This document shows, one piece after another, positions 1 to 64,000 of a stretch of 64,000 bases of DNA. The position numbers and the translations under genes were made by a program. This DNA is from Candidatus Omnitrophota bacterium (GTDB taxonomy: Bacteria > Omnitrophota > Omnitrophia > Omnitrophales > Aquincolibacteriaceae), in contig JAUYMS010000040.1 in NCBI GenBank assembly GCA_030698625.1, positions 21,499 to 85,498 on the forward strand. Reading direction: 5' to 3'. Below the pieces are notes generated by a model, which was not told the origin of the DNA, did not search any database, and saw only the letters and a program-made list of their open reading frames with translations. How positions within the stretch are numbered: the stretch's first letter is position 1; each line of letters opens with the position of its first letter.

Positions 1-3000
1 CTGAAGGCGCTTCAATTCAAACCTGCAGGAGAGACGGGTAAGGACGCTAACGTTTTGCGCTTCGACGAAGCTGTCTACGATCCGGCCGCCAGAGCAAATT
101 GGCAGAATCTGCTCGTCAATCTCCGGGCCACCCTGAAGGCGGTTAATGAAAATTTTGACGAACAGCTCTCCCGGACGGCGGGTGCGGAGGACGAACATTA
201 CCACCCTCTGCGGCTTACCGATGCACGGCCGGTGCGCGTCCTTCAGAATTTTCTCTCTCAGTACAGCGACAGGATCAATCAGGTCGAGACCGCAAGGCTT
301 TTCATCTTCCTCTTCTCCCGCTATCCCAATGTTTCCGTAGGACGAGTCCGGGAGCTCCTCTTTCCCGGAGGTGAACGAGACCCGATCGAAACCGGGGAGG
401 TCGAACCTCCGAGTGTGGATCCGGCGCCGAGGATCCCAGGCGATGATACGGGCGCTCCGGCTGAGGACACAGGAGATGCTGATGCAGAGCGGAGCGCCCT
501 TGTGCGCGCCAAGATTCCGCCCGAGGCCGTTGAGATCACGGCAGCACTCAATATCGACCAGCGCGATGCCGACGCGAAAGAGCAGATGGAGCAGGTTGTC
601 AGGGAACTCGGCGCGAAGCATAGGGTAAGCGATGAGTACAGCATGCGCGTCCTTAAAGTTAAGGTGCAGGAATTTAACAATCTCGTCACGCACTACATTC
701 CCGAAAATGACGGGCCTCGCCAGGTCTATCTCGAGAGCCACGATGAGGGCAACCTCGAGATCGCTTTTCACAGGGATCCGCTCGAAGGCCCGAACGCGTT
801 GGTCCCGCTCGGGTTTCACATGCATCGCCGGGGCGCGGGTGGAATCGGCACTGAGTCGTGGACCTTTCCGCTGGGCGACCCCACAAATCTGGTGGGGGTC
901 CACATTGTGCCTGAGCCGGACTATAACGGTCACCGGAACATCTACCTGCATTTCCGTGAATTGACTCCGCCCATGATGGAAGTGATCCGGGAATTTGCCA
1001 GGGCACTCGCCTATCTTGAAAAGCGCCGCAGCATTCACACCAAGGACGGGGTTATCCAAATCGAAACTCTCTATACAACCTGGCATATTCTGGCAGACAA
1101 GACACCGGTTTGGAACCCTGAATCACGGCGTCCCGATTTCACGGTTACAGAAGGCTTCAGTCAGGCTCTGACCAAGGCATTGAAGAAACAAAAGGACACA
1201 TGGAAGCGAACGGAAAATAAGAATTCGTATGCTAAATATGTCCCTGAGGACCGTGGCCTGGAAGAAGGTAAAGGGCACTTCGAAGTGATGAAGGATTCCT
1301 GGCATGATGCGCAACTATTCCTTCCCGGATTGTTTTTTGACTTCACCAAGACTGAGAGCGCGACTCGGTTTGGAGCGACACCTGATAGCGGAATCCTTAA
1401 ATGGGAAGTTCGAAAAGAGGATATCCGCGGGGTCAGTCTCAAAAGGACCGATGCGGGCAAAGAGCGGCTGGAACTCTACTTTGATGCCGATGAATTTGAG
1501 ACGTACCGCATTGCGGCCCTGGCCGGCAAGGATTATGACGGCCGGTCGTACGACCGCACGAAGACCGCAGAACATACCGAGATCGACGAGAATGGCGTCA
1601 TCACGGTAACAAGCGATGACGGCGACGAGATCGTGTTTATATTTAATCAAAGTCACACACCAAGATCGGATCGGCGGCTCGCGCCTGTCAGGCGAGGCGG
1701 CCCGCTGCTGACGACACCGGACGAGCTACGGCGTGTGCTCGCACCCTTTGAGGGTTTCAGGGCCGCTGCTGATCTTTTGGAGATCGAGCCCAGTTTCGAA
1801 TACGGCCAGCTGAAGATGAAGCATCGGCTCGGTATTCCGCCACAGGTTGGCGCCACGATCGTGGCTGAAAACGGGAACGTGGTCGGCGGCGAGCTCATGC
1901 TGATTCAAGACGCCCGCGCCGGTGAAATCGTGGGGCCGGCCATTCACACTCAGGGCTTCAAAGGAATCCGCGTTCGCGTTGATGCGGATCCGGAAACGGG
2001 CATCCAGCACAAAGTCATCGAATTCCATTTCTCGGGCTATGTTCTTCCGAGCACCGAAGACCTCGTAAAAATACGCACTCATGCGGCCTTCAAACAGGCC
2101 CTGCTGCTTAAAGGCCAATTCCGCGAGGACGTGCATTATGAAATTCTGGCCGGCAACGATGTCGAATTCCTAAATACGCTTCGAGGCAATGCAGAACCGC
2201 GCGGAAACGAGTCCGTCTCGCCCGCATCTCAAGCGCTTGTCGGTGACCGGCTCGCTTCGGAAGCCGAACCGGCGGGAGAACCAAGAGAAGAATCGCCGCC
2301 TTCTGCGCTGGAACAAAGGGAGCTGCGCGCCGTTTTTGTGGCGGGACGATTTGACGAGTTCCTTGAGCGCGAGAATTCGCCCAAGTTATTGACCGGCCAG
2401 CAGGTGCTTAAAGCACTGCACAAGTTTGTTCGCTCGACCGAATACGAAATCGAACTTGAAGAAGCCGAGGCGATTCTTAAGCATCTCAATGATTCCTATG
2501 CTGCATATCAACTCGAGACAAAGATACTATCTGCCGAAGCGCAGATAGAAAGCGAATGGGCCCCTACTTTCACTGAGGCCCTCGGAGGCAACGCCCTATT
2601 TACTCGATTGAGGACACTGGACTTTTCTGCAACCCTCGATGGGTTGAAAAAATTCTTATCGGCATTCCGGGGTGCGGGCGAGGGCATTATCCAGGTTGAG
2701 GACATTGCCAACTTTGAGGTCTTTACGGGCAAGGTCCTATCGGTCGAGGTCATTAATGAGATCGCGGCCTACGTTAACACGGAAGGCGGATTTACCCTCG
2801 ACGCACAGTTCGCGGATGATGAATTAGATGATTTTGCCCGTGAGTTGAAAGAAACCCTTCAAGATGGCCGGCCTATAAGGCAAAAACTCTTAGTGTATCT
2901 CGATAGTCAGGATGAGTACGGGGAGAACGTAACGGGAACCTGGCCGGGCCCGAATGACCAAGGCACCTTCCGCGCTTATACCGTAACGCAGTTAATCGCG

Positions 3001-4629
3001 GCCCTCATCGAATTCGACCAAGCCAATGACCAATCACTTGACGATATTACTATCGAGGCGCTAGTGCGTGAGTTAAATGCACGAGGCGGGCAACATCGAT
3101 TGCTGCAAACGGCACGCACCCCCGGAGAACTCACCGAATGGGTCGAAGATATTACCACAGCGGTGATTGCGGCGGGCCGCGACAATGGCTTCAGCCCCTT
3201 TGATGATGCCTACGGCTTAGGCGAAGAAGATTTTAGAGTCTTTTGGGAGCAAATCTTTACGGGGTTACAGCGACTAAACTTGCGCACATTAATCGCGGAA
3301 ATCGTCCGCTTTGAAGCCTATACCGGCAATGAACTCCCGGATGAAGCGATCGAAGCTATTATCGCGGGCGCCAATGACCGGAACGGGCGGCTTTTCGTAC
3401 TTGAGCAAATTCTTGATGAACGGGGACTCGGACGCGCGGCGCAGAACGCCAAGCGCGATGTGAAACGGGCCCGGCTTAAGCGTCCGAACACAGACATGCG
3501 TTCCGAACTGAGGAGTGCCGTATTCGATAAGGATGAGCTCGACAGCATGTTCTTTGAAATGCAATACGGCACGGATCAGGGTTTCCTTAGTACGTACAAG
3601 CTGACAGATGCGGATGGCCTGATATTGAGACTGCTGGCTTTGCACGGAGACAAGCTCGACTGGTTTAGCGGAACTATCGAGGTTGTTCGCGGGCCTGTCA
3701 AAAAGGCGGGAGACAACATGTTCCTGCATCTTGATCTTGAGGAGATATTGCGGGAATTCACATTTCAGATAAACGGGAAGAACTCTCACTTCCTTCTGCG
3801 TCAGAGGGGTGAGAAATTTGACGTTGTTTTGAGAGAATCGCTGGTGAACTCTTTCTTGAATGGTTACGCGGCGGGTGACGTGACCGTCGTCGAGGCCTTG
3901 GCCGGCGCTCTTAATGTGGAGGGAACCGAAGCTGCCATTGCGAAGCGTCGATCAGCCCTCATTGAAAGTGCGCAATACGCCAACACCTTGTTCCGGGATC
4001 TTGTGCCGCATATGCGCGCGCGCACTCCCGAGAACCTTGGTGCCGAGCGCTACATGATCGTCTCACAAGACGTTGTGGCTAAGAATATGGGGTTTGCCCG
4101 TACGGCGCGCTTCCTGGCGGGTATGGGCTATCGCCTCTTTGTGCGGCTGAATGAGATGCCTCAGAATGAGCAGGCGATTGAGAACTTCCTTTCTATATAT
4201 CATCTCGAGGGGCTGGCGCGGGAAGACTTCATAACGCCTGTCTACGGTAACGCGGTACAAGTAACAGCGCAGATGCACCGCGCCGGTGTGCGATATCAAT
4301 TGACAGCAGAGAACCTGATCACACTAGGGTTCGATAGCGACGGACTCGCGAATGAATTTGCAGAATACAGCCACCTGGTCTTGGGCGATGAGATATTGGG
4401 CAAACGCCGCGATGCTCGTGCCGATGCACCCACGGCTTTAATCGCGGCATTAATTCTAGAGGCGCCCGTAAAAATCAGAGAACTCGGAGAGGAAATTGTT
4501 ACGGTTACGGATGCAACCCGCCGTTGGGACTTGCACCAATCCCCGGTGGCCTTCGACATGTCGGAGTTTCTGGCCGATGAGGTCGAAAACTATCATCGTT
4601 TGGCAAAGGCTCTCAGCGCTTCGGCGTAA
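1..4629 (+). CDS. Giant acidic hypothetical protein, 5'-partial (more than 1524 aa; the reading frame is open back to window position 1)
   Basis: 4.6-kb uninterrupted ORF. The track start at 55 is a TTG, and the same frame has no stop back to nt 1, so the N-terminus lies upstream of the window. D/E-rich. I see no Walker A, radical-SAM, GT or other motif. Confidence 0.55.
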   Translation: MKALQFKPAGETGKDANVLRFDEAVYDPAARANWQNLLVNLRATLKAVNENFDEQLSRTAGAEDEHYHPLRLTDARPVRVLQNFLSQYSDRINQVETARLFIFLFSRYPNVSVGRVRELLFPGGERDPIETGEVEPPSVDPAPRIPGDDTGAPAEDTGDADAERSALVRAKIPPEAVEITAALNIDQRDADAKEQMEQVVRELGAKHRVSDEYSMRVLKVKVQEFNNLVTHYIPENDGPRQVYLESHDEGNLEIAFHRDPLEGPNALVPLGFHMHRRGAGGIGTESWTFPLGDPTNLVGVHIVPEPDYNGHRNIYLHFRELTPPMMEVIREFARALAYLEKRRSIHTKDGVIQIETLYTTWHILADKTPVWNPESRRPDFTVTEGFSQALTKALKKQKDTWKRTENKNSYAKYVPEDRGLEEGKGHFEVMKDSWHDAQLFLPGLFFDFTKTESATRFGATPDSGILKWEVRKEDIRGVSLKRTDAGKERLELYFDADEFETYRIAALAGKDYDGRSYDRTKTAEHTEIDENGVITVTSDDGDEIVFIFNQSHTPRSDRRLAPVRRGGPLLTTPDELRRVLAPFEGFRAAADLLEIEPSFEYGQLKMKHRLGIPPQVGATIVAENGNVVGGELMLIQDARAGEIVGPAIHTQGFKGIRVRVDADPETGIQHKVIEFHFSGYVLPSTEDLVKIRTHAAFKQALLLKGQFREDVHYEILAGNDVEFLNTLRGNAEPRGNESVSPASQALVGDRLASEAEPAGEPREESPPSALEQRELRAVFVAGRFDEFLERENSPKLLTGQQVLKALHKFVRSTEYEIELEEAEAILKHLNDSYAAYQLETKILSAEAQIESEWAPTFTEALGGNALFTRLRTLDFSATLDGLKKFLSAFRGAGEGIIQVEDIANFEVFTGKVLSVEVINEIAAYVNTEGGFTLDAQFADDELDDFARELKETLQDGRPIRQKLLVYLDSQDEYGENVTGTWPGPNDQGTFRAYTVTQLIAALIEFDQANDQSLDDITIEALVRELNARGGQHRLLQTARTPGELTEWVEDITTAVIAAGRDNGFSPFDDAYGLGEEDFRVFWEQIFTGLQRLNLRTLIAEIVRFEAYTGNELPDEAIEAIIAGANDRNGRLFVLEQILDERGLGRAAQNAKRDVKRARLKRPNTDMRSELRSAVFDKDELDSMFFEMQYGTDQGFLSTYKLTDADGLILRLLALHGDKLDWFSGTIEVVRGPVKKAGDNMFLHLDLEEILREFTFQINGKNSHFLLRQRGEKFDVVLRESLVNSFLNGYAAGDVTVVEALAGALNVEGTEAAIAKRRSALIESAQYANTLFRDLVPHMRARTPENLGAERYMIVSQDVVAKNMGFARTARFLAGMGYRLFVRLNEMPQNEQAIENFLSIYHLEGLAREDFITPVYGNAVQVTAQMHRAGVRYQLTAENLITLGFDSDGLANEFAEYSHLVLGDEILGKRRDARADAPTALIAALILEAPVKIRELGEEIVTVTDATRRWDLHQSPVAFDMSEFLADEVENYHRLAKALSASA

Positions 4630-5479
4630 GCCTCTTGAGCAATTTCATTATTTTCCTGGGCATTTGTGTTTGAGCGGCCTTCCACTTCTTTTCCTCCGGT
4701 GTTGTCTCAACCCAAGCGACATGCCGCTGCATACCTTTATAATGCGGATTGGGGGTCCTGTTTAAGGCATAATAATAAACGGCCAATGAGTTCCTTCTCC
4801 GGCCTTCGGGACAGGTCAATGGCTGCGGGTGCCCATGGTAGGAATACGTTCCCGTATCAAAAATAACGCAGCGATTATAAATCGGCAGAATCCGTTTTTC
4901 GCACTGAGTCGCATCCCGGTTCCATAATTCAAGATGGCCGCCGTACTCTTCACGCCAATCTTTGTTCAAAAATAGAATCAAGTTATAACGCTGATGAATC
5001 ATATCGCCGCTTTTAATGGGATGCCGGTTCGTGTCGGTATGAATCATGAGCTTGCCGCCGCGGCCCGTCGAGTGAAGGCCGCAGCCATTAAAAGAGGGGT
5101 CGACCAGTAAGTCAGTAGCCCTTGTCAAAGACTTGAGGAAGCGAAGGAATGTGCTGGAAATGAGCTGGCCCATAAAATGACGCGTGAAAGGGCCGAATTT
5201 TGCATCATTCGCTACGCCCACCTTCTCAATATTCTTGTCGCCCGTATTTTCGGTCTCGCCGGGCCCCCAGAGTTTCCATTTGATTTGATTGATCGCTGGG
5301 AACTCATCGACGGCAATATCCAGTATTTCAGGAGGCATAAAGTTGTCGATAACGACATGCGGGAAGGGCTTGGCGGATGCGAATTCGTCTCGATACTTGT
5401 CCGCAACTTGCAGCAATTCTTGTGCGTCGAAATAAAAAGCCGGTATCTTTTCCGTAGGAATTGACGTGATTTCAGGCAT
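4613..5479 (-). CDS. 2OG-Fe(II) oxygenase (prolyl-4-hydroxylase-like)
   Basis: HxD...H iron triad: LMIHTDTNRH followed by the distal YSYHGHPQP. Length and layout fit the P4H/PF13640-type fold. It is convergent with ORF1 and overlaps it by 17 nt. Confidence 0.55.
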   Translation of the reverse strand: MPEITSIPTEKIPAFYFDAQELLQVADKYRDEFASAKPFPHVVIDNFMPPEILDIAVDEFPAINQIKWKLWGPGETENTGDKNIEKVGVANDAKFGPFTRHFMGQLISSTFLRFLKSLTRATDLLVDPSFNGCGLHSTGRGGKLMIHTDTNRHPIKSGDMIHQRYNLILFLNKDWREEYGGHLELWNRDATQCEKRILPIYNRCVIFDTGTYSYHGHPQPLTCPEGRRRNSLAVYYYALNRTPNPHYKGMQRHVAWVETTPEEKKWKAAQTQMPRKIMKLLKRLTPKR

Positions 5480-5499
5480 AATTCAGCTATATTACATCT

Positions 5500-6354
5500 A
5501 TGAAGATAAAGCGCAAAGCTCAAAAAATACTCAGAAACTCAGTCAAACAACTGTATAGCACCGCTTCTATTAGGCGGTCTCTCATTCGTTTTGCTGTTGC
5601 CAGGCTAAGCGGGGACTATAGAGCGCGTCTCTATGCGGAGGCATTAGAGCGCCCTCATTACGGGTATTGCGTCTACAATGCGGCACTTCTGGCTAAAAAG
5701 CTCGGGCATAAGCGGATAAGCATTTTAGAATTTGGGGTTGCCGGAGGGGAGGGGTTGCGGAGTCTGGAATATCACGCGACTCAAGTCAGCCGTCTCTTAT
5801 CCATAGAAATCGAGCTCTATGGTTTTGACACAGGCACCGGCTTACCGGACCCTGTGGATTACAGGGATCTTCCATACCACTGGCAGGAGGGGTTCTTTCG
5901 CATGGATGTGGAGAAATTAAAGGGGTCGTTGAAGCGCGCGAAACTAGTCGTCGGCGACATTGCGGATACAGTTAAAACTTTTACCGCGACTTATAACCCT
6001 GCGCCGATTGCCGCAATTATGTTCGATCTCGACTTTTATTCCTCAACGACCGCCTCTTTTGAGATATTCAACATCCCGCGATCTTACTATCTTCCCCGCG
6101 TGTTTTGCTATTTCGACGATGTTCTCGGCGGAAACGTGGAGCTTTACAACAGCTATACGGGAGTCCTTCTGGCGATCAAGGAATTCAACGAGGGCCGGGA
6201 TGAGAAAAAGATAGATCGGGCGCATTACTTGCTGGCTAAGCCGCTGCAGAGTAAATGGTATCGGCAGATCTATGTTTTTCATGATTTTGCGCACGAGTCC
6301 TATAATTCGTTCATTGGAAAGCGAAACCCGCAGCTTTCTCTAAAGCCCGTCTAA
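5500..6354 (+). CDS. TylF/MycF-family (macrocin-O-MT-like) SAM methyltransferase
   Basis: LEFGVAGGEG...YGFDTGTGLPD...FDLDFYSST...FDDV aligns with the tandem TylF-like ORFs at 22169 and 22912 (LEFGV..YGFDTFTGLPE..HIDCDLYSST..FDEY). Confidence 0.55.
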   Translation: MKIKRKAQKILRNSVKQLYSTASIRRSLIRFAVARLSGDYRARLYAEALERPHYGYCVYNAALLAKKLGHKRISILEFGVAGGEGLRSLEYHATQVSRLLSIEIELYGFDTGTGLPDPVDYRDLPYHWQEGFFRMDVEKLKGSLKRAKLVVGDIADTVKTFTATYNPAPIAAIMFDLDFYSSTTASFEIFNIPRSYYLPRVFCYFDDVLGGNVELYNSYTGVLLAIKEFNEGRDEKKIDRAHYLLAKPLQSKWYRQIYVFHDFAHESYNSFIGKRNPQLSLKPV

Positions 6355-6371
6355 TCAGCATACTAGGAGAG

Positions 6372-6391
6372 TTATCACCAGCTAGTGATAA
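6372..6391. promoter_or_regulatory. Perfect 7-bp inverted repeat TTATCAC-N6-GTGATAA upstream of gmd (candidate operator)
   Basis: ttatcac cagcta gtgataa, read directly. It lies in the 180-bp spacer upstream of the gmd start. There is no U-tract, so it does not look like a terminator. Confidence 0.25.
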
Positions 6392-6492
6392 GGCGCAATT
6401 CCTTTCATATATTCTCAGTTTTAACTGTGAATCTAACTCTCCAAAGGGGTTGTCCTCAAAGCATTTATAGCTTAAAATGGGCGCTTGCTGCA

Positions 6493-6519
6493 CATGTAGT
6501 CAAGTCGAGACTTGACCCC
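6493..6519 (+). repeat. REP-like hairpin element, copy 1 (catgtaGTCAAGTcgagACTTGACccc)
   Basis: 7-bp stem GTCAAGT/ACTTGAC with a 4-nt loop. The same 27-mer recurs at 15747, 22142 and inverted at 21080. Confidence 0.6.
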
Positions 6520-6532
6520 TTCGAAAGGATGT

Positions 6533-7633
6533 ATGAAGAAAGCGCTGATCACGGGTGTTACGGGGCAGGACGGGAGCTATCTGGCGGAATTTCTGCTCAG
6601 TATGGGCTATGAGGTTCATGGCTTAAACCGGCGGTCGAGTTCTATTAATACGCAGCGCATTGCGCATCTGATAGATGAAGAGGACACCACCAATGAGCGG
6701 TTCTTTCTTCACCACGGTGACCTCGGCGATTCAGGAAAGCTCCTCGATCTTGTCCATAATGTAAAGCCCGATGAGATTTATCATCTCGGGGCACAGAGCC
6801 ACGTCAAAGTCAGCTTTGAAATTCCGGAGTACACCCTCGATGCCAATATCCTGGGCACGGTGAGGTTGCTCGAAGCGGTACGGCGCAGCGGCCTCCAGAC
6901 AAAGATTTATCAGGCATCGTCCAGTGAAATGTTTGGAAGCACCCCGCCGCCGCAGAATGAACAAAGCCCTTTTCATCCCCGTAGTCCCTACGCCGTCTCC
7001 AAAGTTGCGGCGTACTGGATCATGGTGAACTATCGCGAAAGTTACGGCATGTTTGCCTCCAACGGAATTCTTTTTAACCATGAGTCTCCGCGCAGGGGAG
7101 AAACCTTCATCACCCGAAAGATTACCCGCGCCGTAGCCCGCATCAAAAAAGGGCTTCAAAAGAAACTCTATCTGGGAAACCTGGAAGCACGCCGCGACTG
7201 GGGCTTTGCTCCCGAGTATGTCGAAGGCATGTGGCGTATCCTGCAGTTGGACAAGCCCGATGACTTTGTCATAGGCTCCGGTGAGACGCACAGCGTGCGC
7301 GAATTCGCGGAGGCTGCCTTTTCTTACGCGGACATGGATTGGCAGGAGTACGTCGAGGTGGATCCGCGGTATTTTCGCCCGGCCGAGGTGAACAACCTCG
7401 CCACCGAAATGGCAAAGGCGCGGGACATGCTGCATTGGCAGCCGCGCATCAAGTTTCAGGATCTCGTTAAAATTATGGTCGACTACGACCTTGAGTCTCT
7501 TGGACTTACTGCCAAGGGCGAGGGCAAAAAAGTCCTCCGGAAAAAGATGCTCTGGCTTTCTGAAAAACAAAAGTTTGAAATCTTCCAAAAGGATCTCGAA
7601 GAGGCGCTCTCGACACACAAGAGAAAGTCTTAA
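6533..7633 (+). CDS. gmd: GDP-mannose 4,6-dehydratase
   Basis: [22 protein letters not shown], a YAVSK catalytic Y/K, ~366 aa. RBS aaagga sits 7 nt upstream of the ATG at 6533. The track start at 6512 is probably too far upstream. Confidence 0.9.
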
Positions 7634-7636
7634 ATT

Positions 7637-9622
7637 GTGAAGAAACTCACCATCCAAATGCTGCAACCCAACAGCGCGTACGGCAAGCAGCAGTACCTAC
7701 CTTACAGTGTTGGCATGTTGATATCCTACGTGCAGCAATATCCCGATCTCTACAAAAAGCTCGAATTCCGGCCTCTGCTTTACAAACGTGACAAGGTCGA
7801 ATCGATTGTCGGCCAGATCGGCGAGGTGGATGTGTTGTGTCTGTCGAGCTATATTTGGAATTTTCGTTTAAATATGGCAATCGCTTGTGAAGTGCGCAAG
7901 CGTCAGCCCGGTTGTCTTATTGTTGTGGGCGGACCTCATGTGCCTGACCAAATCGAAGGCTTCTTTGAGCAAAATCCCTTCCTTGATGCGGCCTGTCACC
8001 GCGAGGGGGAAAAGACGTTTTGTCATGTGCTAAAAGCCATTACCAAAGACCAACCCCTCAATAACATTGACGGCCTCTCTTATTACGACCGCGCAACCGG
8101 AGAAATTTTCAAGAACCCCATGCGGACGCGAATCGAACATCTTGACGAAATCCCGTCGCCCTATTTGACCGGAGTTTTTGACCACCTTTTCCGGCCTGAC
8201 AATGATGTCGAGTGGCAGGTGATGTGGGAAACAAACCGCGGATGCCCGTTTACGTGCACCTTTTGTGATTGGGGTTCTGCCATTGCAAGCAAGGTGCGGA
8301 AATTCGGCATGGACCGGCTGCTGGGCGAGATTCAGTGGTTTGCGGATCATCGTGTCAGCTGGGTATTCGGCTGTGACGCCAACTTTGGGATTCTCCCGAG
8401 AGATAAAGAACTTGCGGCGGCGCTAGCTGAAGCCAAAGAGAGAACCGGCTACCCCCACCAGTTCCGAGTGTGCTTCACGAAGAACAGTAACAATCGTGTT
8501 TTTGGCGTCGCCAAGATCCTGCATGACGCTCACATGTCAAAAGGGGTGTCGCTCAGTATGCAGTCTCTCGACAGCGAAACCCTGGCAAACGTGCGGCGCG
8601 ACAACATCAAGCTTGAGGTCTTCCATGAATTGCAGGCCCGTTATCTCGAAGAGGGCGTCGCTACATTCTCCGAGCTCATCATCGGGCTACCCGGCGAAAC
8701 TTATGAGAGCTTCAGAAACGGTCTGGATGTTTTACTCGACCAGGGGCAGCATAGCGGCATCAATATCTATAACTGTTCGGTCATGCCGAACGCCGAAATG
8801 GGAGATCCTGAATATCAGAAAAAATACAAATTACGAATGGTGGATCAGCCGATTTTTCAGGCGCATGCCGCCCGGCTCGCAGATGACGTCATGGTCGAAT
8901 ACGAACCGATTGTGATAGAGACTCACAGCATGACCGTCGCCGACTGGAGGCGCATCTATCACTTTGCTTGGGCGGTGCAGTGCTTTCACTTACTCGGAAG
9001 CCTTCAGGCCGTCAGTGTACTTTTAAGGAATAGGTACGGCGTGCGGTACAGCACTTTTTACGAAGCTGTTATTGAATTCGGGCAGAGAAATCCCGGCAGT
9101 GTTTTGAACAGCGAGATGGGGATACTCGACGGAGTGCTCGATAATATTCTTTCAGGCACGGGCTCAGATCAGTACCTGACGGAGTTTCTCGACATCACCT
9201 GGCCGCCGGAAGAAGCGTCCCATTTGCGTTTTGCAAAGGATATCGACGGCTTTTATCGCGAGTGCCGCCACTTTCTCGATGAGTTTCTCCTTGCGCAAAA
9301 AGTCGACATGCCTGAGGCTTTAAAAGATGATCTTATGCGCTACCAGCAAGCGACCTTAGTGCATTACGATCGCCGGAACGACGTTACTTTAAATCTTAGA
9401 TATAATCTTGATGAGTATATCAAGGGTTGCCGCAAGGGAAATTCTGTAGCCTTCGAAAAAGGAGATTTTAAATACAAAGTAACGGCCACGCATAAACTGG
9501 AGGGTGATGCCGAAAAGTTCGCCCGTGAGGTGGTTTGGTACGGAAGAAAAGGCGGGAAATTCATTTACCCCGTGGAGCGAGTTCATGCGGATGATTTTGC
9601 ATCCATTGGGAGAGGCGTGTAG
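7637..9622 (+). CDS. Cobalamin-binding radical SAM protein (class B, 661 aa)
   Basis: N-terminal B12-binding-like region (VLCLSSY...VVGGPHV), then the CxxxCxxC cluster [16 protein letters not shown] start. About 250 aa of C-terminal extension. Confidence 0.8.
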
Positions 9623-9624
9623 CC

Positions 9625-10062
9625 ATGGGCGCAGACCCAAAAACCGTGTATGTCGCGATGGCCGCGGACATTCTTCACCCCGGTCACATGAATGTGATCA
9701 AAGTTGCCCGGGAATACGGTGATATCGTAATCGGCTTACTCACGGACAAGGCGATCGAGGAATACAAACGGTCGCCATGGATGAAGTACGACGAGCGCAA
9801 AGCGGTCGTAGAAAATATTAAGGGAGTCAGCCGCATTATGGCGCAGGATTCACTGGACTATGTGGCCAACCTGCGGGCGCTCAAGCCCGACTATGTCGTG
9901 CACGGGGATGACTGGAGGAACGGCGTTCAAACTGAAACTCGGCAGAGGGTCATCGATGCGCTTAAGGAATGGGGCGGGAAACTTATCGAAACGCCCTATA
10001 CGGCGGGGATTTCTTCAACCGCCCTTATGGAAAGAATGCGAGCCCGGGCGTCGGCGCTTTAA
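9625..10062 (+). CDS. TagD-like cytidylyltransferase (HxGH nucleotidyltransferase, 145 aa)
   Basis: [10 protein letters not shown] (HxGH), GDDW and GISST resemble glycerol-3-phosphate cytidylyltransferase. The Fom1 cytidylyltransferase domain is of the same family. Confidence 0.7.
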
Positions 10063-11684
10063 TACTTCAGGGCACTCCACTTCTTTTCAGTATAGGCGCG
10101 CGTATCGTTCTTATTGAACTCGTAATTATACTTCGCAGCGAGCTCTGCAATTTCCGTTCCCCTCCACAGCCCCGGGACATCAATCAGGCCCTGTTTATAG
10201 GACATACGGAACAGATTCACTGAAGGATCAATGAACCCTTGGCGCACGCACTCCGTTAAAAGCTCCGAGCCTACGATCGGAACCGCAGCAAAGAAAGACG
10301 CACTGCTAAATTCACACTCCTGAGCAAAACGGTAGGTTGTTGCCATCTCTTCAAGGGTCTCGCCTTCATGCCCGAACATGGGCGGCATGCCGATGATGAA
10401 GTAGCCGTGCACGTGAAGACCGATCTGGCGGGCATATTTTATAAGGTGTTTAGTCTTCTCGAGATCAAGAGGCTTCTTTATGAGCTGGTCAAGGACACGC
10501 TGCACACCGCTCTCGATCGCGAACGTCAGCTGATAGGCACCGGAGGCCACCATCAAATCGAGTAGCTCTTCATCCATTCGCCAGAGCGCCGTGCCTTGCG
10601 GGGTTTGCCAAGGCAGGCCGATCTCCCGAAAAGAACGGAAAAGAATTTTCGCATGTTTCATGTCGTTGGTGATGTTGTCATCCTGAACATGGAACTCATT
10701 GATGCCGTACTGTTCCTTCAGCGCAATGATCTCTTCGACCACGTTCTCGGGACTGCGCCGCCTGAGTTTATTGCCCCAAAAATTGGTCGTGGTGCAAAAG
10801 GTGCAGTGTGCGCTGCATCCGCGGCTCGTGTAAATCTGTGCGACTCGGTCGCCCTTCGTGTAGGGAGACTGATAGGCGCGGTAATCAAAATATTTTTCCA
10901 TGTCATAAAGATGCCACGCGGGAAAGGGGATCTGATCCAATTCAGACCAATTATTCAAATCGTTCTTGGACCGTGAACTTATGAGCACGTTTTCGGAATT
11001 GATCTTGATTTCATCGCCCTGACGAAAAGCGATGCTCCCGATCTTTTCGACATCGTAGTTACCGTTAAGATGTTCGAGATATTGGAGAAACGTCAATTCC
11101 GACTCGCCCAAAAATACGACATCAAGATTAGGATCCGAGAGGCAGGCTTTGGGAAAGTAACGGGCATGAGCGCCGCCAATCGCCGTAACCACCCCGGGCT
11201 TGGCTTGTTTGGCAAGCTTCAGGAGGTTTTGGACATTGTCAGCTTGATTGCTGAAGATGCTTGAGACCCCAACGACGTCAGGGTTGAACTCGCGTATCGC
11301 CTCGATAACCCCTTCATCGTGAAGTCCGTAACTGATGAAGTTTCCCTCCGCATCAATGGGAATACCGTCATTGTAACCCTCAGCAAAAACATCAAGAATT
11401 TTGACGGTGTATTCATGATTCTCCAGCACGGCCGCGATGTAGCCGATGCCGAGGGGATAGGTGCATCTGGGGTAATCGTTTTTGAAGAGGGTCGCGGCCG
11501 GATTAAGAAGGAAGACGCGGTTAAACTTGCGGCGATGGGGGGAAGTTATAGCCTGGGGCATTGTGACCCATTTGCCGACTTTTGGGGTCCCCGGATCAAT
11601 CTCTTGCTTCCCGAGAGACCCCACCGTTAGACGTTGTTCATAACTCATGGTGGGCATTATAGGGATTCCTCGGCTCATTTCCAA
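10059..11684 (-). CDS. Cobalamin-binding radical SAM protein (541 aa)
   Basis: B12-domain-like N-terminus (VVGVSSIF...AIGGAHA), then [14 protein letters not shown] (CxxxCxxC). Its stop overlaps the cytidylyltransferase stop by 4 nt; the two genes are convergent. Confidence 0.8.
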
Positions 11685-11736
11685 GGAGTGTTTTGTAACA
11701 TATTGTTATGAAATGAGTTAGGGGTAGTTTTAAGGC

Positions 11737-11765
11737 TTTGACGGTGTCGCCTATATTCGCTATCA
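11737..11765 (+). promoter_or_regulatory. Sigma70-like promoter TTGACG-17-TATCAT for the pepM operon
   Basis: ttgacg (11737-11742), a 17-nt spacer, then tatcat (11760-11765), inside the 100-bp divergent spacer. Confidence 0.35.
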
Positions 11766-11784
11766 TAGGCACCTATTCCACCGA

Positions 11785-13500
11785 GTGCCGGAGAGGGGCT
11801 ATCGTCCTATAATGAACAGAAAAACCACCCAACTGCGCCAGCTCTTTTCGCGGGGCGGCATCATCCGCGTTATGGGAGCGCACGACGGTTTAGGTGCGCG
11901 CCTCATCGAGCGCAATGGTTTCGATGCCGTCTGGTCGAGCGGACTGGAAATCTCCACAGCGCATGCACTCCCCGACGCCAATCTCCTAACCATGACTGAG
12001 AATCTGGCTGCAGCACAAGGCATTAACGATGCCACCCATCTACCCGTCATCTGCGATTGCGATACCGGATACGGCAACTCAACCAATGTCATGCACATGG
12101 TTAAGAAATACGAAGCTGCCGGACTGGCGGCCGTCGTGATTGAAGATAAACGTTTTCCTAAAATAAACAGCTTTATTCCCGGCAGACAGGAACTTGCAGG
12201 GATCCATGAATTCGCAGGCAAACTTCAGGCGGCAAAGAGCGTTCAAAATGATCCTGATTTTATGGTCATTGCGCGCACCGAAGCGCTCATCGCCGGATGG
12301 GGAATGGATGAGGCATTGCGGCGCGCGATTGCCTACGAGCAGGCGGGCGCGGATGCGATTGTCATTCATTCCCGGTCCCGCATGCCGGACGAAGTCTATG
12401 AATTTGCTTCTAAGTGGAAGGGGTCGGTTCCCTTGATCGCCATCCCCACGATGTATCCCGATGTGACCGCAGCTCAACTTGAAGCCGCCGGTTACGGCAT
12501 GGTCATCTATGCCAATCACGGTCTACGGGCATCGATACGCGCCATGGATGAAGTCATGCGACTGATTGCGGAAACGGGATCTTTGACCGCCGTTGAGGGA
12601 AAGATCGCCGGGATGGATGAGGTTTTTGAAATTCAGCGTATGACTGCCATGCGGGAAGACGAGAAGAGATTTACGGGAAGGGAGTCGTTAAATGCTGTGA
12701 TCCCGGCGGCCGGCAATCACGCCCTCGAATCCGATTTGGGAGATGTCCTCGGAGACAAACCCGTTTGCATGCTGAATGTCGGCGCCAAAACACTCATTGA
12801 CCGGCAGACGGATCTATTGCGCTCGGCGGGAGTCAGCGACATTTGGATCGTGGGCGGTCATCAGCATGACAAAATCCGCTCCGATGGTTCTCATATCATT
12901 CACAATCCCCGATACGACACTTGTCATAATGCCTACTCACTGATGCAGGCCGAAGCGCATATGGGGACACGATGCGTCGTGGCTTATTCGGATATCATTT
13001 ATGATCGCCAAATTCTTAATCATCTGCTCATGAGTCCGCATGACATTACACTCGTTATGGATCGTGCGTATCAGACGCTTCCGGCGCGAGATAAAAAACA
13101 TGATTTGGTGATCGCAGAAAATTCATCCGTGGGGTTTGAGTCGCGGCGGCTCGACGCCAGTCTCTTCCTTCCGGTGCGCCGTATCGGAAAGGAACTCGAC
13201 AAGGCTCGGGCCAATTATGAATTCATCGGACTGGCCTTATTTCAGGGGCAGGGCATTCATGAACTGCGAGCGGCCTGGCGTGACGCACTATCGAAATTCC
13301 GGGACAAGCAGTTTAACGAGGCCCCCTCGGCCGAAAAGGCTAGTTTGCCGGACCTGATTCAGTATCTCATTGAACGCGGTGCCGGCGTGTATGGCATGCA
13401 GATTGAGCACGGCTGGTCCGAGATTCAATCGAAAGAGGACTACCGCCGCGTAGACTCTTATTTTCAGCCGTCTTCGGCTCAGCCGTCTCAAGTCGTATGA
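11785..13500 (+). CDS. pepM: Phosphoenolpyruvate phosphomutase fused to a C-terminal nucleotidyltransferase domain
   Basis: PepM signature VVIEDKRFPKINSF (EDKxxxxxNS) and the isocitrate-lyase/PEP-mutase fold motifs in aa 1-290. Aa ~300-571 has VIPAAG...GDKP...VGG, an NTP-transferase-like fold. An alternative start is the ATG at 11812 (MNRKTTQLRQLF). Confidence 0.85.
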   Translation: MPERGYRPIMNRKTTQLRQLFSRGGIIRVMGAHDGLGARLIERNGFDAVWSSGLEISTAHALPDANLLTMTENLAAAQGINDATHLPVICDCDTGYGNSTNVMHMVKKYEAAGLAAVVIEDKRFPKINSFIPGRQELAGIHEFAGKLQAAKSVQNDPDFMVIARTEALIAGWGMDEALRRAIAYEQAGADAIVIHSRSRMPDEVYEFASKWKGSVPLIAIPTMYPDVTAAQLEAAGYGMVIYANHGLRASIRAMDEVMRLIAETGSLTAVEGKIAGMDEVFEIQRMTAMREDEKRFTGRESLNAVIPAAGNHALESDLGDVLGDKPVCMLNVGAKTLIDRQTDLLRSAGVSDIWIVGGHQHDKIRSDGSHIIHNPRYDTCHNAYSLMQAEAHMGTRCVVAYSDIIYDRQILNHLLMSPHDITLVMDRAYQTLPARDKKHDLVIAENSSVGFESRRLDASLFLPVRRIGKELDKARANYEFIGLALFQGQGIHELRAAWRDALSKFRDKQFNEAPSAEKASLPDLIQYLIERGAGVYGMQIEHGWSEIQSKEDYRRVDSYFQPSSAQPSQVV

Positions 13501-14606
13501 TCGAATCCGGCACGTTCGTGCAACAACTCAAGAATGAAGGTTTTCGTTTTTTTACGGGCGTGCCTTGTTCCTTCTTTCAATCTGCGATCAACGCTGTGGT
13601 TGACGACAAGTCTTTGAAGTATGTCACCGTACCAAACGAAGGCGCGGCCTTGGCTGCGGCATCGGGCGCCATACTTGCCGGAGAACCCGCTGTAGTCCTA
13701 ATTCAGAACTCCGGTTTTGGCAATTTGATCAACCCGCTGACATCGCTGAATATGATTTATGGGCTGGGTGTTCTTATATTTATCAGCGGGCGCGCCTATG
13801 GCGTCGCCGATGAACCGCAACACGAAATTATCGGTAAGTCTATGGCAGGAATGCTCGACGCGATGGGTGTTGCTTTCGAAGACCTGCCTTCCGAGCCCGA
13901 GGCGCTACGGTCTGCTTTGGGACGTGCGCACCTGTGGATCCGGAACGAAAAGCAGCCCTTTGTTTTCTTTGTGCGCAAGGACACCCTTTTGGAATACGCC
14001 GGGCCATCCGGCAAAGACGTCTACCCGCTAAAACGAATTGATGCCATAAAGATCATTGCGGAATCGATAGGGGACAATGACTATGTCGTTGCGACCACGG
14101 GCAAGCCGTCACGCGAACTCTTCAAGATCAAGGATAGGGTCCGCAATTTTTACATGCAGGGTTCCATGGGGCATGCGGCGGCAATTGGTTTGGGGGCTGC
14201 ACTCAGTCGTCCGGATGAGAGGATTATCGTCCTGGACGGTGACGGCGCCATTTTGATGCACCTCGGTATCCTCTCTTCGATTGGGCATTACCGGCCAAAG
14301 AACTTCTATCATATTGTTCTCGACAACGAGGCTTACGAATCAACGGGCGGCCAAGATACGACCTCTGCCTCCTCCGATTTGTGCGCTGTGGCGCATGCAT
14401 GCGGCTATGTTTGGACTAAAGAAACGTCTACAGCAGATGAGTTAAAGCGCAGCCTTGAAGAGCTCAAAGGAATTGAAGGGCCGTGTTTTTTAAGAGTTAA
14501 GATCAACCGTATTGCTACACCCGATGTCCCGCGCATATCGGGAAAGCACAGTTCACGTGATATCGCCTCGCATTTCTCCGAAGAACTGGCCAGGGGGCGC
14601 ACTTGA
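13497..14606 (+). CDS. ppd: Phosphonopyruvate decarboxylase (ThDP-dependent)
   Basis: 369 aa. ThDP motif LDGDGAILMHLG...NEAYESTGGQ. ATGA overlap with pepM. pepM-ppd synteny is canonical. Confidence 0.8.
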   Translation: MIESGTFVQQLKNEGFRFFTGVPCSFFQSAINAVVDDKSLKYVTVPNEGAALAAASGAILAGEPAVVLIQNSGFGNLINPLTSLNMIYGLGVLIFISGRAYGVADEPQHEIIGKSMAGMLDAMGVAFEDLPSEPEALRSALGRAHLWIRNEKQPFVFFVRKDTLLEYAGPSGKDVYPLKRIDAIKIIAESIGDNDYVVATTGKPSRELFKIKDRVRNFYMQGSMGHAAAIGLGAALSRPDERIIVLDGDGAILMHLGILSSIGHYRPKNFYHIVLDNEAYESTGGQDTTSASSDLCAVAHACGYVWTKETSTADELKRSLEELKGIEGPCFLRVKINRIATPDVPRISGKHSSRDIASHFSEELARGRT

Positions 14607-15739
14607 GTTGCGCTTACTGGAATCCTACGCGCCGTCTCATAGAAGAAGGTGCCCTCGACAAACTGGCTGAAGAACTATCAGCTTCCGGTGCCGCAAAGGT
14701 ATTGGTCGTGCTCGGCGAAAAATCATTTCGTAAGTCGATTCGCTACACAAAACTGCGCGATACGTTGGAACACTTTTCCCTTGTCGAATCTGAGCCCGTC
14801 GTCAAAGACCCTTCACTGGTATTCGCACAGTCATTTGCCGAAAAGTATCGCGGCAAGGCTATTGATAGCGTCGTGGCAATTGGCGGGGGCAGCGTCATGG
14901 ATATGGCGAAACTGACGGCGCTCCTGCTCAATCAGCCGGATGACACGTGGAACACTTTTTGGCGTGATCCGGTGGTACCGATTGAGTTTCCAAATGCGTC
15001 ACTCCCGCTCGTCGCGGTTCCTACAACGGCGGGCACGGGGAGCGAAGTCACTCAATACGCCTCTTTTGAGGATCACCAGCATCAAAAGATGAGCTTTGCT
15101 CACCCTTATCTTTTCCCAAAGCTTGCGCTCGTGGATCCTGAATTGGCCGTTTCGATGCCGCCTGCGATTACGGCCTCGACAGGATTTGACGCACTATCGC
15201 AAGCGATCGAGGCCTATTGGTCCATCCATCATATGCCTTCCTCAGACACCCATGCACTGCGGGCTATCCCGTTGGTTTTAGAACAGCTTCAGCGTGCCGT
15301 CGAAAAACCTGCCGATAGGGATGCTCGTTTCGCCATGGCAATTGCAGGCAACGAGGGGGGCCTAGCCATCGCACAGACACGGACGACAGCAGTTCATTCG
15401 GTTTCTTATCCCATGACGACGATATTTCACGTGCCGCATGGCCACGCTTGCGCCTTGACGCTTGCCTCATTCGTACGGTTCAACCAGGATGCGATTGAGC
15501 ACGAGCGAGCCGCCGCACTTTGGAGAGCTCTCGGGGCGGAGAACGCTGAAATGGCCGCTAAGCACATTGAGGGCCTTATGGATAATGTCGGACTCGAGCG
15601 CCGACTGAGTCAAGTAGGCATTGATGAGGAAGGACTGGAGTCCATTGTAAAATATGGGTTTAGACCGGATCGTGTAAAGAATAACCCAAGAGAACTCAAT
15701 GCCTCTCAATTAAGAACAATGCTTGTGGAAATTCTTTGA
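14603..15739 (+). CDS. Iron-containing alcohol dehydrogenase (phosphonoacetaldehyde reductase candidate, FomC/PhpC-like)
   Basis: Fe-ADH family: GGGSVMDMAKL. Positioned directly after ppd. TTG start overlaps the ppd stop. Confidence 0.7.
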   Translation: MSCAYWNPTRRLIEEGALDKLAEELSASGAAKVLVVLGEKSFRKSIRYTKLRDTLEHFSLVESEPVVKDPSLVFAQSFAEKYRGKAIDSVVAIGGGSVMDMAKLTALLLNQPDDTWNTFWRDPVVPIEFPNASLPLVAVPTTAGTGSEVTQYASFEDHQHQKMSFAHPYLFPKLALVDPELAVSMPPAITASTGFDALSQAIEAYWSIHHMPSSDTHALRAIPLVLEQLQRAVEKPADRDARFAMAIAGNEGGLAIAQTRTTAVHSVSYPMTTIFHVPHGHACALTLASFVRFNQDAIEHERAAALWRALGAENAEMAAKHIEGLMDNVGLERRLSQVGIDEEGLESIVKYGFRPDRVKNNPRELNASQLRTMLVEIL

Positions 15740-15746
15740 CGCGAAA

Positions 15747-15773
15747 CATGTCTTCAAGTCGAGACTTGACCCC
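15747..15773 (+). repeat. REP-like hairpin element, copy 2
   Basis: catgtcttcaagtcgagacttgacccc, 8 nt after the ADH stop. Identical to the copy at 22142. Confidence 0.6.
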
Positions 15774-15838
15774 TCGTGATTTTTCGCTAGACTATACGAA
15801 ATCTTCAGTTATGGCGACTGGAACCGATATAAAGAGAT

Positions 15839-17377
15839 ATGACTAAGAGCGCTGAAAAACCTACGATTTGCCTGATTATACCCCCGTCGATTTTTCTGTT
15901 GGACGAGCGGGTCTTCATTAGCGTCGGCATTCTCAAGATTGCGGCGGTTCTAGAGAGGGAACATTACCCTGTGGACGTGCTAGACCTCTCGGGCGTTGAA
16001 AACTATGAAGCCGTTATTGAAGACCACATTAATAACAGCCCGGCCCGAATCTTTGGCGTTACGTCGACAACCCCGCAAATGCCGGCTACCGCGAGAATCG
16101 CAAGGCTAATTCGTAAGCTCGTTCCTGAAGGCAGATTGATTCTTGGCGGACCTCACGCAACGTTGGTCCATTCTGCTTTCAAGAAGGAAAGCATCGAAGG
16201 GAAAAAGGGGCGGGGAACAGTTGCTATGGATAGCATTCTAGCACTCTATGACGTTGCCGTAGTCGGTGACGGTGAAGACGCCATCTTTGAAGCCATTGCT
16301 GAAAATCCGTCGCAGATCGTGGACGCAAATGACCGCACATCCAGGCTTTTTTTGACTAACCAAAGATATGACAGCCTTCCGTTTCCCGCGCGCCATCTCA
16401 TCGATATCGACAGCTATCATTATTTTATAGAGGGACATCGCACGACAAGCCTTATTGCTCAGCTTGGCTGCCCCTTTGAATGCGGTTTCTGCGGGGGACG
16501 GCAATCGCCGATGTTGAGAAATATCCGTATGCGCAGTATGGACAGCATCATTGAAGAGATGCGGCACATCCATGTCACCTACGGGCATACCGGATTCATG
16601 TTTCACGATGACGAACTTAATGTGAATCCGAAAATGATCGAGCTTATGACCAAAATCGTTGACCTGCAAAAGGAACTCGGGGTTGATTTTCGGCTTCGCG
16701 GGTTTGTTAAAGCGGAACTCTTCAATGACCGGCAGGCGGAAGTGATGATGAAGGCCGGTTTCCGCTGGCTCCTGACCGGTTTTGAATCGGGAGACCGCAG
16801 GATCTTGACGAATATTAACAAAAAGGCGACCCGTGAAGACAATTCGCGCGCCGTACAGATCGCCAAAAAACAGGGCCTTAAAGTTAAAGCGCTTATGTCT
16901 ATCGGGCATCCCGGCGAAAGCGAAGAGTCCGTCATGGCCACACGCGACTGGCTACTTGAAGCAGAACCGGAGGATTTTGACGTCACCATTATTACCACTT
17001 ATCCGGGCACGCCTTATTATGATTTTGCCGTACCGCATCCGGAAAAACATGGGATCTGGGTCTACACCTACAAGAAAACAGGGGACAAGCTCTACAGCCT
17101 TGAAGTCGATTACAATGAAGTAGCCGATTACTACAAAGGAGATCCTGACGGCGGCTATAAATCGTATGTGTATACCGACCACTTGAGTCAGAATGACCTG
17201 GTCGATTTGCGTGATTTTGTAGAAAGAGATGTTCGGGATCGCCTTGAAATTCCTTTCTACGCTGGTTCGCCCAGCATCCGCTATGAGCACTCTATGGGCC
17301 AATTCGGCAAACAGCTCCCGCCCAATATCCTAAGGCGTTCCGGCGGGGGTGCCCATGAAAAGCTGCCCGTCAGTTAG
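15839..17377 (+). CDS. Cobalamin-binding radical SAM protein (512 aa; Fom3-like methyltransferase candidate)
   Basis: N-terminal B12-binding-like region (FGVTSTTP...ILGGPHA), then GCPFECGFCGG (CxxxCxxC). Size matches class B radical-SAM methyltransferases. Confidence 0.8.
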   Translation: MTKSAEKPTICLIIPPSIFLLDERVFISVGILKIAAVLEREHYPVDVLDLSGVENYEAVIEDHINNSPARIFGVTSTTPQMPATARIARLIRKLVPEGRLILGGPHATLVHSAFKKESIEGKKGRGTVAMDSILALYDVAVVGDGEDAIFEAIAENPSQIVDANDRTSRLFLTNQRYDSLPFPARHLIDIDSYHYFIEGHRTTSLIAQLGCPFECGFCGGRQSPMLRNIRMRSMDSIIEEMRHIHVTYGHTGFMFHDDELNVNPKMIELMTKIVDLQKELGVDFRLRGFVKAELFNDRQAEVMMKAGFRWLLTGFESGDRRILTNINKKATREDNSRAVQIAKKQGLKVKALMSIGHPGESEESVMATRDWLLEAEPEDFDVTIITTYPGTPYYDFAVPHPEKHGIWVYTYKKTGDKLYSLEVDYNEVADYYKGDPDGGYKSYVYTDHLSQNDLVDLRDFVERDVRDRLEIPFYAGSPSIRYEHSMGQFGKQLPPNILRRSGGGAHEKLPVS

Positions 17378-17388
17378 AATCTGCGACC

Positions 17389-18345
17389 GTGTTCCTGATT
17401 GATTCTTACATCCGAGACCGCCTTGTAAGAAAGGTGCGTGCAAAGAAAGAAAAAATCGCCCGTTTGGGAACTCCCTATACAGAGAATCCCAAAGTTTCAG
17501 CGGTTGTCACCTCGTACAATCACAGGGCCAACATCAAGCCGATTCTCGAAGCTTACAGAGCCGCAGACCTTGAGGAATTGATCGTTTGCGAAGATGGTTC
17601 CCTCGACGGCTCCCGCGACGAATGGCTCAAGCATCTGCTTAGGCCGAATGATTTCCTGATTGTCTCCAACGAACTGAATGAACTTCGGATCTACAATCGC
17701 GCCATCAGTCTCGCTCGCGGAGAAATAGTGATCGTCAATCAGGACGACGATATTCCCCCCCAAGACGCAAGTTGGATTCGTGATGCGGTACGCCTTTTCG
17801 ACAAGTATCCGCGGTTGGCGATTTTGGGTGCGTTGGAGGGCGCTCAACAGCCAATCTTTACCCTCGACAATTACTACCGCGTCAAATCTCTGGCTGAGCG
17901 TCTCGGGCAGGCAAAATTCAGAATACCCCGTAAAGAGATACAACATCGCGATCCCGAACTCGGAGTCGGTTTTATGTTCATCGATGTCGTCAATAACGGG
18001 CCGCTGATCTTCCGCAGACAGGCTTATCTCGAACTCGGAGGCCTGGATACGTCTCGTAGTAAGGCAGGGGAATCCATGATGTTTATGGATTACGATCTTT
18101 GTTATCGTGCTTGGCTTGCCGGTTGGCAGGTGGGGCTCTATGAGCACGCTCCGTTTGTGACCAATGCGGGCCAGCGAGCCTCGGTTCTTTTTGCCCATGG
18201 GGATCGTAAGAAGCGCGGGAAGGAAACTCGCGAATACCTGAATCAAGCTTATTCACACGTCTATGAGGATGTCGGGAGCCGGGCACGTCGGTTGAACGAG
18301 GAGTTTCTCACCTTGGCTGATCACAAAGAAACGGTGAATAGTTGA
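17389..18345 (+). CDS. GT-A fold glycosyltransferase (GT2-like)
   Basis: VVTSYNH...CEDGSLDGS...NQDDD. Paralog of the ORF at 28811. GTG start. Confidence 0.6.
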   Translation: MFLIDSYIRDRLVRKVRAKKEKIARLGTPYTENPKVSAVVTSYNHRANIKPILEAYRAADLEELIVCEDGSLDGSRDEWLKHLLRPNDFLIVSNELNELRIYNRAISLARGEIVIVNQDDDIPPQDASWIRDAVRLFDKYPRLAILGALEGAQQPIFTLDNYYRVKSLAERLGQAKFRIPRKEIQHRDPELGVGFMFIDVVNNGPLIFRRQAYLELGGLDTSRSKAGESMMFMDYDLCYRAWLAGWQVGLYEHAPFVTNAGQRASVLFAHGDRKKRGKETREYLNQAYSHVYEDVGSRARRLNEEFLTLADHKETVNS

Positions 18346-19691
18346 AACCTACGGTTCAGAGGAATGTCTCGGTTGTTGGGCTCGGAAAGCTCGGGTTTCC
18401 GTTCTCTGTTTGTCTTGCCAATAAGGGATTTAACGTCTGGGCCGTCGACAACGATGCCGTAAAATTACGCACCCTCAAGGCTGGGCATTCGATGCAGTAT
18501 GAACCGGGCTTGCGGGCGTTATGGCACAAGTCACGCAAGCGGGTGCACCTCACCGCAGATTACGCGGAAGCGATAGCGAATACTAATATTACATTCGTGG
18601 TAGTTCCTACCCCGAGCAAGAAGGACGGCAGCTTTACATCCCGTTATGTTCTGGACGCCTGCCGCAAAATCGGAAAAGTCCTGAAGGATAAAAAACGTTT
18701 TCATTTAGTCGTCATCACAAGCACCGTGGTTCCGGGCACGGTGGACACGAAAATCCGGTCTGCTCTCGAGGCCGAATCCCGCAAGAAGTGCGGTGCCGGA
18801 TTCGGCCTTTGCTACAATCCGGAGTTTATCGCATTAGGCAGCGTCATCCACGACCTGTACCACCCCGATTTCGTTCTCATCGGCGAGTCTGACAAAAAGT
18901 CGGGGGACCTTCTGTCTACCGTGTACGCGAAATTCTGCGGGAAGCATGTCCCGCTTGCCAGAATGAACTTCAGTAATGCGGAGCTGACAAAACTGACGCT
19001 GAATGCCTTCGTCACAATGAAGATATCCTACGCCAATATGATTAAACAGTTCTGCGAGGGACTTCCCGGCGGAAATGTGGATGTGGTGACCGGTGCCCTC
19101 GGACTCGACAGGCGCATCGGCTCCCGCTACTTGAAGGGCGGCCTCGGCTACGGGGGCCCATGCTTCCCAAGAGACAATCTGGCATTACTGCATACGGCCC
19201 ATAAGATGTCTGTGAGGGGGAGTCTTCCGGAGGCCACGCACGAATTCAACAAACGTGAGATTCACCGCCTAGCCAAGCTTGTGATCGAAAAGCTGCCGCG
19301 AGGAGGCAAGGTCGGAATTCTGGGTCTTTCTTACAAGCCGAACACGAATGTTGCCGATGAAGCCCAGGGCGTTTTGCTGGCACGTTTTCTGGCGCGCAAA
19401 CGTATTCCCGTAATTGTGTATGACCCCGTAGCCACCGATAACGCCCGTAAATTACTCACATCAAGAGTTGAATTTGCCTCATCAAAGGCCGAATGCTTGT
19501 CGCAGGCAGATATCGCTGTCATCACGACTCCGTGGGAAAGATTCAAGCGCTTGAGGGGCACGGACTTTAAGCGATCAAAGCGCAAGCCGATCGTGATTGA
19601 TTGCTGGCGTATTCTGGACACCGCCAAGCTCCGGAACCATGTGGAGTACTTGCCGCTCGGCGTCGGGCGAGAAATAACGGTTCACACATAG
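18342..19691 (+). CDS. NDP-sugar 6-dehydrogenase (UDP-glucose/GDP-mannose dehydrogenase family)
   Basis: VVGLGKLG Rossmann motif. Catalytic-Cys motif GYGGPCFPRDN (cf. GGSCFPKD). 449 aa. Confidence 0.8.
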   Translation: MKPTVQRNVSVVGLGKLGFPFSVCLANKGFNVWAVDNDAVKLRTLKAGHSMQYEPGLRALWHKSRKRVHLTADYAEAIANTNITFVVVPTPSKKDGSFTSRYVLDACRKIGKVLKDKKRFHLVVITSTVVPGTVDTKIRSALEAESRKKCGAGFGLCYNPEFIALGSVIHDLYHPDFVLIGESDKKSGDLLSTVYAKFCGKHVPLARMNFSNAELTKLTLNAFVTMKISYANMIKQFCEGLPGGNVDVVTGALGLDRRIGSRYLKGGLGYGGPCFPRDNLALLHTAHKMSVRGSLPEATHEFNKREIHRLAKLVIEKLPRGGKVGILGLSYKPNTNVADEAQGVLLARFLARKRIPVIVYDPVATDNARKLLTSRVEFASSKAECLSQADIAVITTPWERFKRLRGTDFKRSKRKPIVIDCWRILDTAKLRNHVEYLPLGVGREITVHT

Positions 19692-19692
19692 A

Positions 19693-20427
19693 ATGAACGC
19701 ACATGATCCGCTTTACATTTTCTTTCATATTCACAAAACAGCGGGCACAACGTTTGCGATGCATTTGCAGGAAAATCTGGCCGGGGATGAACGCCTAGCT
19801 GTTTATCTGAAATCGGTTGAAGTGGATGCCTTTAATGATTCGCTTGCGCAAATGCCACCGGCTCAAAAGGGTAGACTAAAAGTAATTTACGGGCATCGGG
19901 TCTACGACGGTATTCATAAACATTTTAACCGCGAGGCCCGGTATTTCACTTTTCTCCGCGACCCCGTCGCCCGCACCCTTTCACACTACAATGGGCAGAT
20001 GCAGTTACTGGAGAAACGACACTATAAGAAGACCCCGGGCTTACCCTTCCGGCCCCAACCTTTTAAAGAATGGCTCTTCTCGGACACATCGCAGTGGAAT
20101 GCAATGGCCCAGGAACTCATCCGAGTCTTTTTACAAACGCATGTAGTCCGTGAAGAAATGAACGAGACACATCTCAATACGGCAAAAGGAGTCCTCGACC
20201 GGTTCTTTTTTGTGGGAGCTACGGAGCATTACGAGGAAGATGCGTCTTATTTGTATAATCTGATGGGAATCACCAAGTTTGTGCCTGATTGCCGAGTCAC
20301 CCTAAAATCGTACTACGAGGGGGATCCGGAGGAGGCCAGGCAATGGATACGGCAGAAAGCCCCCCTAGATGTCGCCTTATACTCCCACGCCCTCCGGCTC
20401 AGGCGCAGGAGCCAAGTCACAACTTGA
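19693..20427 (+). CDS. Sulfotransferase (PAPS-dependent)
   Basis: 5'-PSB HIHKTAGTT and 3'-PB RDPVARTLSHY. Paralog of the ORF at 43439. Confidence 0.7.
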   Translation: MNAHDPLYIFFHIHKTAGTTFAMHLQENLAGDERLAVYLKSVEVDAFNDSLAQMPPAQKGRLKVIYGHRVYDGIHKHFNREARYFTFLRDPVARTLSHYNGQMQLLEKRHYKKTPGLPFRPQPFKEWLFSDTSQWNAMAQELIRVFLQTHVVREEMNETHLNTAKGVLDRFFFVGATEHYEEDASYLYNLMGITKFVPDCRVTLKSYYEGDPEEARQWIRQKAPLDVALYSHALRLRRRSQVTT

Positions 20428-20613
20428 ATATCATGCCTGCCATATCACATTTCCCGGTGGGCGCCATGAACAATTCTTGAATTCAACCATATTCCCAGGA
20501 TAGGCCCTCTTGATAAACCGTAGGGCGCGGCGAACATCGCCTTGCGACGTGTTGTCGAAATAAGCCTTACCGTCACAAGCAACGATTCTTATATTCGCAC
20601 TCATGTAAGTCGT

Positions 20614-20964
20614 CTATGAAATTAGAATCGAGATACTCCTTACAACGACGGCTTCCTTGCTTCTGTCGAATAAGCTGCAAATCAGGGAGTAGTACAAAAG
20701 GTTCCAAGACGGATAACCGATAGTGAGGCCGGTCTTTTTTACGGCACCCTCAATACTGCTGACACCTTTCTCCTGATCTGACAGATAGGAGTTGGGTAAT
20801 AATTCATGCCGATAATCAAAGACTCTTTTCTGCTTGTCGTTCGTTCCGCAATAATGCTGTTTGCTAATCATAAGATATTTGATGGCATTTAAAGGATAGA
20901 GGCAGGCGGGCAGAACCGTACCCCAGAGGAACTTAGGCAGACCCTTTGCCACGTTGATTTCCAC
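20614..20964 (-). CDS. Hypothetical ORF in a low-GC scar; possible gene remnant
   Basis: 116-aa ORF with no motif. A 57-aa ORF (MSANIRIVACDGKAYFDN...) follows on the same strand at 20604-20434. The region is AT-richer than the flanks and adjoins the RAYT. Confidence 0.2.
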   Translation of the reverse strand: MEINVAKGLPKFLWGTVLPACLYPLNAIKYLMISKQHYCGTNDKQKRVFDYRHELLPNSYLSDQEKGVSSIEGAVKKTGLTIGYPSWNLLYYSLICSLFDRSKEAVVVRSISILIS

Positions 20965-21059
20965 CAGTGATTTAATCCTTATATCTCATATTATGAATAA
21001 CGCGCGTGATAGCGCAGATTCTAATCAATTATGTCATTTTAGCCATCATTTAGTTGCCG

Positions 21060-21085
21060 GGGCTAAGGGGTCGGGCTAAGGGGTC
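21060..21085. repeat. 13-bp perfect tandem duplication GGGCTAAGGGGTC x2 abutting the inverted REP
   Basis: gggctaaggggtc gggctaaggggtc, read directly. The second copy runs into the REP stem. Confidence 0.5.
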
Positions 21086-21106
21086 AAGTCTCGACTTGAC
21101 TACATG
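21080..21106 (-). repeat. REP-like hairpin element, copy 3 (inverted orientation)
   Basis: ggggtcaagtctcgacttgactacatg is the reverse complement of the 6493 copy. It lies 70 nt upstream of the RAYT start. Confidence 0.6.
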
Positions 21107-21177
21107 TTGTTTCCTGCGTATCATGATATCTTCGTAACATCATTCCACAACGTAACATAACCTCTATTCACCAGCTC

Positions 21178-22164
21178 ATGGCTCGTCCACTCCGTATTGA
21201 ATTCGAAAATGCCTGGTATCACGTTATGAACCGGGGCCGGAATCACATGGACATCTTCCGGGGTGAGCACGATTACCGCGTATTTCTTGAGATTCTGACG
21301 GAGGCATGCGGCCTCTTTAACGTACAGATTGCGTCTTACTGCTTGATGTCCAATCATTACCATCTGCTGATTCATACCCCTGAGGCAAATCTTTCGCGTT
21401 TTATGCGGCATATCGACGGGGTCTATACGCAGAAATACAACCGGTCTTATCAAAAAGACGGATCTTTGTTTAAGGGGCGTTACCGTGCCGTTGTATTACA
21501 GGTTGAAAGCTATCTGTTGCGCGTCATGCGTTACATCCATCTGAATCCGGTGCAGGCGCGCATTGTCCATGATCCTACAGATTATCCCTGGTCGAGTCAT
21601 CGCGACTATATTTCAGTCAACGGCCACCCGAGTTGGCTGCTTGTAGGTTTTATCCTTAATCAATTCTCTTCGCAATCGCACCTAGCCGCAGAAGCTTACA
21701 ATCAATTCATTACGGCAGGCATTGACAGTGAGACAGAGAAATTTTACTCGCAGGTAAAACTAAAACCAATTTATGCGGATGCCACGCGAACGGCGGAAAT
21801 TAAAGAAAAGTATCTCGCTCCAAATACCCGTGAGGTGGCTGAAATCCCTGAGAGACGCAAGATCCGCGGAGAGCAAATGGCGAGCCATATCCTGCGGGCA
21901 GTTTCACAAAACTTCAGCGTAGCAGCTGCCGGCATCAAGTCATCACGGCGAGGTAAGGAAAACCTGCCGCGTCAGATGGCGATCGCCCTTGCAAGGGAGC
22001 TTTCAGGAATGACGCATCGCCAAATCGCCGATTTTTTTAATATTAACTCCTACAAAACCGTCAATAAACATTGCGATCGCTTTGCGAGCAAGATTCGCGT
22101 CAGCGACGAACTGAGTGAACAGTACAAGCAACTGAGATCAACATGTCTTCAAGTCGAGACTTGA
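21178..22164 (+). CDS. IS200/IS605-like Y1 (HuH) transposase, REP-associated (RAYT-type), with C-terminal DnaA-C-like HTH
   Basis: HuH motif SNHYHLLIH, then YIHLNPV...YPWSS (catalytic Y region). The C-terminal ~100 aa (MAIALARELSGMTHRQIADFFN...NKHCDRF) resembles the DnaA C-terminal DNA-binding domain. Confidence 0.75.
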   Translation: MARPLRIEFENAWYHVMNRGRNHMDIFRGEHDYRVFLEILTEACGLFNVQIASYCLMSNHYHLLIHTPEANLSRFMRHIDGVYTQKYNRSYQKDGSLFKGRYRAVVLQVESYLLRVMRYIHLNPVQARIVHDPTDYPWSSHRDYISVNGHPSWLLVGFILNQFSSQSHLAAEAYNQFITAGIDSETEKFYSQVKLKPIYADATRTAEIKEKYLAPNTREVAEIPERRKIRGEQMASHILRAVSQNFSVAAAGIKSSRRGKENLPRQMAIALARELSGMTHRQIADFFNINSYKTVNKHCDRFASKIRVSDELSEQYKQLRSTCLQVET

Positions 22165-22168
22165 CCCC
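22142..22168 (+). repeat. REP-like hairpin element, copy 4
   Basis: catgtcttcaagtcgagacttgacccc. It overlaps the last codons and stop of the RAYT. Confidence 0.6.
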
Positions 22169-22918
22169 ATGGACCTAACGCGGGTAAAGAAGGGGATTAA
22201 TGATATTGTTTTTCGGTGGCTGATACGGCCGCATGTCAAGAGGTTGGTGAAGTACAGTCTCAAGGATCAGCGGAAGCACTTCCTTAAGGACAGGAAGATG
22301 CATGAGCTGCTCAAGACCCGGCTTGAGTCAATTGACCTTGAGGAGCAGCTCTTCAAGGACGCCAAGCCTTGCGGCAAGCGATTTGAACTGCTTTCGCGTG
22401 CCGTGGAGCAGGCCAAACGCTTTGACGGCGGGGAGCTCTGGCTTGAGTTCGGGGTCGAGGCTGGCGCATCCATTAATCACATTGCAGGCGAAGTGCAATC
22501 GACGGTCTACGGATTTGACACCTTCACGGGTCTTCCTGAGGCATGGAAGACAGGCCTCTATCATCATGCGCGAAAGGGTAAGCGCAGTCTTGATGCCGTA
22601 CTGCCGAAGGTGGCGTCGAACGTTGAGTTGATTCCGGGGCTGTTTGAAGACACCTTACAGCCGTTCTTAGAAAAGCATGCGGAGCCCGTCGCTTTTGTCC
22701 ATATCGATTGTGACTTATACAGTTCAACAAAAACAGTGTTTCGTCAATTAAAGCTGCAAGTCGGGAGCGTGATCGCCTTCGATGAGTATTACAACTACCC
22801 AAATTGGAGAGAGGGGGAATACAAAGCCTTCCATGAGTTCTTGGCCGAAAGCCAGATGACAGCGAAGTGCCTCGGTTTTTGTCCGCGATCGGGACAGGCG
22901 GCGTTTATCCTATGCTAA
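22169..22918 (+). CDS. TylF/MycF-family SAM O-methyltransferase
   Basis: LEFGVEAG...YGFDTFTGLPE...VHIDCDLYSST...FDEY. First of a tandem pair. Confidence 0.7.
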   Translation: MDLTRVKKGINDIVFRWLIRPHVKRLVKYSLKDQRKHFLKDRKMHELLKTRLESIDLEEQLFKDAKPCGKRFELLSRAVEQAKRFDGGELWLEFGVEAGASINHIAGEVQSTVYGFDTFTGLPEAWKTGLYHHARKGKRSLDAVLPKVASNVELIPGLFEDTLQPFLEKHAEPVAFVHIDCDLYSSTKTVFRQLKLQVGSVIAFDEYYNYPNWREGEYKAFHEFLAESQMTAKCLGFCPRSGQAAFILC

Positions 22919-23676
22919 GTAAAATTTTACCGAGTTCAGTGAAACGATGGTTTCATGATTTTGTGTTCAGGATCGTCCGTTCCAATTCAAGGCGTATCGT
23001 CAAGTATATCCTTGAGGACCGCCACATCCAGGAGCAGCTCAAGGCCCGACTGGAATCCATTGAGCGCGAGGATGAATTGTTTGGTGATGGGGTAATTTTC
23101 AAGAACCGCACAGGCCTTATTGAGCATGCGCTGAAACAAGTACCCGAGAGATTACGAAACGGGCTTTACCTGGAGTTTGGTGTAGCCAACGGAAAATCCG
23201 TAAACCTCATCGCGAGGAATATTCAGACGAGGGTCTATGGTTTTGATTCCTTTGAGGGACTTCCCGAGAAGTGGGTCACCGGCAAGTACAGCAGTGCGGT
23301 CCAGGGAAAACACAACCGCAACAAAACATTGCCTAAAGTGGAGCTCAATGTCGAACTCGTTCGCGGATGGTTCCACGACACTGTCCCCGGTTTCTTGCGC
23401 GACCACCCGGGTCCTGTGGCGTTTGTGCATGTCGATAGCGACCTTTATGAATCAGCGCGATACATTTTCTCACAACTAAAATTAGAAAACGAGACCGTGA
23501 TCGTTTTCGACGAGTACTTCAACTTCCCGGCCTGGAAAGAGGGCGAATATAAGGCCTTTCAAGATTTTCTGACGGCACGCGGAGCAACCGCTCGATGCAT
23601 TGGCTACTGTCCGCGAAGTCAGCAGGCGGCTTTTGTGCTCTCACTTAATTCCGAAGGAGCTCCGGCTTTTGCATAG
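22912..23676 (+). CDS. TylF/MycF-family SAM O-methyltransferase (tandem paralog)
   Basis: LEFGVANG...YGFDSFEGLPE...VHVDSDLYES...FDEY. ATG at 22912 overlaps the upstream stop (ATGCTAA). Confidence 0.7.
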   Translation: MLSKILPSSVKRWFHDFVFRIVRSNSRRIVKYILEDRHIQEQLKARLESIEREDELFGDGVIFKNRTGLIEHALKQVPERLRNGLYLEFGVANGKSVNLIARNIQTRVYGFDSFEGLPEKWVTGKYSSAVQGKHNRNKTLPKVELNVELVRGWFHDTVPGFLRDHPGPVAFVHVDSDLYESARYIFSQLKLENETVIVFDEYFNFPAWKEGEYKAFQDFLTARGATARCIGYCPRSQQAAFVLSLNSEGAPAFA

Positions 23677-25483
23677 TATCCAAACAATAGACAAACCAAC
23701 CGAGTTTTATAGCGCCTTGGAGAAGGAGGAGACTGCCTGCGTACTCTGCGGTTCTCTGCAGCATGTGCTCGTGTCAAACAGGGACCGCTATCACATGGGC
23801 ATTCGCACCGTCATGTGTCGGCAATGTGGATTGGTCTTTACGAATCCGCGCCCAAGCCAGAAGGCCATGCGGCAGTTTTACAGAGATTCCTACGCCGAGT
23901 TCTACTTCAGCACTCCGCATCCCGCCATGGATTATAGACGGGGGTCGGATATTCATAAACGGGCAAAGAGGTTATTCGGATTTATCCGGCCTATACTTGA
24001 TGCCAAGGGAAAACGTGCTCCGACCGTGTTCGATGCAGGGTGCGGATCCGGCGTACTGCTGCATCTGTTTCGTAAAGTTTACCCCACCAGTATTCTCTAC
24101 GGCGCCGAATTGAATCCGGCGCTGGCGCGCTATGCCGCTAAGCGCAACGACGCCATTGTCTATGATGGGGGAATCGAAGAAGCGGTCAGCAGCGGCACCG
24201 CCAGGCGCGGATCCTTTGATGTCATTATTCTAAATCACGTCCTTGAGCACCTCCACGATCCAGTAGGGCAGCTCGGCACCTTGCGTGAGCTTCTGAAGCC
24301 AAACGGCCATCTTTTGGTCGAGCTTCCCGACATCACATCGCCGTACTGGCGCGATCCCTATGAGATGTTCCATATCGCTCATCTGTATCACTTTTCACCG
24401 ACCACCTTGCGGGGCGTTCTAAATCGCGGAGGCTTCAATGTAATTCGAGAATTTCCGGCAAAACTTTCAGTCAACCCTTGGGCGATCGCCGTTGCCTGCG
24501 AAAGCAAGCTCGATCTACTCGACAGCCGGGACCCGTTCGAAAGTCTCAGCCGTGACAGGTTCGAAGAACTCTTCGCCAAGATTCAGGCCGTTATTTGCGC
24601 GAAAGGTTTTTCTAAATCACTCAGGCGCGCCATGCGGGCGATCCCGCCCGTTCGTTTTGTGAGGCAAGCCTTTGCCTACTGTTGGGACTACGGATTTCGC
24701 ATGGCGTTCGCCAAGGCGTCACACGTGCTTGCGGATGCGTTAGCAACTGCGGCCTATCCGGTTTTATACCCGTTTCTACGCCTGCGTTGGCGTGTGGCAC
24801 GCATCGCTAATAATCCGGTTTACGAAAAGGCCCTCCGGTCTAAGCGCGTTCTTATTTTGGGCTCCGGCCCCTCAGCGGCCGAGCTTGAGACGATTCCGAA
24901 TGATGTGGTCGTCATGACCTGCAACCGGGGGCTTCGTCTGCTGGTGGAAAAGAGGATACCGCATGCCCTCGACATCTTCGTCTGTACCGAAAGCCGCATG
25001 CAGAGGCTCCCCATGATCACGGAATGGTTATCTGAGCTTAAAACCACCACGATCTTCATGGATCATCCGGGTTTCATCAGGAAGGACAAAAAACTTCGGG
25101 ATCACTACTCGGAGGTTCGCTACGAGGACGGTCGAGACAATTTTTTCCTGAGTGACATGATTGCCCCCGAAAGGGTGCGGAATCTGAGGGGTAAATCGCG
25201 CCATCCGTGGACATCCACGAGCATTCGACAAATGCTGATCGCTCTTCATTACCAGGCCAGGGAAGTCTACTTATGCGGCGTTGATTTAGGCCGCGAGGGC
25301 TATTTCTGGGGGGTCAGCGACGCGAGCTGGGACCACGATGACATCGACGAAAACGTCCTAAAGATTGCTTCGACCAAACACCGAAATCTTTACTGCCTCT
25401 CCAAGGCCAGCCCGATTACCCAGTATATTTCGCACAAAAGCTTTGATAGCCCAGCCTATGAAACGGAGGTTGCAAATTCATGA
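23669..25483 (+). CDS. Fusion: Zn-ribbon + class I SAM methyltransferase (N-terminal) and CstII/GT42- or DUF115-like glycosyltransferase domain (C-terminal)
   Basis: N-terminus has CxxC...CxxC, then VFDAGCGSGVL...ILNHVLEHL. The C-terminus (RVLILGSGPSA...VVMTCNRG...VYLCGVDLGREGYFWG...NLYCLS) follows the CstII pattern GNGPSL...FRCNQ...YLSGIDFY. Likely TTG start near 23669. Confidence 0.6.
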   Translation: MHSIQTIDKPTEFYSALEKEETACVLCGSLQHVLVSNRDRYHMGIRTVMCRQCGLVFTNPRPSQKAMRQFYRDSYAEFYFSTPHPAMDYRRGSDIHKRAKRLFGFIRPILDAKGKRAPTVFDAGCGSGVLLHLFRKVYPTSILYGAELNPALARYAAKRNDAIVYDGGIEEAVSSGTARRGSFDVIILNHVLEHLHDPVGQLGTLRELLKPNGHLLVELPDITSPYWRDPYEMFHIAHLYHFSPTTLRGVLNRGGFNVIREFPAKLSVNPWAIAVACESKLDLLDSRDPFESLSRDRFEELFAKIQAVICAKGFSKSLRRAMRAIPPVRFVRQAFAYCWDYGFRMAFAKASHVLADALATAAYPVLYPFLRLRWRVARIANNPVYEKALRSKRVLILGSGPSAAELETIPNDVVVMTCNRGLRLLVEKRIPHALDIFVCTESRMQRLPMITEWLSELKTTTIFMDHPGFIRKDKKLRDHYSEVRYEDGRDNFFLSDMIAPERVRNLRGKSRHPWTSTSIRQMLIALHYQAREVYLCGVDLGREGYFWGVSDASWDHDDIDENVLKIASTKHRNLYCLSKASPITQYISHKSFDSPAYETEVANS

Positions 25484-27747
25484 GGTCTGAAATCTGCCTC
25501 ATCCTCACGTCATCAATACAGCCTCTAAGCGATGAGTTCGTCCGGCGGAATGACCCCGCGTTGCGGCTCGCAGATTATAAACAGGCTTTCGAGCAATGGC
25601 TGTCGAAGCAAAGCGCCTTTCAAAAGATCGTTTACGCTGATAACTCAGGCCATTCCTTGTCCGAACTGGAGTCCGTCGCACGCAGATACCCCGCCAAACA
25701 GGTTGAATTTTTATCCTACAGAGACAGCGACTCTTCACGAGGCAAGGGCTATTGCGAACTGGGCTTGATTCGCTATGCCTTGGAGCATTCGAAGCTTATG
25801 TGCGAAACAGATTATTTCGCTAAGGCCAACGGTAGAATCTTCGTTGAAAACATAGAGGCTATTGCGCGGAGGTTACCGGCGCAATTTGACTGTGTTGCCA
25901 GTTTCAAGAAAAACCTCTGCGTTGTTCTTTCTCATTTCATTCTTTTCCGTAAGCATTCCTACCTCACGCATATCCAGCCGGCCGCGCTTCGGTTCGTCGA
26001 TGACACCCAACGGAAATATCTTGAAGAGGGGTTTGCTAAGGCGATCTTATCCGGAATCTCTCACGACATGAGGTGGTATCCCTTTCCGGCAGAGCCCCGC
26101 GTAAGCGGTATTCTCGCAACAAAGAGCAAGCGGTATGAGCAAAATGCCTGGTATTCGTTTTGGGGAACCCTCATCTCTGGTCTTTTCCATACTTTCTACG
26201 GGACCGCGAACTCCAAATCACGAATGCACGTGCTTGAGGCCCGGGCGCGGCGAGAACAGAATCAGCGCGAGAAGGGGACGACGATCTCGGTTGTTTTGAC
26301 GGTACACAATAAGGAAGGCCTCATCGAGCGGGTGATCACATCCATATTCAATAACGTCTCGCCGCTGGTCAAAGAGATCATCGTTGTTTTGGACGGCTGC
26401 ACGGACCGCTCAGAACAAATATTGAGAAAACATACCGAGTCTCAGCAAAAGAGCAAACGGATCATTTACGAATATACGCCTGACGTATTCGAAACCAAGG
26501 CGAATAATGCAGGACTCAAACGGTGCTCCTCGGACTACGCCCTGCTAATCCAGGACGATATGGTTATCGAGGAGAAGCACTTTGACCGGCGGCTGCTGCA
26601 GCCGTTCCTGCATTTTGACGATGTGTTTGCGGTTACTGCCAAAAATGCCGTCAATGATGTCATCCGCAATGGACGCGTAGTTTCTGAGGACCGAGTGAGT
26701 CCGCGCTATTTGCCGCGCAATGTCTTTGCCGTTCGCGACGTGGTCAACCGCGGTCCTCTCATGATTAAGAGGTCATGCCTGGAACAACTCGATTACCTGG
26801 ATGAGTGGTTTGCGCCTCAGGATTACGACGAGCACGATCTCTGCCTGCGCGCCTACCGCGATTTTGGCTGGGTGTGCGGTGCGTATTCCGTCCGGTATAC
26901 GTCGAAACGCGGGTGGCATTCATCCATTGTCGGAAAAAATGCGGACTTCATTACACGGGCAAAACTGCAAAATGAACAGAAAATCATCGCACGACACCGC
27001 GATCTTTTGGCGGCACCGAAGCACACTGAGGATCGGATTATAGAGTATCAGGAGTACGCGCCGCCTAGGATGTCCAAGCGACTATCGAAGGGCTGGAAAC
27101 GAATGAATCCGCTTTCCCGGACCGCCAAGCAGTCGTACAAGAAGCCCTCATCATACCCTACTTATGAATCGTATCTCGATCATCAACGGGAAAAAACATC
27201 GCATGCAGGCCGGCGTAAAAAGTGGGCCGGAAAAATCGGAGTCAAGCGGAAAGCGGCTTTCCTGGCCGCCTTTGCCCGGCATAAAGATATTCTCAGCCGC
27301 TGCAGAAATGCCGCCTGTCTTGGAGCGAGGCTCGGACAAGAAGTTGAGGTCTTGCGTGAACTGGGGCTCGATGCCATAGGGATCGATCTCGTACCCCACG
27401 AACCGCTTGTCATAAGGGGGGATTTTCACCATTTGCCCTTCGAGAATCAGTCGCAAGACTTTGTCTTCACAAACTCATACGATCATGCCCTTCGGCCGCA
27501 GCAATTTCTTGCGGAAATCGAAAGAGTATTGAAACCCGGCGGGTACGTTGTGTTTCATCTGCAAATGGGCAGAGGATTAGGAAAGTACGACGTCACTCAG
27601 ATAAGCAGCAGCAGCGAAATCATAAGTCGTTTCGACCGCGTGAGCGTCGAGAGCGACGGCCGGATGGAAGACTGTTGCGCTATGAATTGGGAGATCGTTC
27701 TTCGGAAAGAGCCATCGGAGAATCTTGTGGGGCACGGAAAATCGTGA
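25480..27747 (+). CDS. Three-domain protein: unknown N-terminal domain + GT2 glycosyltransferase + class I SAM methyltransferase
   Basis: Middle domain: ISVVLTVHNKEG...VVLDGCTDRS (GT2). C-terminus: LGARLGQEVEVLRELG...GDFHHLPFENQSQDFVF...LKPGGYVV (Methyltransf_11-like). ATGA overlap with the upstream gene. Confidence 0.65.
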   Translation: MRSEICLILTSSIQPLSDEFVRRNDPALRLADYKQAFEQWLSKQSAFQKIVYADNSGHSLSELESVARRYPAKQVEFLSYRDSDSSRGKGYCELGLIRYALEHSKLMCETDYFAKANGRIFVENIEAIARRLPAQFDCVASFKKNLCVVLSHFILFRKHSYLTHIQPAALRFVDDTQRKYLEEGFAKAILSGISHDMRWYPFPAEPRVSGILATKSKRYEQNAWYSFWGTLISGLFHTFYGTANSKSRMHVLEARARREQNQREKGTTISVVLTVHNKEGLIERVITSIFNNVSPLVKEIIVVLDGCTDRSEQILRKHTESQQKSKRIIYEYTPDVFETKANNAGLKRCSSDYALLIQDDMVIEEKHFDRRLLQPFLHFDDVFAVTAKNAVNDVIRNGRVVSEDRVSPRYLPRNVFAVRDVVNRGPLMIKRSCLEQLDYLDEWFAPQDYDEHDLCLRAYRDFGWVCGAYSVRYTSKRGWHSSIVGKNADFITRAKLQNEQKIIARHRDLLAAPKHTEDRIIEYQEYAPPRMSKRLSKGWKRMNPLSRTAKQSYKKPSSYPTYESYLDHQREKTSHAGRRKKWAGKIGVKRKAAFLAAFARHKDILSRCRNAACLGARLGQEVEVLRELGLDAIGIDLVPHEPLVIRGDFHHLPFENQSQDFVFTNSYDHALRPQQFLAEIERVLKPGGYVVFHLQMGRGLGKYDVTQISSSSEIISRFDRVSVESDGRMEDCCAMNWEIVLRKEPSENLVGHGKS

Positions 27748-28814
27748 AGCTCATCTATTTCTCGCAATCTCTTGGGAAGTCGGGATCGTATCAGCGAGCC
27801 GCCGCCGATGAGCTTGCGCGTCAGCATGACGTTCATTTTTACGGGCCGGGATACGACGGGTTTGATAAACGGGCCGAGGTAGCCGATGTTATTGCCGCTG
27901 CCCCATGGGGCAGCCCGGACTTACTCCTTATCGGACACAACTGGTTGTCCGACAAACCCGGAGAGGCGCGCAGTGCCTCAGCCGCCATACACTTTGCCGA
28001 CACTTCTCTTCCGAAGGTTGCAATACTTAATAAAGAATACGTCAATCTTGATGCCAAGCTGCGGTATATGTCAGACAACAAAATCGATTTGGCTTTCACG
28101 CATCACCATGACACCAGGGCATACGAGAAGCGCACGGGAATCCCTTTCTCGTTCTTCCCGTTTGCGGTAGACCCCGAGAAATTTTCAGCGAACGGTAAGC
28201 GAAAGGATATCGATCTCTTTTTTACCGGAATCCTCAGGAATCCGTCTTGCCCTGAAACTCAGACAGATGCCCGTGCCGAAGCCCAGCATAAGTTGTTTTA
28301 CCACTGGGGGCTCACGCGACTAGCCAAGCGCATCCCGTATTGGAAGTACCGTTTTCAATGGCGGACGTACGACCAAAAGCATTTATCGGCGTTGTCACTT
28401 TTTAGGAACGGCAGTTTCTTCGCCGATGACGCTCGTTTCGGGATCGCAGAGTATGGCTGTGCCATGGCGCGCAGCCGTGTCTGTTTTACGGGGCTCTCGC
28501 CCCTCGGTTTAGTCGGCTCGCGATACTACGAAGCCATGGCGGCCGGGTCTCTGGTGATATGCCCGCGCGAGACTGTTTATGACGGACTCTTTGAGGACGG
28601 TAAGCACTGTGTAATGTTCCGGCCGGACTTCAGCGACTTCGAGGAGAAATTACGTTATTACCTTGATCACGAATCGGAACGCCGCGCCATTGCCGATACT
28701 GCTTATCGACATGTCATCACTCACCACACATGGGAAAAGCGCATCGATGTCATGGCGAAGGAAATAAAAACGCGACTACTGCCAAGCAACGTGCCGATCG
28801 GGGGTAAAGCGTGA
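27744..28814 (+). CDS. GT-B fold glycosyltransferase (GT4-like)
   Basis: C-terminal YYEAMAAGSLVICP is typical of GT-B donor-binding domains. GTG at 27744 overlaps the upstream stop (GTGA). The track start at 27675 is probably spurious. Confidence 0.5.
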   Translation: MKLIYFSQSLGKSGSYQRAAADELARQHDVHFYGPGYDGFDKRAEVADVIAAAPWGSPDLLLIGHNWLSDKPGEARSASAAIHFADTSLPKVAILNKEYVNLDAKLRYMSDNKIDLAFTHHHDTRAYEKRTGIPFSFFPFAVDPEKFSANGKRKDIDLFFTGILRNPSCPETQTDARAEAQHKLFYHWGLTRLAKRIPYWKYRFQWRTYDQKHLSALSLFRNGSFFADDARFGIAEYGCAMARSRVCFTGLSPLGLVGSRYYEAMAAGSLVICPRETVYDGLFEDGKHCVMFRPDFSDFEEKLRYYLDHESERRAIADTAYRHVITHHTWEKRIDVMAKEIKTRLLPSNVPIGGKA

Positions 28815-29737
28815 AGATAAAGTGGCCGTGGCTCAAAGAGGCGACCCGCAAAAAGGCACAACACGCCGGGCTTCGAAATCGTGTCGCTGAGATGAAAATG
28901 GCGCGAGCGGCCAGGGGGCTAATTCATAAGGACAACCCGAGTCTCTCTGTCATTATTCACTCGTTCAATCACAGGGAGAATATTGTCCCTATGATACGAA
29001 GCCTGGAGCGCATTCCGACCATTGAAGAGCTCATTATCTCTGAAGACGGCTCTCTCGACGGATCCCTGGAGGAATGGCTTCGCCACCTTGAAAAACCAAA
29101 TCATTTTTTAATCCGCTCCAACGATATTCACGAAATGCGTTCTTATGATCGGGCCATCGGACTCGCTCGTGCTCCCATATTTTGCCTGCTTCAAGATGAT
29201 GATGTCTTCTGCGGCACCCCCTGGGTAGAGCCTGTGCTTGCCCTTTTCGCAAAATATCCAAAACTCGCCATAGTGGGCGGCAACCTTGCGTCAGGGCGAA
29301 TTAGTCCCCATTTCCCCGACGGCCTTTATGGCAAGGACATCACGTCTCGTGATCCCGAAATCGATATCCCATTCCGGTTCGTCGAGAGTGCGGCGTTCGG
29401 GCCCTTCTTCATGAGGAAGGACGTGTACCGAGAGCTTGGTGGTTTTGATTACAGCATGTCACAGCCGGGACACAACTGCATCAACACAGACTCCGAAATT
29501 TGTTATCGTGCTTGGGACCGTGGCTACGCGGTGGGGCTCGCACACATACCCTTTGACCGCAGCAGCATTAAAGGCGGCAGCCATATTTTCAGCAAAGACT
29601 CGCGTGACATTGACGCTACAATTCGCACGCGAAAAATTATCAGCGATAAGTATGACAGCAGCTTCAAGGACATTCACGACAAAGTGTGCCGCGCCAACGA
29701 GCGGCTCGTTCCCATAGCTGAGGCACAACTCTTGTGA
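28811..29737 (+). CDS. GT-A fold glycosyltransferase (GT2-like), paralog of the ORF at 17389
   Basis: SVIIHSFNH...ISEDGSLDGS...LQDDD. GTGA overlap with the upstream gene. Confidence 0.6.
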   Translation: MKIKWPWLKEATRKKAQHAGLRNRVAEMKMARAARGLIHKDNPSLSVIIHSFNHRENIVPMIRSLERIPTIEELIISEDGSLDGSLEEWLRHLEKPNHFLIRSNDIHEMRSYDRAIGLARAPIFCLLQDDDVFCGTPWVEPVLALFAKYPKLAIVGGNLASGRISPHFPDGLYGKDITSRDPEIDIPFRFVESAAFGPFFMRKDVYRELGGFDYSMSQPGHNCINTDSEICYRAWDRGYAVGLAHIPFDRSSIKGGSHIFSKDSRDIDATIRTRKIISDKYDSSFKDIHDKVCRANERLVPIAEAQLL

Positions 29738-29843
29738 ACTGGTTTAAGAAATTTTGGTGCGGCGTTAAAAAATGGTTTTCACAGCGCAAAGAAAAGCAAG
29801 CGGGGGATGTCCCTGACGACATCTACCCGTTATTCTAAAAATC

Positions 29844-30869
29844 ATGAGCCTTTTTCTGAACTATCTTGCAGCATTAATCGGAGTTTTCCTGGTTGCCGAA
29901 GTGGCCGTGCGCCTCTTTGGGCAGCGTCCCTGGAAACCCTCCCGGGGAAAACGGGCCTGGCGCATTGAGCCGGAGGATACGCTCTATGCCAAGGATGCGA
30001 AACTCGGCCACACTCACTTGGCAGGCAAGCACCGCGCCGTGAGCAACCGCGATCCGAGCCATTCTTTTATCTTAACTCACGGCTCAGATACGCTGCGGGT
30101 TACCTCACCGCCCGAAAGGACGCCGCAGCATGACACCCGTTCTGAAATATGGATTTTTGGTTGCTCTTACACGCATGGGTGGGGTATCAACGATTGGGAA
30201 ACCTATCCTTGGCTATTGCAGGAGCGCTATCCCGAATATCATGTGATTAACTTTGGGGTAACGGCATACGGCACCATTCACTCGCTGATCCAGTTTGAAC
30301 AGCGGATCGCCAGCGGGCGTAAGCCTGCCTGCGTTGTCCTGGCATACAGCGGACGCCATGACATGCGCAACACAATGTCGCGTCACATGAGCAAGAAGAT
30401 AACGGCCGTCAATGCCCTCGGGGCCCTTGTCGAGCCCCATGCGTATTTTTCTGCCGACGGAAAACTTTCGTATGAGGCTCGCTTGGTGGAATATAAGCCC
30501 TGGCCGTTGATGAGGTATTCGGCATTCATACATACCCTTGAGGAGATGTTTACGCGCTGGGAGATGAGTCTTCATAGGAATCACGAAGTAACTCTCGCCG
30601 CAATCCGGCGATTCCGCGAAATTGCAACGCATCTGGGATCTCCATTTGTTATCGCGGGCATTTACCGTGTCCGGGCGAATATGCGCCGAACGCTTGAATC
30701 GGACCGGTTTCTCAAAGTCAATATTTCGGTCGACCTGGGAGATCCGAAAAATAACTGCCGGCCCTATGACCCGCATCCGAGCGCGGCGGCCAATCGGGTT
30801 TATGCCGATAAGCTTTCGGCTTTTCTAGATGCGAACGTCTTTGGCAATTTACCCGCGGAGGTGTCATGA
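29844..30869 (+). CDS. SGNH/GDSL-like hydrolase or acyltransferase with N-terminal TM helix
   Basis: N-terminal hydrophobic helix (LFLNYLAALIGVFLVAEVAV), then block I IWIFGCSYTHGWG (GDS-like). Paralog of the ORF at 46206. Confidence 0.5.
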   Translation: MSLFLNYLAALIGVFLVAEVAVRLFGQRPWKPSRGKRAWRIEPEDTLYAKDAKLGHTHLAGKHRAVSNRDPSHSFILTHGSDTLRVTSPPERTPQHDTRSEIWIFGCSYTHGWGINDWETYPWLLQERYPEYHVINFGVTAYGTIHSLIQFEQRIASGRKPACVVLAYSGRHDMRNTMSRHMSKKITAVNALGALVEPHAYFSADGKLSYEARLVEYKPWPLMRYSAFIHTLEEMFTRWEMSLHRNHEVTLAAIRRFREIATHLGSPFVIAGIYRVRANMRRTLESDRFLKVNISVDLGDPKNNCRPYDPHPSAAANRVYADKLSAFLDANVFGNLPAEVS

Positions 30870-31843
30870 TGCCCAAATGCCTCGTGCTTGGTGCCGACGG
30901 ATTCATGGGAAGTCACCTTAGCGAAAAGCTCGTGGAGGCGGGTCATGAGGTCGTCTGTTTTGACCGCTTCCGAAACGGAGAACCCAGGCACATCAAAGGC
31001 CTGTCGTTCAGGACCGAGGTCGTTCACGGTGATATCCGAGCCACATCGGCACTGGACAAAGCTTTGACGGGCTGTGATATCGTTTTCCATTTTGCTTCTG
31101 CAATCAAGCCTTACTCGGATAGCGTGGCCCCCGGCAAAGTTATTGAGGAAGAATCCGATGCCGCAATTCAGCTCTTCGATCTGTGCGTACGGCATAAAAT
31201 CAAAAAGATCATCTTCCCTTCAACAGGCGGTGCGGTGTACGGGGGAATGCCCTTATCAAAATCAACGATTTCCGAAACTCATGCTGCCAGGCCCGAACTC
31301 GCCTACGCTATTCACAAGCGCGGGCTCGAAAAGGTGCTAGCCCAATACGCCTCGGAGAAAAAGCTCAATTCTTGTGTATTGCGAATCTCGAACTGCTATG
31401 GCCCCCGCGCTCCTTTACGCGGCACTCAGGGGGTTATCAGTATTTTTATGCGGCACCTTGCGGACGGCGAACCTCCTTTGATCTACGGTGATGGCCGGTC
31501 CGTTCGAGATTATGTGTACGTGACCGACGTCATCTCGGCCATAATCCTGAGTGCGATGAATCCAACGCGCCACGCGATCTACAATATCGGAGCTGCGGAA
31601 GGTTACAGTGTCATAGAAATATTCGAAAAAATAAGAGAGATTGCGGAGCGCGATATCCGCCCCGTATTTCGTGAAGCAAGACAGAATGAGATACCCCGAA
31701 TCGTCTTGAACACCGACAGGTTTCGCCGAGAGTTCCTCTGGCGACCGCGGGTCGACTTTGAGACCGGCCTACGCCAGGTGTGGCAATGGATCGTTAATGA
31801 AACTCAGACCTCATCACTAAAGCAAATCGCGGAGAAAGCATAA
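30866..31843 (+). CDS. NAD-dependent epimerase/dehydratase (extended SDR)
   Basis: GADGFMGSHL Rossmann motif, YAIHK (YxxxK), 325 aa. Confidence 0.8.
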   Translation: MMPKCLVLGADGFMGSHLSEKLVEAGHEVVCFDRFRNGEPRHIKGLSFRTEVVHGDIRATSALDKALTGCDIVFHFASAIKPYSDSVAPGKVIEEESDAAIQLFDLCVRHKIKKIIFPSTGGAVYGGMPLSKSTISETHAARPELAYAIHKRGLEKVLAQYASEKKLNSCVLRISNCYGPRAPLRGTQGVISIFMRHLADGEPPLIYGDGRSVRDYVYVTDVISAIILSAMNPTRHAIYNIGAAEGYSVIEIFEKIREIAERDIRPVFREARQNEIPRIVLNTDRFRREFLWRPRVDFETGLRQVWQWIVNETQTSSLKQIAEKA

Positions 31844-31845
31844 AC

Positions 31846-33543
31846 ATGATAGAAGTAACCACCAGAGAGTTGTCAAAGCAGCCCTCGACTGAAAAGCCCA
31901 ATGCCGTGATCTGGTACCTGGCAGTCCGGCCGTCTATAATCGACAGTTTGCGAGGGCTCTATGAGCACTTCAATAACCAGTACAAGTACCCGGTCATCAT
32001 CTTCACTTTCGGGCAGCCCTACTCAAAGGCCTTCATTAGCAAAATTCATCGAACCATTGACCCCGCGATTCGCTTTGTCAAAGTAAAGCCGCGCATTCCG
32101 GCGAATGTGCCTGAAAGCGAGCTCTTCTATAACCGCAAAGACATTCGCTATGTGCGCAAGAATTTCCCCGAAACCCGTATCGGATATCTCCATATGTGCC
32201 ACTTTATGGCAGGCGGTTTTCTCGACACAAAAGAGTTAGATGGCTACGACTGGGGCATGCGCCTCGATGACGACTCCTTCTTTTTGGAAGACATCTCCTT
32301 TGATTTCTTCCGCGTCATGCGCGATGGGCGATATCTCTATGGCACGGGGTATGAAAATGACCGCGAGCTTGCGCCGAAGCGAAGCGTCAATGATTGCACG
32401 AGCGGACTCTGGGAATTTACGGATGCCTATATGAAGAAAAACAGTATTGAGTCTGACTGGATTCAGCGTCACAGGCGCTCAGACGGAAGCTTTCACTATG
32501 TAGTCGGTGCAGGAAACATGACGCTGTGGAATCTTAACCTGTTCCGCAGCCCAGAGTGGCGTAGTTGGTGGAAGACGCTGCTCGAATCCGGCGGAATCTA
32601 TAAGTATCGTTGGGGCGATCAAGAAATCCACCGCCTCTTTATGCAAATGCAGTTCAAAGAGTCCGAGTGGAAATCATTCGCCCCCGAGCTCCTTGATTGC
32701 CGCTACAAGCATGAGTCGGTTCCGGAAAAACGCAAGTACTGGCACGGCGGGTTGGGGATGTGGCACACAAAACCTCATCGCTCTGCCGCACTCGCAGAGC
32801 ATCTGCGCGGCTACATGCGCAACCTTGCCCGGGCGTTATCCCCGAGAAAGTTCCTCGCTAGCCTTCGCCCGAAGCAACAGATGAACCTCACCGAAATGGG
32901 CAGACGCTTTCATGCGGAAAAGGCAGACCCGACAAGGCAGTATTTTGGCAAGTGTCTTACCGAGATTTACGAGCCCTATTTGACGGCATTTTGCGGGAAA
33001 CCCATTAAGTTGCTTGAGATTGGCGTGGCACGTGGGAAATCGCTGAGGATGTGGGCGAAATATTTCCCGCAGGCAAAGATCTTCGGGCTCGACATTAACC
33101 CTATAACTAGGAAATACGAGCGCGGAAGAATTCGGATTATTATCGGGTCCCAAAACGATCCGAACGTACTAGATGGAGTGAGCCGGGAAGCGGGCACACT
33201 TGACATCATCATCGACGACGGCAGTCACGTCAACACCCACATCCTTCAGTCCTTTGAAACCCTGTTCCCAAAACTGAATTCCGGCGGCGTTTATATCATC
33301 GAGGCTCTCCACTGTTCGTATCAAGATCTCGAAACAGCCGGGGGCATCGGGGTGCGTGAGGGATCGCGTCAAGGCTTGGGGTGGAGCGGCATGCATCTCA
33401 ATCCCGAGTCGGAATCTTTCACTAATCACCGCGAAGACATGGATCGTTTCTTTCTTGAGCGCATCAAACAACTGGATCACAAAGAAGGCAGTATTCAAAG
33501 CATCCACTTCTGGTCACGGACCTGTATCATCACAAAGGTATAA
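31846..33543 (+). CDS. Fusion: GT15 (Kre2/Mnt1-type alpha-1,2-mannosyltransferase) domain + CmcI/Methyltransf_24-like SAM methyltransferase
   Basis: The N-terminus aligns by eye to yeast Mnt1: YKYPVIIF..., YLHMCHFMAGGF..DGYDWGMRLDDDSFF (cf. YRHMCRFQSGFF..EYDWYWRVEPD) and NLNLFRSPEWRSW...GGIYKYRWGDQEIH (cf. NLNLWRSPAYREY..GGFFYERWGDAPVH). The C-terminus has LLEIGVARGKS...IIDDGSH...GGVYIIE. Confidence 0.7.
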   Translation: MIEVTTRELSKQPSTEKPNAVIWYLAVRPSIIDSLRGLYEHFNNQYKYPVIIFTFGQPYSKAFISKIHRTIDPAIRFVKVKPRIPANVPESELFYNRKDIRYVRKNFPETRIGYLHMCHFMAGGFLDTKELDGYDWGMRLDDDSFFLEDISFDFFRVMRDGRYLYGTGYENDRELAPKRSVNDCTSGLWEFTDAYMKKNSIESDWIQRHRRSDGSFHYVVGAGNMTLWNLNLFRSPEWRSWWKTLLESGGIYKYRWGDQEIHRLFMQMQFKESEWKSFAPELLDCRYKHESVPEKRKYWHGGLGMWHTKPHRSAALAEHLRGYMRNLARALSPRKFLASLRPKQQMNLTEMGRRFHAEKADPTRQYFGKCLTEIYEPYLTAFCGKPIKLLEIGVARGKSLRMWAKYFPQAKIFGLDINPITRKYERGRIRIIIGSQNDPNVLDGVSREAGTLDIIIDDGSHVNTHILQSFETLFPKLNSGGVYIIEALHCSYQDLETAGGIGVREGSRQGLGWSGMHLNPESESFTNHREDMDRFFLERIKQLDHKEGSIQSIHFWSRTCIITKV

Positions 33544-33546
33544 ACG

Positions 33547-34284
33547 ATGGCAAACTCCCTACTCACAATTATCGGGTTAGGCGGTGTTGAACGATGGGCG
33601 AGAAGCAGGCTGCACAACCATCGTATCCATAAGTACTTTGCCGCAAAAAGACCCGGGGACAATAACTCCCAGTTTGCGATGCAGGAGCTCCTTTTCCACG
33701 CTGCCGACGTGCTGGAGAAGCATCGGATTCCTTATTGGCTGGACTGCGGAACGCTCCTCGGGGCCTGGCGTCAGGGAAATAATCTTCCTCAAGACGCCGA
33801 TGTGGATATTGGAATTCTGGAAGAGGACGCTGACCGCGTTGTCGACCACCTCAAAGGCGATTTGAAACCGCCCTATGAAATTGTGGCCGAAGGCCTTTGC
33901 CCGCGTGTCTATAACCGTCTCATTAAGTTCCCTAAGAAAACCCGGCACTACCTGCCGAAAATGAAGTGGCCCATCCACGTTGATTTACGAATCTTCAAAC
34001 TCGAAGACGGTTTTGTTAAATGCAGCGATAGAATGGGTTACGACCAGAAGCGAAAATATCAATCCGGGGCGATCACCCCTGAGGGGTGGTCCATGGGAAA
34101 ACCGAAACCGGTGCCGGCAGAATGGGTCTTCCCACTTGCTAAATGCAGGGTTCGCGGCAGGGAATTTTCGGCTCCTCGAGAGACTGAGACATATCTCGAA
34201 TTCAAATACGGATGCATCGGTGAAATCGGCAAAGAATGCGTGTGGAATCCCGACACCCAAAAACTGGAGAAGATAAAGCAATGA
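33547..34284 (+). CDS. LicD-family phosphotransferase (phosphocholine/phosphonate headgroup transferase-like)
   Basis: YWLDCGTLLGAWRQG followed by DADVDIGI, the LicD/fukutin nucleotidyltransferase-fold motifs. 245 aa. Confidence 0.8.
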   Translation: MANSLLTIIGLGGVERWARSRLHNHRIHKYFAAKRPGDNNSQFAMQELLFHAADVLEKHRIPYWLDCGTLLGAWRQGNNLPQDADVDIGILEEDADRVVDHLKGDLKPPYEIVAEGLCPRVYNRLIKFPKKTRHYLPKMKWPIHVDLRIFKLEDGFVKCSDRMGYDQKRKYQSGAITPEGWSMGKPKPVPAEWVFPLAKCRVRGREFSAPRETETYLEFKYGCIGEIGKECVWNPDTQKLEKIKQ

Positions 34285-35900
34285 AGAAACTGACTTTTAA
34301 TATTTGGATATCGGGAGAGGGCTATGCCAAGATATTTCTCGGGCCCCTGCTCCAAAGCATTGACGAGGTTTATCGCGGCACTGTGGGCTTGACCGTATGC
34401 TACGAAAACCTGAGTGATGATTTTCGTCTGGATTACAGCCGGCGGCTCCCATCCATTTACTGGCTCCCCGCCGGTGTCGCAGAGATGAAGCGTGACCATC
34501 TTCATGAGGGCTCCAAGCAACACTTGTGCAATTACACCTGGCTCAAAATGCTGGAGAAGGCCGATGACGGCTGGCATGCATTTATAGACGCAGACATGAT
34601 CCTGCTTCGCGATATACGCCACTTCTTTGAGGCGGACTTTGACGTAGCCTATACCTACTTTGACAGGACACACTTTTCTCCCGGAGGAGATATATCGCGG
34701 TCGGCTTCGGGCAAATATGATCGTATCAACCTGGGGGTCGTGCTCGTGAAGAACGTGGTCCACGGTTTGAGGTTTTTCCGAAAATGGGCAGAAGTGAGCG
34801 ACAAGTACTTGAGTGAACCTAAAAAATACGCCGACCTCACATGGGAGTGGGGTTCACCCGACCAAGCGGCATTCGTGAGTCTGCTAGCTACCGAGGATCA
34901 CACAAGACCCTATGAGCGTAACGGAATCAAATTACAGCCTTATTTAGCGCAGGATCTTAATGAGCCTGCGGGTCTGCCTATCACCGAAAGACAGCATGCG
35001 ATTCACCTCAAAAACTGGTGGCCGGTACTGCCGGACGGGAAGTGGGAGAACATCCGCTCTCCGAAGGCAAAGCAAGGTCGCAACGCTCGTGTTTGCGGCG
35101 AACAGTACCGCGCATGGCGGGGCTTCTATCACCGCTGGAATCGCCGCGGGGAATCCGGCTTGACTCACATCACGAGAAAGGTCGGAACGTTGATTCGTGA
35201 AGGTCGATTGCCCAATAGTTGGACGGCTTCGGTCCAGTCGTTCTTTAAGAAGCGCGGACTTGATAAACGCCTCACAAAATGGAAGAACGTGCTTGCTGCG
35301 GGTTTTTTCACAGCCAGAGCCTATGTCTGTTATAGGTTAAAGCGTCCTTTACCCGGACGGGAAGATTTGCCTTACCTCTTGCGAGTCTTGAAACTGGACG
35401 GCGAGGGAGTGGAGGTCGGAGTGCAAGGCGGCGGCTATTCCAAAAGATTGTTGCGTCACAGCGGCTTAGCGAAGCTCCATTCAGTGGATCCCTGGCAATC
35501 TTTTGAGGAGCACGAATATGTCAGCAGCGCCAACGTTTCACAGCAAGAACAGGATTGGCTCTACGCCAAGACACAAAGGAAACTGAACAGCTTCGGGGAC
35601 CGCAGCCAAATCTTGCGCATGGCGTCTACCCAGGCGGCGCCGCAATTCGCGGATGAAAGCCTGGACTTCGTATTCATCGATGCCAACCACGCCTATTCGG
35701 CGGTTAAAGAAGACATTGAGCACTGGTGGCCGAAAGTCAAAAAAGGCGGGCTCTTTGCAGGGCATGACTATCTCGATGGTGACCTCCCAACGGGCGATTA
35801 CGGGGTCAAACAAGCGGTAAATGAATTAATCAAGGAGCACGGGCAGGAACTCTTCGTCATCCCGCAAGAGTTCCCAACCTGGTATGTGATCAAGAAATGA
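34281..35900 (+). CDS. Fusion: GT-A (GT8-related) glycosyltransferase domain + class I SAM methyltransferase (Methyltransf_24-like)
   Basis: N-terminus: AFIDADMILL (DxD)...INLGVVLVK. C-terminus: VEVGVQGGGYS...FVFIDANHAYSAV...GGLFAGHDY. ATG at 34281 overlaps the upstream stop. Paralog of the ORF at 49258. Confidence 0.6.
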   Translation: MKKLTFNIWISGEGYAKIFLGPLLQSIDEVYRGTVGLTVCYENLSDDFRLDYSRRLPSIYWLPAGVAEMKRDHLHEGSKQHLCNYTWLKMLEKADDGWHAFIDADMILLRDIRHFFEADFDVAYTYFDRTHFSPGGDISRSASGKYDRINLGVVLVKNVVHGLRFFRKWAEVSDKYLSEPKKYADLTWEWGSPDQAAFVSLLATEDHTRPYERNGIKLQPYLAQDLNEPAGLPITERQHAIHLKNWWPVLPDGKWENIRSPKAKQGRNARVCGEQYRAWRGFYHRWNRRGESGLTHITRKVGTLIREGRLPNSWTASVQSFFKKRGLDKRLTKWKNVLAAGFFTARAYVCYRLKRPLPGREDLPYLLRVLKLDGEGVEVGVQGGGYSKRLLRHSGLAKLHSVDPWQSFEEHEYVSSANVSQQEQDWLYAKTQRKLNSFGDRSQILRMASTQAAPQFADESLDFVFIDANHAYSAVKEDIEHWWPKVKKGGLFAGHDYLDGDLPTGDYGVKQAVNELIKEHGQELFVIPQEFPTWYVIKK

Positions 35901-36535
35901 AACTCTTCCCCTGGCAAAAGAATAACATCGATCAGATCATCGATTTTCATCACCGCAATGACTCCGGATTCGCGCGGCATCATTTGGCACTTTACTCGGT
36001 AGTTTTGGGGCTCGAAACCAAAAGCGCATTTGAGTTTGGCTGCGGCCGTTCCACGCTTACGATACTTCGCGCCCTGCGTCAGACAGGGGGCAGGCTCATT
36101 TCCTGCGACCTGCGCGATCTTCCCGATACCGGTGTCGACGCAAACGATCTCTATCGCTTCAGGGATATATGGGATTACCTGCAGGGGGATTCGCTCGGGA
36201 TTGCTTCTGAGGTTGGGAATGAGATATTCGATTTCGTCTTACATGACGGCTCACACGAAGCGGATATCGTCCAGTCGGACCTCAGTAAGATCGTCCCCCG
36301 AATGATGAGAAACAGCATCCTCTTGCTTCATGACACCGACCACCCGACCCAGGACTATGGCCTGCAAGCTGCCGCAGAAAGAGCCCTGGCACCGTATCGC
36401 CACAGCCTGGTAACCCTTCCCTACGGTTATGGCCTCACCATCGTCAGGATCGATGAGGACTTCGGGCATGGGACAGTTCGGGTTGAGTGGAGAAAAACAA
36501 AATCCGGGAAGCCGAAGGTCAAGAAGAGAAAATGA
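35897..36535 (+). CDS. Class I SAM methyltransferase (CmcI/Methyltransf_24-like)
   Basis: FEFGCGRST...FVLHDGSHE...LLLHDTD. Confidence 0.6.
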   Translation: MKLFPWQKNNIDQIIDFHHRNDSGFARHHLALYSVVLGLETKSAFEFGCGRSTLTILRALRQTGGRLISCDLRDLPDTGVDANDLYRFRDIWDYLQGDSLGIASEVGNEIFDFVLHDGSHEADIVQSDLSKIVPRMMRNSILLLHDTDHPTQDYGLQAAAERALAPYRHSLVTLPYGYGLTIVRIDEDFGHGTVRVEWRKTKSGKPKVKKRK

Positions 36536-38181
36536 AATTATCAATCGTCATCACGACATTCAATAGGGCTGAGTGCCTCAAGGCAAATCTCCTTGAATTT
36601 GCTAAGCAGACGGACACTGACTTCGAAGTGATCGTGGCTATGGATGGGTGCACCGACAAAACCGAGGACATGCTCTCAGAACTCCTGCCGGCTCTGCCTT
36701 ATGAACTCCGTTGGGTCGATACGGGCGAAACCGGCAAATACTGCTTGGGCAAAGCAAGAAACATGGGCATCCTGGAATCAACCGGCGAAGCGGTCGTCAT
36801 CCTCGACGATGACACCTTTCCCACTCCCGAATTTGTCCAAGAGCACAAGAGGACCGCTCGCCCCAGGACGATTACATGCGGCTATCGGAATTCTCATGAT
36901 CCGGCCGATGAGCTTCACGCCAAGATGAAAAGTCAAATGCAAAAACTCAAGCAGGGGAAACTCAACCGCATCAAAGGGGTAGAGAACAATGCCTGCATGT
37001 ATCGTGAGGATTGGATCGGATGCGGGCTCTTTTCTGAGAGAATCGAGGGCTACGGCGGCGTCGGGCAGGAGTTCATGCCCCGCCTAAGGTTTCAGGGATT
37101 CGGTTACCAATTTAACCCAAAGGCCATGGCCTATCATCACCGTGAATACGAAGGCGTCAACGGCCTGACGCGTGACAAAAAAAGCGAACAGCACACCGCA
37201 AATCTGGCGCAGCTCAGAAAATTCTTCCCCAAAGATCAGGGCGATGCCGTGCCGCAGAGCTTTGATGATCTCGCTGCCGTTCCTACTGCAAAGCTCTCCG
37301 GAATCCAGAAAACAATTGAAGAGATGAGATATTCCTACGCATTGCACCATGCCCGGTCCAGGAGGGCGTTGATCCTAGCTCCGTACGGACAGGAGTACTT
37401 CGATGACGGGCTAAAACACCTCACGGCATCCCGGGCGGTACGTGCGCTCGTGGCCCAAGGGAAACTGGACGTGCTGATATTCACCTCGAAACGCACGAAG
37501 ATTTCCCGTATTCCCGAGGGCTATCAAGTGCTTGCCATCTCAGACGTGCCGCGCTGGCCGCCTGCTCCCGCGCTGCAGAATCGCTTCATCAAATGGGCTA
37601 TCCCTTTACTTTTTCCTAATATAGGCTCAAGCATTTATCTCGACACCGATTTGCGGATCACCCACAGCAGCGAAAGATTGTCACAAATCTTTGCGACAAT
37701 CGAGGATAAGAAATTCATCCTATCTTTACACCCGCGTTCGGGGTGGCAGACGGAATATGAAAAAATAGTCCGCAAGGGGGCACATGATAATCGCGAGCTG
37801 CTCGAACAACAGCGGCGCTTATTTCTCGCCCTCGGTATCCCGGAGCAGATCGCTTTTTACCAATGCAATTTTATCGGCCGCCGCCACGATGCTCTGGAGA
37901 ACAACCCCTTTTATCTAAATGTCTTACAGCAATTAAACTGCTACAGCGGACGGGACCAGTTAGCGGTCGCTTACGCGCTCTTCGTCACAGATATTAAGCC
38001 GTACAGTCTCCCGGTTGGGGAAGATCTATTCGCTTATGCACCGAAACTGCAAAACAATATGCCATGTTTCGTTGATGAAAAGGCGTGGCCTCGATTCAAA
38101 CAGCTTGCGCTCAAGGACGAGAGGCGGAAGAAATCTCCCGTTCAAAGGATACTCTCATGGTCACGAAATCCGGATTGGTAA
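36532..38181 (+). CDS. GT2 glycosyltransferase with ~300-aa C-terminal domain of unknown function
   Basis: MKLSIVITTFNRAE...VAMDGCTDKT...ILDDD. ATG at 36532 overlaps the upstream stop (ATGA). The C-terminal half has no motif I recognise. Confidence 0.65.
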   Translation: MKLSIVITTFNRAECLKANLLEFAKQTDTDFEVIVAMDGCTDKTEDMLSELLPALPYELRWVDTGETGKYCLGKARNMGILESTGEAVVILDDDTFPTPEFVQEHKRTARPRTITCGYRNSHDPADELHAKMKSQMQKLKQGKLNRIKGVENNACMYREDWIGCGLFSERIEGYGGVGQEFMPRLRFQGFGYQFNPKAMAYHHREYEGVNGLTRDKKSEQHTANLAQLRKFFPKDQGDAVPQSFDDLAAVPTAKLSGIQKTIEEMRYSYALHHARSRRALILAPYGQEYFDDGLKHLTASRAVRALVAQGKLDVLIFTSKRTKISRIPEGYQVLAISDVPRWPPAPALQNRFIKWAIPLLFPNIGSSIYLDTDLRITHSSERLSQIFATIEDKKFILSLHPRSGWQTEYEKIVRKGAHDNRELLEQQRRLFLALGIPEQIAFYQCNFIGRRHDALENNPFYLNVLQQLNCYSGRDQLAVAYALFVTDIKPYSLPVGEDLFAYAPKLQNNMPCFVDEKAWPRFKQLALKDERRKKSPVQRILSWSRNPDW

Positions 38182-38957
38182 TGAAAACAGCGAGATTACG
38201 GTCCGCTCTGGCGGACATTCGCGGAAGCGTCAGTTACAGAGTGCACCTAGCGAGCATACGCATGAAGAGTCTCTGTGCTCCTCGCGGGAAAAAAGAAGAT
38301 TTCAATTTTGACCGGCTGCTTTCGCGTCTCTGGGATAATTACAGCACAGACGACCACCCCAAAGACCGCAGAATGCGTATATTGCGCGACAAACGGGTCG
38401 CCGGCATGGGGGTTGAGAATATCCGTTATCTGACCAATGAAATGGTTAGACGGGTTGCGCAGAATGGAGTGTATCTCGAGGTCGGGACCTACCGCGGAAG
38501 CAGCCTTCTGAGTGCCGCACTCTTCAATGACACTACGCGGTGTATCGGTATTGATAATTTTTCCCAATTTAACAAAAGAGAGAAAAACGAGTATGCCTTG
38601 AAGAGAAATTTGGCAAAATTCGGGAGGCTCCGAAATATTGAGTTCTACAACAAAGATTACCGGGAAGCGCTGCGCGAACTCTTCGAGAGAGAGCCGCATT
38701 TGAAAGTGAACGTCTATTATTATGATGGGAAACACTCTTACCGCGACCAACTCGAGGGGCTTGAAGTCATGCTGCCGCATTACGCCGAGCGGTGCATAAT
38801 TCTGGTTGATGACATCAACTGGCCGGATCCTGAGCGCGCATCCGAAGATTTTCTAAGGAAGAACCCGTCATTTCGAACGCTTCTAAAAATAAAGACATCC
38901 GCGACTCCCGCGCCGAACTGGTGGAACGGATTTCAGGTGATAGCCCGTGGCATTTAA
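38181..38957 (+). CDS. Class I SAM methyltransferase (Methyltransf_24-like)
   Basis: YLEVGTYRGSS...YYYDGKHSY...LVDDINW. ATG at 38181 overlaps the upstream stop (TAATG). The track start at 38085 lies inside the upstream gene. Confidence 0.6.
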   Translation: MKTARLRSALADIRGSVSYRVHLASIRMKSLCAPRGKKEDFNFDRLLSRLWDNYSTDDHPKDRRMRILRDKRVAGMGVENIRYLTNEMVRRVAQNGVYLEVGTYRGSSLLSAALFNDTTRCIGIDNFSQFNKREKNEYALKRNLAKFGRLRNIEFYNKDYREALRELFEREPHLKVNVYYYDGKHSYRDQLEGLEVMLPHYAERCIILVDDINWPDPERASEDFLRKNPSFRTLLKIKTSATPAPNWWNGFQVIARGI

Positions 38958-39699
38958 CGTTAAAGTAACTATTCAAGAAACTCTCGTCGAACTTTGCCGG
39001 GGTATCAGCACGGGCGCTAACCGGATTGTTGCGCGCTGGGAACCCGCACGCAAACAGCGAGAGCGAAAGCGCCTGGCCGAGCAGCTTAAGGGACAGAGTC
39101 GAATTCATGTTGGCTGCGGAGAAATTTTTGTCCCGGGTTGGTTGAATATCGGACTACTGCCGAGTGATCGCTTTCCATACGCCGAGATGGTGCGGGCCCA
39201 AAACGGTGCCTTGGCACTTAGTTTCGACGTCTCAGACCTTTTGCCCATCGAGAACGATTCGCTTCATTACATCTATGCCAGCCATTTCATTGAGCATTTA
39301 AAATTGGAGACAGGAATCACATTTCTCAAGCGTTGCTACAAAATGCTGAACGCCGACGGGGTTCTACGACTTACGTTCCCAGACATGGAATTGTGGGTGA
39401 ATAAATACTACGAGAACGATGCCGCTTTTTTTGAGGGGTACAAGTCCATCTACCTCACGCCGAAGCGGGCGCGTCATGCCCAAACTAAGGGGCAGATCTT
39501 CATGTCGCAGGTTCATGGCTTCGGACATCGGTGGAATTACGACTTTGATTCCATGCGGAATATTCTGGAGAAAATCGGCTTCAGTCATATTACACGCAAA
39601 GGTGTTTGGGAAAGTGAGCTCCCGGACATAGATCGACTCGAGCCGAAGGAAGCCGGACGCATCATGGAAACAGCCTATGTTGAGGCCCATAAGGTTTAA
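38947..39699 (+). CDS. Class I SAM methyltransferase (Methyltransf_11-like)
   Basis: IHVGCGEIFVPGW...IYASHFIEHL...LNADGVLRLTFP. GTG start. Confidence 0.6.
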   Translation: MAFNVKVTIQETLVELCRGISTGANRIVARWEPARKQRERKRLAEQLKGQSRIHVGCGEIFVPGWLNIGLLPSDRFPYAEMVRAQNGALALSFDVSDLLPIENDSLHYIYASHFIEHLKLETGITFLKRCYKMLNADGVLRLTFPDMELWVNKYYENDAAFFEGYKSIYLTPKRARHAQTKGQIFMSQVHGFGHRWNYDFDSMRNILEKIGFSHITRKGVWESELPDIDRLEPKEAGRIMETAYVEAHKV

Positions 39700-39701
39700 A
39701 T

Positions 39702-40538
39702 ATGGATAAACTTAGCGTTGTAATCACATGCTACAAACCGGGCGAAAAACTGGCGGAGGCTTTCGCCAGCTTGCGGGCACAAACGGATAATGACTTTGAG
39801 ATTATCATTGTCAATGACGCCTCGCCGAGTGAGGATCTTAATCAAGCTTGCCGGCAACTTGAGACGGATGAGGCCGTTGGCGTGATTTGGCGGAGAAAAA
39901 ACGGGGGCGCGGCCGCGGCCCGAAATGACGGCTGCCGAGCCATTGCCGGCAACATCTATATACCCCTGGACGCAGATGACGTATTACCGCCGGATGCCGT
40001 TGCTACCATTCGGCACACTTTTGACGAATGGCCCGCCGCTGACTTCGTGTTCGGCGATTATCTTTACCGTCCTGATGGAGGTGCCGAAAAAGTTATGAAT
40101 GCCGGGGCTATGTGCGGTAGTGACGGCTGGCTAAGACCGCAGTCGCTAGCCAAGAGATTTGGAATCTACGGGGGAAGCCCCTTCCGAAAAATCGCGTGGG
40201 AACGAGTCAGCGGCTATGATGAAAGCGTTCCGTCAGGACATGAAGACGTCGATTTCTGGCTGCGCATGGTCAACTCCGGAGCGCGGGGCCGGTACGTGAA
40301 CCATTTGCTCTATATCTGGCAGCGCTCAGAACGGGGGATGGGAAGTCTCGTCCCCAAGGCGAAAAAGATGCGCATCAAGTGGGTAAAGAACGCCCCGTTT
40401 TATGACCGCTACGCCCATCCGATCGGATGGAGAAAAAAGGTGATACGCGAGGCCCTCAAGGAAAGTGATTACGGCTTGGCGGTAAGACTTTTTTTCGGGC
40501 TCATTCTATCGAAATTGAAATTAAGGGAGAAGGTATGA
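39702..40538 (+). CDS. GT2 glycosyltransferase
   Basis: LSVVITCYKPGE...IIVNDAS...PLDADD (DxD). Confidence 0.7.
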   Translation: MDKLSVVITCYKPGEKLAEAFASLRAQTDNDFEIIIVNDASPSEDLNQACRQLETDEAVGVIWRRKNGGAAAARNDGCRAIAGNIYIPLDADDVLPPDAVATIRHTFDEWPAADFVFGDYLYRPDGGAEKVMNAGAMCGSDGWLRPQSLAKRFGIYGGSPFRKIAWERVSGYDESVPSGHEDVDFWLRMVNSGARGRYVNHLLYIWQRSERGMGSLVPKAKKMRIKWVKNAPFYDRYAHPIGWRKKVIREALKESDYGLAVRLFFGLILSKLKLREKV

Positions 40539-41509
40539 AATCTGTTGTTACAGGAGCCGGGGGTTTTGTCGGCCATCACCTCGTCAGCTATTTAAAGAAA
40601 AAGGGGCATGAAGTCATTGCAATCGACATCAAGGAGCCGGAGTTTGCCCGTTCGGAGGCTAGTAAGTTCATACTTCAGGATCTGCGCGAGCCCGTAAAGA
40701 AAATTCAGCCGCTTTTTGAGGGCGCTGATCAAGTGTGGGCCCTGGCTGCGGATATGGGGGGAATGGGCTTTATTTCTCAGAACCACGCCTATTGCATGAG
40801 CAATAACGTCACGATTAATATTCAGACCCTCGAGGCAGCTCGAAACGCCCGCGTAAAGCGCTATCTCTACACGTCAACAGCCTGCGTTTATCCGCATCAT
40901 CTGCAGTTGACTCCGGATGTGACACCCCTCGCCGAATACATGGCCTATCCGGCAGGACCGCAAGACGGGTATGGCTGGGAGAAACTCTACACGGAGAAAC
41001 TTTGCCAGTATTACCGACTCGAATACGGCCTGGAAACCCGTATTGTGCGATTTCACACCATGTACGGTCCGCTGGGCACCTGGACGGGCGGCAAAGAAAA
41101 ATCGCCGGCTGCGCTCTGTCGCAAAGTTGCCGAGGCTGTTCTCACCGGGGGCAATTCCATTGAGATATGGGGTGACGGCGAGCAGACGAGAACCTTTTGC
41201 TATGTGGACGACACACTTAAAGGCCTGGACGGCATTATGAATTCCGATTATTCCGACCCCATCAATTTGGGGCGTGACGAGATGGTGACCATTAATGAAT
41301 TGGCGGATGTCATTATGAAGGTGGCCGGCGTTAAGCTAAAGAAGACCTATGTGGAGGGCCCGCAGGGAGTTCGGGGGCGTAATTCGGACAACACTCTTTG
41401 CCGCGAGATTCTCGCTTGGAGTCCTGAAATCGATTTGGAAACGGGCCTTCGCCTGACGTATCCGTGGATCCTTAAAGAGGTTCGCCAAGCATTAGAAATT
41501 AAGAAATAA
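40535..41509 (+). CDS. GDP-mannose 3,5-epimerase-like SDR (tandem copy 1)
   Basis: TGAGGFVGHHL, then ADMGGMGFISQNHA...YTSTACVYP matches the GME signature (DMGGMGFIQSNHS...YASSACIYP), and YGWEK (YxxxK). Confidence 0.7.
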   Translation: MKSVVTGAGGFVGHHLVSYLKKKGHEVIAIDIKEPEFARSEASKFILQDLREPVKKIQPLFEGADQVWALAADMGGMGFISQNHAYCMSNNVTINIQTLEAARNARVKRYLYTSTACVYPHHLQLTPDVTPLAEYMAYPAGPQDGYGWEKLYTEKLCQYYRLEYGLETRIVRFHTMYGPLGTWTGGKEKSPAALCRKVAEAVLTGGNSIEIWGDGEQTRTFCYVDDTLKGLDGIMNSDYSDPINLGRDEMVTINELADVIMKVAGVKLKKTYVEGPQGVRGRNSDNTLCREILAWSPEIDLETGLRLTYPWILKEVRQALEIKK

Positions 41510-41523
41510 GGGAGGAGCGTTAC

Positions 41524-42498
41524 GTGAAATTTATCGTTACAGGCGCCGGTGGTTTTATTGGGCACCACCTTGTGAGCCACTTGAAAAAATCTGGCGCGGA
41601 AGTTATCGGCATCGACATCAAGCATCCCGAATTCGAGCAGTCAAAGGCCGACCGCTTTGAGATACAGGACCTGCGCGAACCCATAACGACATGGAAGCAT
41701 CTCTTTGAGGGCGTTGACGACGTTTGGGCACTCGCGGCAGACATGGGGGGCATGGGATTCATCTCTCAGAATCATGCCCAAATTATGACGAGTAATGTCA
41801 TGATTAACATCCACACGCTTGAGGCCGCCAAGCTGGCTAAAGTGAAGCGCTATCTCTACACATCCTCAGCCTGCGTGTACCCCACACACCTGCAGTCGAA
41901 AACAAATGTCAAGCCGCTAGCCGAGGATATGGCGTATCCCGCAGACCCTCAAGACGGTTACGGCTGGGAAAAAATCTACACCGAGAAAATGTGCCAGTAC
42001 TATCATGCGGAATACGCGCTGGATACACGTATCGTGCGATTTCACAATATCTACGGACCTGCGGGTACTTGGAGGGGCGGCCGTGAAAAGGCCCCCGCCG
42101 CCTTATGCCGGAAGGTTGCCGAGGCCATCGAGACCGGGACAGATGCCATCGAGATCTGGGGCGACGGAGAGCAAACGCGAACCTTCTGTTATATCGATGA
42201 CTGCGTAACGGGTCTTCAGAAAATCATGGATTCCGGATACAACGAGCCGCTCAATCTTGGCCGAGACGAGATGGTTTCCATCAATGAGCTTGCCGATGTC
42301 GTGGCAGAAGTCGCTGGAGTAAAACTAAAAAAAGTTCATGTGGACGGACCTCAGGGCGTTCGAGGAAGAAACTCGGACAACGCTTTATTTCAAAGACTCA
42401 TGGGTTGGAGCCCGGCAATTGATCTCAAAACCGGCATAGCCCAAACCTATCCTTGGATACAGCAACAGGTACGCATGGGGTCAAAGTCCCCCACTTGA
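41524..42498 (+). CDS. GDP-mannose 3,5-epimerase-like SDR (tandem copy 2)
   Basis: Same motifs as the upstream paralog (ADMGGMGFISQNHA, YGWEK). GTG start with RBS gggaggag. Confidence 0.7.
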   Translation: MKFIVTGAGGFIGHHLVSHLKKSGAEVIGIDIKHPEFEQSKADRFEIQDLREPITTWKHLFEGVDDVWALAADMGGMGFISQNHAQIMTSNVMINIHTLEAAKLAKVKRYLYTSSACVYPTHLQSKTNVKPLAEDMAYPADPQDGYGWEKIYTEKMCQYYHAEYALDTRIVRFHNIYGPAGTWRGGREKAPAALCRKVAEAIETGTDAIEIWGDGEQTRTFCYIDDCVTGLQKIMDSGYNEPLNLGRDEMVSINELADVVAEVAGVKLKKVHVDGPQGVRGRNSDNALFQRLMGWSPAIDLKTGIAQTYPWIQQQVRMGSKSPT

Positions 42499-42509
42499 TT
42501 TGGAACCCT

Positions 42510-43442
42510 ATGGAAAAAATACAAAATAACTTGAAGAACGCTGAGACGGCCAAATTCCAGCCGAATCTCTTTATCCTCGGGGCAGCCAAATGCGGCACCA
42601 CGACCCTGCATTTTTATCTCGACACCATGCCTGAAATTTGCATGTCCATGCCCAAGGAACCTCACTTTTTTGAAAAGGAATATGATAAGGGGATTACGTT
42701 CTATAGGGACAAGTATTTTGCGCATTGGAACGGGGAAGCCATCATTGGTGAGGCGCGCCACAGAAATCTCTTTCTGCCTTATGTCGCCGAGCGAATCTAC
42801 AGGACAAATCCACAGGCCAAGTTAGTGGCGATATTGCGAAACCCGGTAGCCCGTGCCTATTCTCACTGGTGGCACTTTTATTCGCGCGGACACACCAAGC
42901 TTTCTTTCAGCAAAACGATTCGGGCCAATCGGGAGCGTCTGGAAGCGAGACTCGAAATTCGGAGACCGGATGACTACTTCAAGAGGGGCCTGAAGCCGTA
43001 TGTGAACAAAGACACATGCATCGAATCGGGCTATTACTTTGAACAGATTCAACGCTACCGCGCCTATTTCTCGGACAGCCAAATTAAGCTTATCCTTTTT
43101 GAGGATCTGGTCCAAAACCCGCAGCAAGTATTGGCCGATCTGAGAGCGTTACTGGGGCTGGAACCAGAGAGCAAAATTATTTCGCCTCTCACGAACATGA
43201 ATCCTCACAAACTCAAGCAGGTTTCTCTGCCATTGCGTCGCATTCAGAAAAAGTTTCGCCTCCGGGAAATTCTTCCTGATTTCGCTTACGAGTATCTCAA
43301 GCATTTCTTTAAGCTAAGTCTACGGCGCCCGAGAATGCCCGGACATACGCATCGCTGGCTTATTCAGCATTATGAAGTTCACAACGAAATGCTTGCCAGC
43401 TACATGAATCGTGACTTATCACACTGGAACCGGATGTCATGA
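42510..43442 (+). CDS. Sulfotransferase (PAPS-dependent)
   Basis: 5'-PSB LGAAKCGTTTL and 3'-PB ILRNPVARAYSHW. ATG at 42510; the track start at 42453 overlaps the upstream gene. Confidence 0.7.
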   Translation: MEKIQNNLKNAETAKFQPNLFILGAAKCGTTTLHFYLDTMPEICMSMPKEPHFFEKEYDKGITFYRDKYFAHWNGEAIIGEARHRNLFLPYVAERIYRTNPQAKLVAILRNPVARAYSHWWHFYSRGHTKLSFSKTIRANRERLEARLEIRRPDDYFKRGLKPYVNKDTCIESGYYFEQIQRYRAYFSDSQIKLILFEDLVQNPQQVLADLRALLGLEPESKIISPLTNMNPHKLKQVSLPLRRIQKKFRLREILPDFAYEYLKHFFKLSLRRPRMPGHTHRWLIQHYEVHNEMLASYMNRDLSHWNRMS

Positions 43443-44422
43443 ACCCCGTCTACGTCTTCCTCCATCTTCGCAAAACCGCCGGCAGTACGCTAAAGTACCA
43501 TCTGAGAAAGAATTTCCGGCCCGGCGAAATCATTTTCATAAACCCCAAAAGTGATACGCATGTAAGCGTCTACTTTGAGGATTGGCAGAAAGAAATGACT
43601 CGGGAAGAGTTGGCCGCCTATCTCGGCGGGTTACCCCAAAATAAGAAGGATCGCCTCAGGATGATCTTCGGGCATAGGGTGTATTCAGGGATCCACGAAC
43701 CTCTGGGTCGTCCGGCACGATACATTACGTTTCTTCGTAATCCCGAAACCAGAACGCTTTCCCACTACAACTGGTATCTCGAAAAGAAGATCCGCCAAAA
43801 CGGGAGTAGCACAAAAGCGCGTTTGACCGATGATCACTTCCGCGCCTGGCTTCAAGCCCCTGAATCACCGGACAATTTCATGACTCGTGTCCTCATCGAA
43901 TCCTTTCAATCGAAGCCGTCCACGAAGAGAGAGCTTGCGTCCAACGACCTCGAAAGGGCTAAGACGCTGCTCAAGTCCTTCTATTTTGTAGGTATTACCG
44001 AACAGTATGACCGCGACGCGGCATTTCTCTACGAGCAATTCAGCATCATTCGTTTTTTTTCAAATCAAAAGATCTCAACTAAATATTACGTCCCTGAAGA
44101 TCGCGAGGCCGTCGCAAAACTGATTCGAGACAAGTGTTGGATCGACTGTGACCTTTATGCCTACGCCAATCATTTAAACCAACGCTTTCGAGAGGCAAAC
44201 AAAGAGTTTGCCCGCTGCGTCGGACAGGCGAGACGGGTCAAGCGCGTTGCCGCCAGAATGGGTACGGTCATGCGGTGTGCGGGTACTCTCAAACGACTGC
44301 CATACGCGGTCCTGCCGGAACGCACCAAGCGCCGAGAAGCCTATGATGAAATTTGTCAACAGATACGCGACGCCGTAAAGCGGGTGTTTTTTCGCAAGTT
44401 GGCCCGGAGGGAGTCACGGTAA
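43439..44422 (+). CDS. Sulfotransferase (PAPS-dependent), paralog of the ORF at 19693
   Basis: LHLRKTAGST...FLRNPETRTLSHY. Confidence 0.7.
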   Translation: MNPVYVFLHLRKTAGSTLKYHLRKNFRPGEIIFINPKSDTHVSVYFEDWQKEMTREELAAYLGGLPQNKKDRLRMIFGHRVYSGIHEPLGRPARYITFLRNPETRTLSHYNWYLEKKIRQNGSSTKARLTDDHFRAWLQAPESPDNFMTRVLIESFQSKPSTKRELASNDLERAKTLLKSFYFVGITEQYDRDAAFLYEQFSIIRFFSNQKISTKYYVPEDREAVAKLIRDKCWIDCDLYAYANHLNQRFREANKEFARCVGQARRVKRVAARMGTVMRCAGTLKRLPYAVLPERTKRREAYDEICQQIRDAVKRVFFRKLARRESR

Positions 44423-44425
44423 GTC

Positions 44426-45355
44426 ATGAAACCAACCGTGTTCATAACGGGGAAACGGGAATATTTGATCACCATGAAGGTATCCGAGTATTCCTTGAAG
44501 AGAAACTCGAAGCATCCTGAGAGTTTTGACGTTAGATTGCTCTACCTGCAGGACTTCCCTTATCTGACGTCTCGGCAAGGCCGGCGCTACAAGCGGGAGC
44601 CTGGCATTTTAAAATGGCACAATGAAGACCCGCAAGCCTTTACACTCCTGCGTTTCCTTCCGCCTCAGCTCATGAACTATGAAAACCGTGCCGTGGTTAT
44701 CGACCCCGACATTTTTGCCGTGGGTGATGTCTATTCGCTCTTAACACGTGACATGCGAGGTAAGGTCATTCTGTGCAAAAAAAAGGATTACACGAACAGC
44801 AAGAAGCCCAACCGTCGATCCCATTTTGCATCGAGTGTAATGCTTCTGGATTGCGCACACCTTAAACATTGGGAGTGGGAAAAGCAGCTCGATGCCATGT
44901 TTCGCATGGAGCGGCATTACAATAACTGGATGAATATGCGTTTAGAACCCGAGGAGACAATCGGCGCTCTCGAGGATGAGTGGAATCACTACGACACCCT
45001 AACGCCCGACACGAAACTCTTGCACAACACCAACCGCAGTACGCAGCCCTGGTTGACAGGTCTGCCCTACGACCGCCGTCTTAAGAAGCATGTTGAAAAG
45101 ATGTTTGGCGTCTTTCCTGCCGCGTGGAGAGAGGGGATATGCTCTCTTTTACGCGGTGAAGGTTACTTGCCATACGGCCGCCACGAACGCCATCCGGACG
45201 CAAATCAGGAAAAGCTATGGTTTTCTCTCCTTAAAGGCGCCCTTCGCGACGGCTTTATTAGTGAGTCTGATCTACGTAACGAGATCGAAAAAAAGCATGT
45301 CAGGTCTGACGCCTTGGCAATTCTCGAGACCGCGGAGGAACCTGCACTCGCATGA
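44426..45355 (+). CDS. Putative GT-A (GT8-related) glycosyltransferase
   Basis: VVIDPDIF (DxD-like), then LLHNTNRSTQPW resembling the GT8 HxxGxxKPW tail. Weak call. Confidence 0.35.
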   Translation: MKPTVFITGKREYLITMKVSEYSLKRNSKHPESFDVRLLYLQDFPYLTSRQGRRYKREPGILKWHNEDPQAFTLLRFLPPQLMNYENRAVVIDPDIFAVGDVYSLLTRDMRGKVILCKKKDYTNSKKPNRRSHFASSVMLLDCAHLKHWEWEKQLDAMFRMERHYNNWMNMRLEPEETIGALEDEWNHYDTLTPDTKLLHNTNRSTQPWLTGLPYDRRLKKHVEKMFGVFPAAWREGICSLLRGEGYLPYGRHERHPDANQEKLWFSLLKGALRDGFISESDLRNEIEKKHVRSDALAILETAEEPALA

Positions 45356-46209
45356 TTACATTCGTAATCTTTCATGTAGATAATACGGGTAAGCGCAAGA
45401 AAAAGGGTGGGGATCCGCGACGGATGATGTACCTGCTGTTTCGATCCGCCGAACTTCACCACCCCCATTGCCGTAAGGTCGTAATCTCCGACCTCCGCAC
45501 CGACCTATCCTATCTGGCACCGGATATTGAGATCAAACGCTATGACGTTGATCCGACACAAATAGCGCTGAGCCGTTGGAACTCGCGCAATCAATTCCTT
45601 GCCGATCAGGATTTTTCATCTCATTTTGTCTTGCTTGATTACGATATTCTCGTGAACGCAAATCTCCTGCCCCTTTTCGATCAACCTTTTGACGTCGCAT
45701 TAACTTACCGCCATCGCACCGAAGCGGACAAAAGGCCAAAACTCAAGATTAACGGCGGCATCTTGTTTCTAAAGGCAAACAGAAAAGCGGCATCCATGTC
45801 ATTTTTGAACCGCGTTTTTACTACCTACAAAGAAAAATTCATTTCCCGTCCCGATTGGTGGGGAGGACAGTACTCAATGAACGAGGTTGTCGGCCATGCG
45901 AACGTGCCTGAGTCAGGGACCCGCACTGTTAAAACCGGAGATTCTACGATCCTGCTTCTGCCTTGCGACCAGTATAATTTTTCGCCCTCTAACCGCTATC
46001 GTTCGATCGCTGCGGAGTTTCAAACCCAGAAAATCCTCCATTTCAAGGCAAGATGTAGGCGACTCATGAATTTATATTGGGATATTTACTTTACAAGACG
46101 CATCACAAAGAATCCAGGGGTTGCACTGCAATCCCTTTTAAAACGATTGCACTTGCTGTGGCTCATCATCTATGAGCGGGCATTTCCCAAAAGGTCCATA
46201 AAATCATGA
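45352..46209 (+). CDS. Putative GT-A (GT8-related) glycosyltransferase
   Basis: FDVALTYRHRT...INGGILFLK aligns with the N-terminal domain of the ORF at 34281 (FDVAYTYFDRT...INLGVVLVK). Confidence 0.4.
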   Translation: MITFVIFHVDNTGKRKKKGGDPRRMMYLLFRSAELHHPHCRKVVISDLRTDLSYLAPDIEIKRYDVDPTQIALSRWNSRNQFLADQDFSSHFVLLDYDILVNANLLPLFDQPFDVALTYRHRTEADKRPKLKINGGILFLKANRKAASMSFLNRVFTTYKEKFISRPDWWGGQYSMNEVVGHANVPESGTRTVKTGDSTILLLPCDQYNFSPSNRYRSIAAEFQTQKILHFKARCRRLMNLYWDIYFTRRITKNPGVALQSLLKRLHLLWLIIYERAFPKRSIKS

Positions 46210-47342
46210 AAACGCTGCTGAGACTTGACGGAAAGCGTCTCGCCCTGAATCTTACACTCTTAGCGACGGTATTAGTCATGATCGGCTCCGTTCTAGAGGT
46301 CGGCGTATTCCGCATGAATATGCACCGTATCCCCATGAGGTTTCACGGCCATATCGACCGCTACTTCTACGCGTTTGCTCAGAGTTCTAAGGCCGTGGTT
46401 ATGCCAAAGAATTATATTGCTATTGCGGGAGATTCCTACGCTCAGGGAGAGGGGGACTGGCGGATCGAGGCGAACGTCTGGAAAAACCCGCCATTTGCCT
46501 CACAGCACGTTCTCCAGGAACTCACAGGCCAGGACGTCATTAATAGCGGCGCGGGCGGCGGAGACAGCCTTCGAACGCTCGCTGTACGCCCGGTTGCCCA
46601 ATACCGTTTTCTAAACTCGACCCTTCTTTATCGTATCAAGAAGCCTGACATCATCTTATCTTACGTCTATGAGGGAGGGCTAAACCGCAGCCTAGCCTTC
46701 CTTGAGCAGAACTATTTACCACGGTACGATCCTGCGCGAATCTACGACCGGGCCTATTTCCGGCAATTTATCGATGATATCGTGACGCAAAGCATCCCGA
46801 CGGCGATCGCACGGCGTTTTGTTTTGCCTCGATTTCTCTTACGCCTGTGGAACAATTTTCGTGTCCGGCTCGCAAAGCTTTTCCCGCCCATATCGCCCTT
46901 TTATGGTAAACGTACGCGGACAGACTCGGGGGCAAAGGAGGTTGCTAAGTCTTTCCCTGATTACAATAGTGAAGAGGGCCTCAAGCTTTCGTTGTACGTT
47001 ATTCAGCAATCGCTCACCTATCTGACGGATTTTTTTCCAGAAGCGCGTCACTACATCGTTTATATTCCCGATATCCATACCTCCTATGAAATGCCGGTTG
47101 ACGGGACGGCTCGGGACAATCTTCTGCCCGAGTTCCTACGGAGCGACGAAATCAGCGATGCTCTAAAAATAATCTCTGTAGCCGTCGGTTCAACTTATAT
47201 TGATTCACGCCCTGCCATCAGGGCTGCTTCGCAGGCAGGCCGCGTCCACGGCGTGATTGATAAGGCACACTTTAACCGCAAGGGTTACACCGTACTTGCG
47301 GAGACAATACTACCTTACCTGGAAGGGGATAAAACCCAATGA
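46206..47342 (+). CDS. SGNH/GDSL-like hydrolase or acyltransferase with N-terminal TM helix
   Basis: N-terminal hydrophobic segment LALNLTLLATVLVMIGSVL. IAIAGDSYAQGEG (GDS block I). Paralog of the ORF at 29844. Confidence 0.55.
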   Translation: MKTLLRLDGKRLALNLTLLATVLVMIGSVLEVGVFRMNMHRIPMRFHGHIDRYFYAFAQSSKAVVMPKNYIAIAGDSYAQGEGDWRIEANVWKNPPFASQHVLQELTGQDVINSGAGGGDSLRTLAVRPVAQYRFLNSTLLYRIKKPDIILSYVYEGGLNRSLAFLEQNYLPRYDPARIYDRAYFRQFIDDIVTQSIPTAIARRFVLPRFLLRLWNNFRVRLAKLFPPISPFYGKRTRTDSGAKEVAKSFPDYNSEEGLKLSLYVIQQSLTYLTDFFPEARHYIVYIPDIHTSYEMPVDGTARDNLLPEFLRSDEISDALKIISVAVGSTYIDSRPAIRAASQAGRVHGVIDKAHFNRKGYTVLAETILPYLEGDKTQ

Positions 47343-49261
47343 AATTTGATGCAAAGAAACTTAAAGTAAATCCTCAGCAGGTCTACGAGCATATGCAAAA
47401 GGAAAGCGTCCCGTGTAATATCTGCGGGGCTGAGAACCTCATCGATGTCCTCGATCGCGACCGATACGGGATGGGCATTAAAACAGTAATTTGCGAATCC
47501 TGTGGTTTTCTCTTCACGAGCCCGCGGCCGGTTCCCGCCGCGATGAGCGAATTCTACCGAACGACTTACCGGAAATTTTATACGGGAACGAAGAACCCCA
47601 AAAAGGAGTACGAGGATAAGCTCCATGTGCAAAAGAGGGAATGGCTGTACGAGCGCGTTAAGGGGCATATCGAGAAGCGCGGAAAGAAAAACCCGAAAAT
47701 CCTTGATGTCGGATGCGGTGCAGGTGCACTGCTTAACGTCTTCCGCAGAAATCTTCCCGACAGTGAACTCCATGGTGTGGAACCGACCCCTGAGTTTGCG
47801 CGTTATGCCCAGGAAAGGAATGGCGCCACGGTCTATAATGGAGGTGTCGCCGAGTTCTTCCATGAGCACCGGGGACTGCAAGGCTCGTTCGATGTCATTA
47901 CGCTTTATCACGTCCTTGAGCATCTTTATAACCCTGCGGATTTTCTCATCACCCTCAGAGATTTTCTTGTGCCCGGAGGCCTTTTGCTCATCCAGGTCCC
48001 GAATGCACTTTCTCCCCACTGGCAGAACGCCATTCAAATGTTCCACATCGCTCATATCAGCCACTTTAGCCTCTCGACACTCCGGCATGCCTACCAAGTA
48101 GCCGGTTTTCGCGTCCTTTACGAATTCGATGGGCCGCATCCCGGCAATCCGCGCGCGTTAACCCTTTTGGGCGAAAAGACGGACTCGCTATTACCGAAAG
48201 CAGACATCCCGCGGTTGACTGCGGACCGGGTTCAATCAATCACCAAATCAATTCGGGAAAGCGCCGCACCTCTCGAAGGTGTCAGTTTTGCCCGCCAATT
48301 TCTTCTCACTTATAAACGAAAGGGCGTCACGGAGGCTTTACGCGGACTCGCAGGTTACGCCAAACACAAAGTGCGGAAGTTCGCCATGAAGATGGAAGAA
48401 CTTTTTGGAAATTTCAAGCACCGCGGCATCAAGTACGGATTCGAAAAGCTTTGTTTCTATTTCGCGCAAAACGCCCTAAAAATCGCAAGGCTCGCGAAAA
48501 AGGCAGTCGTGTTCACCTACGGTTCGGCTCGAATTTCTGCAGCTTGGTCTTTACACCATCTTACCAATGACGCTCCGCTCCGAAAACTCATCCGGGGTAG
48601 GCGTGTCCTCATCCTTGGTTCAGGCCCGTCAGCGAAAGAGCTCGGCGATATCCCTGATGACGTGCTTATTTTTACCTGCAACGCAGGATTGCGCCTCTTG
48701 CGCGAGCGCGGCATAGACCGTCCGGTAGATCTCTACCTATGCCGCAAGAAGGCCATGACCGCCGATTATCCGGATATTGAGGGCCTCCTTGCCGAACAGA
48801 AAGCGAACGTCTACGTCATGGACGATGCCCGTTATGTCAAAACCAAAAAATCCTTAAAAGGGGCTTATGAGATCTTACTCCCGGACCATCAGAAAGATAA
48901 TTTTTACCTCAATAAACTCATGAAGCCGGATTCGATGCGCTTTATCCGCGAAGATGAGGTAACCTGGACCTCGGCAGGCATAAGGCTGCTCCAGTATGCC
49001 CTCTACTTCAAAGCAAGCGGCATCTTCATGATTGGGATCGACCTCAGCAACAATGGGTATTTCTGGGGCCCTGACTATGCCCACAGATTACCGACTGAGA
49101 AGAAAGGGCATAAGCACTCCATCGATTTCAATTTTCTGCGCTTCATGGCAAGGCGACATCCCAATCTATACTCGCTGTCGCCCTCGAGCCCTGTCTCGAG
49201 CCATCTCCCGTGCAGAAACTTCGATATGACAAGCCCGACCCTGGCAGGCTCGATTCTATGA
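47339..49261 (+). CDS. Fusion: Zn-ribbon + class I SAM methyltransferase (N-terminal) and CstII/GT42- or DUF115-like glycosyltransferase domain (C-terminal); paralog of the ORF at 23669
   Basis: CNICGA...CESCG, ILDVGCGAGAL...LYHVLEHL. C-terminus: RVLILGSGPSA...LIFTCNAG...IFMIGIDLSNNGYFWG...NLYSLS. Confidence 0.6.
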   Translation: MKFDAKKLKVNPQQVYEHMQKESVPCNICGAENLIDVLDRDRYGMGIKTVICESCGFLFTSPRPVPAAMSEFYRTTYRKFYTGTKNPKKEYEDKLHVQKREWLYERVKGHIEKRGKKNPKILDVGCGAGALLNVFRRNLPDSELHGVEPTPEFARYAQERNGATVYNGGVAEFFHEHRGLQGSFDVITLYHVLEHLYNPADFLITLRDFLVPGGLLLIQVPNALSPHWQNAIQMFHIAHISHFSLSTLRHAYQVAGFRVLYEFDGPHPGNPRALTLLGEKTDSLLPKADIPRLTADRVQSITKSIRESAAPLEGVSFARQFLLTYKRKGVTEALRGLAGYAKHKVRKFAMKMEELFGNFKHRGIKYGFEKLCFYFAQNALKIARLAKKAVVFTYGSARISAAWSLHHLTNDAPLRKLIRGRRVLILGSGPSAKELGDIPDDVLIFTCNAGLRLLRERGIDRPVDLYLCRKKAMTADYPDIEGLLAEQKANVYVMDDARYVKTKKSLKGAYEILLPDHQKDNFYLNKLMKPDSMRFIREDEVTWTSAGIRLLQYALYFKASGIFMIGIDLSNNGYFWGPDYAHRLPTEKKGHKHSIDFNFLRFMARRHPNLYSLSPSSPVSSHLPCRNFDMTSPTLAGSIL

Positions 49262-50763
49262 AATTTGTCACCCTCGTAACGCAGGATTATCTCCCAGGGT
49301 TCTATGCGTTAATGCAAAGCATCGCAGACCACGGCGGGCTCGAGCCCTCGGCTAAATTCCTGGTGCTTTACGCCGACGGGCAAGTTCTTCGGCACGCCCC
49401 GCAAATTCGCAAGTTTGGTTTTCAGTTTGAATTTCTGGATATCCACACCCTGGGAAAGGCCCACGCACCGCTTGCCGAACGGGGAAGAAATAAATTCCAA
49501 ATCGCCCTTCAGAAGCTTCTGATTTTTAAGATCCCGTCCGAGGAGAAGCTGTGTTTCATTGATTCCGATATGCTATGCCTCAACTCGCTCGATGGCGTCT
49601 ACGCGATGGAGCACTTTTCCATTGCTCCCGACAAACCCAAAAAGTATCTCCGTGATCGACTGCCCGTTCTAAACACCGGATTCATGGTCTTTAGCCCCTC
49701 GTCGGCCCTTTATGATGAAATCACGGAGTACATCAATCAATCATCGGAGACTTTTGATTGGGGCGATAACGGGGTCTTAAACCACTTCTTCTACGACCGG
49801 AGACCTGAGGAGATACACCTAGTCGATCGCAATTGGAACATGCGTAAAAAGGCAATGATCCATCAGCCTAAAAGCTTCGATCTTAAAAAGATTCGGCTGC
49901 TCCATTTTGTCGGCAACAACCCCTGGACTCACTTCGCCGGATTTCTGGCTGTTATGGCCTATGAGCGCGACTATCTCTCGCTCAATATACTCTGGTGGAA
50001 CTACTATCTTCGGTCTCAACTTGCGGCAGGCTTTCTGCCCGCATCCAAAGCGCTTATCGCCAGCATCCCTGCCGGCTTTATTGGGGCGGCAGTTAGCTTT
50101 CTCGATTTTTTTAAATTCGCGGCGGGAAACCGTATCAGCTCTTGGCTTGAGGCGAATCTAAAGAGTCTCTGGGCCAATACTGTCAAATATGCCCGGATTA
50201 AGTATACTCGCAAGATTCCCGCCAGGCAGGATTTTCCGCTGCTTTTGAGATCACTCAAGGCACAGGGGAAGGGCGTAGAGATCGGTGTGGCTCAGGGACG
50301 TTTTTCAGAATTCCTCCTAAAAAGCGGTGAGATTTCCCATCTCGTGTGCATCGACCCATGGAAGGAACAATCCCCGGACGTCTATCAGGATGTGAATCAC
50401 GTCTCAGATGAGGAATATGAACGCCGCTACTGGAATGTCTCGCAGCGCCTAAAGAAGTACGGAGAGAAAAGCCGGGTCATGCGCATGACATCTGAAGAGG
50501 CCGCGCCTCATTTTGACCGCGAAACCCTCGACTTTGCCTATATCGATGCCAATCACTCGTATGAGGCGGTCAAGCAGGACCTAGAGCTGTGGTGGGACAA
50601 GGTCAAGCCCGGAGGAATTTTCGCCGGTCATGATTACCTGAACGGAAAGTTGCCTGAAGGAAATTTCGGGGTCAGAAGAGCGGTCGACGAATTCGTAGAA
50701 GACCGCAACCTTCAATTGCACGTGACTCGCGAGCGCTGGCCCACGTGGTACGTGATTAAATGA
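49258..50763 (+). CDS. Fusion: GT8 glycosyltransferase domain + class I SAM methyltransferase (Methyltransf_24-like)
   Basis: N-terminus: FVTLVTQDY...CFIDSDM (DxD)...LLHFVGNNPW (GT8 HxxGxxKPW). C-terminus: VEIGVAQGRFS...FAYIDANHSYEAV...GGIFAGHDY. ATG at 49258 overlaps the upstream stop. Confidence 0.65.
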   Translation: MKFVTLVTQDYLPGFYALMQSIADHGGLEPSAKFLVLYADGQVLRHAPQIRKFGFQFEFLDIHTLGKAHAPLAERGRNKFQIALQKLLIFKIPSEEKLCFIDSDMLCLNSLDGVYAMEHFSIAPDKPKKYLRDRLPVLNTGFMVFSPSSALYDEITEYINQSSETFDWGDNGVLNHFFYDRRPEEIHLVDRNWNMRKKAMIHQPKSFDLKKIRLLHFVGNNPWTHFAGFLAVMAYERDYLSLNILWWNYYLRSQLAAGFLPASKALIASIPAGFIGAAVSFLDFFKFAAGNRISSWLEANLKSLWANTVKYARIKYTRKIPARQDFPLLLRSLKAQGKGVEIGVAQGRFSEFLLKSGEISHLVCIDPWKEQSPDVYQDVNHVSDEEYERRYWNVSQRLKKYGEKSRVMRMTSEEAAPHFDRETLDFAYIDANHSYEAVKQDLELWWDKVKPGGIFAGHDYLNGKLPEGNFGVRRAVDEFVEDRNLQLHVTRERWPTWYVIK

Positions 50764-51617
50764 ACCAGGCCACCATCGAAGAAGTGGCATCCTTCTGGAA
50801 CCGTCGTCCGTGCAATGTCCGCCATTCGCCAAAGCCGCGGGGAACTCGCGAATATTTTGAGGAGGTCGAGGCGCGGAAATACTTCGTCGAACCGCATATC
50901 CCTCGTTTTGCAAAATTTGACGAATGGAAGGGTAAAACGGTACTCGAGATCGGCTGCGGCCTGGGGACTGACACCGTCCATTTTGCCAGAGCCGGAGCCA
51001 GGGTGACGGCAGTGGATATTTCCGATCAATCCCTGGAACTCGCTAGGAAGCATGTAGACGTCTTCGGGCTTTCTGATCGCGTGTCTTTTTATCACGCGGA
51101 TGCCGAGAAACTCACGGATGTAATTTCGCCCCAACCTTTTGATTTGGTCTACTCCTTCGGCGTCATTCATCACACGCCCAATCCCGAACGGGTGATTCAG
51201 CAAATCAGAGAAAATTACGTAGAACCGGCGAGCGTGCTGAAGCTGATGGTGTATTACCGCTATGCCTACAAGGTTATTATGATTCTATTGAAGGAGGGCA
51301 GAGGGGCCTTCTGGCGACTGGACGAGCTCGTGGCCCGTCATTCTGAAGCCCAGACTGGCAGCCCCGTCACTTATCTCTATTCACGCCGCCAAATGCGACA
51401 CCTCTTAGAGGGCTTTCGAATCGAAGAAATGGGGGTGGAACACATTTTCCCTTACCGTGTCGCCGAGTATAAGAATTACCGCTACGTCAAATCCTGGCCC
51501 TTTAACTTTCTGTCGAGCGGCGTCACTCGCTGGATCGAGAGTGTTCTGGGTTGGCACCTTTGCGTAACTGCCCGGCCTTGCGCTTCAAACGACTCCAGAG
51601 CGTCAGCTTCTTTTTAG
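50760..51617 (+). CDS. Class I SAM methyltransferase (Methyltransf_11/25-like)
   Basis: VLEIGCGLGTD...VDISDQSL...FDLVYSFGVIHH. The 3' end overlaps the convergent gene by ~95 nt, so it may be over-extended. Confidence 0.65.
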   Translation: MNQATIEEVASFWNRRPCNVRHSPKPRGTREYFEEVEARKYFVEPHIPRFAKFDEWKGKTVLEIGCGLGTDTVHFARAGARVTAVDISDQSLELARKHVDVFGLSDRVSFYHADAEKLTDVISPQPFDLVYSFGVIHHTPNPERVIQQIRENYVEPASVLKLMVYYRYAYKVIMILLKEGRGAFWRLDELVARHSEAQTGSPVTYLYSRRQMRHLLEGFRIEEMGVEHIFPYRVAEYKNYRYVKSWPFNFLSSGVTRWIESVLGWHLCVTARPCASNDSRASASF

Positions 51618-52572
51618 CCGGCGCATCCTTCGTTTTATTTACCCGAAGTACAAACTTCTTCTTCACGACGTCATAGATCGCTTCAAATTCGTTCGCGGTC
51701 AAGAAAGGGAAGGGTCTTTCTCCTGATAGCCGCACGTTTTTTCTTGCCGCAAACGTCATGGCGTGACGCTTTCCCGGCGCGTAAGTGTCTGTAAATTCAT
51801 CCAAAACCTCAAAGCCAGCCTGCGTCAGAGCCCGCCGTAAGGTGCTAGGAATAAACTGGCTCACGTGGTCTATGTGCACTTTCTTTATGGGAGCGTCACA
51901 ATCGCGATGAAGAATATTCGGAACTTCGACAACAAGCAGACCTCCATCGGTCAAAAATTCACCGATTTCGCGCAGTTTTTGGACCGGATTATACATGTGT
52001 TCCAGGACGTGTACCAACGTGACAACATCCATCCGCCTATTGAGTGGCGTCTTGTAATGATTTAGTGCATGACATTGACCGCTAAAAATTTTGGCCCTGG
52101 TGTTTTCCCGTGCATAAGCCGCAAACGAATCCGTAGGCTCGATACCATACAGCTCCGCGGCAGGGAGCGATTGTCCAAGTAGATTGAGGAGAATTCCGGA
52201 AGCACAGCCGACATCCAGAATACGTATGTCTTCTGCCTGTCTGCCCCTGAGGTGCCGCAACGTAAAGTCACATATCCACTTTGCGCGCTTGTACACGCGA
52301 GAATCGGGGTTATAGTCCTTTGCCGGATCGCTAGCGCCTGTATAGAAGCCGCGATATGTTGTGCGGTAAAATGCGAGCATTTCCTTTTCAGTGGGGCGGG
52401 GATTGGTAAATATGAATCCGCATCTGCCGCAGATCACCGTTCTCAGAGGCATCCCGTTCTTGTCTAGATCAAGAATTTCTACCTGCTGGCGCGAGTCGCA
52501 GAGACTACAAGGAACGTCTTCCTTTTGCATTTGTTCATACAAACTTCGATGTTCTTCGCGCGTAAGCTTCAT
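51523..52572 (-). CDS. Zn-ribbon + class I SAM methyltransferase (paralog of the N-terminal domains of the ORFs at 23669 and 47339)
   Basis: CSLCDS...CGRCG, ILDVGCASGIL...LVHVLEHM. Confidence 0.65.
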   Translation of the reverse strand: MKLTREEHRSLYEQMQKEDVPCSLCDSRQQVEILDLDKNGMPLRTVICGRCGFIFTNPRPTEKEMLAFYRTTYRGFYTGASDPAKDYNPDSRVYKRAKWICDFTLRHLRGRQAEDIRILDVGCASGILLNLLGQSLPAAELYGIEPTDSFAAYARENTRAKIFSGQCHALNHYKTPLNRRMDVVTLVHVLEHMYNPVQKLREIGEFLTDGGLLVVEVPNILHRDCDAPIKKVHIDHVSQFIPSTLRRALTQAGFEVLDEFTDTYAPGKRHAMTFAARKNVRLSGERPFPFLTANEFEAIYDVVKKKFVLRVNKTKDAPAKKKLTLWSRLKRKAGQLRKGANPEHSRSSE

Positions 52573-53642
52573 ATAGCAAGCAGCCTTTGCAATCCCGACT
52601 TGATGGCGGGCCGGTCATCTAGCAGAGCCGTATGTGCCCTTCCATGGTAAAAGTCGCGAACTCGGATTGCGATATCATGAATAGGCACAAGCTCAATGTT
52701 TCCCTTAGACTGCAGATTGTGGAGGAAGGCGCGGTGTTTTTCATGAACAAAATGTTCCTCATCAAAAACAATGACATGCGCGCCTGACGAAGCTGCTTCT
52801 GAGACCATGTTGACGCTCTCCGGTGAAACAATCACAATGTCTGATAGACCGAGGATGCCGGCAACTGCGCCAGGGGGATTATACTCTTCCGGAATGACCA
52901 AAAGGCGACAGCGCGGATAGGGCCGCAATTCACTTTTCAGTAAGTCGATAACCGTTGTCGGGGTACGCCGTGAGGCTGTAACCATCATTTCAGCATCCAA
53001 ATTCTCGCACGCTTCCTTGACCTCCGACAAGACTCGAGCGATCATCTCTTCGCTCATGCGGAAGTGCTTATAATCTCCGCCAAGAAGTAAAGCAACTTTG
53101 AAAAGCCGCATCGGGCCAATTTCACGCGCGAGTTGAGCTGCTGATTCTAAAACCCTCTGAGGACTCATGAAATTAATAGAGCCTTCCGTACGAATAACAT
53201 TCGGCAGGTCTTCGACACGGTCGTGGCGGGGGATAATGGCAAGGTCAAATTTACTCAGACCTCGGCGCGGCGTCATCACGACGACAGATTTGGCCCCCAG
53301 GCGGCTCGCCAGCCAACGATTTACATCTGCTGTTCGCTTCCCAAACGCCGAGATAATGATATCTGCAGTCAGTCCGGAAAGTTCGGCATAATCTCGGTCT
53401 GAAACCTGATAGCGAATACATCGGTTGCAGCCGTTACAACGTTTTGCCTGCGGGTGTAGTGCGTAATAAAGGATCTTTGCCGCGAGGGATCGTTTGAACT
53501 TAACGTCTACTTTGTAATCGGTTTGCAGGATGGAGGCGGGTGGATGGCCGGATTCCACGCATGAGTCCTTGAGCATCTGAGCTACGGCTTCGCATTGACG
53601 CGCATGCCCCATGACTCCGTCACCTAAGACAAGAATCTTCAC
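52569..53642 (-). CDS. GT-B-like glycosyltransferase (possibly ELM1/DUF1022 family)
   Basis: Two-domain Rossmann-like layout with LLLGGDYKHFRMSEE in the second half. Weak recognition. Confidence 0.35.
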   Translation of the reverse strand: MKILVLGDGVMGHARQCEAVAQMLKDSCVESGHPPASILQTDYKVDVKFKRSLAAKILYYALHPQAKRCNGCNRCIRYQVSDRDYAELSGLTADIIISAFGKRTADVNRWLASRLGAKSVVVMTPRRGLSKFDLAIIPRHDRVEDLPNVIRTEGSINFMSPQRVLESAAQLAREIGPMRLFKVALLLGGDYKHFRMSEEMIARVLSEVKEACENLDAEMMVTASRRTPTTVIDLLKSELRPYPRCRLLVIPEEYNPPGAVAGILGLSDIVIVSPESVNMVSEAASSGAHVIVFDEEHFVHEKHRAFLHNLQSKGNIELVPIHDIAIRVRDFYHGRAHTALLDDRPAIKSGLQRLLAI

Positions 53643-55585
53643 GCTTTCAAAACACCCTCTTCCTCTTGCGTTTCAACAGCGGTATTACGCTGTCCGTCGA
53701 GCACCTTTTGCGCATCCCAGTACTCGTAGAATGCCCCCTTTTTAGCCAGCAACTTAGTCCACGTCCCTTCCTCGACTACGCAGCCGTCTTCGAGTACGAT
53801 AATCTTGTCGGCACTTGCAACTGTAGACAGGCGGTGCGCTATGACCACACAGGTCTCGTGCTCAGTAAGCTTGTCGATGTCCTGTTGGATCTTCCGCTCG
53901 GTTTTTGTGTCGAGCGCGCTCGTTGCTTCGTCCAGGATCACTAAATCCGCCTTTTTAAGGAAGACGCGCGCTATGGCAATACGCTGTTTCTCACCGCCTG
54001 AAAACTTGGCGCCTTTCTCCCCGACAAGAGTATCCACTCCCTGCGGAAGCCTCTTGGCAAATTCACTGAGTTGGGCATATTCGAGCGCTAGGTTCAACTC
54101 TGCATCCGAAATCTCATGGCGCAGGCCGTACGTTACATTTTCCCTGAGAGTGCCCTGAATGATCATCGGCTCCTGTGTGACAATTGCGATATGTTCGGCC
54201 AGCGAGCGCAGACTGAAGTCGCGTATGTCGACACCGTCCATAAATATAGAGCCCGGTGGGCAGTCATAGAAACGCGCAAGCAGGTGAGCAATAGTCGTTT
54301 TGCCCGCGCCGGTTTTACCCACAATCGCCGTCATTTTCCCTTTTTCAACCACCAAATTTACATTGTGCAGGACCGGACGACCTTTATCGTATCCAAATTG
54401 CAAATTCCGGAACTCGATCGATTTCTGCAGCCCTTCAAAGTTCCGATCGCCGGCTTGTACAAAATATTTGCCTTCATCACTGAGCATCGCCGTTATCCTC
54501 TCCAGACGGCCCGCGCTGCGAGCAATGGAGAGGTTGAGTGTCGCGAATAATGCGAAATTGGGCATTGCGCGCTTAATCAAATAAAAAAGCATCAGGTATT
54601 TCGTGACTTGCGCGGGCCCGTAATTCGGCGCCATCGCAGCCATGACGAAGGCCATTATCAGAAGAAAAGCGATCGTGCTAATGTCCTGAATCGGGCTGAG
54701 CAACAGTTGAAGTTTTTGCGCCTCAAAAGCATCTCTGAGCTCCGTCTCATTTAGTCTCGTAACCTCATCCCGCTCCATGTCTTCTGCCGCATAGGACTTA
54801 ACCAAGGCGATACAACTGACGGCATTATGCAATCGCTGCATAAGATCCAAACGGGAATTCTCGAACCTGATAGAGGCTTCGCGAATCTTACTCGACAAAA
54901 TGTCGGTGATGTAATGGCGCAGGGGGAAAAGCACCAGAGCAACGAGCGTGAGCTGCCATGACAACCAGAACATGATCGCGAGATACACCAAAAGCGAAAG
55001 AGCCTGCGTCAAAAGCTTTACAATCGGCTGCAATTGACCCGTGATCGCCTCAGCCCCCGCGATCACCGTTTGATTAACTTCAACTACCCGGAAACCATCG
55101 AAGTATTGTTTTCCGAAACCGAAAACGCGTTCGACCACCATATGACGCATACGCCCGTTGGCACGCCTCATCTGTTGGCCGATACTCAACGATGAAAAGT
55201 AAGTCATAGCATTCTTGATGACTGTGGCTAAGACAATCATTCCGAGCAGGAGAATAAAATAAGATGTGTTCGATTCAAAAACACCGGGAAACTTGGCTGT
55301 CAGAAATTTTGAGACACCGAGGCGGTCTCCAACCTTAGTGAAGTCTCCCTCGATCAAACCGCGACAAAGCGGGAACAAAAGCGCTATGCCGACCATATTG
55401 AAAAAAACCGAAAACGAAGAGCAGGCAATAGCGAGGAAAAAGTAGCCTGGGATTATCTGCATTTTTTTGAAGAATAAAACAATTAGCTTGAAATGGTCGA
55501 GAAGCCCGGGCGCCTTTATGGACTTGGCCTTATCGATTATTACGCGCGTTTTCAGGTGCGTTAACTCGTGATCGTTAAGTCGCAT
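53639..55585 (-). CDS. Half-type ABC exporter, fused TMD-NBD (MsbA/PglK-like flippase candidate)
   Basis: N-terminal multi-helix TMD. Walker A GKTGAGKTT, signature LSGGEKQRIAIAR, Walker B LVILDEATSALD. 648 aa. Confidence 0.85.
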   Translation of the reverse strand: MRLNDHELTHLKTRVIIDKAKSIKAPGLLDHFKLIVLFFKKMQIIPGYFFLAIACSSFSVFFNMVGIALLFPLCRGLIEGDFTKVGDRLGVSKFLTAKFPGVFESNTSYFILLLGMIVLATVIKNAMTYFSSLSIGQQMRRANGRMRHMVVERVFGFGKQYFDGFRVVEVNQTVIAGAEAITGQLQPIVKLLTQALSLLVYLAIMFWLSWQLTLVALVLFPLRHYITDILSSKIREASIRFENSRLDLMQRLHNAVSCIALVKSYAAEDMERDEVTRLNETELRDAFEAQKLQLLLSPIQDISTIAFLLIMAFVMAAMAPNYGPAQVTKYLMLFYLIKRAMPNFALFATLNLSIARSAGRLERITAMLSDEGKYFVQAGDRNFEGLQKSIEFRNLQFGYDKGRPVLHNVNLVVEKGKMTAIVGKTGAGKTTIAHLLARFYDCPPGSIFMDGVDIRDFSLRSLAEHIAIVTQEPMIIQGTLRENVTYGLRHEISDAELNLALEYAQLSEFAKRLPQGVDTLVGEKGAKFSGGEKQRIAIARVFLKKADLVILDEATSALDTKTERKIQQDIDKLTEHETCVVIAHRLSTVASADKIIVLEDGCVVEEGTWTKLLAKKGAFYEYWDAQKVLDGQRNTAVETQEEEGVLKA

Positions 55586-56687
55586 AAGCTTTCTCCTGCA
55601 TCGCGCATTTTTCTTTAATCACATGCAGGATTCGAGAGAGAACAGGCTCCGGCATTAGGACAGCGCGCACGAAATCCTGAGACTTTCGGATCAGGGCCCG
55701 TCTTTGAATCTCGATCCGTGTGCCACGAACAAACAAGAACCAGTCATCCGCCCTCTTCAGCATAGTAAGAGGTGAATAATTGTCCAGAATGAGCTTCTCA
55801 GCAAACAACGCCACAGGAAGCCCCGCCCGTGCCGCGTCCAACGCGACCGTCGATGGCGTTGTTATGACGGCGTCCGATATTGCCAGAAGACCGGTGGCCG
55901 TAAACGGCTCCCACTGTTTGCGTTTCGGATGGGCAATCACCAGATTCTTTAGACCTCTCAATTCATCATGCGGTTGCCGAACAATCCAGCACTCGTCATG
56001 ATGCGGCTTCACAATAATAGTGGTGTCCGTAAACTTCATTGCCATGCTGCGCAAATGGCACAAAAAAAGGCTGCGCTGTTCAGCATCGAACCGGGTCCAG
56101 TGCAGGTTTTCAAAAACAGAGACAACGTACGGACGATCCGCGGGGTTCTCAAACTTAGGCGGCGAAACCATAATATCCTTCGGACAGCCGACAGGGATGC
56201 AGCGTGCCTTCACGCCGGCTTTCACACTGGGGTGAAGGCGTTCCAAACTCCCCCAAGTAAGAATATGTTGGGAAGCAAAATCGGTTGTTTCCGCGGGGAA
56301 ATCATTATCAAAATAGGTCAGGCCGATATTTTCGTAACCATGTTGCAGCGTGAAAGTGGCGATTCCGGACTGGTTCGCTCGGGCGACCAGACGATGCGGA
56401 GCCAGATGGGCACTTGCCGTCGACTCACAAGCAACTACCAAGGCCATAACATTGTCAAGGGGCGGGGCAAAGCCAACGAGAATGTCGCGGCGAGGGACTT
56501 TAGTAAGCGGAAGGTCTAGCGCTTTAAGGCTCTTTCCAACCCGAGGAGAATGCTGGAGCAGGCGGTCTGTGACGCAGACTACGGGGGAAAGGCTCTTCTC
56601 AAACCGGGTTTCACGGACCAGGGGAAGGAGCAAATCGAGGTCTTGCACTAGATCAAATAGATACAATATGTTACGCGAATGGTTCAC
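55575..56687 (-). CDS. Hypothetical protein (possible glycosyl- or phosphotransferase), first gene of the minus-strand sub-operon
   Basis: 370-aa ORF with no confident motif. 11-nt overlap with the downstream ABC gene. Confidence 0.3.
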   Translation of the reverse strand: MNHSRNILYLFDLVQDLDLLLPLVRETRFEKSLSPVVCVTDRLLQHSPRVGKSLKALDLPLTKVPRRDILVGFAPPLDNVMALVVACESTASAHLAPHRLVARANQSGIATFTLQHGYENIGLTYFDNDFPAETTDFASQHILTWGSLERLHPSVKAGVKARCIPVGCPKDIMVSPPKFENPADRPYVVSVFENLHWTRFDAEQRSLFLCHLRSMAMKFTDTTIIVKPHHDECWIVRQPHDELRGLKNLVIAHPKRKQWEPFTATGLLAISDAVITTPSTVALDAARAGLPVALFAEKLILDNYSPLTMLKRADDWFLFVRGTRIEIQRRALIRKSQDFVRAVLMPEPVLSRILHVIKEKCAMQEKAYAT

Positions 56688-56739
56688 GGCGGTTATCGAA
56701 TCAAGCGCTCCTATTCAAGCTAGGAATTTATCATAAAGT

Positions 56740-56748
56740 TGGTATAAT
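56740..56748 (+). promoter_or_regulatory. Extended -10 element TGgTATAAT in the divergent spacer
   Basis: ttggtataat, read directly. The -35 is weak (ctagga). RBS aagagga precedes the ATG at 56807. Confidence 0.3.
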
Positions 56749-56806
56749 ATCACGGAATTGGGCATTTCACAACTTGTGATAAATAAAGAGGATTCGCTAA
56801 AATTTG

Positions 56807-57853
56807 ATGTTTACGAGAGACCTTACCAGCCCCCCTATTAAGCTCAGCATCGTTCTGGTCCATTTCAAGACGGTCAGTCTCACGCTGACCTGCATTGAGT
56901 CCATCTACACACATGCCCCTGACTGTTCCTTTGAAATTATCGTCGTAGATAACGGTTCAAATGACGATATCGAGGCCGTTATTTCCGATCGTTATCCGGA
57001 AGTCCGGTTTATTGAGAGCGGAGACAACCTGGGATTTACCCGGGGAAATAATCTTGGGATTCATAATTCGCACGGGGAGTATGTCGTCCTACTCAACACG
57101 GATACGGAGCTGATTGATCGCAGTTTCGATGCCATGATCACTTACATGGAAAGCCACACTGAGGTGGGCATCTTGGGCCCGCGCCATGTTGACGGGCAGG
57201 GAAACTTCCAGCTGTCTTTCGGCCATTTCCCTACTTTTTTTTCTGAAATTGTGCGCAAGCTGGCTCATTATCGGCTTCAAATTAACGACCTCCGGATCCG
57301 CGATTACTTCGAAGAAAAATATTCCGGCTCCAGCGTACTCGATTGGGTATCGGGCTCCTGCTTGATGATCCGCCGTGATGTCCTGCACGATATCGGTCTG
57401 CTGGACGAACGTTATTTCATGTACTTTGAGGACATCGACCTTTGCACTCGAGCTCGCAGGCGCGGCTGGTACGTCCATTACTTTCCCCAAACAAGCATCG
57501 TGCATTACGGGGGCCAATCGGTAAAAAGAAATCTTTTGGCCGCCCTCATCGCTTATCGCCTGAGTCAAGCCTACTTCGCGAGGAAGTATTACGGATTTTT
57601 CGGACTATTGGCAGTTCGACTCCTCCTACTTGCGAAATATGGCGTGAATTTTGCCAAGTGGGCCGTCCAATGGCTCTTCACCCGCCTCATGCGCAAAGAC
57701 ACGCGCCGAATCTACACCATGCTACTTCTCGGCAAAAAGGTCATTACCCAGGTTGCACTCGGAAGTATTTCCAAACCTGCGCCCGAACCGGCACTTCATC
57801 GGCCTGAACGTTTATGCGAGCCCGCCGCGACACGCCCTGTCGCAGTTCGATAA
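56807..57853 (+). CDS. GT2 glycosyltransferase
   Basis: LSIVLVHFKT...IIVVDNGSND...LLNTDTE, the WbbL/rhamnosyltransferase-like GT2 pattern. Confidence 0.7.
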   Translation: MFTRDLTSPPIKLSIVLVHFKTVSLTLTCIESIYTHAPDCSFEIIVVDNGSNDDIEAVISDRYPEVRFIESGDNLGFTRGNNLGIHNSHGEYVVLLNTDTELIDRSFDAMITYMESHTEVGILGPRHVDGQGNFQLSFGHFPTFFSEIVRKLAHYRLQINDLRIRDYFEEKYSGSSVLDWVSGSCLMIRRDVLHDIGLLDERYFMYFEDIDLCTRARRRGWYVHYFPQTSIVHYGGQSVKRNLLAALIAYRLSQAYFARKYYGFFGLLAVRLLLLAKYGVNFAKWAVQWLFTRLMRKDTRRIYTMLLLGKKVITQVALGSISKPAPEPALHRPERLCEPAATRPVAVR

Positions 57854-57862
57854 CCGGCGGCT

Positions 57863-59077
57863 ATGCTTCTGCTCAATCGCATTGCATTAGGGGCAATTCT
57901 CGGCATTGTTTTTTTTATTCCAATTTCATCGGCCGCAATCGAGAGTTTTTTCGGCGTCCTGGGTATTTGCGCAGCCCTCCGTCTTTTGCACGTCAGGCCC
58001 TGTCTGGCTGACGTAAAATCTTTTTTTTGGAATCCGCTCCACGCCACTCTAACTGTATTTTATGTACTTCTCGGTATTTCCATTCTTGCCGCTGGCCCGC
58101 TCTGGCCCAAGAGCCTCGAGGCTTGGCTTACCAAGTGGGGGGAGTGGCTTCTCTTGTTCTGCTTAATTCGTCTATTCGTGCAACGGGAACATTTAAAGTG
58201 GATCTCCTACATCCTTGTCTTCACGGCTGCCCTGATTTGTGTCGACGGAATCTTTCAGAAAATAACGGGGTACGATTTCATTCGCGGTTTTGAGATCGTA
58301 CCGGCAAATTATTTTTTGCCGGTACGGGCCAGCTTACACCATTACAACCACTTCGGCGGCTATCTGGCTGTGATCTTTTTTATGATCACAGCGGTGCTCA
58401 TCAACGTGAAAGATCGCGCCAAATGTATCGCTTTAATTGGGCTACTTGGCTTAATCTTCGTCAATCTTCTCTTGTCTTATTCACGCGGCGCCTGGCTCGC
58501 CTTTGCTTCGGGTTGCCTCTGGTTTTTTGCCACTAGCCCCAAGCAAAAATTCAGCTACGCTATCCTAAGTCTGCTAGGCGCGTTGCTCGGCCTCATTTTT
58601 TTACATCCCGGATTAAGAGAACGGGCTGTTTACCTATTCACGAGCGGTGGAGACGAACAGAGATTTGAGGTCTGGAAGGCAGCCCTTCGTGTTTGGATGG
58701 AGTCACCGTATATCGGGCGCGGCCTGGGGCTGCTGATGGACTATCTCCCCGAGTACCTGAGCCAGACCCGAATTAAGGAGGTGTTCTGGGCCCAGTACGC
58801 CCACAACAGCTATCTGCAAATCCTCGTCGAATCAGGCCCCCTGGCCCTATTGAGCTTCTTGCTGGCGGCCCTCGGTATTCTCCTGAGAGGGTTCAGGGCC
58901 GCTAAAGGCTATAGCCCGGCTCATGCTCTAGTCGCCGCCTATGTGGTGCTTCTCGTGCACTGTTTTTTCGAGAATCATCTCTATTCACTCCAGTTATCAG
59001 CGCTGTTTTGGGTCTCTGCCGCGTTCGTCAGCCGGATACCCGAGCTTGGCCTTGGGGAGGGGCAAAAGAGCCATTAA
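57863..59077 (+). CDS. O-antigen ligase/polymerase-like polytopic membrane protein (WaaL/Wzy_C family)
   Basis: About 10 predicted TM helices with a periplasmic loop containing YSRGAWLAF, an O-antigen-ligase-domain-like motif. Confidence 0.55.
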   Translation: MLLLNRIALGAILGIVFFIPISSAAIESFFGVLGICAALRLLHVRPCLADVKSFFWNPLHATLTVFYVLLGISILAAGPLWPKSLEAWLTKWGEWLLLFCLIRLFVQREHLKWISYILVFTAALICVDGIFQKITGYDFIRGFEIVPANYFLPVRASLHHYNHFGGYLAVIFFMITAVLINVKDRAKCIALIGLLGLIFVNLLLSYSRGAWLAFASGCLWFFATSPKQKFSYAILSLLGALLGLIFLHPGLRERAVYLFTSGGDEQRFEVWKAALRVWMESPYIGRGLGLLMDYLPEYLSQTRIKEVFWAQYAHNSYLQILVESGPLALLSFLLAALGILLRGFRAAKGYSPAHALVAAYVVLLVHCFFENHLYSLQLSALFWVSAAFVSRIPELGLGEGQKSH

Positions 59078-59083
59078 TTAGCG

Positions 59084-59111
59084 TTGATTTTTTCTCGTAA
59101 CTCGTTATAAT
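59084..59111 (+). promoter_or_regulatory. Sigma70-like promoter TTGATT-16-TATAAT for the acyltransferase-wzm-wzt operon
   Basis: ttgatt (59084-59089), a 16-nt spacer, then tataat (59106-59111), in the 88-bp AT-rich spacer. Confidence 0.4.
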
Positions 59112-59165
59112 AATTGGGCTAATAAAAATTTCGCCAACGCTCATCTTAACCCCTATCGGAAGCGC

Positions 59166-59675
59166 ATGAGTTCCGCATACGCCGCCTCGCCGCTACAAAA
59201 AATTGCGCCTGACGTACGCTTCGGTCGTGACGTGATCGTTCGTGATTTCGTCAATCTCTACGGCTGCGAGATCGGTGACGAATCGCAGATCGGCCCCTTT
59301 GTCGAAGTGCAGAAAAACGCACGCATAGGTAAGCGCTGCAAAATCTCCAGTCATTCCTTTATCTGTGAAGGAGTGACCATTGAGGATGGTGTCTTTTTAG
59401 GCCATGGCGTCATGTTCACCAATGGGAAATACCCTAGCGCCACCAATCCGGACGGCAGTTTGCAAACCGAGAAAGACTGGATCTGTGAGAAAACCCTTGT
59501 GAAAAAGGGTGCCTCGATCGGATCTGGGTCCTCGATTCTCTGCGGGATTACGATTGGCGAGAACGCGCTTATCGGTGCCGGCAGTGTGGTCACCCGCGAC
59601 ATTCCCGACGGCGCTCGTGCTTGCGGCAATCCCGCGCGTCTCATGCAAGGCGCCTCCGACATCGAAGGCCGCTGA
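59166..59675 (+). CDS. Left-handed beta-helix (hexapeptide-repeat) acyltransferase, probably a sugar N-acetyltransferase
   Basis: Repeating [LIV]G-x4 hexapeptides: IGKRCKI, IEDGVFLG, IGSGSSI, IGENALIGAGSVV. 169 aa. Confidence 0.75.
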   Translation: MSSAYAASPLQKIAPDVRFGRDVIVRDFVNLYGCEIGDESQIGPFVEVQKNARIGKRCKISSHSFICEGVTIEDGVFLGHGVMFTNGKYPSATNPDGSLQTEKDWICEKTLVKKGASIGSGSSILCGITIGENALIGAGSVVTRDIPDGARACGNPARLMQGASDIEGR

Positions 59676-60478
59676 TGCTTCGGGATCTTTTTTCCTATCT
59701 CGGGAATCTTGTCAAAGAGAGGAGAATCATTTTCGAGCTGGCGAAGCGTGATTTCCGCGTACGCTACCTCGGCTCGTATCTTGGCATTCTGTGGGCATTT
59801 CTGCAGCCGGCCGTCTTTGTGTTCCTCCTCTGGTTCATTTTTCACCTCGGCTTTAGGAGCGCGCCGGTCAAGAACATGCCGTACATCCTCTGGCTGCTTC
59901 CCGCACTCATCCCGTGGTTCTTTTTCTCCGAAAGCTTGAGCAGCGCCACCAATGCCCTCATCGACAACAGCCACATCGTCAAGAAGGTAGTCTTTCAGGT
60001 CAATATCCTGCCGGTGATCAAGATCGTCTCTTCGCTGTACGTACACCTAGTCTTCGTCGGAATCCTCTTTGTGGTCTATGCCGCATCAGGCCGCTTTTCC
60101 TTGCCCGTCTTTATCCATGTTGCCTACTATCTGAGCGCCACAATTCTATTAGTTCTTGGGTTGTCATTTTTCACCGCTTCACTCGTGGTTTTTATTCGTG
60201 ACGTCACTCAGGTGATCGCGATTCTCCTGAATTTCGGCTTTTGGATGACCCCCATATTCTGGCATGTCGACCTTCTGCCCGAGAAGTACCAGAGCCTCAT
60301 GCGGCTAAACCCCGTCTATTACATCACGGAAGGATACCGCAATAGTTTTATGCAGCATGCGCCGACCGCGGCAGAACCTCTGTGGACACTTTACTTCTGG
60401 GCTGTGGTCCTCATAACATTCGTGACCGGTGCGATGTTTTTCAAGAGGCTTAAACCGCATTTCGCCGACGTGCTTTAG
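59675..60478 (+). CDS. wzm: ABC-2 type polysaccharide exporter permease
   Basis: RDFRVRYLGSYLGILWAFLQP is a characteristic ABC-2 N-terminal motif. Six TM helices. ATG at 59675 overlaps the upstream stop. Confidence 0.75.
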   Translation: MLRDLFSYLGNLVKERRIIFELAKRDFRVRYLGSYLGILWAFLQPAVFVFLLWFIFHLGFRSAPVKNMPYILWLLPALIPWFFFSESLSSATNALIDNSHIVKKVVFQVNILPVIKIVSSLYVHLVFVGILFVVYAASGRFSLPVFIHVAYYLSATILLVLGLSFFTASLVVFIRDVTQVIAILLNFGFWMTPIFWHVDLLPEKYQSLMRLNPVYYITEGYRNSFMQHAPTAAEPLWTLYFWAVVLITFVTGAMFFKRLKPHFADVL

Positions 60479-60488
60479 GAACGTGACG

Positions 60489-61838
60489 ATGACTGACAAC
60501 ACAGCCATTCGGGTGGAGGGGCTTTCAAAGATATACCGCCTCTATGACAAGCCCATAGACCGTCTGAAAGAGGCCCTTCACATTTTTCGCCGAAAATATC
60601 ACCGTGACTTCTTTGCCCTACAGGACGTCTCGTTTGAAATAAGAAAAGGGGAGAGCATCGGTATCATTGGGAGAAACGGCGCGGGAAAATCAACGCTTCT
60701 AAAAATTCTCACGGGCGTTCTGACTGCCAGCTCCGGCCGGGTCGATGTCACCGGAAAAGTTTCGGCCCTCCTGGAATTGGGGCTGGGCTTCAACCCCGAA
60801 ATGACTGGCATCGAAAACGTTCGCTTTGGCGGCGCGATCATGGGTTACTCAAAGGAGGCGTTTGAAGCGAAAATCGATGAGATCCTGTCTTTCGCCGATA
60901 TCGGGGAGTTTGTCCATCAACCCGTCAAGACGTATTCAAGCGGAATGTATGTACGACTCGCCTTTGCGTTGCAGATGTCCGTTGATCCCGACATCCTGAT
61001 CGTGGACGAAGCTCTGGCCGTGGGGGATGTCTTTTTCCAGGCGAAGTGCATGACCCGTCTGCGCCACATTATCGACAAGGGAGTAACGGTGCTGTTCGTA
61101 AGTCATGATACCAGTGTCGTCAAAAGCCTTTGCAGCAAAGCCCTGCTGCTCGACCGCGGCCGCTTACTTACCTTCGACCGCCCCGGTGCTGTTGCTGAAA
61201 CTTATTTCCGCATGAAAACACAGGCCGAGCAGCCCATACTCAGCCAGTTAGCTGGGGAGCCACGAAAGTTCGTGCCGACCGGCGAAGCCACGGGTGACGA
61301 ACTCTGGGATTCTTTTACGGCTGCCACGCAACCGTTTGAAGAGCGGGCCCGGTATGAGCGGATCAGCAACGGAAAAGCCTCATTCCGAAAAGTCGCTATT
61401 CTTGATGCTGCAGGGCAGGAGATCGAAGAGGCAAATTTCGGGCAGGAGATCACGCTTCGCATGGCCGTTGAAGCGCATGAAGACGTGCCTCAACTCGGAT
61501 ACAGTTACTGCATCGCAGACAGAAACATGCACAGAATCATTTATTCCGATAGCTATATTGAAAACGGCTCCCTTGAGAATGTCCGGGCGGGCGAACGTTT
61601 TATCGTCGATTGGAACTTCAAACTGCCACTACAGGCGGGGTCTTACAACGTCCTCGCGGCTCTGTCCATTCCTGTCAATCTCGAATTGCAGAAAGTGGTA
61701 TTTTGCGACCGTATCCCTATCGCCTGTCAATTTTTGCTCAACCGCGATCCTGCCTTTCACCTATATGCACCGGTAAAATTCGAACATCGCTTACGCATTC
61801 AGCGCATGACGGCGCAAGCGGCAACGGCTGGGAATTAA
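60489..61838 (+). CDS. wzt: ABC polysaccharide exporter ATPase with C-terminal glycan-binding extension
   Basis: Walker A GRNGAGKST, signature SSGMYVRLAFA, Walker B ILIVDEA. About 200 extra C-terminal residues, Wzt_C-like. Confidence 0.8.
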   Translation: MTDNTAIRVEGLSKIYRLYDKPIDRLKEALHIFRRKYHRDFFALQDVSFEIRKGESIGIIGRNGAGKSTLLKILTGVLTASSGRVDVTGKVSALLELGLGFNPEMTGIENVRFGGAIMGYSKEAFEAKIDEILSFADIGEFVHQPVKTYSSGMYVRLAFALQMSVDPDILIVDEALAVGDVFFQAKCMTRLRHIIDKGVTVLFVSHDTSVVKSLCSKALLLDRGRLLTFDRPGAVAETYFRMKTQAEQPILSQLAGEPRKFVPTGEATGDELWDSFTAATQPFEERARYERISNGKASFRKVAILDAAGQEIEEANFGQEITLRMAVEAHEDVPQLGYSYCIADRNMHRIIYSDSYIENGSLENVRAGERFIVDWNFKLPLQAGSYNVLAALSIPVNLELQKVVFCDRIPIACQFLLNRDPAFHLYAPVKFEHRLRIQRMTAQAATAGN

Positions 61839-61839
61839 A

Positions 61840-62670
61840 ATGAGCCGACCCATGTTTCTTATTATAGGCGCGCAGCGATCCGGTACATCGGCCTTACACA
61901 CATGCCTGTCCAGGCACCCCCTTCTTTTCGGGGCACCCGTTAAGGAGATCGGTTATTTTGCTTATAACTGCAAGTACGGTAGGGGTGACGAGTGGTATGA
62001 GCGCGAACTTGAACCTGGTAATATTGACGCCGCTCGTATGACTTTCGAAACTACCCCTGAGTATGCGTATTTCCCGTGGTGCGCAGAGAGAATCCACGTG
62101 TTTGATCCCAATATCCGGTTGATCATGCTGGTCCGTGATCCGGTAGACCGCGCCTATTCGGCGTGGCAGATGTTTCTCAACGCTTTCCGGCAGAGAGCTG
62201 CATGGCTCGTCGAATATCTTTCCGGCATTGACTCAAGCATCAGCGAACCCTTTTACCGCCTATTGGAGGCCCCCGAGCCACCTGACTTTGAGACCGCCGT
62301 CGCCGCCGAACTTTCAGGAGAGAACAACCTCCCGATAGAGCCCAGTTATATTCGCAGGGGACTTTACGGGCAGCAAATCGAGAGATACCTGGGACGATTC
62401 GGCCGCGACGCTATATTGATTCTGGATGCCGCACAATTCGCAACCCGTCCGGCCGAGACCCTTCACCGTGCGTGCCGTTTTCTCGAGATCCCGTATGACT
62501 CAAGCCTCTGCGAGCCGGTATCCCTTGTCAATCGGGGTGAGTACTCACAGCCCGTTCCTGTCGAGGCACAGGAGCAGCTCCGCGAATACTACCGCCCGCA
62601 TAACGAGGTCTTCTTCAACCTCATTGGGCAAGACTTCAGCTGGGCAAAGTCAGAGGCGGTTCGGCCGTGA
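61840..62670 (+). CDS. Sulfotransferase (PAPS-dependent)
   Basis: 5'-PSB IIGAQRSGTSAL and 3'-PB LVRDPVDRAYSAW. Confidence 0.7.
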   Translation: MSRPMFLIIGAQRSGTSALHTCLSRHPLLFGAPVKEIGYFAYNCKYGRGDEWYERELEPGNIDAARMTFETTPEYAYFPWCAERIHVFDPNIRLIMLVRDPVDRAYSAWQMFLNAFRQRAAWLVEYLSGIDSSISEPFYRLLEAPEPPDFETAVAAELSGENNLPIEPSYIRRGLYGQQIERYLGRFGRDAILILDAAQFATRPAETLHRACRFLEIPYDSSLCEPVSLVNRGEYSQPVPVEAQEQLREYYRPHNEVFFNLIGQDFSWAKSEAVRP

Positions 62671-63416
62671 AGACATTGGATCTGCTCGACTATTGGAACA
62701 ACGCTGCAACGCAATCGATGTACGACAAGCATCTAGTTCGTGCAGAGTCAGACCTGACCATGAAGCATTTCCCCAAGATCATCTCACCCAAAATTCTGGA
62801 TGCGGGCTGCGGCGAAGGAGAAGGAACAGAAACCTATGCCTCCGTGAGGGGTGCGACCGTGCACGGCGTTGACTTCTCGGCCAGGCGTCTCGATCTCGCC
62901 CGGGCACGACTCTCGGAAAAATCTAACGTAACACTTTTCCGGCAGGACCTCACCGAAGCGGTTGGTCTTGTGCCCGACTACGACATTGTGATTTCACAAC
63001 GGTTTCTGATTAATATCCCCGAATGGGAGTTGCAGATGAAGGTGCTTAGACAACTCATGGGCCTACTCGCTCATCACGGCAGACTGCTCCTCCTTGAGGG
63101 GCATCAGGAAGGCGCCGCAGCACTTAACGAGTTTCGCGCTGCCGCGGGACTCGAACCGATCCCGGTAAAATGGCATAACGTCTTTCTGAGCGACACCCGA
63201 CTCAAGCGCTTCATGAAAGCGGAAGGGTATCGCCTGACGGCAGAGGATTCACTGGGCGCCTATTTTTTAATGACGCGCGGCATTCGTCCTATGCTGGACT
63301 CGAACCTTGACTGGGACTGCGACTTCAACCGCATTGCTTCCTCGCCTGAAATGATGCGCATGCTTACCGGCTGCGACCGGTACTCGCGATTAAAACTGTG
63401 GGTATATGAAAAATAA
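62667..63416 (+). CDS. Class I SAM methyltransferase
   Basis: ILDAGCGEGEG...VDFSARRL...IVISQRFLI. GTGA overlap with the upstream gene. Confidence 0.65.
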   Translation: MKTLDLLDYWNNAATQSMYDKHLVRAESDLTMKHFPKIISPKILDAGCGEGEGTETYASVRGATVHGVDFSARRLDLARARLSEKSNVTLFRQDLTEAVGLVPDYDIVISQRFLINIPEWELQMKVLRQLMGLLAHHGRLLLLEGHQEGAAALNEFRAAAGLEPIPVKWHNVFLSDTRLKRFMKAEGYRLTAEDSLGAYFLMTRGIRPMLDSNLDWDCDFNRIASSPEMMRMLTGCDRYSRLKLWVYEK

Positions 63417-64000
63417 CCCCCTATACGTAACAAGGCCCTTTTGTGCGCCTCCCGAAGAATTCGCGGAAGAATATCGCCGAATGTCTGAAGCCGCCCGCTT
63501 CACGAATCACGGCAACTGCCATGAACGCCTTGAAAGAGAGCTCGCCGGGTATCTCGGAGTGCCGTATTTTTCACTAGTCAATAATGCAACGACGGGGCTC
63601 ATGATTGCATGCAAGGCGCTGAATCTCCGCGGCGAAGTCATCGTCAGCCCCTTCACGTTCCCCGCAACCGTTAATGCCCTCACGTGGTGCGGCCTCACAC
63701 CCGTCTTTGCTGACATCGCAGAGAAGAGCTTCAATCTTGATCCCCGGCGGGCCGAGGAAGCCGTCACGACTCGGACGAGTGCCATCCTTCCGGTTCATCT
63801 CTACGGTAACGTGTGCGACACGCGCGCCTTCGACGAGATCGCCCGCCGCCGCAAGCTCCGTCTTCTCTACGACGCAGCACACGCTTTCGGCGTAACTCGC
63901 GGTGACCTTCCCGTCGGCCGCTATGGTGACATATCGGTATTCAGTTTTCATGCGACAAAGCTCTTTCACACCGGCGAAGGCGGCGGCCTCAGCTGTAGGA
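63406..64000 (+). CDS. DegT/DnrJ/EryC1/StrS-family PLP-dependent sugar aminotransferase (3'-partial, runs off the window)
   Basis: Translated by hand from the ATG at 63406: MKNNPLYVTRPF...SFHATKLFHTGEGGGLS (PLP-lysine motif SFHxxKxxxxGEGG). Not in the ORF track because no stop falls inside the window. Confidence 0.85.
   Translation, partial: MKNNPLYVTRPFCAPPEEFAEEYRRMSEAARFTNHGNCHERLERELAGYLGVPYFSLVNNATTGLMIACKALNLRGEVIVSPFTFPATVNALTWCGLTPVFADIAEKSFNLDPRRAEEAVTTRTSAILPVHLYGNVCDTRAFDEIARRRKLRLLYDAAHAFGVTRGDLPVGRYGDISVFSFHATKLFHTGEGGGLSCR

Follow-up and report, generated by a model that had tools for sequence, protein, structure and literature searches.

A rare Omnitrophota family of long, nearly cysteine-free proteins with a conserved C-terminal module of predicted HAD-like fold

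The beginning of a 64,000-nucleotide stretch of DNA from Candidatus Omnitrophota bacterium (GCA_030698625.1 JAUYMS010000040.1:21499-85498; the window, in what follows) is taken up by one long open frame. A first-pass annotation described its product as an acidic protein without recognisable domains, possibly a surface, adhesin-like or structural protein, or else a piece of some undescribed system. Is this frame a real gene, is its product related to anything, and where in the cell might such a protein act?

The long frame and its neighbours

The plus strand of the window is stop-free in frame 1 from its first nucleotide to a TAA at 4627-4629, with 1542 residues encoded by positions 1-4626. The automatic ORF call is shorter (55..4629), because calling begins at the first start codon; the frame itself is open to nt 1, as originally reported. 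A Logan contig, L001 (SRR13727534_194988), is 100% identical to the window across 6135 nt and adds 162 codons, which brings the protein to at least 1704 aa with the 5' end still open. The expectation that the true protein is larger than what the window holds was thus correct, and L001 shows the upstream DNA to be more of the same gene. Codon-usage log-odds, computed with a score trained on Pfam-supported neighbours, are +0.26 for frame 1 as a whole and 0.22-0.31 in each 600-nt segment of the ORF, with negative values in frames 2 and 3, and the GC3 of 0.60 is equal to that of the neighbours.

Could the frame nevertheless be an artefact, that is, a reading frame open by chance, a pseudogene, or a run of separate genes joined through errors of assembly or sequencing? 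The window and L001 possibly come from the same reads, and therefore their identity is no independent confirmation. Such an artefact would, however, have to be free of stops over 1542 codons and carry a uniform coding signal confined to frame 1; its C-terminal module would have to persist, with 25-42% identity, in relatives recorded by JGI/IMG, NCBI and Logan, and the identical module order would have to recur inside single ORFs of other, independent contigs. We consider this explanation, including the frameshift fusion against which the initial description had cautioned, to be hardly credible. What the window holds is the 3' part of one genuine gene in the Candidatus Omnitrophota MAG, coding for a soluble protein of modular build and no fewer than 1704 aa.

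The end of the ORF overlaps by 17 nt a convergent gene for a 2OG-Fe(II) oxygenase (4613-5479, minus strand), beyond which lies a glycan/phosphonate/O-antigen locus; both had been recognised at the outset. No conserved neighbourhood was found, the loci of the relatives (see below) all being different, and the upstream DNA belongs to the same gene, which speaks against the suggestion of a multi-gene system with its remainder upstream.

A rare modular family in Omnitrophota

We performed an exhaustive phmmer (HMMER) scan of 1.84 billion representative proteins with a query of 1200 residues, and found 22 relatives with E-values from 2.8e-40 to 1e-5. The matches fall in the last ~400 aa of the query. 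In 21 of the 22, the highest-scoring segment runs up to query residues 1194-1200 of 1200, and in 20 of the 22 the end of the match is also the relative's own C-terminus. Those relatives that carry a taxon label (P0005, P0016, P0019, P0011 and L002) all come from Candidatus Omnitrophota, as does the MAG of the window, ten of whose proteins are identical to MDP39207xx/MDP39208xx proteins encoded on a 135,039-nt contig of an Omnitrophota MAG. Judged by sequence comparison, the long protein belongs to a rare, unannotated family, so far found only in Omnitrophota, so that the earlier impression of something undescribed was justified.

Sequence libraries place the long protein nowhere: searches of Pfam, NCBIfam, PDB sequences, PHROGs and PADLOC gave no significant match, and for these libraries the claim of no recognisable domain holds. 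No helicase, NACHT or similar family emerged as a remote homolog, the sole likeness at the fold level being the HAD-like core formed by the final ~170 aa. Among five relatives (P0019, P0002, P0012, P0016 and P0011), Pfam detects only a methyltransferase domain (class I SAM, inserted) in P0002 and DUF7055 in P0012.

Family members are between 0.45 and >5.7 kaa long, P0016 being annotated as complete at 1785 aa. They are defined by a module of ~375 aa at the extreme C-terminus, an RSE[LVMIA]R linker, near-total avoidance of Cys, lack of transmembrane helices, and shared helical modules. The window protein has the C-terminal module, the linker motif and the central helical module, and it has no Cys and no transmembrane helix (modules in Table 1). 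The smallest arrangement is P0009, a stand-alone gene of 452 aa that is preceded by terminator hairpins and has an in-frame stop, which indicates that the C-terminal module is autonomous.

Table 1. Features of the long gene and its product (window coordinates)
Feature	Position	Strand	Description	Basis
3' 4.6 kb of one gene	1..4629	+	1542 aa + TAA; N-terminus outside window
Central module, C-terminal two-thirds	1..366	+	conserved, helical, ~200 aa (...DRINQVETARLFIFLFS...RELLFP)	iterated HMM
Linker	367..495	+	acidic, Pro-rich, probably disordered (GGERDPIETGEVEPPSVDPAPRIPGDDTGAPAEDTGDADAERS)	read from sequence
Family-specific domain	1126..1677	+	one copy: N-terminal helix, beta-meander, helix, terminal 'ITvtsddGDEivFIF' strand pair
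Second linker	2191..2316	+	acidic, Pro/Ser-rich (AEPRGNESVSPASQ...EESPPSALEQ)	read from sequence
Helical region before C-terminal module	2317..3495	+		matches in P0019, P0015
Linker motif	3499..3513	+	RSELR (family RSE[LVMIA]R)	motif count in family
N-terminal lobe of C-terminal module	3535..4047	+	beta-rich (blocks GPVKKaGDNMFLHLD; FxINGk....vlRESL)	alignment
Rossmannoid core	4048..4545	+	HAD-like fold (predicted)	AF2 model, alignment
C-terminal helix and tail	4552..4626	+	amphipathic helix, conserved tail (...EVENYHRLAKALSASA-COOH; family ...NYQAxAxxLx[ST/A]AA)	tail alignment

The helical module, the helical region that precedes the C-terminal module and one beta-rich domain are each common to several relatives and come in the same order; of the beta-rich domains that intervene, just a single type was found to correspond from member to member. 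The central module begins 66 aa before the window, at aa 96 of the L001 protein, and iterated HMM searches found it also in the L002 ORF/P0019, P0002, P0012 and P0023, and in part in P0001; the relatives have a comparable low-complexity stretch after it. In the pre-C-terminal helical region, residues 990-1122 of the window protein correspond to P0019 2588-2728, and residues 1068-1156 to P0015 168-260; a pattern of ~90 aa (...LIAEIVRFEAYTGNELPDEAIEAII...) appears to recur there, as judged by eye, without statistics. The RSE[LVMIA]R motif occurs 14 times in the family's 30,930 residues, where 0.22 occurrences would be expected, and in 10 of the 14 cases lies just upstream of the C-terminal module; in the AF2 model, RSELR of the window protein sits in a segment with pLDDT<50.

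The composition of the protein is unusual in one respect more than in another. Over the L001-extended 1704 aa, D+E make up 16.1% and K+R 11.5%, with pI 5.0; the protein is indeed acidic, as had been stated, though only mildly so when compared with neighbours, most of which have 9-14% D+E. Cys, on the other hand, is absent (0 of 1704, with ~22 expected at the 1.31% seen in 19,001 neighbouring residues). The first-pass annotation had overlooked this absence. Across the family there are 27 Cys in 30,930 residues (0.087%), against 0.8-1.4% in the genes that neighbour the relatives, a 13-fold depletion. No transmembrane helix is found in any of the eight scanned members of at least 912 aa, including the relatives of 5704 and 5155 aa (19-residue Kyte-Doolittle maximum of at most 1.73), and no signal peptide is found on members whose N-terminus is known, the complete P0016 and the stand-alone P0009 both having a polar N-terminus.

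The C-terminal module and its predicted fold

The AF2 model of the C-terminal module has pLDDT mostly of 50-83 over the N-terminal lobe and of 88-97 over the Rossmannoid core, in which the three-layer alpha/beta topology of the HAD superfamily is present. In the core of the window protein, the blocks N-x-G, F.x.Y.L, R-A-D-x-P, W and P, which are constant in the family, are all present; R-A-D-x-P varies little, if at all, across the aligned family, and polar residues N224, R335 and D337 are invariant in the module. The model thus predicts a phosphatase-like HAD-type fold without the usual catalytic residues. HAD motif I, DxDx[TV], is absent: at the corresponding position, located from the DSSP of the model, no aligned member has DxD, and core strand 1 ends in T (12) or S (6) in all 18 sequences, with E or D at +2 in 13 of the 18 (S and D, respectively, in the window protein). 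This [ST]-x-[DE] in place of D-x-D, assigned by the position of the predicted strand, would therefore leave no canonical aspartyl-phosphate mechanism. The motif IV region reads LVLGDE in the window protein and LVLxDD in most relatives, and the acids are missing in P0003 (HRN), P0016 (EPQ) and others.

Compared with HAD phosphatases (capless C0 type, e.g., KDO-8-P phosphatase YrbI and MDP-1), the family has no profile similarity to HAD models, the Pfam versions of which matched none of 20 module sequences even at E-values up to 5; a profile search of PDB with the module likewise produced nothing relevant. The nucleophile motif is swapped, and the acids of motif IV are not kept throughout the family, the invariant R-A-D-x-P following that strand instead, 8-10 residues beyond the motif IV position. 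The family core is, moreover, flanked by a beta-rich lobe of its own before, and by a conserved helix and tail after.

The tail itself suggests a further reading, in which ...NYQAxAxxLxSAA would be a built-in degron of the ssrA kind, delivering the protein C-terminus first to a ClpXP-type or tail-specific protease, for regulation by proteolysis and not export. Of 22 sequences, 21 end in A; the penultimate position holds A or S in all 19 of 19, and an N-Y pair lies 11 residues from the end; the resemblance to the E. coli ssrA tag (AANDENYALAA) is a lead only. Against this, AF2 predicts that the tail closes a long helix which packs against the module, and not that it is a free peptide, the window and loci L002-L009 contain no tmRNA gene with which the tag could be compared, and constitutive degradation of such large proteins would be costly. 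We regard a degron as quite improbable.

Possible role, and comparison with known proteins

The avoidance of Cys may be a sign of export, given that S-layer proteins and type I-secreted lipases are described as both acidic and free of cysteine (PMC3034196). The initial proposal of a surface, adhesin-like or structural protein is compatible with the scarcity of Cys, the slight acidity and the rapid divergence of the beta-rich modules, while the search of the long protein for an adhesin fold, an anchor motif, RTX repeats or secretion genes found none, and signal peptides are lacking on the members with a known N-terminus. The differing gene neighbourhoods of the relatives likewise count against export. 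The best explanation as a whole, to which we assign a probability of about 0.4, is that of a modular family protein with a constant C-terminal handle, the body of which is deployed outside the cytoplasm; an exported or surface-deployed scaffold is our best guess, made with low confidence.

A cytoplasmic scaffold or multi-domain enzyme has to be taken seriously as well, even if we hold it to be somewhat doubtful. The module might then be catalytic, as a rewired hydrolase or transferase with a Ser/Thr nucleophile or RAD-motif chemistry, or else a sensor of nucleotides or phospho-sugars, the body would organise cytoplasmic partners, and Cys would be avoided for some other cause. Several observations suit such a role equally well and thus weigh against export: the folded C-terminal module of 375 aa, with its enzyme-like Rossmannoid fold and invariant polar residues, the GT4 glycosyltransferase gene that adjoins stand-alone P0009, and the methyltransferase of P0002. 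The complete members without a signal peptide or transmembrane helix, the sugar-nucleotide genes beside the window copy and L005, and the frequency of HAD and methyltransferase domains in other long Omnitrophota proteins (10.64898/2026.06.07.730766) point the same way. The 13-fold Cys depletion, however, is atypical of cytoplasmic enzymes encoded on the same contigs, and the absence of canonical HAD motif I from all members, the incomplete conservation of the motif IV acids and the lack of any Pfam HAD match among 20 members also count against this reading.

On the export reading, the C-terminal module may be a handle for a phosphorylated ligand or partner, or may be recognised by machinery for export, assembly or processing, possibly with cleavage at the RSExR site. 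The body, variable and without cysteine, would be what evolves fast in the protein and would lie outside the cytoplasm, plausibly in contact with the cell surface or with the host of these host-dependent, ultra-small bacteria. One may go further and take the beta-lobe, catalytically rewired HAD fold, RSExR site and -SAA tail together as the signature of a new, Sec-independent targeting or processing pathway of Omnitrophota. [quoted passage not shown]

Published giant proteins of the same phylum exceed 10-30 kaa, ~94% of them have transmembrane helices or signal peptides, and many contain SecA_DEAD, C39, dockerin, TSP3 or enzyme domains (10.1101/2023.11.21.568195; 10.64898/2026.06.07.730766). 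Like these giants (West-Roberts et al. 2023; Nielsen & Lui 2026, >=10 kaa), our proteins are very long, multi-module, mostly invisible to Pfam, fast-diverging and often assembly-breaking; unlike them, they span 0.45 to >5.7 kaa, below the size cut-offs of both studies, and are nearly cysteine-free, with a C-terminal module of their own. Is the long protein, then, a fragment of a described giant of the Archaeovorin or Dockerin type, membrane-anchored and with SecA_DEAD? Its gene does exceed the window, and in relatives, too, the contigs are interrupted within such genes. The published classes, however, carry many transmembrane helices (10.1101/2023.11.21.568195), of which there are none in the 1704 aa available here or in the 5704- and 5155-aa relatives; SecA_DEAD, dockerin, TSP3, glycosyltransferase, glycoside hydrolase and peptidase domains are lacking in the window protein, P0019, P0002, P0012, P0016 and P0011; Pfam finds no NUDIX domain, an Archaeovorin-type feature, in the L001-covered part or the five relatives; and P0016 is annotated as complete at only 1785 aa. 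A fragment of this kind is very improbable.

Type I-secreted and S-layer proteins of Gram-negative bacteria (e.g., HlyA, RsaA) can be compared in composition, for S-layer proteins in composition alone: the family protein is large, acidic and Cys-free and, as far as N-termini are known, has no signal peptide there. The gene for the Caulobacter S-layer protein adjoins O-antigen genes, and the long ORF likewise adjoins an O-antigen locus. As in type I substrates, the C-terminus is conserved, looks unprocessed and ends in small residues (...ALSASA, compared with ...ITLTASA in HlyA; PMC3417381). A crude proxy for a type I signal, LDAVTSIF content, is 0.60 in the last 50 aa against 0.53 +/- 0.07 over all windows of the protein, and thus fails to separate the tail from the rest. 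In contrast to type I substrates, there are no HlyB/HlyD-type genes nearby, with no such pair in the window, where the sole ABC exporter (HepA/MsbA-like by best score, below the cut-off) is 49 kb away inside an LPS locus; and the C-terminus is, by prediction, a large folded domain and not an unstructured signal of ~60 aa. RTX proteins differ by their GGxGxD nonapeptide repeats, which are neither matched by HemolysinCabind/RTX models nor visible in the translation of the long protein; its pI of 5.0 stands against 3.2-4.9 in 90% of RTX proteins (PMC3034196), with the acidic, Cys-poor composition in common.

The remaining parallel is an analogy with cargo proteins that carry a conserved C-terminal sorting domain, such as those of type IX secretion. 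The type IX CTD is a beta-sandwich of ~80 aa, found in Bacteroidota on proteins with Sec signal peptides, whereas the Omnitrophota module is of ~375 aa and alpha/beta fold, on proteins that lack signal peptides and for which no dedicated machinery was found; what the two have in common is the overall plan, a variable body followed by a conserved C-terminal domain on otherwise unlike proteins.

The open frame and its relatives

The long ORF at the start of the window, which the first-pass annotation had correctly described as uninterrupted and open to the first nucleotide, also continues beyond the window, as had been expected there. A Logan contig of 6621 nt (L001, from SRR13727534), reached via an exact match to the protein of the adjoining 2OG oxygenase, matches the window at 100% identity over 6135 nt and adds 162 codons, to give 1704 aa; no start is reached, and the frame is still open at its 5' end. 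The codon-usage score, trained on Pfam-supported neighbors, is positive in frame 1 alone, with little variation over the length of the ORF, and GC3 is that of the neighbor genes. Together with the unbroken frame, this shows the frame to be one authentic, native coding region; the ORF is a genuine gene, and an artefact is a minor alternative. No convincing terminator follows the stop codon.

The protein had been called acidic, which holds only in a mild form (D+E 16.1%, K+R 11.5%, pI 5.0). Its most unusual compositional trait, passed over at first pass, is the absence of cysteine: there is none in 1704 residues, vs a mean of 1.31% in 49 neighboring ORFs. Across the family, Cys makes up 0.087% of residues, vs 0.8-1.4% in genes flanking the relatives, and methionine content is also low. 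Self-BLASTP detected no internal repeats; iterated HMMs recovered few copies of a β-meander domain only, and a recurring pattern in the helical region preceding the C-terminal module was recognized by eye only.

The initial statement that the protein has no recognizable domain is borne out by Pfam, NCBIfam, PDB sequences, PHROGs and PADLOC, none of which gave a significant match. Phage and plasmid collections contain no similar sequence by tblastn; on this, and on the lack of PHROG and PADLOC matches, a phage or plasmid origin was rejected. A word-indexed protein search with the whole 1542-aa query produced no match, and with either of two profiles of the C-terminal module (A1 and A2) returned a single protein, P0018, each time. 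Single-protein contig scans of genome, metagenome and viral collections found nothing, and a contig search with the narrower profile A3 found four loci. Exhaustive phmmer (query, window aa 343-1542; 1.84 billion cluster representatives) matched 22 proteins. For 21 of these the highest-scoring segment stops at query residues 1194-1200 of 1200, and 20 are matched right up to their own C-terminus. The sizes of these relatives include 5704, 5155, 2863, 2005, 1785 and 1651 aa, and all that carry a taxonomic label (P0005, P0016, P0019, P0011 and locus L002) are assigned to Candidatus Omnitrophota. Judged by these searches, the family is rare and has so far been seen in Omnitrophota only.

The C-terminal module and the upstream body

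Alignment A1 delineates a C-terminal module of ~375 aa with sharply conserved blocks (NPVKKPGDNMFLHLD, FxxNG...IRESL, VIxKNYGIARxI, FYxxYHL, LVLxDDVLG....KRADYPVLLLAA and W.LHQTP) and a terminal helix ending in ...NYQAxAxxLx[ST/A]AA. Of 22 family sequences, 21 end in Ala. That this conserved tail acts as a degron is a minor alternative; a tmRNA gene for tag comparison was found neither in the window nor in the relatives' loci L002-L009. Foldseek against PDB gave nothing below 1e-3. In all 18 sequences the first core strand ends in T or S, with E or D at +2 in 13 of the 18; the motif IV acids are variable, and the invariant polar residues are N224, R335 and D337 (model numbering). The HAD catalytic signature is missing from the core, and no family member matches any HAD model of Pfam, even with E allowed up to 5; thus, the modeled core is HAD-like in predicted fold but non-canonical, and not a canonical HAD phosphatase.

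The motif RSE[LVMIA]R lies some 20-60 residues before the module and occurs 14 times, vs 0.22 expected, in the 30,930-aa family set, an enrichment of about 60-fold; it sits in inter-module linkers, with further copies there in P0001 and P0023. The AF2 model places it inside a low-confidence, probably disordered linker, and it may mark a point of cleavage or docking. One member alone, P0002, has a class I SAM-dependent methyltransferase domain as an insertion between RSELR and the module. The module of P0015 contains GVWPYAPT in three in-frame copies at three separate places, and P0016 and P0011 contain ATSDQRRATSD-like peptides; these peptides resemble the product of a short repeated DNA element that has inserted in frame at tolerant loop positions.

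A stand-alone gene on L009 codes for P0009, a 452-aa protein with little beyond the module. Two terminator-like hairpins and an in-frame stop precede it; a GT4 glycosyltransferase gene lies on its upstream side and toxin-antitoxin genes on its downstream side.

The upstream pieces of the window protein occur in the same order in some of the relatives. The helical region before the module is common to the window protein, P0019/L002 and P0015; a domain of β-meander and helices, ending in 'ITL..GDE..LIF', is common to the window protein, L002/P0019, P0001 and P0016; and a ~200-aa helical 'central module' (...DRID....LF...F.SR....V..LLFP), followed by an acidic Pro-rich linker, is found also in L002/P0019, P0002, P0012, P0023 and partly P0001. 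Since the central module straddles the first nucleotide of the window, the protein extends further upstream; in relatives, 445 to 2690 residues are N-terminal to it. In L001, L006 and L007 the family gene runs off, or begins within 14 nt of, the first base of the contig, and the P0001 gene begins about 65 nt into its contig, a pattern suggestive of frequent assembly breaks in the variable 5' part, via repeats or strain-level hypervariability.

Gene neighborhoods and the glycan locus

At every family locus examined the neighbors are different: AbiE toxin-antitoxin genes; UDP-glucose dehydrogenase and epimerase; AAA_16, HIT, HD-GYP, OmpA and Mur ligases; complex I; or GT4 and toxin-antitoxin modules. 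The unannotated gene next to the oxygenase in the window is unrelated to an unannotated gene of L005. The idea of a conserved gene neighborhood was therefore rejected, and nothing points to a dedicated multi-gene system, so that the early suggestion of an undescribed system is left unsupported.

The convergent 2OG-Fe(II) oxygenase gene reported at first pass is indeed there, overlapping the 3' end of the ORF by 17 nt. In NCBIfam its product weakly resembles 2OG oxygenases that modify peptides (YhhC, E 1.6e-6, well short of the cut-off). No such gene was found beside the relatives, and a functional link to the long protein is therefore unsupported.

The region downstream is a large LPS/O-antigen-type locus, with GDP-mannose 4,6-dehydratase, many glycosyl-, methyl- and sulfotransferases, Wzm/Wzt, an O-antigen-ligase-like protein and a HepA/MsbA-like exporter (best NCBIfam match HepA, 463 bits, below the 725 cut-off). 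A phosphonate biosynthesis set flanked by B12-binding radical-SAM enzymes suggests methylated phosphonate decoration of the O-antigen or glycan. In mid-locus, a Y1 transposase-DnaA fusion is preceded by ~750 nt without an ORF of 200 aa or more. Glyco_transf_15, fused here to a methyltransferase, is a mainly fungal family. No Rfam families or tRNA were detected anywhere in the window.

Coordinates of features in the window and in relatives
Feature	Sequence	Position	Detail
Long ORF	window	1-4629 (+)	1542 stop-free codons in frame 1 (1-4626), TAA 4627-4629
RSE[LVMIA]R	window	3499-3513
RSE[LVMIA]R	P0001	2134, 2205, 5315
RSE[LVMIA]R	P0023	1470, 1531, 3192
2OG-Fe(II) oxygenase	window	4613-5479 (-)
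Unannotated gene	window	5500-6354
Phosphonate set with radical-SAM flanks	window	7637-17377	inside glycan locus
B12-binding radical-SAM enzymes (3)	window	7637-9622; 10059-11684 (-); 15839-17377
PEP mutase fused to NTP-transferase domain	window	11785-13500
Phosphonopyruvate decarboxylase	window	13497-14606
Fe-ADH	window	14603-15739
Transposase-DnaA fusion	window	21178-22164	IS200-like Y1 domain, DnaA C-terminal helix-turn-helix domain
Glyco_transf_15-Methyltransf_24 fusion	window	31846-33543	glycolipid 2-alpha-mannosyltransferase domain
Other glycosyltransferase-methyltransferase fusions	window	25480-27747; 34236-35900; 49210-50763
Operon-like run	window	51523-56687 (-)	strand opposite to most of locus; unannotated 370-aa protein, HepA/MsbA-like ABC exporter, Elm1-like protein, methyltransferase
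Stand-alone module gene (P0009)	L009	6106-7464
Inserted methyltransferase domain	P0002	residues 1349-1437
GVWPYAPT copies	P0015	residues ~310-520

Possible roles and relation to known long proteins

Module architecture, linker motif, conserved tail and cysteine avoidance are established for the family. We infer that the constant C-terminal module may serve as a handle for binding, recognition or processing, and that the variable, cysteine-free body would work outside the cytoplasm; this joint reading has a probability of about 0.4. The surface, adhesin-like or structural role proposed at first pass is possible. Eight scanned members of 912 aa or more have no credible transmembrane helix, and P0016 and P0009, which are complete, begin with a polar N-terminus. 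The main rival reading, in which the protein is a scaffold or enzyme confined to the cytoplasm, is slightly less probable and is favored by the absence of export features, by the predicted folded, enzyme-like character of the module, by its stand-alone version and by the methyltransferase inserted in P0002. Should the module prove to be a sorting signal, this would represent a new secretion logic; if it is a cytoplasmic pseudo-phosphatase, it would be a modest new domain family. Being short (about 400 aa) and also a stand-alone gene, the module is expressible and offers an experimental way into these proteins.

Several traits of the family recur in type I-secreted and S-layer proteins, which are likewise acidic and lack cysteine and an N-terminal signal peptide (PMC3034196), and have an unprocessed C-terminus with small last residues (HlyA tail, PMC3417381). 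However, the window protein has no RTX repeats, and the window no exporter genes of the HlyB/HlyD type; a simple test of type I signal composition on the window protein was uninformative.

Omnitrophota are ultra-small bacteria, host-dependent or predatory, and their very long proteins, nearly all uncharacterized, are thought to mediate cell-cell contact; our finding falls within the known phenomenon of long Omnitrophota proteins. Archaeovorin-type and Dockerin-type giants have been described (10.1101/2023.11.21.568195), and proteins of 10 kaa or more have been catalogued (10.64898/2026.06.07.730766). Both surveys are limited to proteins above 10-30 kaa, and neither remarks on cysteine content or on a conserved module at the C-terminus; the giants in them are overwhelmingly membrane-anchored or equipped with signal peptides, and contain SecA_DEAD, C39, dockerin/TSP3 or enzyme domains (same references). 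Membership of these published classes is a minor alternative. The present family falls under the size cut-offs of both studies. In contrast to the giants, its members are smaller, Pfam-dark, Cys-avoiding and without transmembrane helices, and define a separate class of Omnitrophota long proteins, soluble, cysteine-avoiding and mid-to-large, that is distinguished by a C-terminal module of its own.

Follow-up and report, generated by a model that had tools for sequence, protein, structure and literature searches.

In the fosfomycin pathway of Streptomyces wedmorensis and S. fradiae, the radical-SAM enzyme Fom3 combines a B12-binding with a radical-SAM domain and carries a CX3CX2C motif, and its C2-methylation of cytidylyl-2-hydroxyethylphosphonate (CMP-HEP) has been demonstrated. 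The cytidylyltransferase (CyTase) of this pathway is the N-terminal domain of the PEP mutase PepM and contains HxGH and GISST motifs (Fom1; PDB 5X3D). TokK and ThnK, the sequential methylases of carbapenem C6, and CysS, the iterative methylase of cystobactamid, share a three-domain fold and an SSN cluster that also contains Swb9 and PctJ. Characterised members of this clade place one to several successive methyl groups on an sp3 carbon of a substrate with a long polar handle, which is pantetheine for TokK and CysS; TokK, ThnK, and CysS methylate a just-installed methyl group, and R280 of TokK binds the substrate carboxylate. In Pnt phosphonyl-tailoring, the cytidylyltransferase PntC and LicD-like transferases serve cell-surface phosphonates, whereby the known examples activate 2-aminoethylphosphonate (AEP) (Rice et al., 2019, PMC6697681).

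The DNA analyzed here, referred to as the window, comprises 64,000 nt from an Omnitrophota metagenome-assembled genome (MAG). Because it holds a Wzm/Wzt pair, whose Wzt carries a C-terminal glycan-binding domain, the entire window is predicted to be one large ABC-transporter-dependent (Wzm/Wzt-type) polysaccharide locus. It further contains GT2/GT8/GT1-like enzymes, SDR epimerases, a GDP-mannose 4,6-dehydratase (GMD), a UDP-glucose dehydrogenase, four sulfotransferases, many methyltransferases, LicD, and Wzy_C. The relevant features are as follows:

4613–5479, minus strand: 2OG-Fe(II) oxygenase, 2 kb upstream of the TokK-type gene
6512–7633, plus strand: GMD, directly upstream of the TokK-type gene (GDP_Man_Dehyd, 448 bits)
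7637–9622, plus strand: TokK-type gene, 661 aa, GTG start
9625–10062, plus strand: cytidylyltransferase gene, 145 aa, ATG start
10059–11684, minus strand: predicted fom3 orthologue, ORF of 541 aa, TTG start
10059–10062: TTAA, in which the stops of the two convergent genes (for the cytidylyltransferase and Fom3) overlap, read directly from the sequence
11649–11784: spacer separating the divergent genes fom3 and pepM, one promoter-like site per strand (consensus matches only)
11785–13500, plus strand: PEP mutase with a fused MobA/LicC-like, PntC-type nucleotidyltransferase domain at its C-terminus (PEP_mutase, 191 bits; NTP_transf_3, 34 bits)
13497–14606, plus strand: phosphonopyruvate decarboxylase, Ppd (TIGR03297, 360.8 bits, above the cutoff of 312.5)
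14603–15739, plus strand: Fe-dependent alcohol dehydrogenase (Fe-ADH), candidate FomC/PhpC-type phosphonoacetaldehyde reductase, which would make 2-hydroxyethylphosphonate (HEP)
15839–17377, plus strand: third cobalamin radical-SAM protein, 512 aa
33547–34284, plus strand: LicD-family phosphotransferase (Pfam LicD, E 5e-13, matching just the N-terminal portion of the profile)
59621–61838, plus strand: Wzm/Wzt ABC exporter pair (ABC2_membrane; ABC_tran and Wzt_C, 77.7 bits)

An ORF check showed that the segment from 7637 to 11684 is filled by three real genes with the coordinates described before. The first-pass annotation had seen two class-B radical-SAM proteins (661 and 541 aa) bracketing a cytidylyltransferase, which is borne out by the ORFs, Pfam domains, CX3CX2C motifs, and homology. 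Since identical proteins have been called in an NCBI Omnitrophota MAG (MDP3920768.1) and a Logan assembly and homologues number in the thousands, the ORFs are not due to chance. Relative to the 541-aa ORF, the public gene calls are shorter at the N-terminus by 12 codons at NCBI (529 aa) and by 2 codons in Logan (539 aa), and the protein starts to resemble Fom3 from residue 19; its probable start is at 11648, giving 529 aa. For the 661-aa gene, the long GTG start is favoured by homologue conservation and by a confident N-terminal strand (residues 4–12) in the structure model. The convergent genes do end on a shared TTAA, as had been described, with the plus-strand stop TAA at 10060–10062 and the minus-strand stop as the reverse complement of TTA at 10059–10061; 2 bases belong to both stop codons, and the overlap of the two ORFs measures 4 nt. 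Because at least 15 further neighbouring gene pairs of the window overlap by 4 nt, the arrangement is unremarkable and reflects the general gene packing of the locus, without functional meaning; a terminator-like site was not found at this junction. The stop of the 661-aa gene lies 2 nt ahead of the cytidylyltransferase start, and therefore both genes are probably co-transcribed. The promoter-like sites between fom3 and pepM are TTGGAA-17-TATAAT on the minus strand (11684–11656) and TTGACG-17-TATCAT on the plus strand (11738–11766).

By its sequence, the 541-aa minus-strand protein is assigned as a true Fom3 orthologue, i.e., a predicted cobalamin radical-SAM cytidylyl-HEP C2-methyltransferase. 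It aligns end to end with Fom3 of S. wedmorensis (Q56184; 64% identity and 80% positives over 535 residues), falls inside the clade of bacterial Fom3 proteins in an NJ tree, and shows the Fom3 domain architecture (B12-binding, 81.6 bits; Radical_SAM, 60.3 bits) with the CX3CX2C motif as CSAHCTFC at residue 290. A motif scan revealed the DxHxxG motif in neither the 541-aa nor the 661-aa protein. The phosphonate is almost certainly C-methylated by the 541-aa enzyme. The 512-aa protein encoded at 15839 was rejected as a Fom3 orthologue, as it is only 23% identical to Fom3; the earlier view, in which this protein was the Fom3-like one and the other two were “extra,” is thus reversed. Its homologues at 62–75% identity come from Omnitrophota, Elusimicrobia, and CPR. 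In three loci (L120–L122) the family lies within polysaccharide clusters that contain no phosphonate genes, and it is directly followed by GT2 in L120, L122, and the window and by a CDP-alcohol transferase in L121, so that the protein belongs to a conserved glycan-cluster family.

The 145-aa protein had been described as a TagD-like cytidylyltransferase. The enzyme class stands, but the TagD type gives way to the Fom1 type, since residues 6–136 match the Fom1 CyTase domain (5X3D) with an E value of 1.7e-54 compared to 1e-7 for TagD. It is approximately 64% identical to Fom1 residues 6–132, shares the Fom1 motifs as HPGH and TAGISST, and is predicted to be a stand-alone Fom1-type HEP cytidylyltransferase. 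That its gene adjoins fom3 would make sense because the CyTase product is the Fom3 substrate. In the fosfomycin system the CyTase is fused to PepM, whereas here it is a separate gene convergent with fom3, and PepM has a C-terminal PntC-type domain in place of the Fom1 CyTase domain. Among 30 genome loci with Fom3 relatives, the Fom1-type CyTase-PepM fusion is found beside the Fom3 relative in 22 (Streptomyces, five Alphaproteobacteria, and 11 Nano/Woesearchaeota or unclassified MAGs), nearly all of which also contain Fom2- and FomC-type genes; one additional locus (Nitrospinaceae) has a PepM-NTP transferase fusion instead.

The other fosfomycin partner genes PepM, Ppd, and Fe-ADH are present here as well. 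PepM contains EDKRFPKINS at residue 120 (EDKxxxxxNS) and reaches 314 bits with TIGR02320, slightly below the cutoff of 319.55. The best NCBIfam match of the Fe-ADH is TIGR03405 (Phn_Fe-ADH; 238 bits, under the cutoff of 423.7), and it is 29% identical to S. wedmorensis FomC over the full length. Together, the segment genes and the divergent pepM-ppd-Fe-ADH operon are predicted to encode the fosfomycin pathway as far as CMP-2-hydroxypropylphosphonate (CMP-HPP). Unlike the Fom3 system, they lie in an Omnitrophota polysaccharide locus without HppE (Fom4), FomD, FomA, or FomB: tblastn with S. wedmorensis Fom4, FomA, FomB, and FomD, and a metagenomic HppE-like cupin and FomA-like kinase gave no match in the 64 kb at E <= 0.01, although the same queries do pick up their counterparts in L123 and the Streptomyces loci. 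With the Pnt systems the locus shares the PepM-NTP_transf_3 fusion, the predicted activation of a phosphonate with CMP, and genes for glycosyltransferases and a LicD-family protein. It differs in that an AEP transaminase is absent from the window, the head group would be HEP that receives its C-methyl in the CMP-bound state, and a second, Fom1-type cytidylyltransferase would be used. The PntC-type domain plays no part in the scheme proposed below, which speaks against it. The LicD-family protein is a candidate for phosphonyl transfer from the CMP-phosphonate to a glycan, by analogy with LicD-like enzymes beside phosphonate tailoring genes (PMC6697681). Its distance of 22 kb from the phosphonate genes and its partial profile match also count against the scheme.

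The 661-aa protein had been placed with GenK, Fom3, and PhpK; it belongs instead with TokK, ThnK, and CysS, and no examined relative lies near phosphonate genes. It matches TokK (7kdx) with an E value of 1e-116 over residues 18–616 (approximately 32–38% identity) and CysS with 5e-58. Its AF2 model (pLDDT 91.2) yielded Foldseek TM scores of 0.87–0.89 to TokK, 0.72–0.77 to CysS, and at most 0.5 to OxsB or TsrM. Pfam recognizes Radical_SAM (39.8 bits), whereas B12-binding (30.4 bits) falls slightly below the gathering score of 32.1; the cobalamin domain is confirmed, at the level of homology and modelling, by the full-length similarity and the model match to the cobalamin-bound TokK crystal structure. 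All signature motifs of TokK/ThnK/CysS are present, namely the Trp under the cobalamin (W74), Cys-X3-Cys-X2-Cys-X-Trp (C203/C207/C210, W212), D247-A248-N249, and R277 as the equivalent of TokK R280. Across 30 homologues, no variation was seen at W74, the three Cys, W212, D247, and N249, and A248 and R277 are kept in 90% or more. The NCBIfam KedN5 subfamily model matches with its first ~390 positions only (284 bits, cutoff 700). The protein is therefore classified as a putative TokK/ThnK/CysS-type methylase with Cbl Rossmann, radical-SAM, and TokK-type C-terminal domains, and both segment proteins fall into methylating class B radical-SAM clades.

Unlike TokK, ThnK, and CysS, the 661-aa protein is encoded without nearby carbapenem, NRPS, or carrier-protein genes, and its relatives occur in surface-polysaccharide clusters. 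All seven closest homologue loci (54–65% identity) are polysaccharide clusters without PepM, with genes including Wzx, DegT, SDRs, GTs, class I methyltransferases, and GMD. Another 80 loci of more remote relatives, 43 of which exceed 8 kb, contained neither PepM nor CyTase nor a Fom3 orthologue; the neighbours that they share most often are SDR sugar enzymes. Since these neighbourhoods are sugar and polysaccharide clusters, a sugar-linked substrate is plausible and most likely over the phosphonate; possibly it is a GDP-mannose-derived 6-deoxy sugar. The suggestion that phosphonate or nucleotide sugars are methylated thus survives, apart from the clade grouping of the 661-aa enzyme. GMD is the sole gene that the window has in common with the closest TokK-like loci (L002 and L116 encode a version with 60% identity), and a conserved 229–268-aa partner protein encoded upstream of the closest homologues is absent from the window, so that the substrate may differ from theirs.

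Overall, we favour, with a probability of about 60%, a fom-type CMP-HPP branch for glycan decoration alongside a separate sugar-directed TokK-type methylase. PepM(-NTP transferase), Ppd, and Fe-ADH would convert PEP via phosphonopyruvate and phosphonoacetaldehyde to HEP, which the 145-aa enzyme would couple with CTP to CMP-HEP. The Fom3 orthologue would then methylate C2 to yield CMP-HPP, by means of a [4Fe-4S]/SAM-derived 5'-deoxyadenosyl radical and methylcobalamin. Because HppE, FomD, FomA, and FomB are absent and glycosyltransferases, LicD, and Wzm/Wzt surround the genes, CMP-HPP would serve as the activated donor for a glycan esterified with 2-hydroxypropylphosphonate, and not for fosfomycin; we infer the glycan as acceptor, as well as the substrates and the number of methylations. 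The 661-aa enzyme would C-methylate a nucleotide-sugar or glycan-linked moiety, not the phosphonate.

It could also be that the 661-aa enzyme acts on the phosphonate branch, where further radical methylations after Fom3 would extend or branch the side chain, or C1 would be methylated, leading for example to 2-hydroxybutyl- or 2-hydroxy-isobutyl-phosphonate esters. The probable co-transcription with the CyTase gene is one argument that ties the TokK-type gene to this branch and speaks against the favoured reading. In addition, TokK, ThnK, and CysS act on freshly installed methyl groups, a CMP handle would be a fair analogue of pantetheine, and R277 makes an anionic substrate plausible; however, this residue is kept across the glycan-associated family and is hence not phosphonate-specific. 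A Nitrospinaceae MAG (L011) does carry a distant KedN5-family radical-SAM gene (29% identity) in an operon with pepM and fom3, but its product lacks the Cys-loop Trp and represents a different subfamily. As PepM, Ppd plus CyTase, or Fom3 occur near none of the 7 closest and 80 more distant homologues, and a close TokK-like gene in none of the 30 Fom3 loci, we consider this unlikely.

Quite unlikely, too, is a free small molecule (HPP or an oxidized fosfomycin-like derivative), for which the roles of HppE and FomD would fall to an oxidase and a hydrolase not homologous to them, and the glycan genes nearby would have no connection with the pathway. The nearest Fom3 relatives (65–68% identity; P0123, P0132/L123) do lie in compact fosfomycin-like clusters that encode, besides a FomA-like kinase and an exporter of the MFS or ABC type, either an HppE-like cupin or a PhyH dioxygenase, and all five alphaproteobacterial Fom3 loci contain a PhyH dioxygenase. 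In the window, a PhyH homologue is missing like the HppE and Fom proteins, and neither a resistance kinase nor a small-molecule exporter is adjacent. Moreover, the phosphonate operon passes directly into genes for GT2, UDP-glucose dehydrogenase, and sulfotransferases, where neighbouring genes either overlap by 4 nt or stand no more than 100 nt apart, and the PntC-type domain on PepM is typical of cell-surface phosphonate tailoring (PMC6697681). Release or modification of HPP by a non-homologous hydrolase or oxidase is possible, the 2OG-Fe(II) oxygenase at 4613–5479 being at hand, and counts against the favoured reading. Very improbable is that one or both proteins are cobalamin radical-SAM enzymes that catalyse something other than C-methylation, whether cyclization (BchE-like), rearrangement (HpnJ/OxsB-like), dehydration (AprD4-like), or P-methylation (PhpK/Sden_1168-like). 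No model reaches its curated NCBIfam cutoff for either protein, and the 541-aa protein scores best with the Sden_1168 P-methyltransferase family, whose phosphonate context it shares. This nearly full-length match of 297 bits is about half of the cutoff (575), and HpnJ (135 bits, cutoff 578) and BchE (119 bits; 47 bits for the 661-aa protein; cutoff 481) score far lower than required, so that neither enzyme is BchE-like. The 541-aa protein is far closer to Fom3, the demonstrated CMP-HEP C2-methylating enzyme, and phosphinate-forming genes are absent; the 661-aa protein matches TokK across three domains (TM 0.89 compared to <=0.5 for OxsB/TsrM) and bears the motifs that define its methylase cluster.

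Fom3 modules elsewhere adjoin CDP-alcohol phosphatidyltransferase genes (8 loci) or Wzx flippase genes (5 loci), which supports CMP-HPP as a transfer donor. On the favoured reading, the surface of this Omnitrophota cell is probably decorated with a methylated phosphonate.

The ORF list and the sequence itself, read directly, both confirmed that the three genes reported by the first-pass annotation at 7637-11684 are real:

7637-9622, plus strand: gene for a 661-aa cobalamin radical-SAM protein
9625-10062, plus strand: gene for a 145-aa cytidylyltransferase (CyTase)
10059-11684, minus strand: gene for a 541-aa cobalamin radical-SAM protein

The convergent pair was also seen to end, as described, on a shared TTAA at 10059-10062, from which the plus-strand gene takes its TAA stop (10060-10062) and the minus-strand gene the complement of 10059-10061. 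Since 4-nt overlaps occur in at least 15 further gene pairs of the window, and thus are the norm for the locus, and since no terminator-like site was found at the TTAA junction, the shared stop reflects tight gene packing, and a functional role for it was rejected. Both large proteins contain B12-binding and Radical_SAM Pfam domains together with a CX3CX2C motif, and the DxHxxG motif is absent from both. Proteins identical to these are present in an NCBI MAG labelled "Candidatus Omnitrophota bacterium". Scanning the window for Rfam families and tRNAs gave no match.

The 541-aa protein was identified as an orthologue of Fom3. In a BLASTP comparison it aligned end to end with the characterised cytidylyl-2-hydroxyethylphosphonate methyltransferase Fom3 of S. 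wedmorensis (UniProt Q56184), with 64% identity and 80% positives over 535 aligned residues, whereby its residues 19-541 match the whole 534-aa enzyme. Q56184 is also contained in its best homologue cluster (P0126, 64% identity), and in a neighbour-joining tree calculated without bootstrap the protein falls inside the bacterial Fom3 clade, next to Streptomyces enzymes and metagenomic fosfomycin-like clusters. PF02310 and PF04055 score 81.6 and 60.3 bits, respectively, and the CX3CX2C motif of the radical-SAM core reads CSAHCTFC (residues 290-297). The gene shows the Fom3-type association, with the CyTase gene adjoining and genes for PEP mutase (PepM), phosphonopyruvate decarboxylase (Ppd), and an Fe-alcohol dehydrogenase (Fe-ADH) divergently adjacent. 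From this similarity, the protein is predicted to methylate C2 of cytidylyl-2-hydroxyethylphosphonate (CMP-HEP) with MeCbl and SAM. The Fom3-like candidate had previously been seen in a third radical-SAM gene (15839-17377, plus strand, 512 aa). However, its product is only 23% identical to Fom3 and its family sits in non-phosphonate glycan clusters, so that this candidate was rejected; the 661-aa protein is 21% identical to Fom3. The first-pass annotation was thus right in regarding both proteins at 7637-11684 as methylase-type class B enzymes, one of them very probably acting on a phosphonate, but it assigned Fom3 to the wrong gene and missed the specific identities. Confidence in the family assignments given here is high.

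The two proteins were placed relative to other class B enzymes by NCBIfam model scores and PDB comparisons, whereby NCBIfam holds no Fom3 model. The best NCBIfam match of the 541-aa protein is the Sden_1168 P-methylase model, at about half its cutoff. Against the Sden_1168 and PhpK models (cutoffs 575 and 600 bits) the 541-aa protein scored 296.7 and 57.2 bits and the 661-aa protein 70.3 and 72.1 bits, which places neither in these families. The BchE-like clades, which had been raised as the non-methylating option, are contradicted by the TIGR02026 scores (cutoff 481 bits), which are 119.4 bits for the 541-aa protein and 47 for the 661-aa protein, and the 541-aa protein also stays far under the cutoff of the HpnJ model. 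For the 661-aa protein, the KedN5 model NF033712 gave 284.5 bits compared to a curated cutoff of 700, with a match to positions 16-388 of 624 only; by these scores it is related to the KedN5 subfamily without being a member by the NCBI definition.

The closest characterised relative of the 661-aa protein in these comparisons is TokK. HMMER aligned its residues 18-616 with residues 20-630 of TokK (E 1e-116; about 32-38% identity), compared to E 5e-58 for CysS. Its AlphaFold (AF2) model (pLDDT 91.2) superimposes over the full length on TokK (7kdx/7kdy) with TM 0.87-0.89 and on CysS with TM 0.72-0.77, whereas OxsB and TsrM reach TM values of at most 0.5. The protein has the three-domain architecture with the TokK-type C-terminal domain and carries the residues that define the TokK/ThnK/CysS/Swb9/PctJ group, namely W74, the Trp below the cobalamin, the Cys-X3-Cys-X2-Cys-X-Trp motif C203/C207/C210-D-W212 ending at W212, and D247-A248-N249. 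In addition, R277 is the equivalent of the substrate-binding Arg280 of TokK. The ThnK and TokK systems include a carbapenam synthetase, a CarC-like enzyme, and a pantetheinyl substrate, whereas the window is without such genes; the label "2-(S)-pantetheinyl-carbapenam methyltransferase" that JGI gives to one homologue was transferred automatically.

The CyTase located between the two radical-SAM genes had been called TagD-like. It is a cytidylyltransferase, but not of the TagD type (1e-7 only), as it aligns with the Fom1 cytidylyltransferase domain (PDB 5X3D) at E 1.7e-54 and about 64% identity and is thus a Fom1-type CyTase for 2-hydroxyethylphosphonate (HEP). CMP-HEP, the substrate required by Fom3, is made by the Fom1 CyTase domain, and because the product of the one enzyme is the substrate of the other, the position of the CyTase gene beside fom3 makes functional sense. 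Three further genes lie divergent from fom3:

PEP mutase, with an EDKxxxxxNS motif and a C-terminal NTP_transf_3 (PntC-type) domain
phosphonopyruvate decarboxylase, scoring above the NCBIfam cutoff
iron-dependent alcohol dehydrogenase of the FomC/PhpC type

The spacer at 11649-11784 contains one promoter-like site per strand, both being consensus matches only. Together, the window genes would encode the route from PEP via phosphonopyruvate, phosphonoacetaldehyde, HEP, and CMP-HEP to cytidylyl-2-hydroxypropylphosphonate (CMP-HPP).

A cryptic fosfomycin cluster was searched for with Fom4/HppE, FomA, FomB, and FomD from the recovered S. wedmorensis fom cluster (L018) and, in addition, with two proteins of a divergent metagenomic cluster (L123), namely an HppE-like cupin and a FomA-like kinase. 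No tblastn match to HppE/Fom4, FomA, FomB, or FomD was obtained in the 64-kb window at E <= 0.01, and no cupin or AA_kinase Pfam match occurs among the 50 window ORFs scanned. In the control loci, all of the Fom4, FomA, FomB, FomD, and L123 queries detected their genes. As the finishing genes are without a match in the window with both Streptomyces and divergent metagenomic queries, a cryptic fosfomycin cluster was rejected. The window also holds none of the CDP-alcohol phosphatidyltransferase or PhyH dioxygenase genes that stand beside other Fom3 modules.

The whole window is instead a single ABC-transporter-dependent polysaccharide locus, which contains:

sugar enzymes: GDP-mannose 4,6-dehydratase (GMD), several SDR epimerases, UDP-glucose dehydrogenase
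glycosyltransferases: many of GT2, GT8, and GT1-like type
transfer and export: LicD-family transferase, Wzy_C, Wzm/Wzt with a Wzt_C domain

Tailoring genes are unusually dense, with four sulfotransferases and about a dozen SAM-methyltransferase domains, including TylF-like and Methyltransf_24 types and two large Methyltransf_23 plus MptE-like fusions (19693-20427, 42453-44422, 61840-62670; 22169-25483, 34236-38957, 47339-52572). This density and the Wzt_C domain suggest a polymer that bears many methyl and sulfate groups and a terminal cap by which it is recognised for export. At the upstream edge of the locus lies a 1524-aa ORF (55-4629, plus strand) with no Pfam match at E <= 0.001, on which a 2OG-Fe(II) oxygenase gene converges (4613-5479, minus strand), and a 284-aa ORF at 5500-6354 has no family match. 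In the middle of the locus, a gene for a protein with an IS200-like Y1 transposase domain and a DnaA C-terminal helix-turn-helix (21178-22164, plus strand) follows a 750-bp gap (20428-21177) in the 2-kb bin of lowest GC content in the window (0.479).

A PepM-NTP_transf_3 fusion together with LicD-like transferases is a signature of cell-surface phosphonate tailoring (PMC6697681). The window contains such Pnt-type tailoring genes, namely the PepM-NTP_transf_3 fusion and a LicD-family gene (33547-34284), along with glycosyltransferases and Wzm/Wzt. On the basis of this signature, transfer onto the glycan is the best-supported fate of CMP-HPP, and we estimate a probability of about 0.55-0.6 that the glycan is decorated with 2-hydroxypropylphosphonate (HPP). 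It is therefore probable that the early fosfomycin pathway has been re-used here for glycan decoration, beside two orphan glycan-associated families of cobalamin radical-SAM enzymes. No system linking HPP with a polysaccharide, or Omnitrophota with phosphonates, was found in the searchable literature, whose coverage is incomplete, so that an earlier description is possible.

For Fom3 relatives, one genome per species was scanned, which yielded 30 loci. A Fom1-type CyTase-PepM stands beside the Fom3 relative in 22 of them, and nearly all of these 22 also have Fom2 and FomC; one locus beyond these 22 (L011, Nitrospinaceae) carries a PepM-NTP transferase fusion as in the window. HppE, FomA, FomB, and FomD were confined to the six Streptomyces loci. 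The five alphaproteobacterial loci all have a PhyH dioxygenase and often a CDP-alcohol phosphatidyltransferase, and archaeal loci carry CDP-alcohol phosphatidyltransferase and Wzx genes. The occurrence of epoxidase-free Fom3 modules beside such genes is consistent with several lineages using CMP-HPP, or one of its derivatives, as a head group for transfer. The searchable literature, incompletely covered, yielded no account of such a head group, although an earlier one may exist.

Several of these loci have features of their own. In L011 (Nitrospinaceae UBA7883, 61-11575) an apparent operon encodes a HAD hydrolase, NeuB, a KedN5-family protein, a GT-like protein, an NTP transferase, the PepM-NTP transferase, Ppd, Fe-ADH, and Fom3. 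Its KedN5-family cobalamin radical-SAM protein (670 aa, 29% identical to that of the window) is without the Cys-loop Trp, and the locus is a second, independent pairing of Fom3 with the TokK superfamily in a nonulosonic-acid-like context. The alphaproteobacterial loci (L013 from Neorhizobium sp. SHOUNA12A, 5649-15199, and L012, L014-L016) are fom3-fom1-fom2 modules without HppE, some of which also contain the CDP-alcohol phosphatidyltransferase and an EPSP-synthase/MurA-family gene; their product could be an HPP head group in oxidised form, or else it could resemble fosfomycin and be accompanied by a resistant target copy. L123 (JGI metagenome contig Ga0209062_1002119, 10001-16308) is a compact fosfomycin-like cluster with a Fom3 68% identical to that of the window, an HppE-like cupin 35% identical to Fom4, a 625-aa extended Fom1-like CyTase-PepM fusion, a FomA-like kinase, and a thymidylate-kinase-like protein. 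It directly adjoins a set of VirB/Trb genes for type IV secretion, pointing to a mobile cluster of the fosfomycin type beyond Streptomyces and Pseudomonas. Many genomes of DPANN archaea, here MAGs of Nanoarchaeota and Woesearchaeota (L019-L029), have Fom3 (41-47% identity), Fom1, Fom2, and FomC in one block, often near a CDP-alcohol phosphatidyltransferase, a Wzx flippase, or extra radical-SAM genes, which implies HPP-type phosphonates in archaeal envelopes.

More than 120 environmental sequences resemble the TokK-type enzyme more closely than TokK does. The seven loci inspected around its closest homologues (54-65% identity) are all polysaccharide clusters, and none contains a phosphonate gene. 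Four of them share the order AsnB-like, unknown membrane protein, TokK-like, Wzx, DegT, SDR, followed by a GT2 gene in the three whose sequence reaches that far, and in two (L002 and L116) a GMD 60% identical to that of the window lies further downstream. In others of the seven, a class I methyltransferase or SDR gene is located immediately upstream of the TokK-like gene. A metagenome scan with a TokK-like alignment listed matches of 25-43% identity, with no closer relatives among them; in none of the at least 80 loci with such more distant relatives, among the matches listed, was PepM, the CyTase, or a Fom3 orthologue present, and the commonest shared neighbours were SDR sugar enzymes. The unknown membrane protein that is always directly upstream of the four closest homologues is conserved and 229-268 aa long; it carries a membrane anchor at its N-terminus, matches neither Pfam nor NCBIfam families, and is encoded at:

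25-750, locus L001
9319-10008, locus L002
2716-3522, locus L116
9186-9947, locus L117

Neither phmmer nor a six-frame profile search found a counterpart in the window, so that it was rejected as a conserved companion of the window's TokK-type enzyme.

The family of the third radical-SAM gene is tightly conserved (62-75% identity) in Omnitrophota, Elusimicrobia, and CPR bacteria. All three loci inspected (L120-L122) are glycan clusters in which phosphonate genes are absent; in two of the three the gene is directly followed by a GT2 gene, as in the window (17389-18345, plus strand), and in two a CDP-alcohol transferase is nearby. Relatives of both families occur together in two of the at least 80 TokK-like loci. 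These are unrelated metagenome contigs, on which the genes lie within a few kb of each other (L037, 2647-4119 and 7188-9116; L044, 697-2049 and 2697-4391), with 59% and 36% identity to the third radical-SAM protein and 38% and 36% to the TokK-type protein, respectively. The two orphan families may share the same kind of glycan pathway.

Given the sugar and polysaccharide contexts of its relatives, which lack phosphonate genes, the 661-aa enzyme most likely C-methylates, by radical chemistry and possibly more than once, a substrate that is a nucleotide sugar or is linked to a glycan, with a GDP-mannose-derived deoxysugar as the leading candidate. On this comparison a sugar is the favoured substrate, while work on the phosphonate branch is rather unlikely. 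The latter would agree with the position of the gene, just 2 nt from that of the HEP CyTase, and with the habit of the TokK/ThnK/CysS clade of extending freshly installed methyl groups. Fom3 would then place the first methyl group on CMP-HEP, iterative TokK-type extension or branching would follow, and the third, glycan-family enzyme might add further C-methyls, so that the surface glycan would be capped with a 2-hydroxyalkylphosphonate exceeding in length every natural phosphonate head group known. This full sequence of steps we consider improbable; if true, it would constitute a radical "alkyl-building" line on a C-P compound.

The TokK-type and third-gene families, which have thousands of relatives each (E <= 1e-20) and whose inspected neighbourhoods are all sugar or polysaccharide loci, offer concrete candidate loci for radical-SAM methylation of glycans. 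The searched literature yielded no case of a bacterial surface glycan that is methylated by a cobalamin radical-SAM enzyme. The stand-alone CyTase and the Fom3 orthologue form a defined pair with known substrates and are testable as such. Until now, work on Fom3 has been limited to its role in antibiotic biosynthesis. The Fom1-Fom2-FomC-Fom3 module without the epoxidase is found in the window, in Alphaproteobacteria, in Nitrospinota, and in many Nano- and Woesearchaeota, where it adjoins glycan or CDP-alcohol-transferase genes, and HPP is thus predicted to be a natural cell-surface or lipid head group. If this is true, HPP would join the few structural phosphonates (AEP, HEP, methylphosphonate) that are relevant to the environmental phosphorus cycle.

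Follow-up and report, generated by a model that had tools for sequence, protein, structure and literature searches.

Early fosfomycin-type phosphonate genes in a surface-polysaccharide locus from uncultured Candidatus Omnitrophota point to a probable 2-hydroxypropylphosphonate decoration

An uncultured Candidatus Omnitrophota bacterium probably places a so far undescribed 2-hydroxypropylphosphonate group on a surface glycan, as suggested by homology across a 64 kb stretch of its DNA (the window, i.e. the whole stretch analysed), which reads as one surface-polysaccharide locus and contains a five-gene phosphonate module at 9625-15739. This destination of the phosphonate is proposed because the early enzymes of the fosfomycin pathway lie within a glycan cluster from which the antibiotic-finishing enzymes are absent. 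We favour, with a probability of about 0.6, a scheme in which the module makes CMP-(S)-2-hydroxypropylphosphonate (CMP-HPP), which would be retained as an activated donor and used by a LicD/FKRP-type transferase to decorate the glycan; our searches found no published description of a glycan headgroup of this type. The central idea of a preliminary description of this DNA, namely that fosfomycin-type early steps without an epoxidase feed a glycan, holds; profile searches and motif reading recovered all its genes at the positions given there, and the checks on it that were run all came out in its favour.

Results

The features on which the argument is built are the following:

55-4629: 1524-aa protein with no recognisable domain
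4613-5479: 2OG-Fe(II) oxygenase, 4 kb upstream of the module
6512-7633, plus strand: GDP-mannose 4,6-dehydratase (Gmd), a context gene; TIGR01472 501.5 bits, over the cut-off of 415
7637-9622, plus strand: B12 radical-SAM A, of the TokK/KedN5-like C-methyltransferase type
9625-10062, plus strand: cytidylyltransferase, 145 aa, orthologue of the N-terminal CyTase domain of Fom1; PF01467 E 5e-16, motif HPGH
10059-11648 (ORF to 11684), minus strand: Fom3 orthologue, B12 radical-SAM C-methyltransferase; PF02310, PF04055
11649-11811: intergenic region from which the fom3-like gene and pepM diverge; one promoter-like site each way
11785-13500 (ORF; likely ATG at 11812), plus strand: PepM in fusion with an NTP_transf_3 domain, LicC/PntC-like and C-terminal; PF13714, PF12804
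13497-14606, plus strand: Ppd, phosphonopyruvate decarboxylase; TIGR03297 360.8 bits, over the cut-off of 312.5
14603-15739, plus strand: Fe-dependent ADH, predicted phosphonoacetaldehyde reductase; PF00465, PF25137
15839-17377, plus strand: B12 radical-SAM C, of an envelope-locus family of Omnitrophota, Elusimicrobia and CPR
33547-34284, plus strand: LicD-family (FKRP-like) phosphotransferase, candidate phosphonate transferase; PF04991 E 5e-13
57863-59077: Wzy_C; PF04932
59621-61838, plus strand: Wzm/Wzt ABC exporter; PF01061; PF00005 and PF14524 (Wzt_C, E 1e-21)

Besides the module, the window consists of glycan assembly and export genes: many GT2 glycosyltransferases together with GT4-, GT8- and GT15-type enzymes, many methyltransferases, four sulfotransferases, Wzm/Wzt and Wzy. 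The presence of the Wzm/Wzt exporter, whose Wzt component bears a C-terminal carbohydrate-binding domain (PF14524), and of Wzy_C identifies the locus as a surface-polysaccharide system, and this glycan context is firmly established by the gene content. The gene arrangement did not arise through an error of MAG assembly, since a 14.6 kb contig from an independent Logan assembly encodes radical-SAM A, cytidylyltransferase and Fom3-like proteins identical or near-identical to those of the window. Weak Maf/MptE-like matches were also noticed in two window proteins.

The identity of the five module enzymes is well established by homology, from which we infer their individual activities. The HxGH cytidylyltransferase, anticipated as a separate upstream gene, shares 63% identity with a Streptomyces Fom1 in residues 6-132 of the latter and matches the Fom1 CyTase domain (PDB 5x3d) with an E value of 1.7e-54, the next match being at 1e-15. 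Judged by these comparisons, this stand-alone gene, and not the domain fused to PepM, is the true counterpart of the Fom1 CyTase, and it is predicted to convert 2-hydroxyethylphosphonate (HEP) and CTP to CMP-HEP. The PepM domain (PF13714 E 2.6e-56, residues 17-261) shows the catalytic motif EDKRFPKINS, read directly in the sequence. Its fused partner is PF12804 NTP_transf_3 (residues 328-417, E 3.7e-8; LicC 1jyk, E 2e-5), the commonest fusion partner of PepM, found in 33% of Ppm (PMC6697681). The suggestion that the fusion represents Fom1 with its domain order inverted is therefore wrong, PF12804 and the PF01467 domain of Fom1 being separate families. In addition, the canonical Arg/Lys signature (AAGxGTRL...PK) is absent from the fused NTase, which has AAGNHALESDLGDVLGDKPVCM in its place, a variant conserved across a sub-family. 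The PepM and ADH proteins both score under the NCBIfam equivalog cut-offs: PepM reaches 314.0 bits with TIGR02320, slightly below 319.55, and the ADH (PF00465 and PF25137, E 1e-40; 32% identical to FomC) has as its top NCBIfam model the phosphonate-cluster TIGR03405 (Phn_Fe-ADH) with 238 bits, under the 423.7 cut-off, so that its best family model does not place it among generic sugar-alcohol dehydrogenases. The proposed translational coupling of the pepM-ppd-adh row is borne out by the start-stop overlaps ATGA (pepM/ppd) and TTGA (ppd/adh).

Three ORFs with both PF02310 and PF04055 were confirmed as B12-binding radical-SAM proteins (7637-9622, plus; 10059-11684, minus; 15839-17377, plus), and the notion that they form one phosphonate set stood for the middle one only. 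Over 535 aa, the encoded protein, whose start at the ATG at 11648 agrees with the NCBI model of 529 aa, shares 64% identity with Fom3 from a complete fosfomycin cluster of Streptomyces (L006), and as much, at full length, with that of S. wedmorensis NRRL 3426 (L019). As had been asked of at least one of the three, it falls within the bacterial Fom3 clade, its position inside the clade being weakly supported, with bootstrap values of 24-58. It scores 296.7 bits with NF038361, an NCBIfam profile it shares with authentic Fom3 (300.5 bits), and retains 274 of the 322 columns invariant across nine fosfomycin-cluster Fom3 proteins, 178 of the 182 columns invariant clade-wide (98%) and the cluster motif CSAHCTFC. 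Since a gene of this clade adjoins PepM in 17 of 17 distinct non-truncated loci, the family is phosphonate-specific. The window enzyme is predicted to convert CMP-HEP to CMP-(S)-2-hydroxypropylphosphonate. The intergenic region between this gene and pepM contains the promoter-like sites TTGACG-17-TATCAT on the plus strand (11738-11766) and TTGGAA-17-TATAAT on the minus strand (11684-11656), each with 10/12 matches, which are weak evidence because the total count in the scanned region does not exceed the shuffled expectation.

For the radical-SAM enzymes on either side, A and C, the probable target is the sugar or lipid moiety and not the phosphonate. Radical-SAM A matches TokK (7kdx) over its full length with E 1.1e-116 and CysS (9n1b) with E 5e-58, and scores 284 bits against the KedN5 family, under the 700 cut-off. 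Its nearest homologues (57-65% identity; L001/L002, L003, L044/L045) occur in polysaccharide loci where PepM is absent from the surrounding 10 kb, with Gmd close by in L001/L002, and its substrate is thus probably a sugar or glycan. In the window, Gmd, which is not a phosphonate enzyme, heads a row with radical-SAM A and the cytidylyltransferase in which gaps of 2-3 nt join the genes, its stop lying 3 nt ahead of the radical-SAM A start. The closest relatives of radical-SAM C (70-75%; L040, L041, L046) neighbour CDP-OH_P_transf, GT9, GT4, GT2 and Wzy genes and likewise lack PepM within 10 kb; on this comparative evidence the enzyme has no phosphonate link.

The noted absence of an epoxidase was corroborated, and the lack of the late fosfomycin genes is clear from the searches: tblastn (E<=1e-3) across the 64 kb returned no homologue of Fom4/HppE, FomD, FomA or FomB. 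Domain scans, which covered window ORFs of at least 140 aa, detected no aminotransferase domain, as expected if a plain 2-aminoethylphosphonate route is not in use, no cupin or sulfatase-type gene, and no cytidylyltransferase genes other than those of the module; the window has no CDP-OH_P_transf gene.

The sole phosphotransferase-type gene recognised in the window is the LicD ORF, located 16 kb downstream from the module and past an IS200-like insertion. Its family-model match is limited to the N-terminal ~50 residues, with the motif GTLLGAWRQ...DADVDI, and it resembles the catalytic domain of FKRP (6kaj) with E 1.2e-7. LicD uses CDP-choline as donor, and FKRP uses CDP-ribitol, moving ribitol phosphate and freeing CMP. 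By analogy, the window protein may take the phosphonate off CMP and transfer it to the ABC-exported glycan, both this transfer step and the acceptor being inferred; as in LicD/FKRP proteins it combines an N-terminal LicD motif with FKRP similarity, and a phosphonate donor is suggested by the gene content of the locus. None of the 46 comparison loci has a LicD homologue beside Fom3-type genes; those with such genes carry sulfatase/phosphodiesterase-family proteins in place of LicD.

Discussion

In fosfomycin biosynthesis, Fom1, Fom2 and FomC lead to 2-HEP-CMP, which Fom3 converts to (2S)-2-HPP-CMP before hydrolysis by FomD and epoxide formation by Fom4 (PMC8158854). By the scheme proposed for the window, PepM would convert PEP to phosphonopyruvate (PnPy), Ppd would decarboxylate it to phosphonoacetaldehyde (PnAA) and the Fe-ADH would reduce this to HEP; the stand-alone cytidylyltransferase would then form CMP-HEP, and the Fom3 orthologue, using cobalamin and radical SAM, would methylate C2 to give CMP-HPP. 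As FomD and HppE are absent, the CMP ester would be kept as activated donor, from which the LicD/FKRP-type transferase would most likely move the 2-hydroxypropylphosphonyl group onto a hydroxyl of one of the glycan's sugars, in the way CDP-choline and CDP-ribitol are used.

The five predicted chemical steps are shared with the early half of the Streptomyces pathway, and besides the close Fom3 and CyTase relatives, the Ppd and Fe-ADH are present. However, the CyTase is a separate gene, the PepM domain is just 38% identical to that of Streptomyces Fom1 and is fused to another NTase family, the late genes are missing and the surroundings are those of a glycan locus in an Omnitrophota MAG rather than of an antibiotic cluster in an actinomycete. 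Glycomyces and Stackebrandtia reportedly make HEP-decorated phosphonoglycans, and Nitrosopumilus maritimus is said to possess a methylphosphonate-polysaccharide cluster. These systems share with the window the PepM-Ppd-Fe-ADH route to HEP for a surface or exo-polysaccharide, HEP being kept, hydroxylated or cleaved to methylphosphonate by an Fe oxygenase; to our knowledge, and unlike the window, none of them has a B12 radical-SAM C-methyltransferase. Pnt pathways for surface 2-aminoethylphosphonate (Rice et al. 2019, PMC6697681) resemble the window in the EDKxxxxxNS PepM-PF12804 fusion, Ppd, CMP activation, nearby LicD-like and glycosyltransferase genes and the logic of activating a phosphonate before its transfer to a glycan. 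Their activation is of the PntC/LicC type; the window, in contrast, has no AEP transaminase, would proceed via HEP, would probably activate it with a PF01467 Fom1-type enzyme, would methylate on the CMP ester and has a fused PF12804 domain without the canonical signature. Radical-SAM A resembles the class B C-methyltransferases TokK, ThnK, CysS and KedN5, but lies in a polysaccharide locus and not in a carbapenem, enediyne or cystobactamid cluster.

Related loci bear on the alternatives. Epoxidase-less Fom3 clusters of similar kind occur in Nitrospinaceae, Alphaproteobacteria and Nanoarchaeota, and a Nitrospinaceae-type contig (L043) contains a glycan-type cluster of the same design, with NeuB, CMP-sugar synthetases, PepM-NTase, Ppd, ADH, a Fom3-like gene (61%), a sulfatase/phosphodiesterase-family protein, a GT1 and an ABC exporter. 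In the Nanoarchaeota loci, GT4 and phosphodiesterase/sulfatase genes adjoin the Fom3-like, Fom1, Ppd and ADH genes. L043 also carries two additional B12-rSAM genes, which, with the position of the three window genes around the module and the likeness of radical-SAM A to the iterative methylases TokK and CysS, might suggest that all three enzymes act on the phosphonate, e.g. by successive methylations. We consider this most improbable, given the PepM-free neighbourhoods of the nearest A and C homologues, in three independent contexts each, and the frequency of B12-rSAM genes in the glycan loci of the phyla concerned. The clusters that contain the nearest relatives of the window Fom3 (65-68%, L022/L042) also encode an HppE-like cupin and a FomA-like kinase, and alphaproteobacterial Fom3-type genes have a PhyH-type oxygenase gene and a gene of the EPSP-synthase/MurA family as partners. 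Both associations would fit a diffusible small molecule, either fosfomycin made by a non-homologous epoxidase, for which the upstream 2OG-Fe(II) oxygenase is a candidate, or another HPP metabolite, with the glycan position incidental. This seems quite improbable in a window that lacks a FomD-type hydrolase for CMP release, FomA/FomB-type resistance kinases and HppE, where the cytidylyltransferase is tightly joined to Gmd and a glycan-type rSAM and all else is glycan assembly and export.

Plain HEP, alone or in a mixture, is in our opinion a rather unlikely headgroup. Neighbourhoods with PepM, Ppd and Fe-ADH are established, accounting for 8.5% of ppm neighbourhoods (PMC8942020), and the NTase fused to PepM might activate HEP on its own. 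The Fom3-like enzyme would in this reading be inactive, serve only a side-fraction or act on another CMP-/NMP-linked substrate. Against it, the fused NTase is the one without the canonical signature, and the Fom3 gene shows no sign of decay and has a Fom1-type CyTase, the maker of the Fom3 substrate, as its partner. It is likewise unlikely that CMP-HPP, made as proposed, is transferred to a lipid or protein instead of a polysaccharide, even though phosphonolipids occur about as often as phosphonoglycans do (PMC8942020), the radical-SAM C family is normally found beside a CDP-alcohol phosphatidyltransferase, and the domainless 1524-aa protein and the two Maf/MptE-like matches could be read in that sense. 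Against it, the window has no such phosphatidyltransferase, Wzm/Wzt(Wzt_C) and Wzy_C are typical of polysaccharide export, and the LicD/FKRP family acts on glycan acceptors.

A predicted early fosfomycin-type module and its setting

The window is almost entirely one surface-polysaccharide locus of uniform composition (GC 0.48-0.57 across the 64 kb), and it brings phosphonate cell-surface tailoring together with the early fosfomycin pathway, both of them known systems. Its glycan genes encode many GT2-type glycosyltransferases as well as GT4-, GT8- and GT15-type ones, about 12 SAM methyltransferases (TylF, Methyltransf_24 and Methyltransf_23 types), four sulfotransferases and sugar-nucleotide enzymes (three NAD-dependent epimerases/dehydratases, a GDP-mannose 4,6-dehydratase and a nucleotide-sugar dehydrogenase). 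A LicD-family protein and a Wzy_C protein are encoded as well, and so are two ABC exporters, one of them a Wzm/Wzt system with a Wzt_C carbohydrate-binding domain on its Wzt. The elements listed in the preliminary description, i.e. a PepM-nucleotidyltransferase (NTase) fusion, Ppd, Fe-ADH, a cytidylyltransferase, three B12-binding radical-SAM genes and translational coupling, were all recovered.

Phosphonate-module, flanking and export features of the window
7637-9622, plus strand: B12-binding radical-SAM protein, here rSAM-A
9625-10062: stand-alone cytidylyltransferase, 145 aa, HPGH motif
10059-11684, minus strand: B12-binding radical-SAM ORF (fom3-like gene, 10059-11648)
11785-13500: PepM ORF, probable ATG at 11812; PF13714 (E 2.6e-56), EDKRFPKINS, C-terminal PF12804 (NTP_transf_3)
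13497-14606: Ppd, TIGR03297 above the equivalog cut-off
14603-15739: Fe-ADH
15839-17377, plus strand: B12-binding radical-SAM protein, here rSAM-C
33547-34284: LicD-family protein
57863-59077: Wzy_C protein
59621-61838: Wzm/Wzt exporter

Starts and stops overlap across the PepM, Ppd and Fe-ADH genes (ATGA, TTGA). The fom3-like gene is the sole minus-strand gene of its stretch; it and the cytidylyltransferase gene are arranged tail-to-tail, their ends overlapping by 4 nt, and it diverges from pepM across a 163-bp spacer that holds one promoter-like match per direction, the total of such matches in the scanned region not being above chance. An independent Logan assembly carries rSAM-A, the cytidylyltransferase and the fom3-like gene together on one contig. 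No cobalamin riboswitch or other Rfam family was found in the window at gathering score, and the public annotation of the window proteins reads only 'radical SAM protein' and 'isocitrate lyase/phosphoenolpyruvate mutase family protein'.

Further genes were noted around this module. Upstream of the Gmd gene lie a 1524-aa ORF (55-4629), with no Pfam match and no relative among the fetched loci, a P4H-type 2OG-Fe(II) oxygenase (4613-5479, minus strand) and a 284-aa ORF (5500-6354) weakly similar to the TylF-type methyltransferases at 22169-23676. On the other side, after a gap of about 750 bp, a gene encoding an IS200-like Y1 transposase domain fused to a DnaA_C-type helix-turn-helix (21178-22164) stands between the phosphonate-proximal genes and the remaining same-strand glycan array.

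A predicted Fom3 orthologue and its cytidylyltransferase partner

The preliminary description had placed three radical-SAM genes around the phosphonate set and asked whether any of them groups with Fom3; the minus-strand protein does. It contains PF02310 (E 5e-23) and PF04055 (E 3e-16) domains and the cluster motif CSAHCTFC (CxxxCxxC). A homology search with it retrieved relatives at about 65% identity, including one from Streptomyces sp. NPDC005181 that sits in a textbook fosfomycin cluster with the order radical-SAM gene, HTH-cupin (Fom4/HppE), DUF402 (FomD), AA_kinase (FomA), FomB, and then Fom1, of CTP_transf_like-PEP_mutase architecture, Ppd (Fom2) and Fe-ADH (FomC). The window protein is 64% identical over 535 residues to the Fom3 of that strain, and likewise 64% identical to that of the fom3 locus of S. 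wedmorensis NRRL 3426, the original fosfomycin producer. It retains 274 of the 322 columns invariant among nine fosfomycin-cluster Fom3 proteins and 178 of the 182 invariant over the whole bacterial clade, and in a neighbour-joining tree it falls within the bacterial Fom3 clade, its position inside the clade having bootstrap values of 24-58. Around its gene, those for PepM, Ppd, PnAA reductase and 2-hydroxyethylphosphonate (HEP) cytidylyltransferase all lie within 5.7 kb. Judged by its sequence, then, the minus-strand protein is a Fom3 orthologue, with a predicted activity converting 2-HEP-CMP to (2S)-2-hydroxypropylphosphonate-CMP (2-HPP-CMP). The PDB holds no solved Fom3 structure. Assignment as PhpK or as the Sden_1168 P-methyltransferase was rejected: the top NCBIfam model, NF038361 (Sden_1168 P-methyltransferase), scores 296.7 bits against a cut-off of 575 and TIGR04479 scores 57 against 600, and authentic S. 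wedmorensis Fom3 behaves likewise on NF038361 (300.5 bits), with an identical list of secondary matches.

The small cytidylyltransferase shares 63% identity with residues 6-132 of Streptomyces Fom1 and matches the structure of the Fom1 cytidylyltransferase (CyTase) domain (PDB 5x3d) at E 1.7e-54, the next structure standing at 1e-15; its HPGH is the HxGH nucleotidyltransferase motif of the PF01467 family. The N-terminal fusion to PepM seen in Fom1 is absent, the CyTase being a separate 145-aa gene and PepM, read from 11812, having no PF01467 domain. The remaining three enzymes have only distant Streptomyces relatives (38% identity between the PepM domain and the PepM half of Fom1, 36% between Ppd and Fom2, and 32% between the ADH and FomC), and the Fom3/CyTase pair therefore seems to be a unit joined to an ordinary PepM-NTase/Ppd/ADH core. 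As to the ADH, for which grouping with generic sugar-alcohol dehydrogenases had been considered, its top NCBIfam model is the phosphonate-cluster Fe-ADH, which it matches with a sub-threshold score.

The domain fused to PepM had been read as an inverted Fom1 order, PepM followed by NTase. This reading was ruled out, since the fused domain is LicC-like (1jyk, E 2e-5) and belongs to PF12804, not to PF01467, and is not homologous to the Fom1 CyTase, whose counterpart stands alone. In LicC and PntC the N-terminal signature G-x-G-(T/S)-R-L ... P-K binds the NTP, and canonical relatives of the fused domain carry AAGxG(T/S)RL...PK(C/A)M; the window signature, AAGNHALESDLGDVLGDKPVCM, contains three inserted residues, lacks the Arg and has no Lys where PK would stand. 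An exhaustive representative search with alignment placed the fused domain (12640-13497) in a conserved sub-family with AAG(D/N)H......(R/K)P(L/V)xM, again with three residues inserted and without the Arg and the Lys (relatives P0361, P0363, P0368, P0369, P0372, P0375, P0382, P0398, P0410, P0447 and P0474). Conservation of the variant signature across the sub-family suggests that the domain has kept a function, though a non-canonical one. We infer that activation would be carried out by a separate enzyme, in the window the Fom1-type CyTase. Clusters with the variant domain also encode a separate canonical NTase, and a Nitrospinaceae-type cluster (comparison locus L043) has both a non-canonical fused domain and a separate canonical NTase. 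PF12804 fusions are the commonest PepM architecture, at 33% (PMC6697681).

Cluster type and the flanking radical-SAM genes

With Streptomyces queries, tblastn over the whole window gave no match at E<=1e-3 to HppE/Fom4, FomD, FomA or FomB, and a domain scan of window ORFs of 140 aa or more found no Cupin_2, DUF402 or AA_kinase domain, nor any aminotransferase, sulfatase-family or CDP-alcohol phosphatidyltransferase domain. The preliminary description had likewise seen no epoxidase and no aminotransferase. A Streptomyces-type fosfomycin cluster is thus discarded, the epoxidase, the CMP-HPP hydrolase and both kinases being missing, and so is a 2-aminoethylphosphonate (AEP) route, for which the aminotransferase is missing; because the late fosfomycin genes and the aminotransferase are absent, the window is neither a fosfomycin nor an AEP cluster. 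It does hold the features that mark phosphonoglycan and phosphonyl-tailoring clusters as defined elsewhere (PMC6697681), namely a PepM with EDKxxxxxNS, Ppd, a nucleotidyltransferase and glycan genes including a LicD-like transferase, and in such a cluster a phosphonate would be esterified to the glycan.

The two plus-strand radical-SAM proteins stand apart from the Fom3 orthologue. rSAM-A is similar to TokK from end to end (E 1e-116), CysS being matched as well, and its nearest relatives (57-65% identity) occur in three independent polysaccharide contexts, beside flippase, DegT and epimerase genes and in one case Gmd, with no PepM within 10 kb. The family of rSAM-C is highly conserved, with 62-75% identity in Omnitrophica, Elusimicrobia and CPR; in three contexts its members adjoin CDP-OH_P_transf, GT9, GT4, GT2 and Wzy genes, and PepM is missing there too. 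Both were rejected as phosphonate enzymes on these PepM-less contexts, three for each, and judged by the surroundings of their homologues they are not likely to belong to the phosphonate pathway. In the window rSAM-A is tightly linked to the upstream Gmd gene, and a sugar is the better guess for its substrate.

The TokK-like B12-radical-SAM family (7637-9622 in the window; comparison loci L001-L003 and L044) is abundant in environmental and marine metagenomes, is found in polysaccharide loci and may perform an undescribed radical C-methylation of sugars; in L001-L003 the homologue lies directly 3' of a 229-241-aa gene without Pfam match. In two other comparison loci, L041 and L046, the rSAM-C relative is preceded by very large proteins and followed by a row of CDP-OH_P_transf, GT9, two GT4, Bac_transf, Wzy_C, GT2, HAD and MGDG_synth genes, a conserved envelope locus.

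Proposed mechanism and transfer to the glycan

In Streptomyces, Fom1, Fom2 and FomC lead to 2-HEP-CMP, which Fom3 converts to (2S)-2-HPP-CMP; FomD then hydrolyses this ester and Fom4 makes the epoxide (PMC8158854). The window module would run from PEP to CMP-(S)-2-hydroxypropylphosphonate and stop there, and, no CMP-removing hydrolase being present, its product would be an activated phosphonyl donor. The LicD-family protein (33547-34284) would then pass on the 2-hydroxypropylphosphonyl group, the acceptor being a sugar of the glycan that Wzm/Wzt exports. We infer this transfer because no other phosphotransferase can be recognised in the window and because, among ORFs of at least 140 aa, cytidylyltransferase genes are found only in the phosphonate module; in addition, the LicD-family protein shows at its N-terminus a motif that matches the catalytic domain of FKRP, which transfers ribitol phosphate and depends on CDP-ribitol. 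The transfer is nevertheless the weakest step of the scheme, the gene lying 16 kb from the module and only about 50 residues matching the family, and the link is without co-occurrence support, since no LicD homologue was found in the 46 comparison loci. We give the full mechanism, i.e. formation of CMP-HPP and its passage by LicD to the glycan, a probability of roughly 0.6, and are more confident of CMP-HPP formation than of the placing of HPP on the polysaccharide by LicD.

Two paralogous proteins of about 630 aa (23600-25483 and 47339-49261) combine Methyltransf_23 with a weak, sub-threshold MptE/Maf-like match; as Maf-type enzymes use CMP-activated donors, they are alternative candidates for the use of a CMP-phosphonate. 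The Wzt_C domain on Wzt implies that export is gated by a terminal chain cap, for which methyl, sulfate and phosphonate groups are the candidates in this locus, and in E. coli O9a the O-polysaccharide is capped by methyl-phosphate. By analogy it could be imagined, as a long shot, that HPP, rather than decorating the chain at random, is the non-reducing-end cap which ends the growth of an ABC-exported O-polysaccharide and which the C-terminal domain of Wzt reads, the TokK-like enzyme adding further C-methyls to give bulkier hydroxyalkylphosphonates. If this were true, the antibiotic route would descend from such a surface-tailoring pathway by the gain of FomD and HppE, and the puzzling 'transient cytidylylation' of fosfomycin biosynthesis would be what remains of its origin.

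The surface-attached phosphonates described so far are AEP, its hydroxy and N-methyl forms, HEP and methylphosphonate, and to our knowledge HPP has been known only as a fosfomycin intermediate. In the literature, the coverage of which was incomplete and is not proof of absence, HPP appeared only in papers on fosfomycin biosynthesis or on unrelated synthetic and biocatalytic chemistry, and no Fom3 homologue was described in a phosphonoglycan cluster; within that coverage, the earlier statement that C-methylated phosphonoglycan headgroups are undescribed stands. Should glycan transfer as proposed be true, HPP would be a new cell-surface headgroup and a cobalamin radical-SAM C-methyltransferase would work in glycan decoration, a new role for its class. 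It would also explain the CMP esters discarded in fosfomycin biosynthesis, the ester being a functional donor in these clusters, and the antibiotic pathway would look like the same module plus a hydrolase and an epoxidase.

Fom3-type loci in other genomes

A scan of GTDB species genomes and JGI metagenomes with the Fom3-clade alignment gave 33 loci, whose neighbouring genes were located by searching them locally, with tblastn, for a panel of proteins from the window and from Streptomyces. PepM adjoins the fom3-like gene in 17 of the 17 distinct bacterial-clade loci (at least 56% identity) that are not cut off beside the gene. Actinobacterial loci carry the full fosfomycin set; HppE, FomD, FomA and FomB are absent, as they are from the window, from eight distinct non-actinobacterial loci (Nitrospinaceae, Roseibium, Neorhizobium, Telmatospirillum, Vitreimonas, Bradyrhizobium and two metagenome contigs). 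The Nitrospinaceae-type row (L043) has CMP-sugar synthetase-like proteins, NeuB, a TokK-like radical-SAM protein and the canonical NTase, together with PepM-NTP_transf_3, Ppd, Fe-ADH and the Fom3-like gene (61%), and also a sulfatase/phosphodiesterase-family protein, a radical-SAM-methyltransferase fusion, a GT1 and an ABC exporter. The window design is thus one case of a wider set of epoxidase-less Fom3 clusters with a surface-polymer flavour, no description of which was found in the literature.

In Nanoarchaeota the Fom3-like gene is more distant (42-44%). Its neighbours there are a small cytidylyltransferase, Ppd, ADH, an NTase, a GT4 and a Fom1 sharing 60-62% identity with that of Streptomyces, together with phosphodiesterase/sulfatase-family proteins in one locus (L038) and a membrane PTPS-related protein instead in another (L020). 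Such Fom1 identity across domains suggests, from sequence comparison, that the module may have been horizontally transferred. Since the epoxidase-less design recurs in marine Nitrospinaceae, several Alphaproteobacteria and Nanoarchaeota, its HPP product may be a widespread, unrecognised form of environmental organic phosphorus; if this reading is true, the sequences also supply divergent variants of Fom3 and of the HEP-cytidylyltransferase for enzymological work.

Several of these loci have features of their own. DPANN-type archaeal contigs (L020/L036, L038 and L035) encode this Fom1 and the Fom3-like protein along with a second B12-radical-SAM protein, a HIT protein, phosphodiesterase/sulfatase-family proteins and GT4. 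Alphaproteobacterial loci (L005/L014 from Neorhizobium, L013, L015, L016, L017 and L032) have Fom3-like (56-61%), Fom1-like, Ppd and Fe-ADH genes, with HppE, FomD, FomA and FomB absent from all of them; L005 adds a PhyH-type 2OG oxygenase, an EPSP-synthase/MurA-family gene and a CDP-alcohol phosphatidyltransferase, and the product of such a locus could be an HPP-derived phosphonolipid or a fosfomycin-like MurA inhibitor accompanied by a resistant target copy. The nearest relatives of the window Fom3 (65-68%) are on two near-identical metagenome contigs (L042 and L022), in a non-actinobacterial but fosfomycin-like cluster with a 625-aa CyTase-PepM, an AA_kinase, a thymidylate-kinase-like gene and a cupin that shares 35% identity with the C-terminal half of HppE; type IV secretion genes directly adjoin this cluster, which may therefore be on a mobile element.
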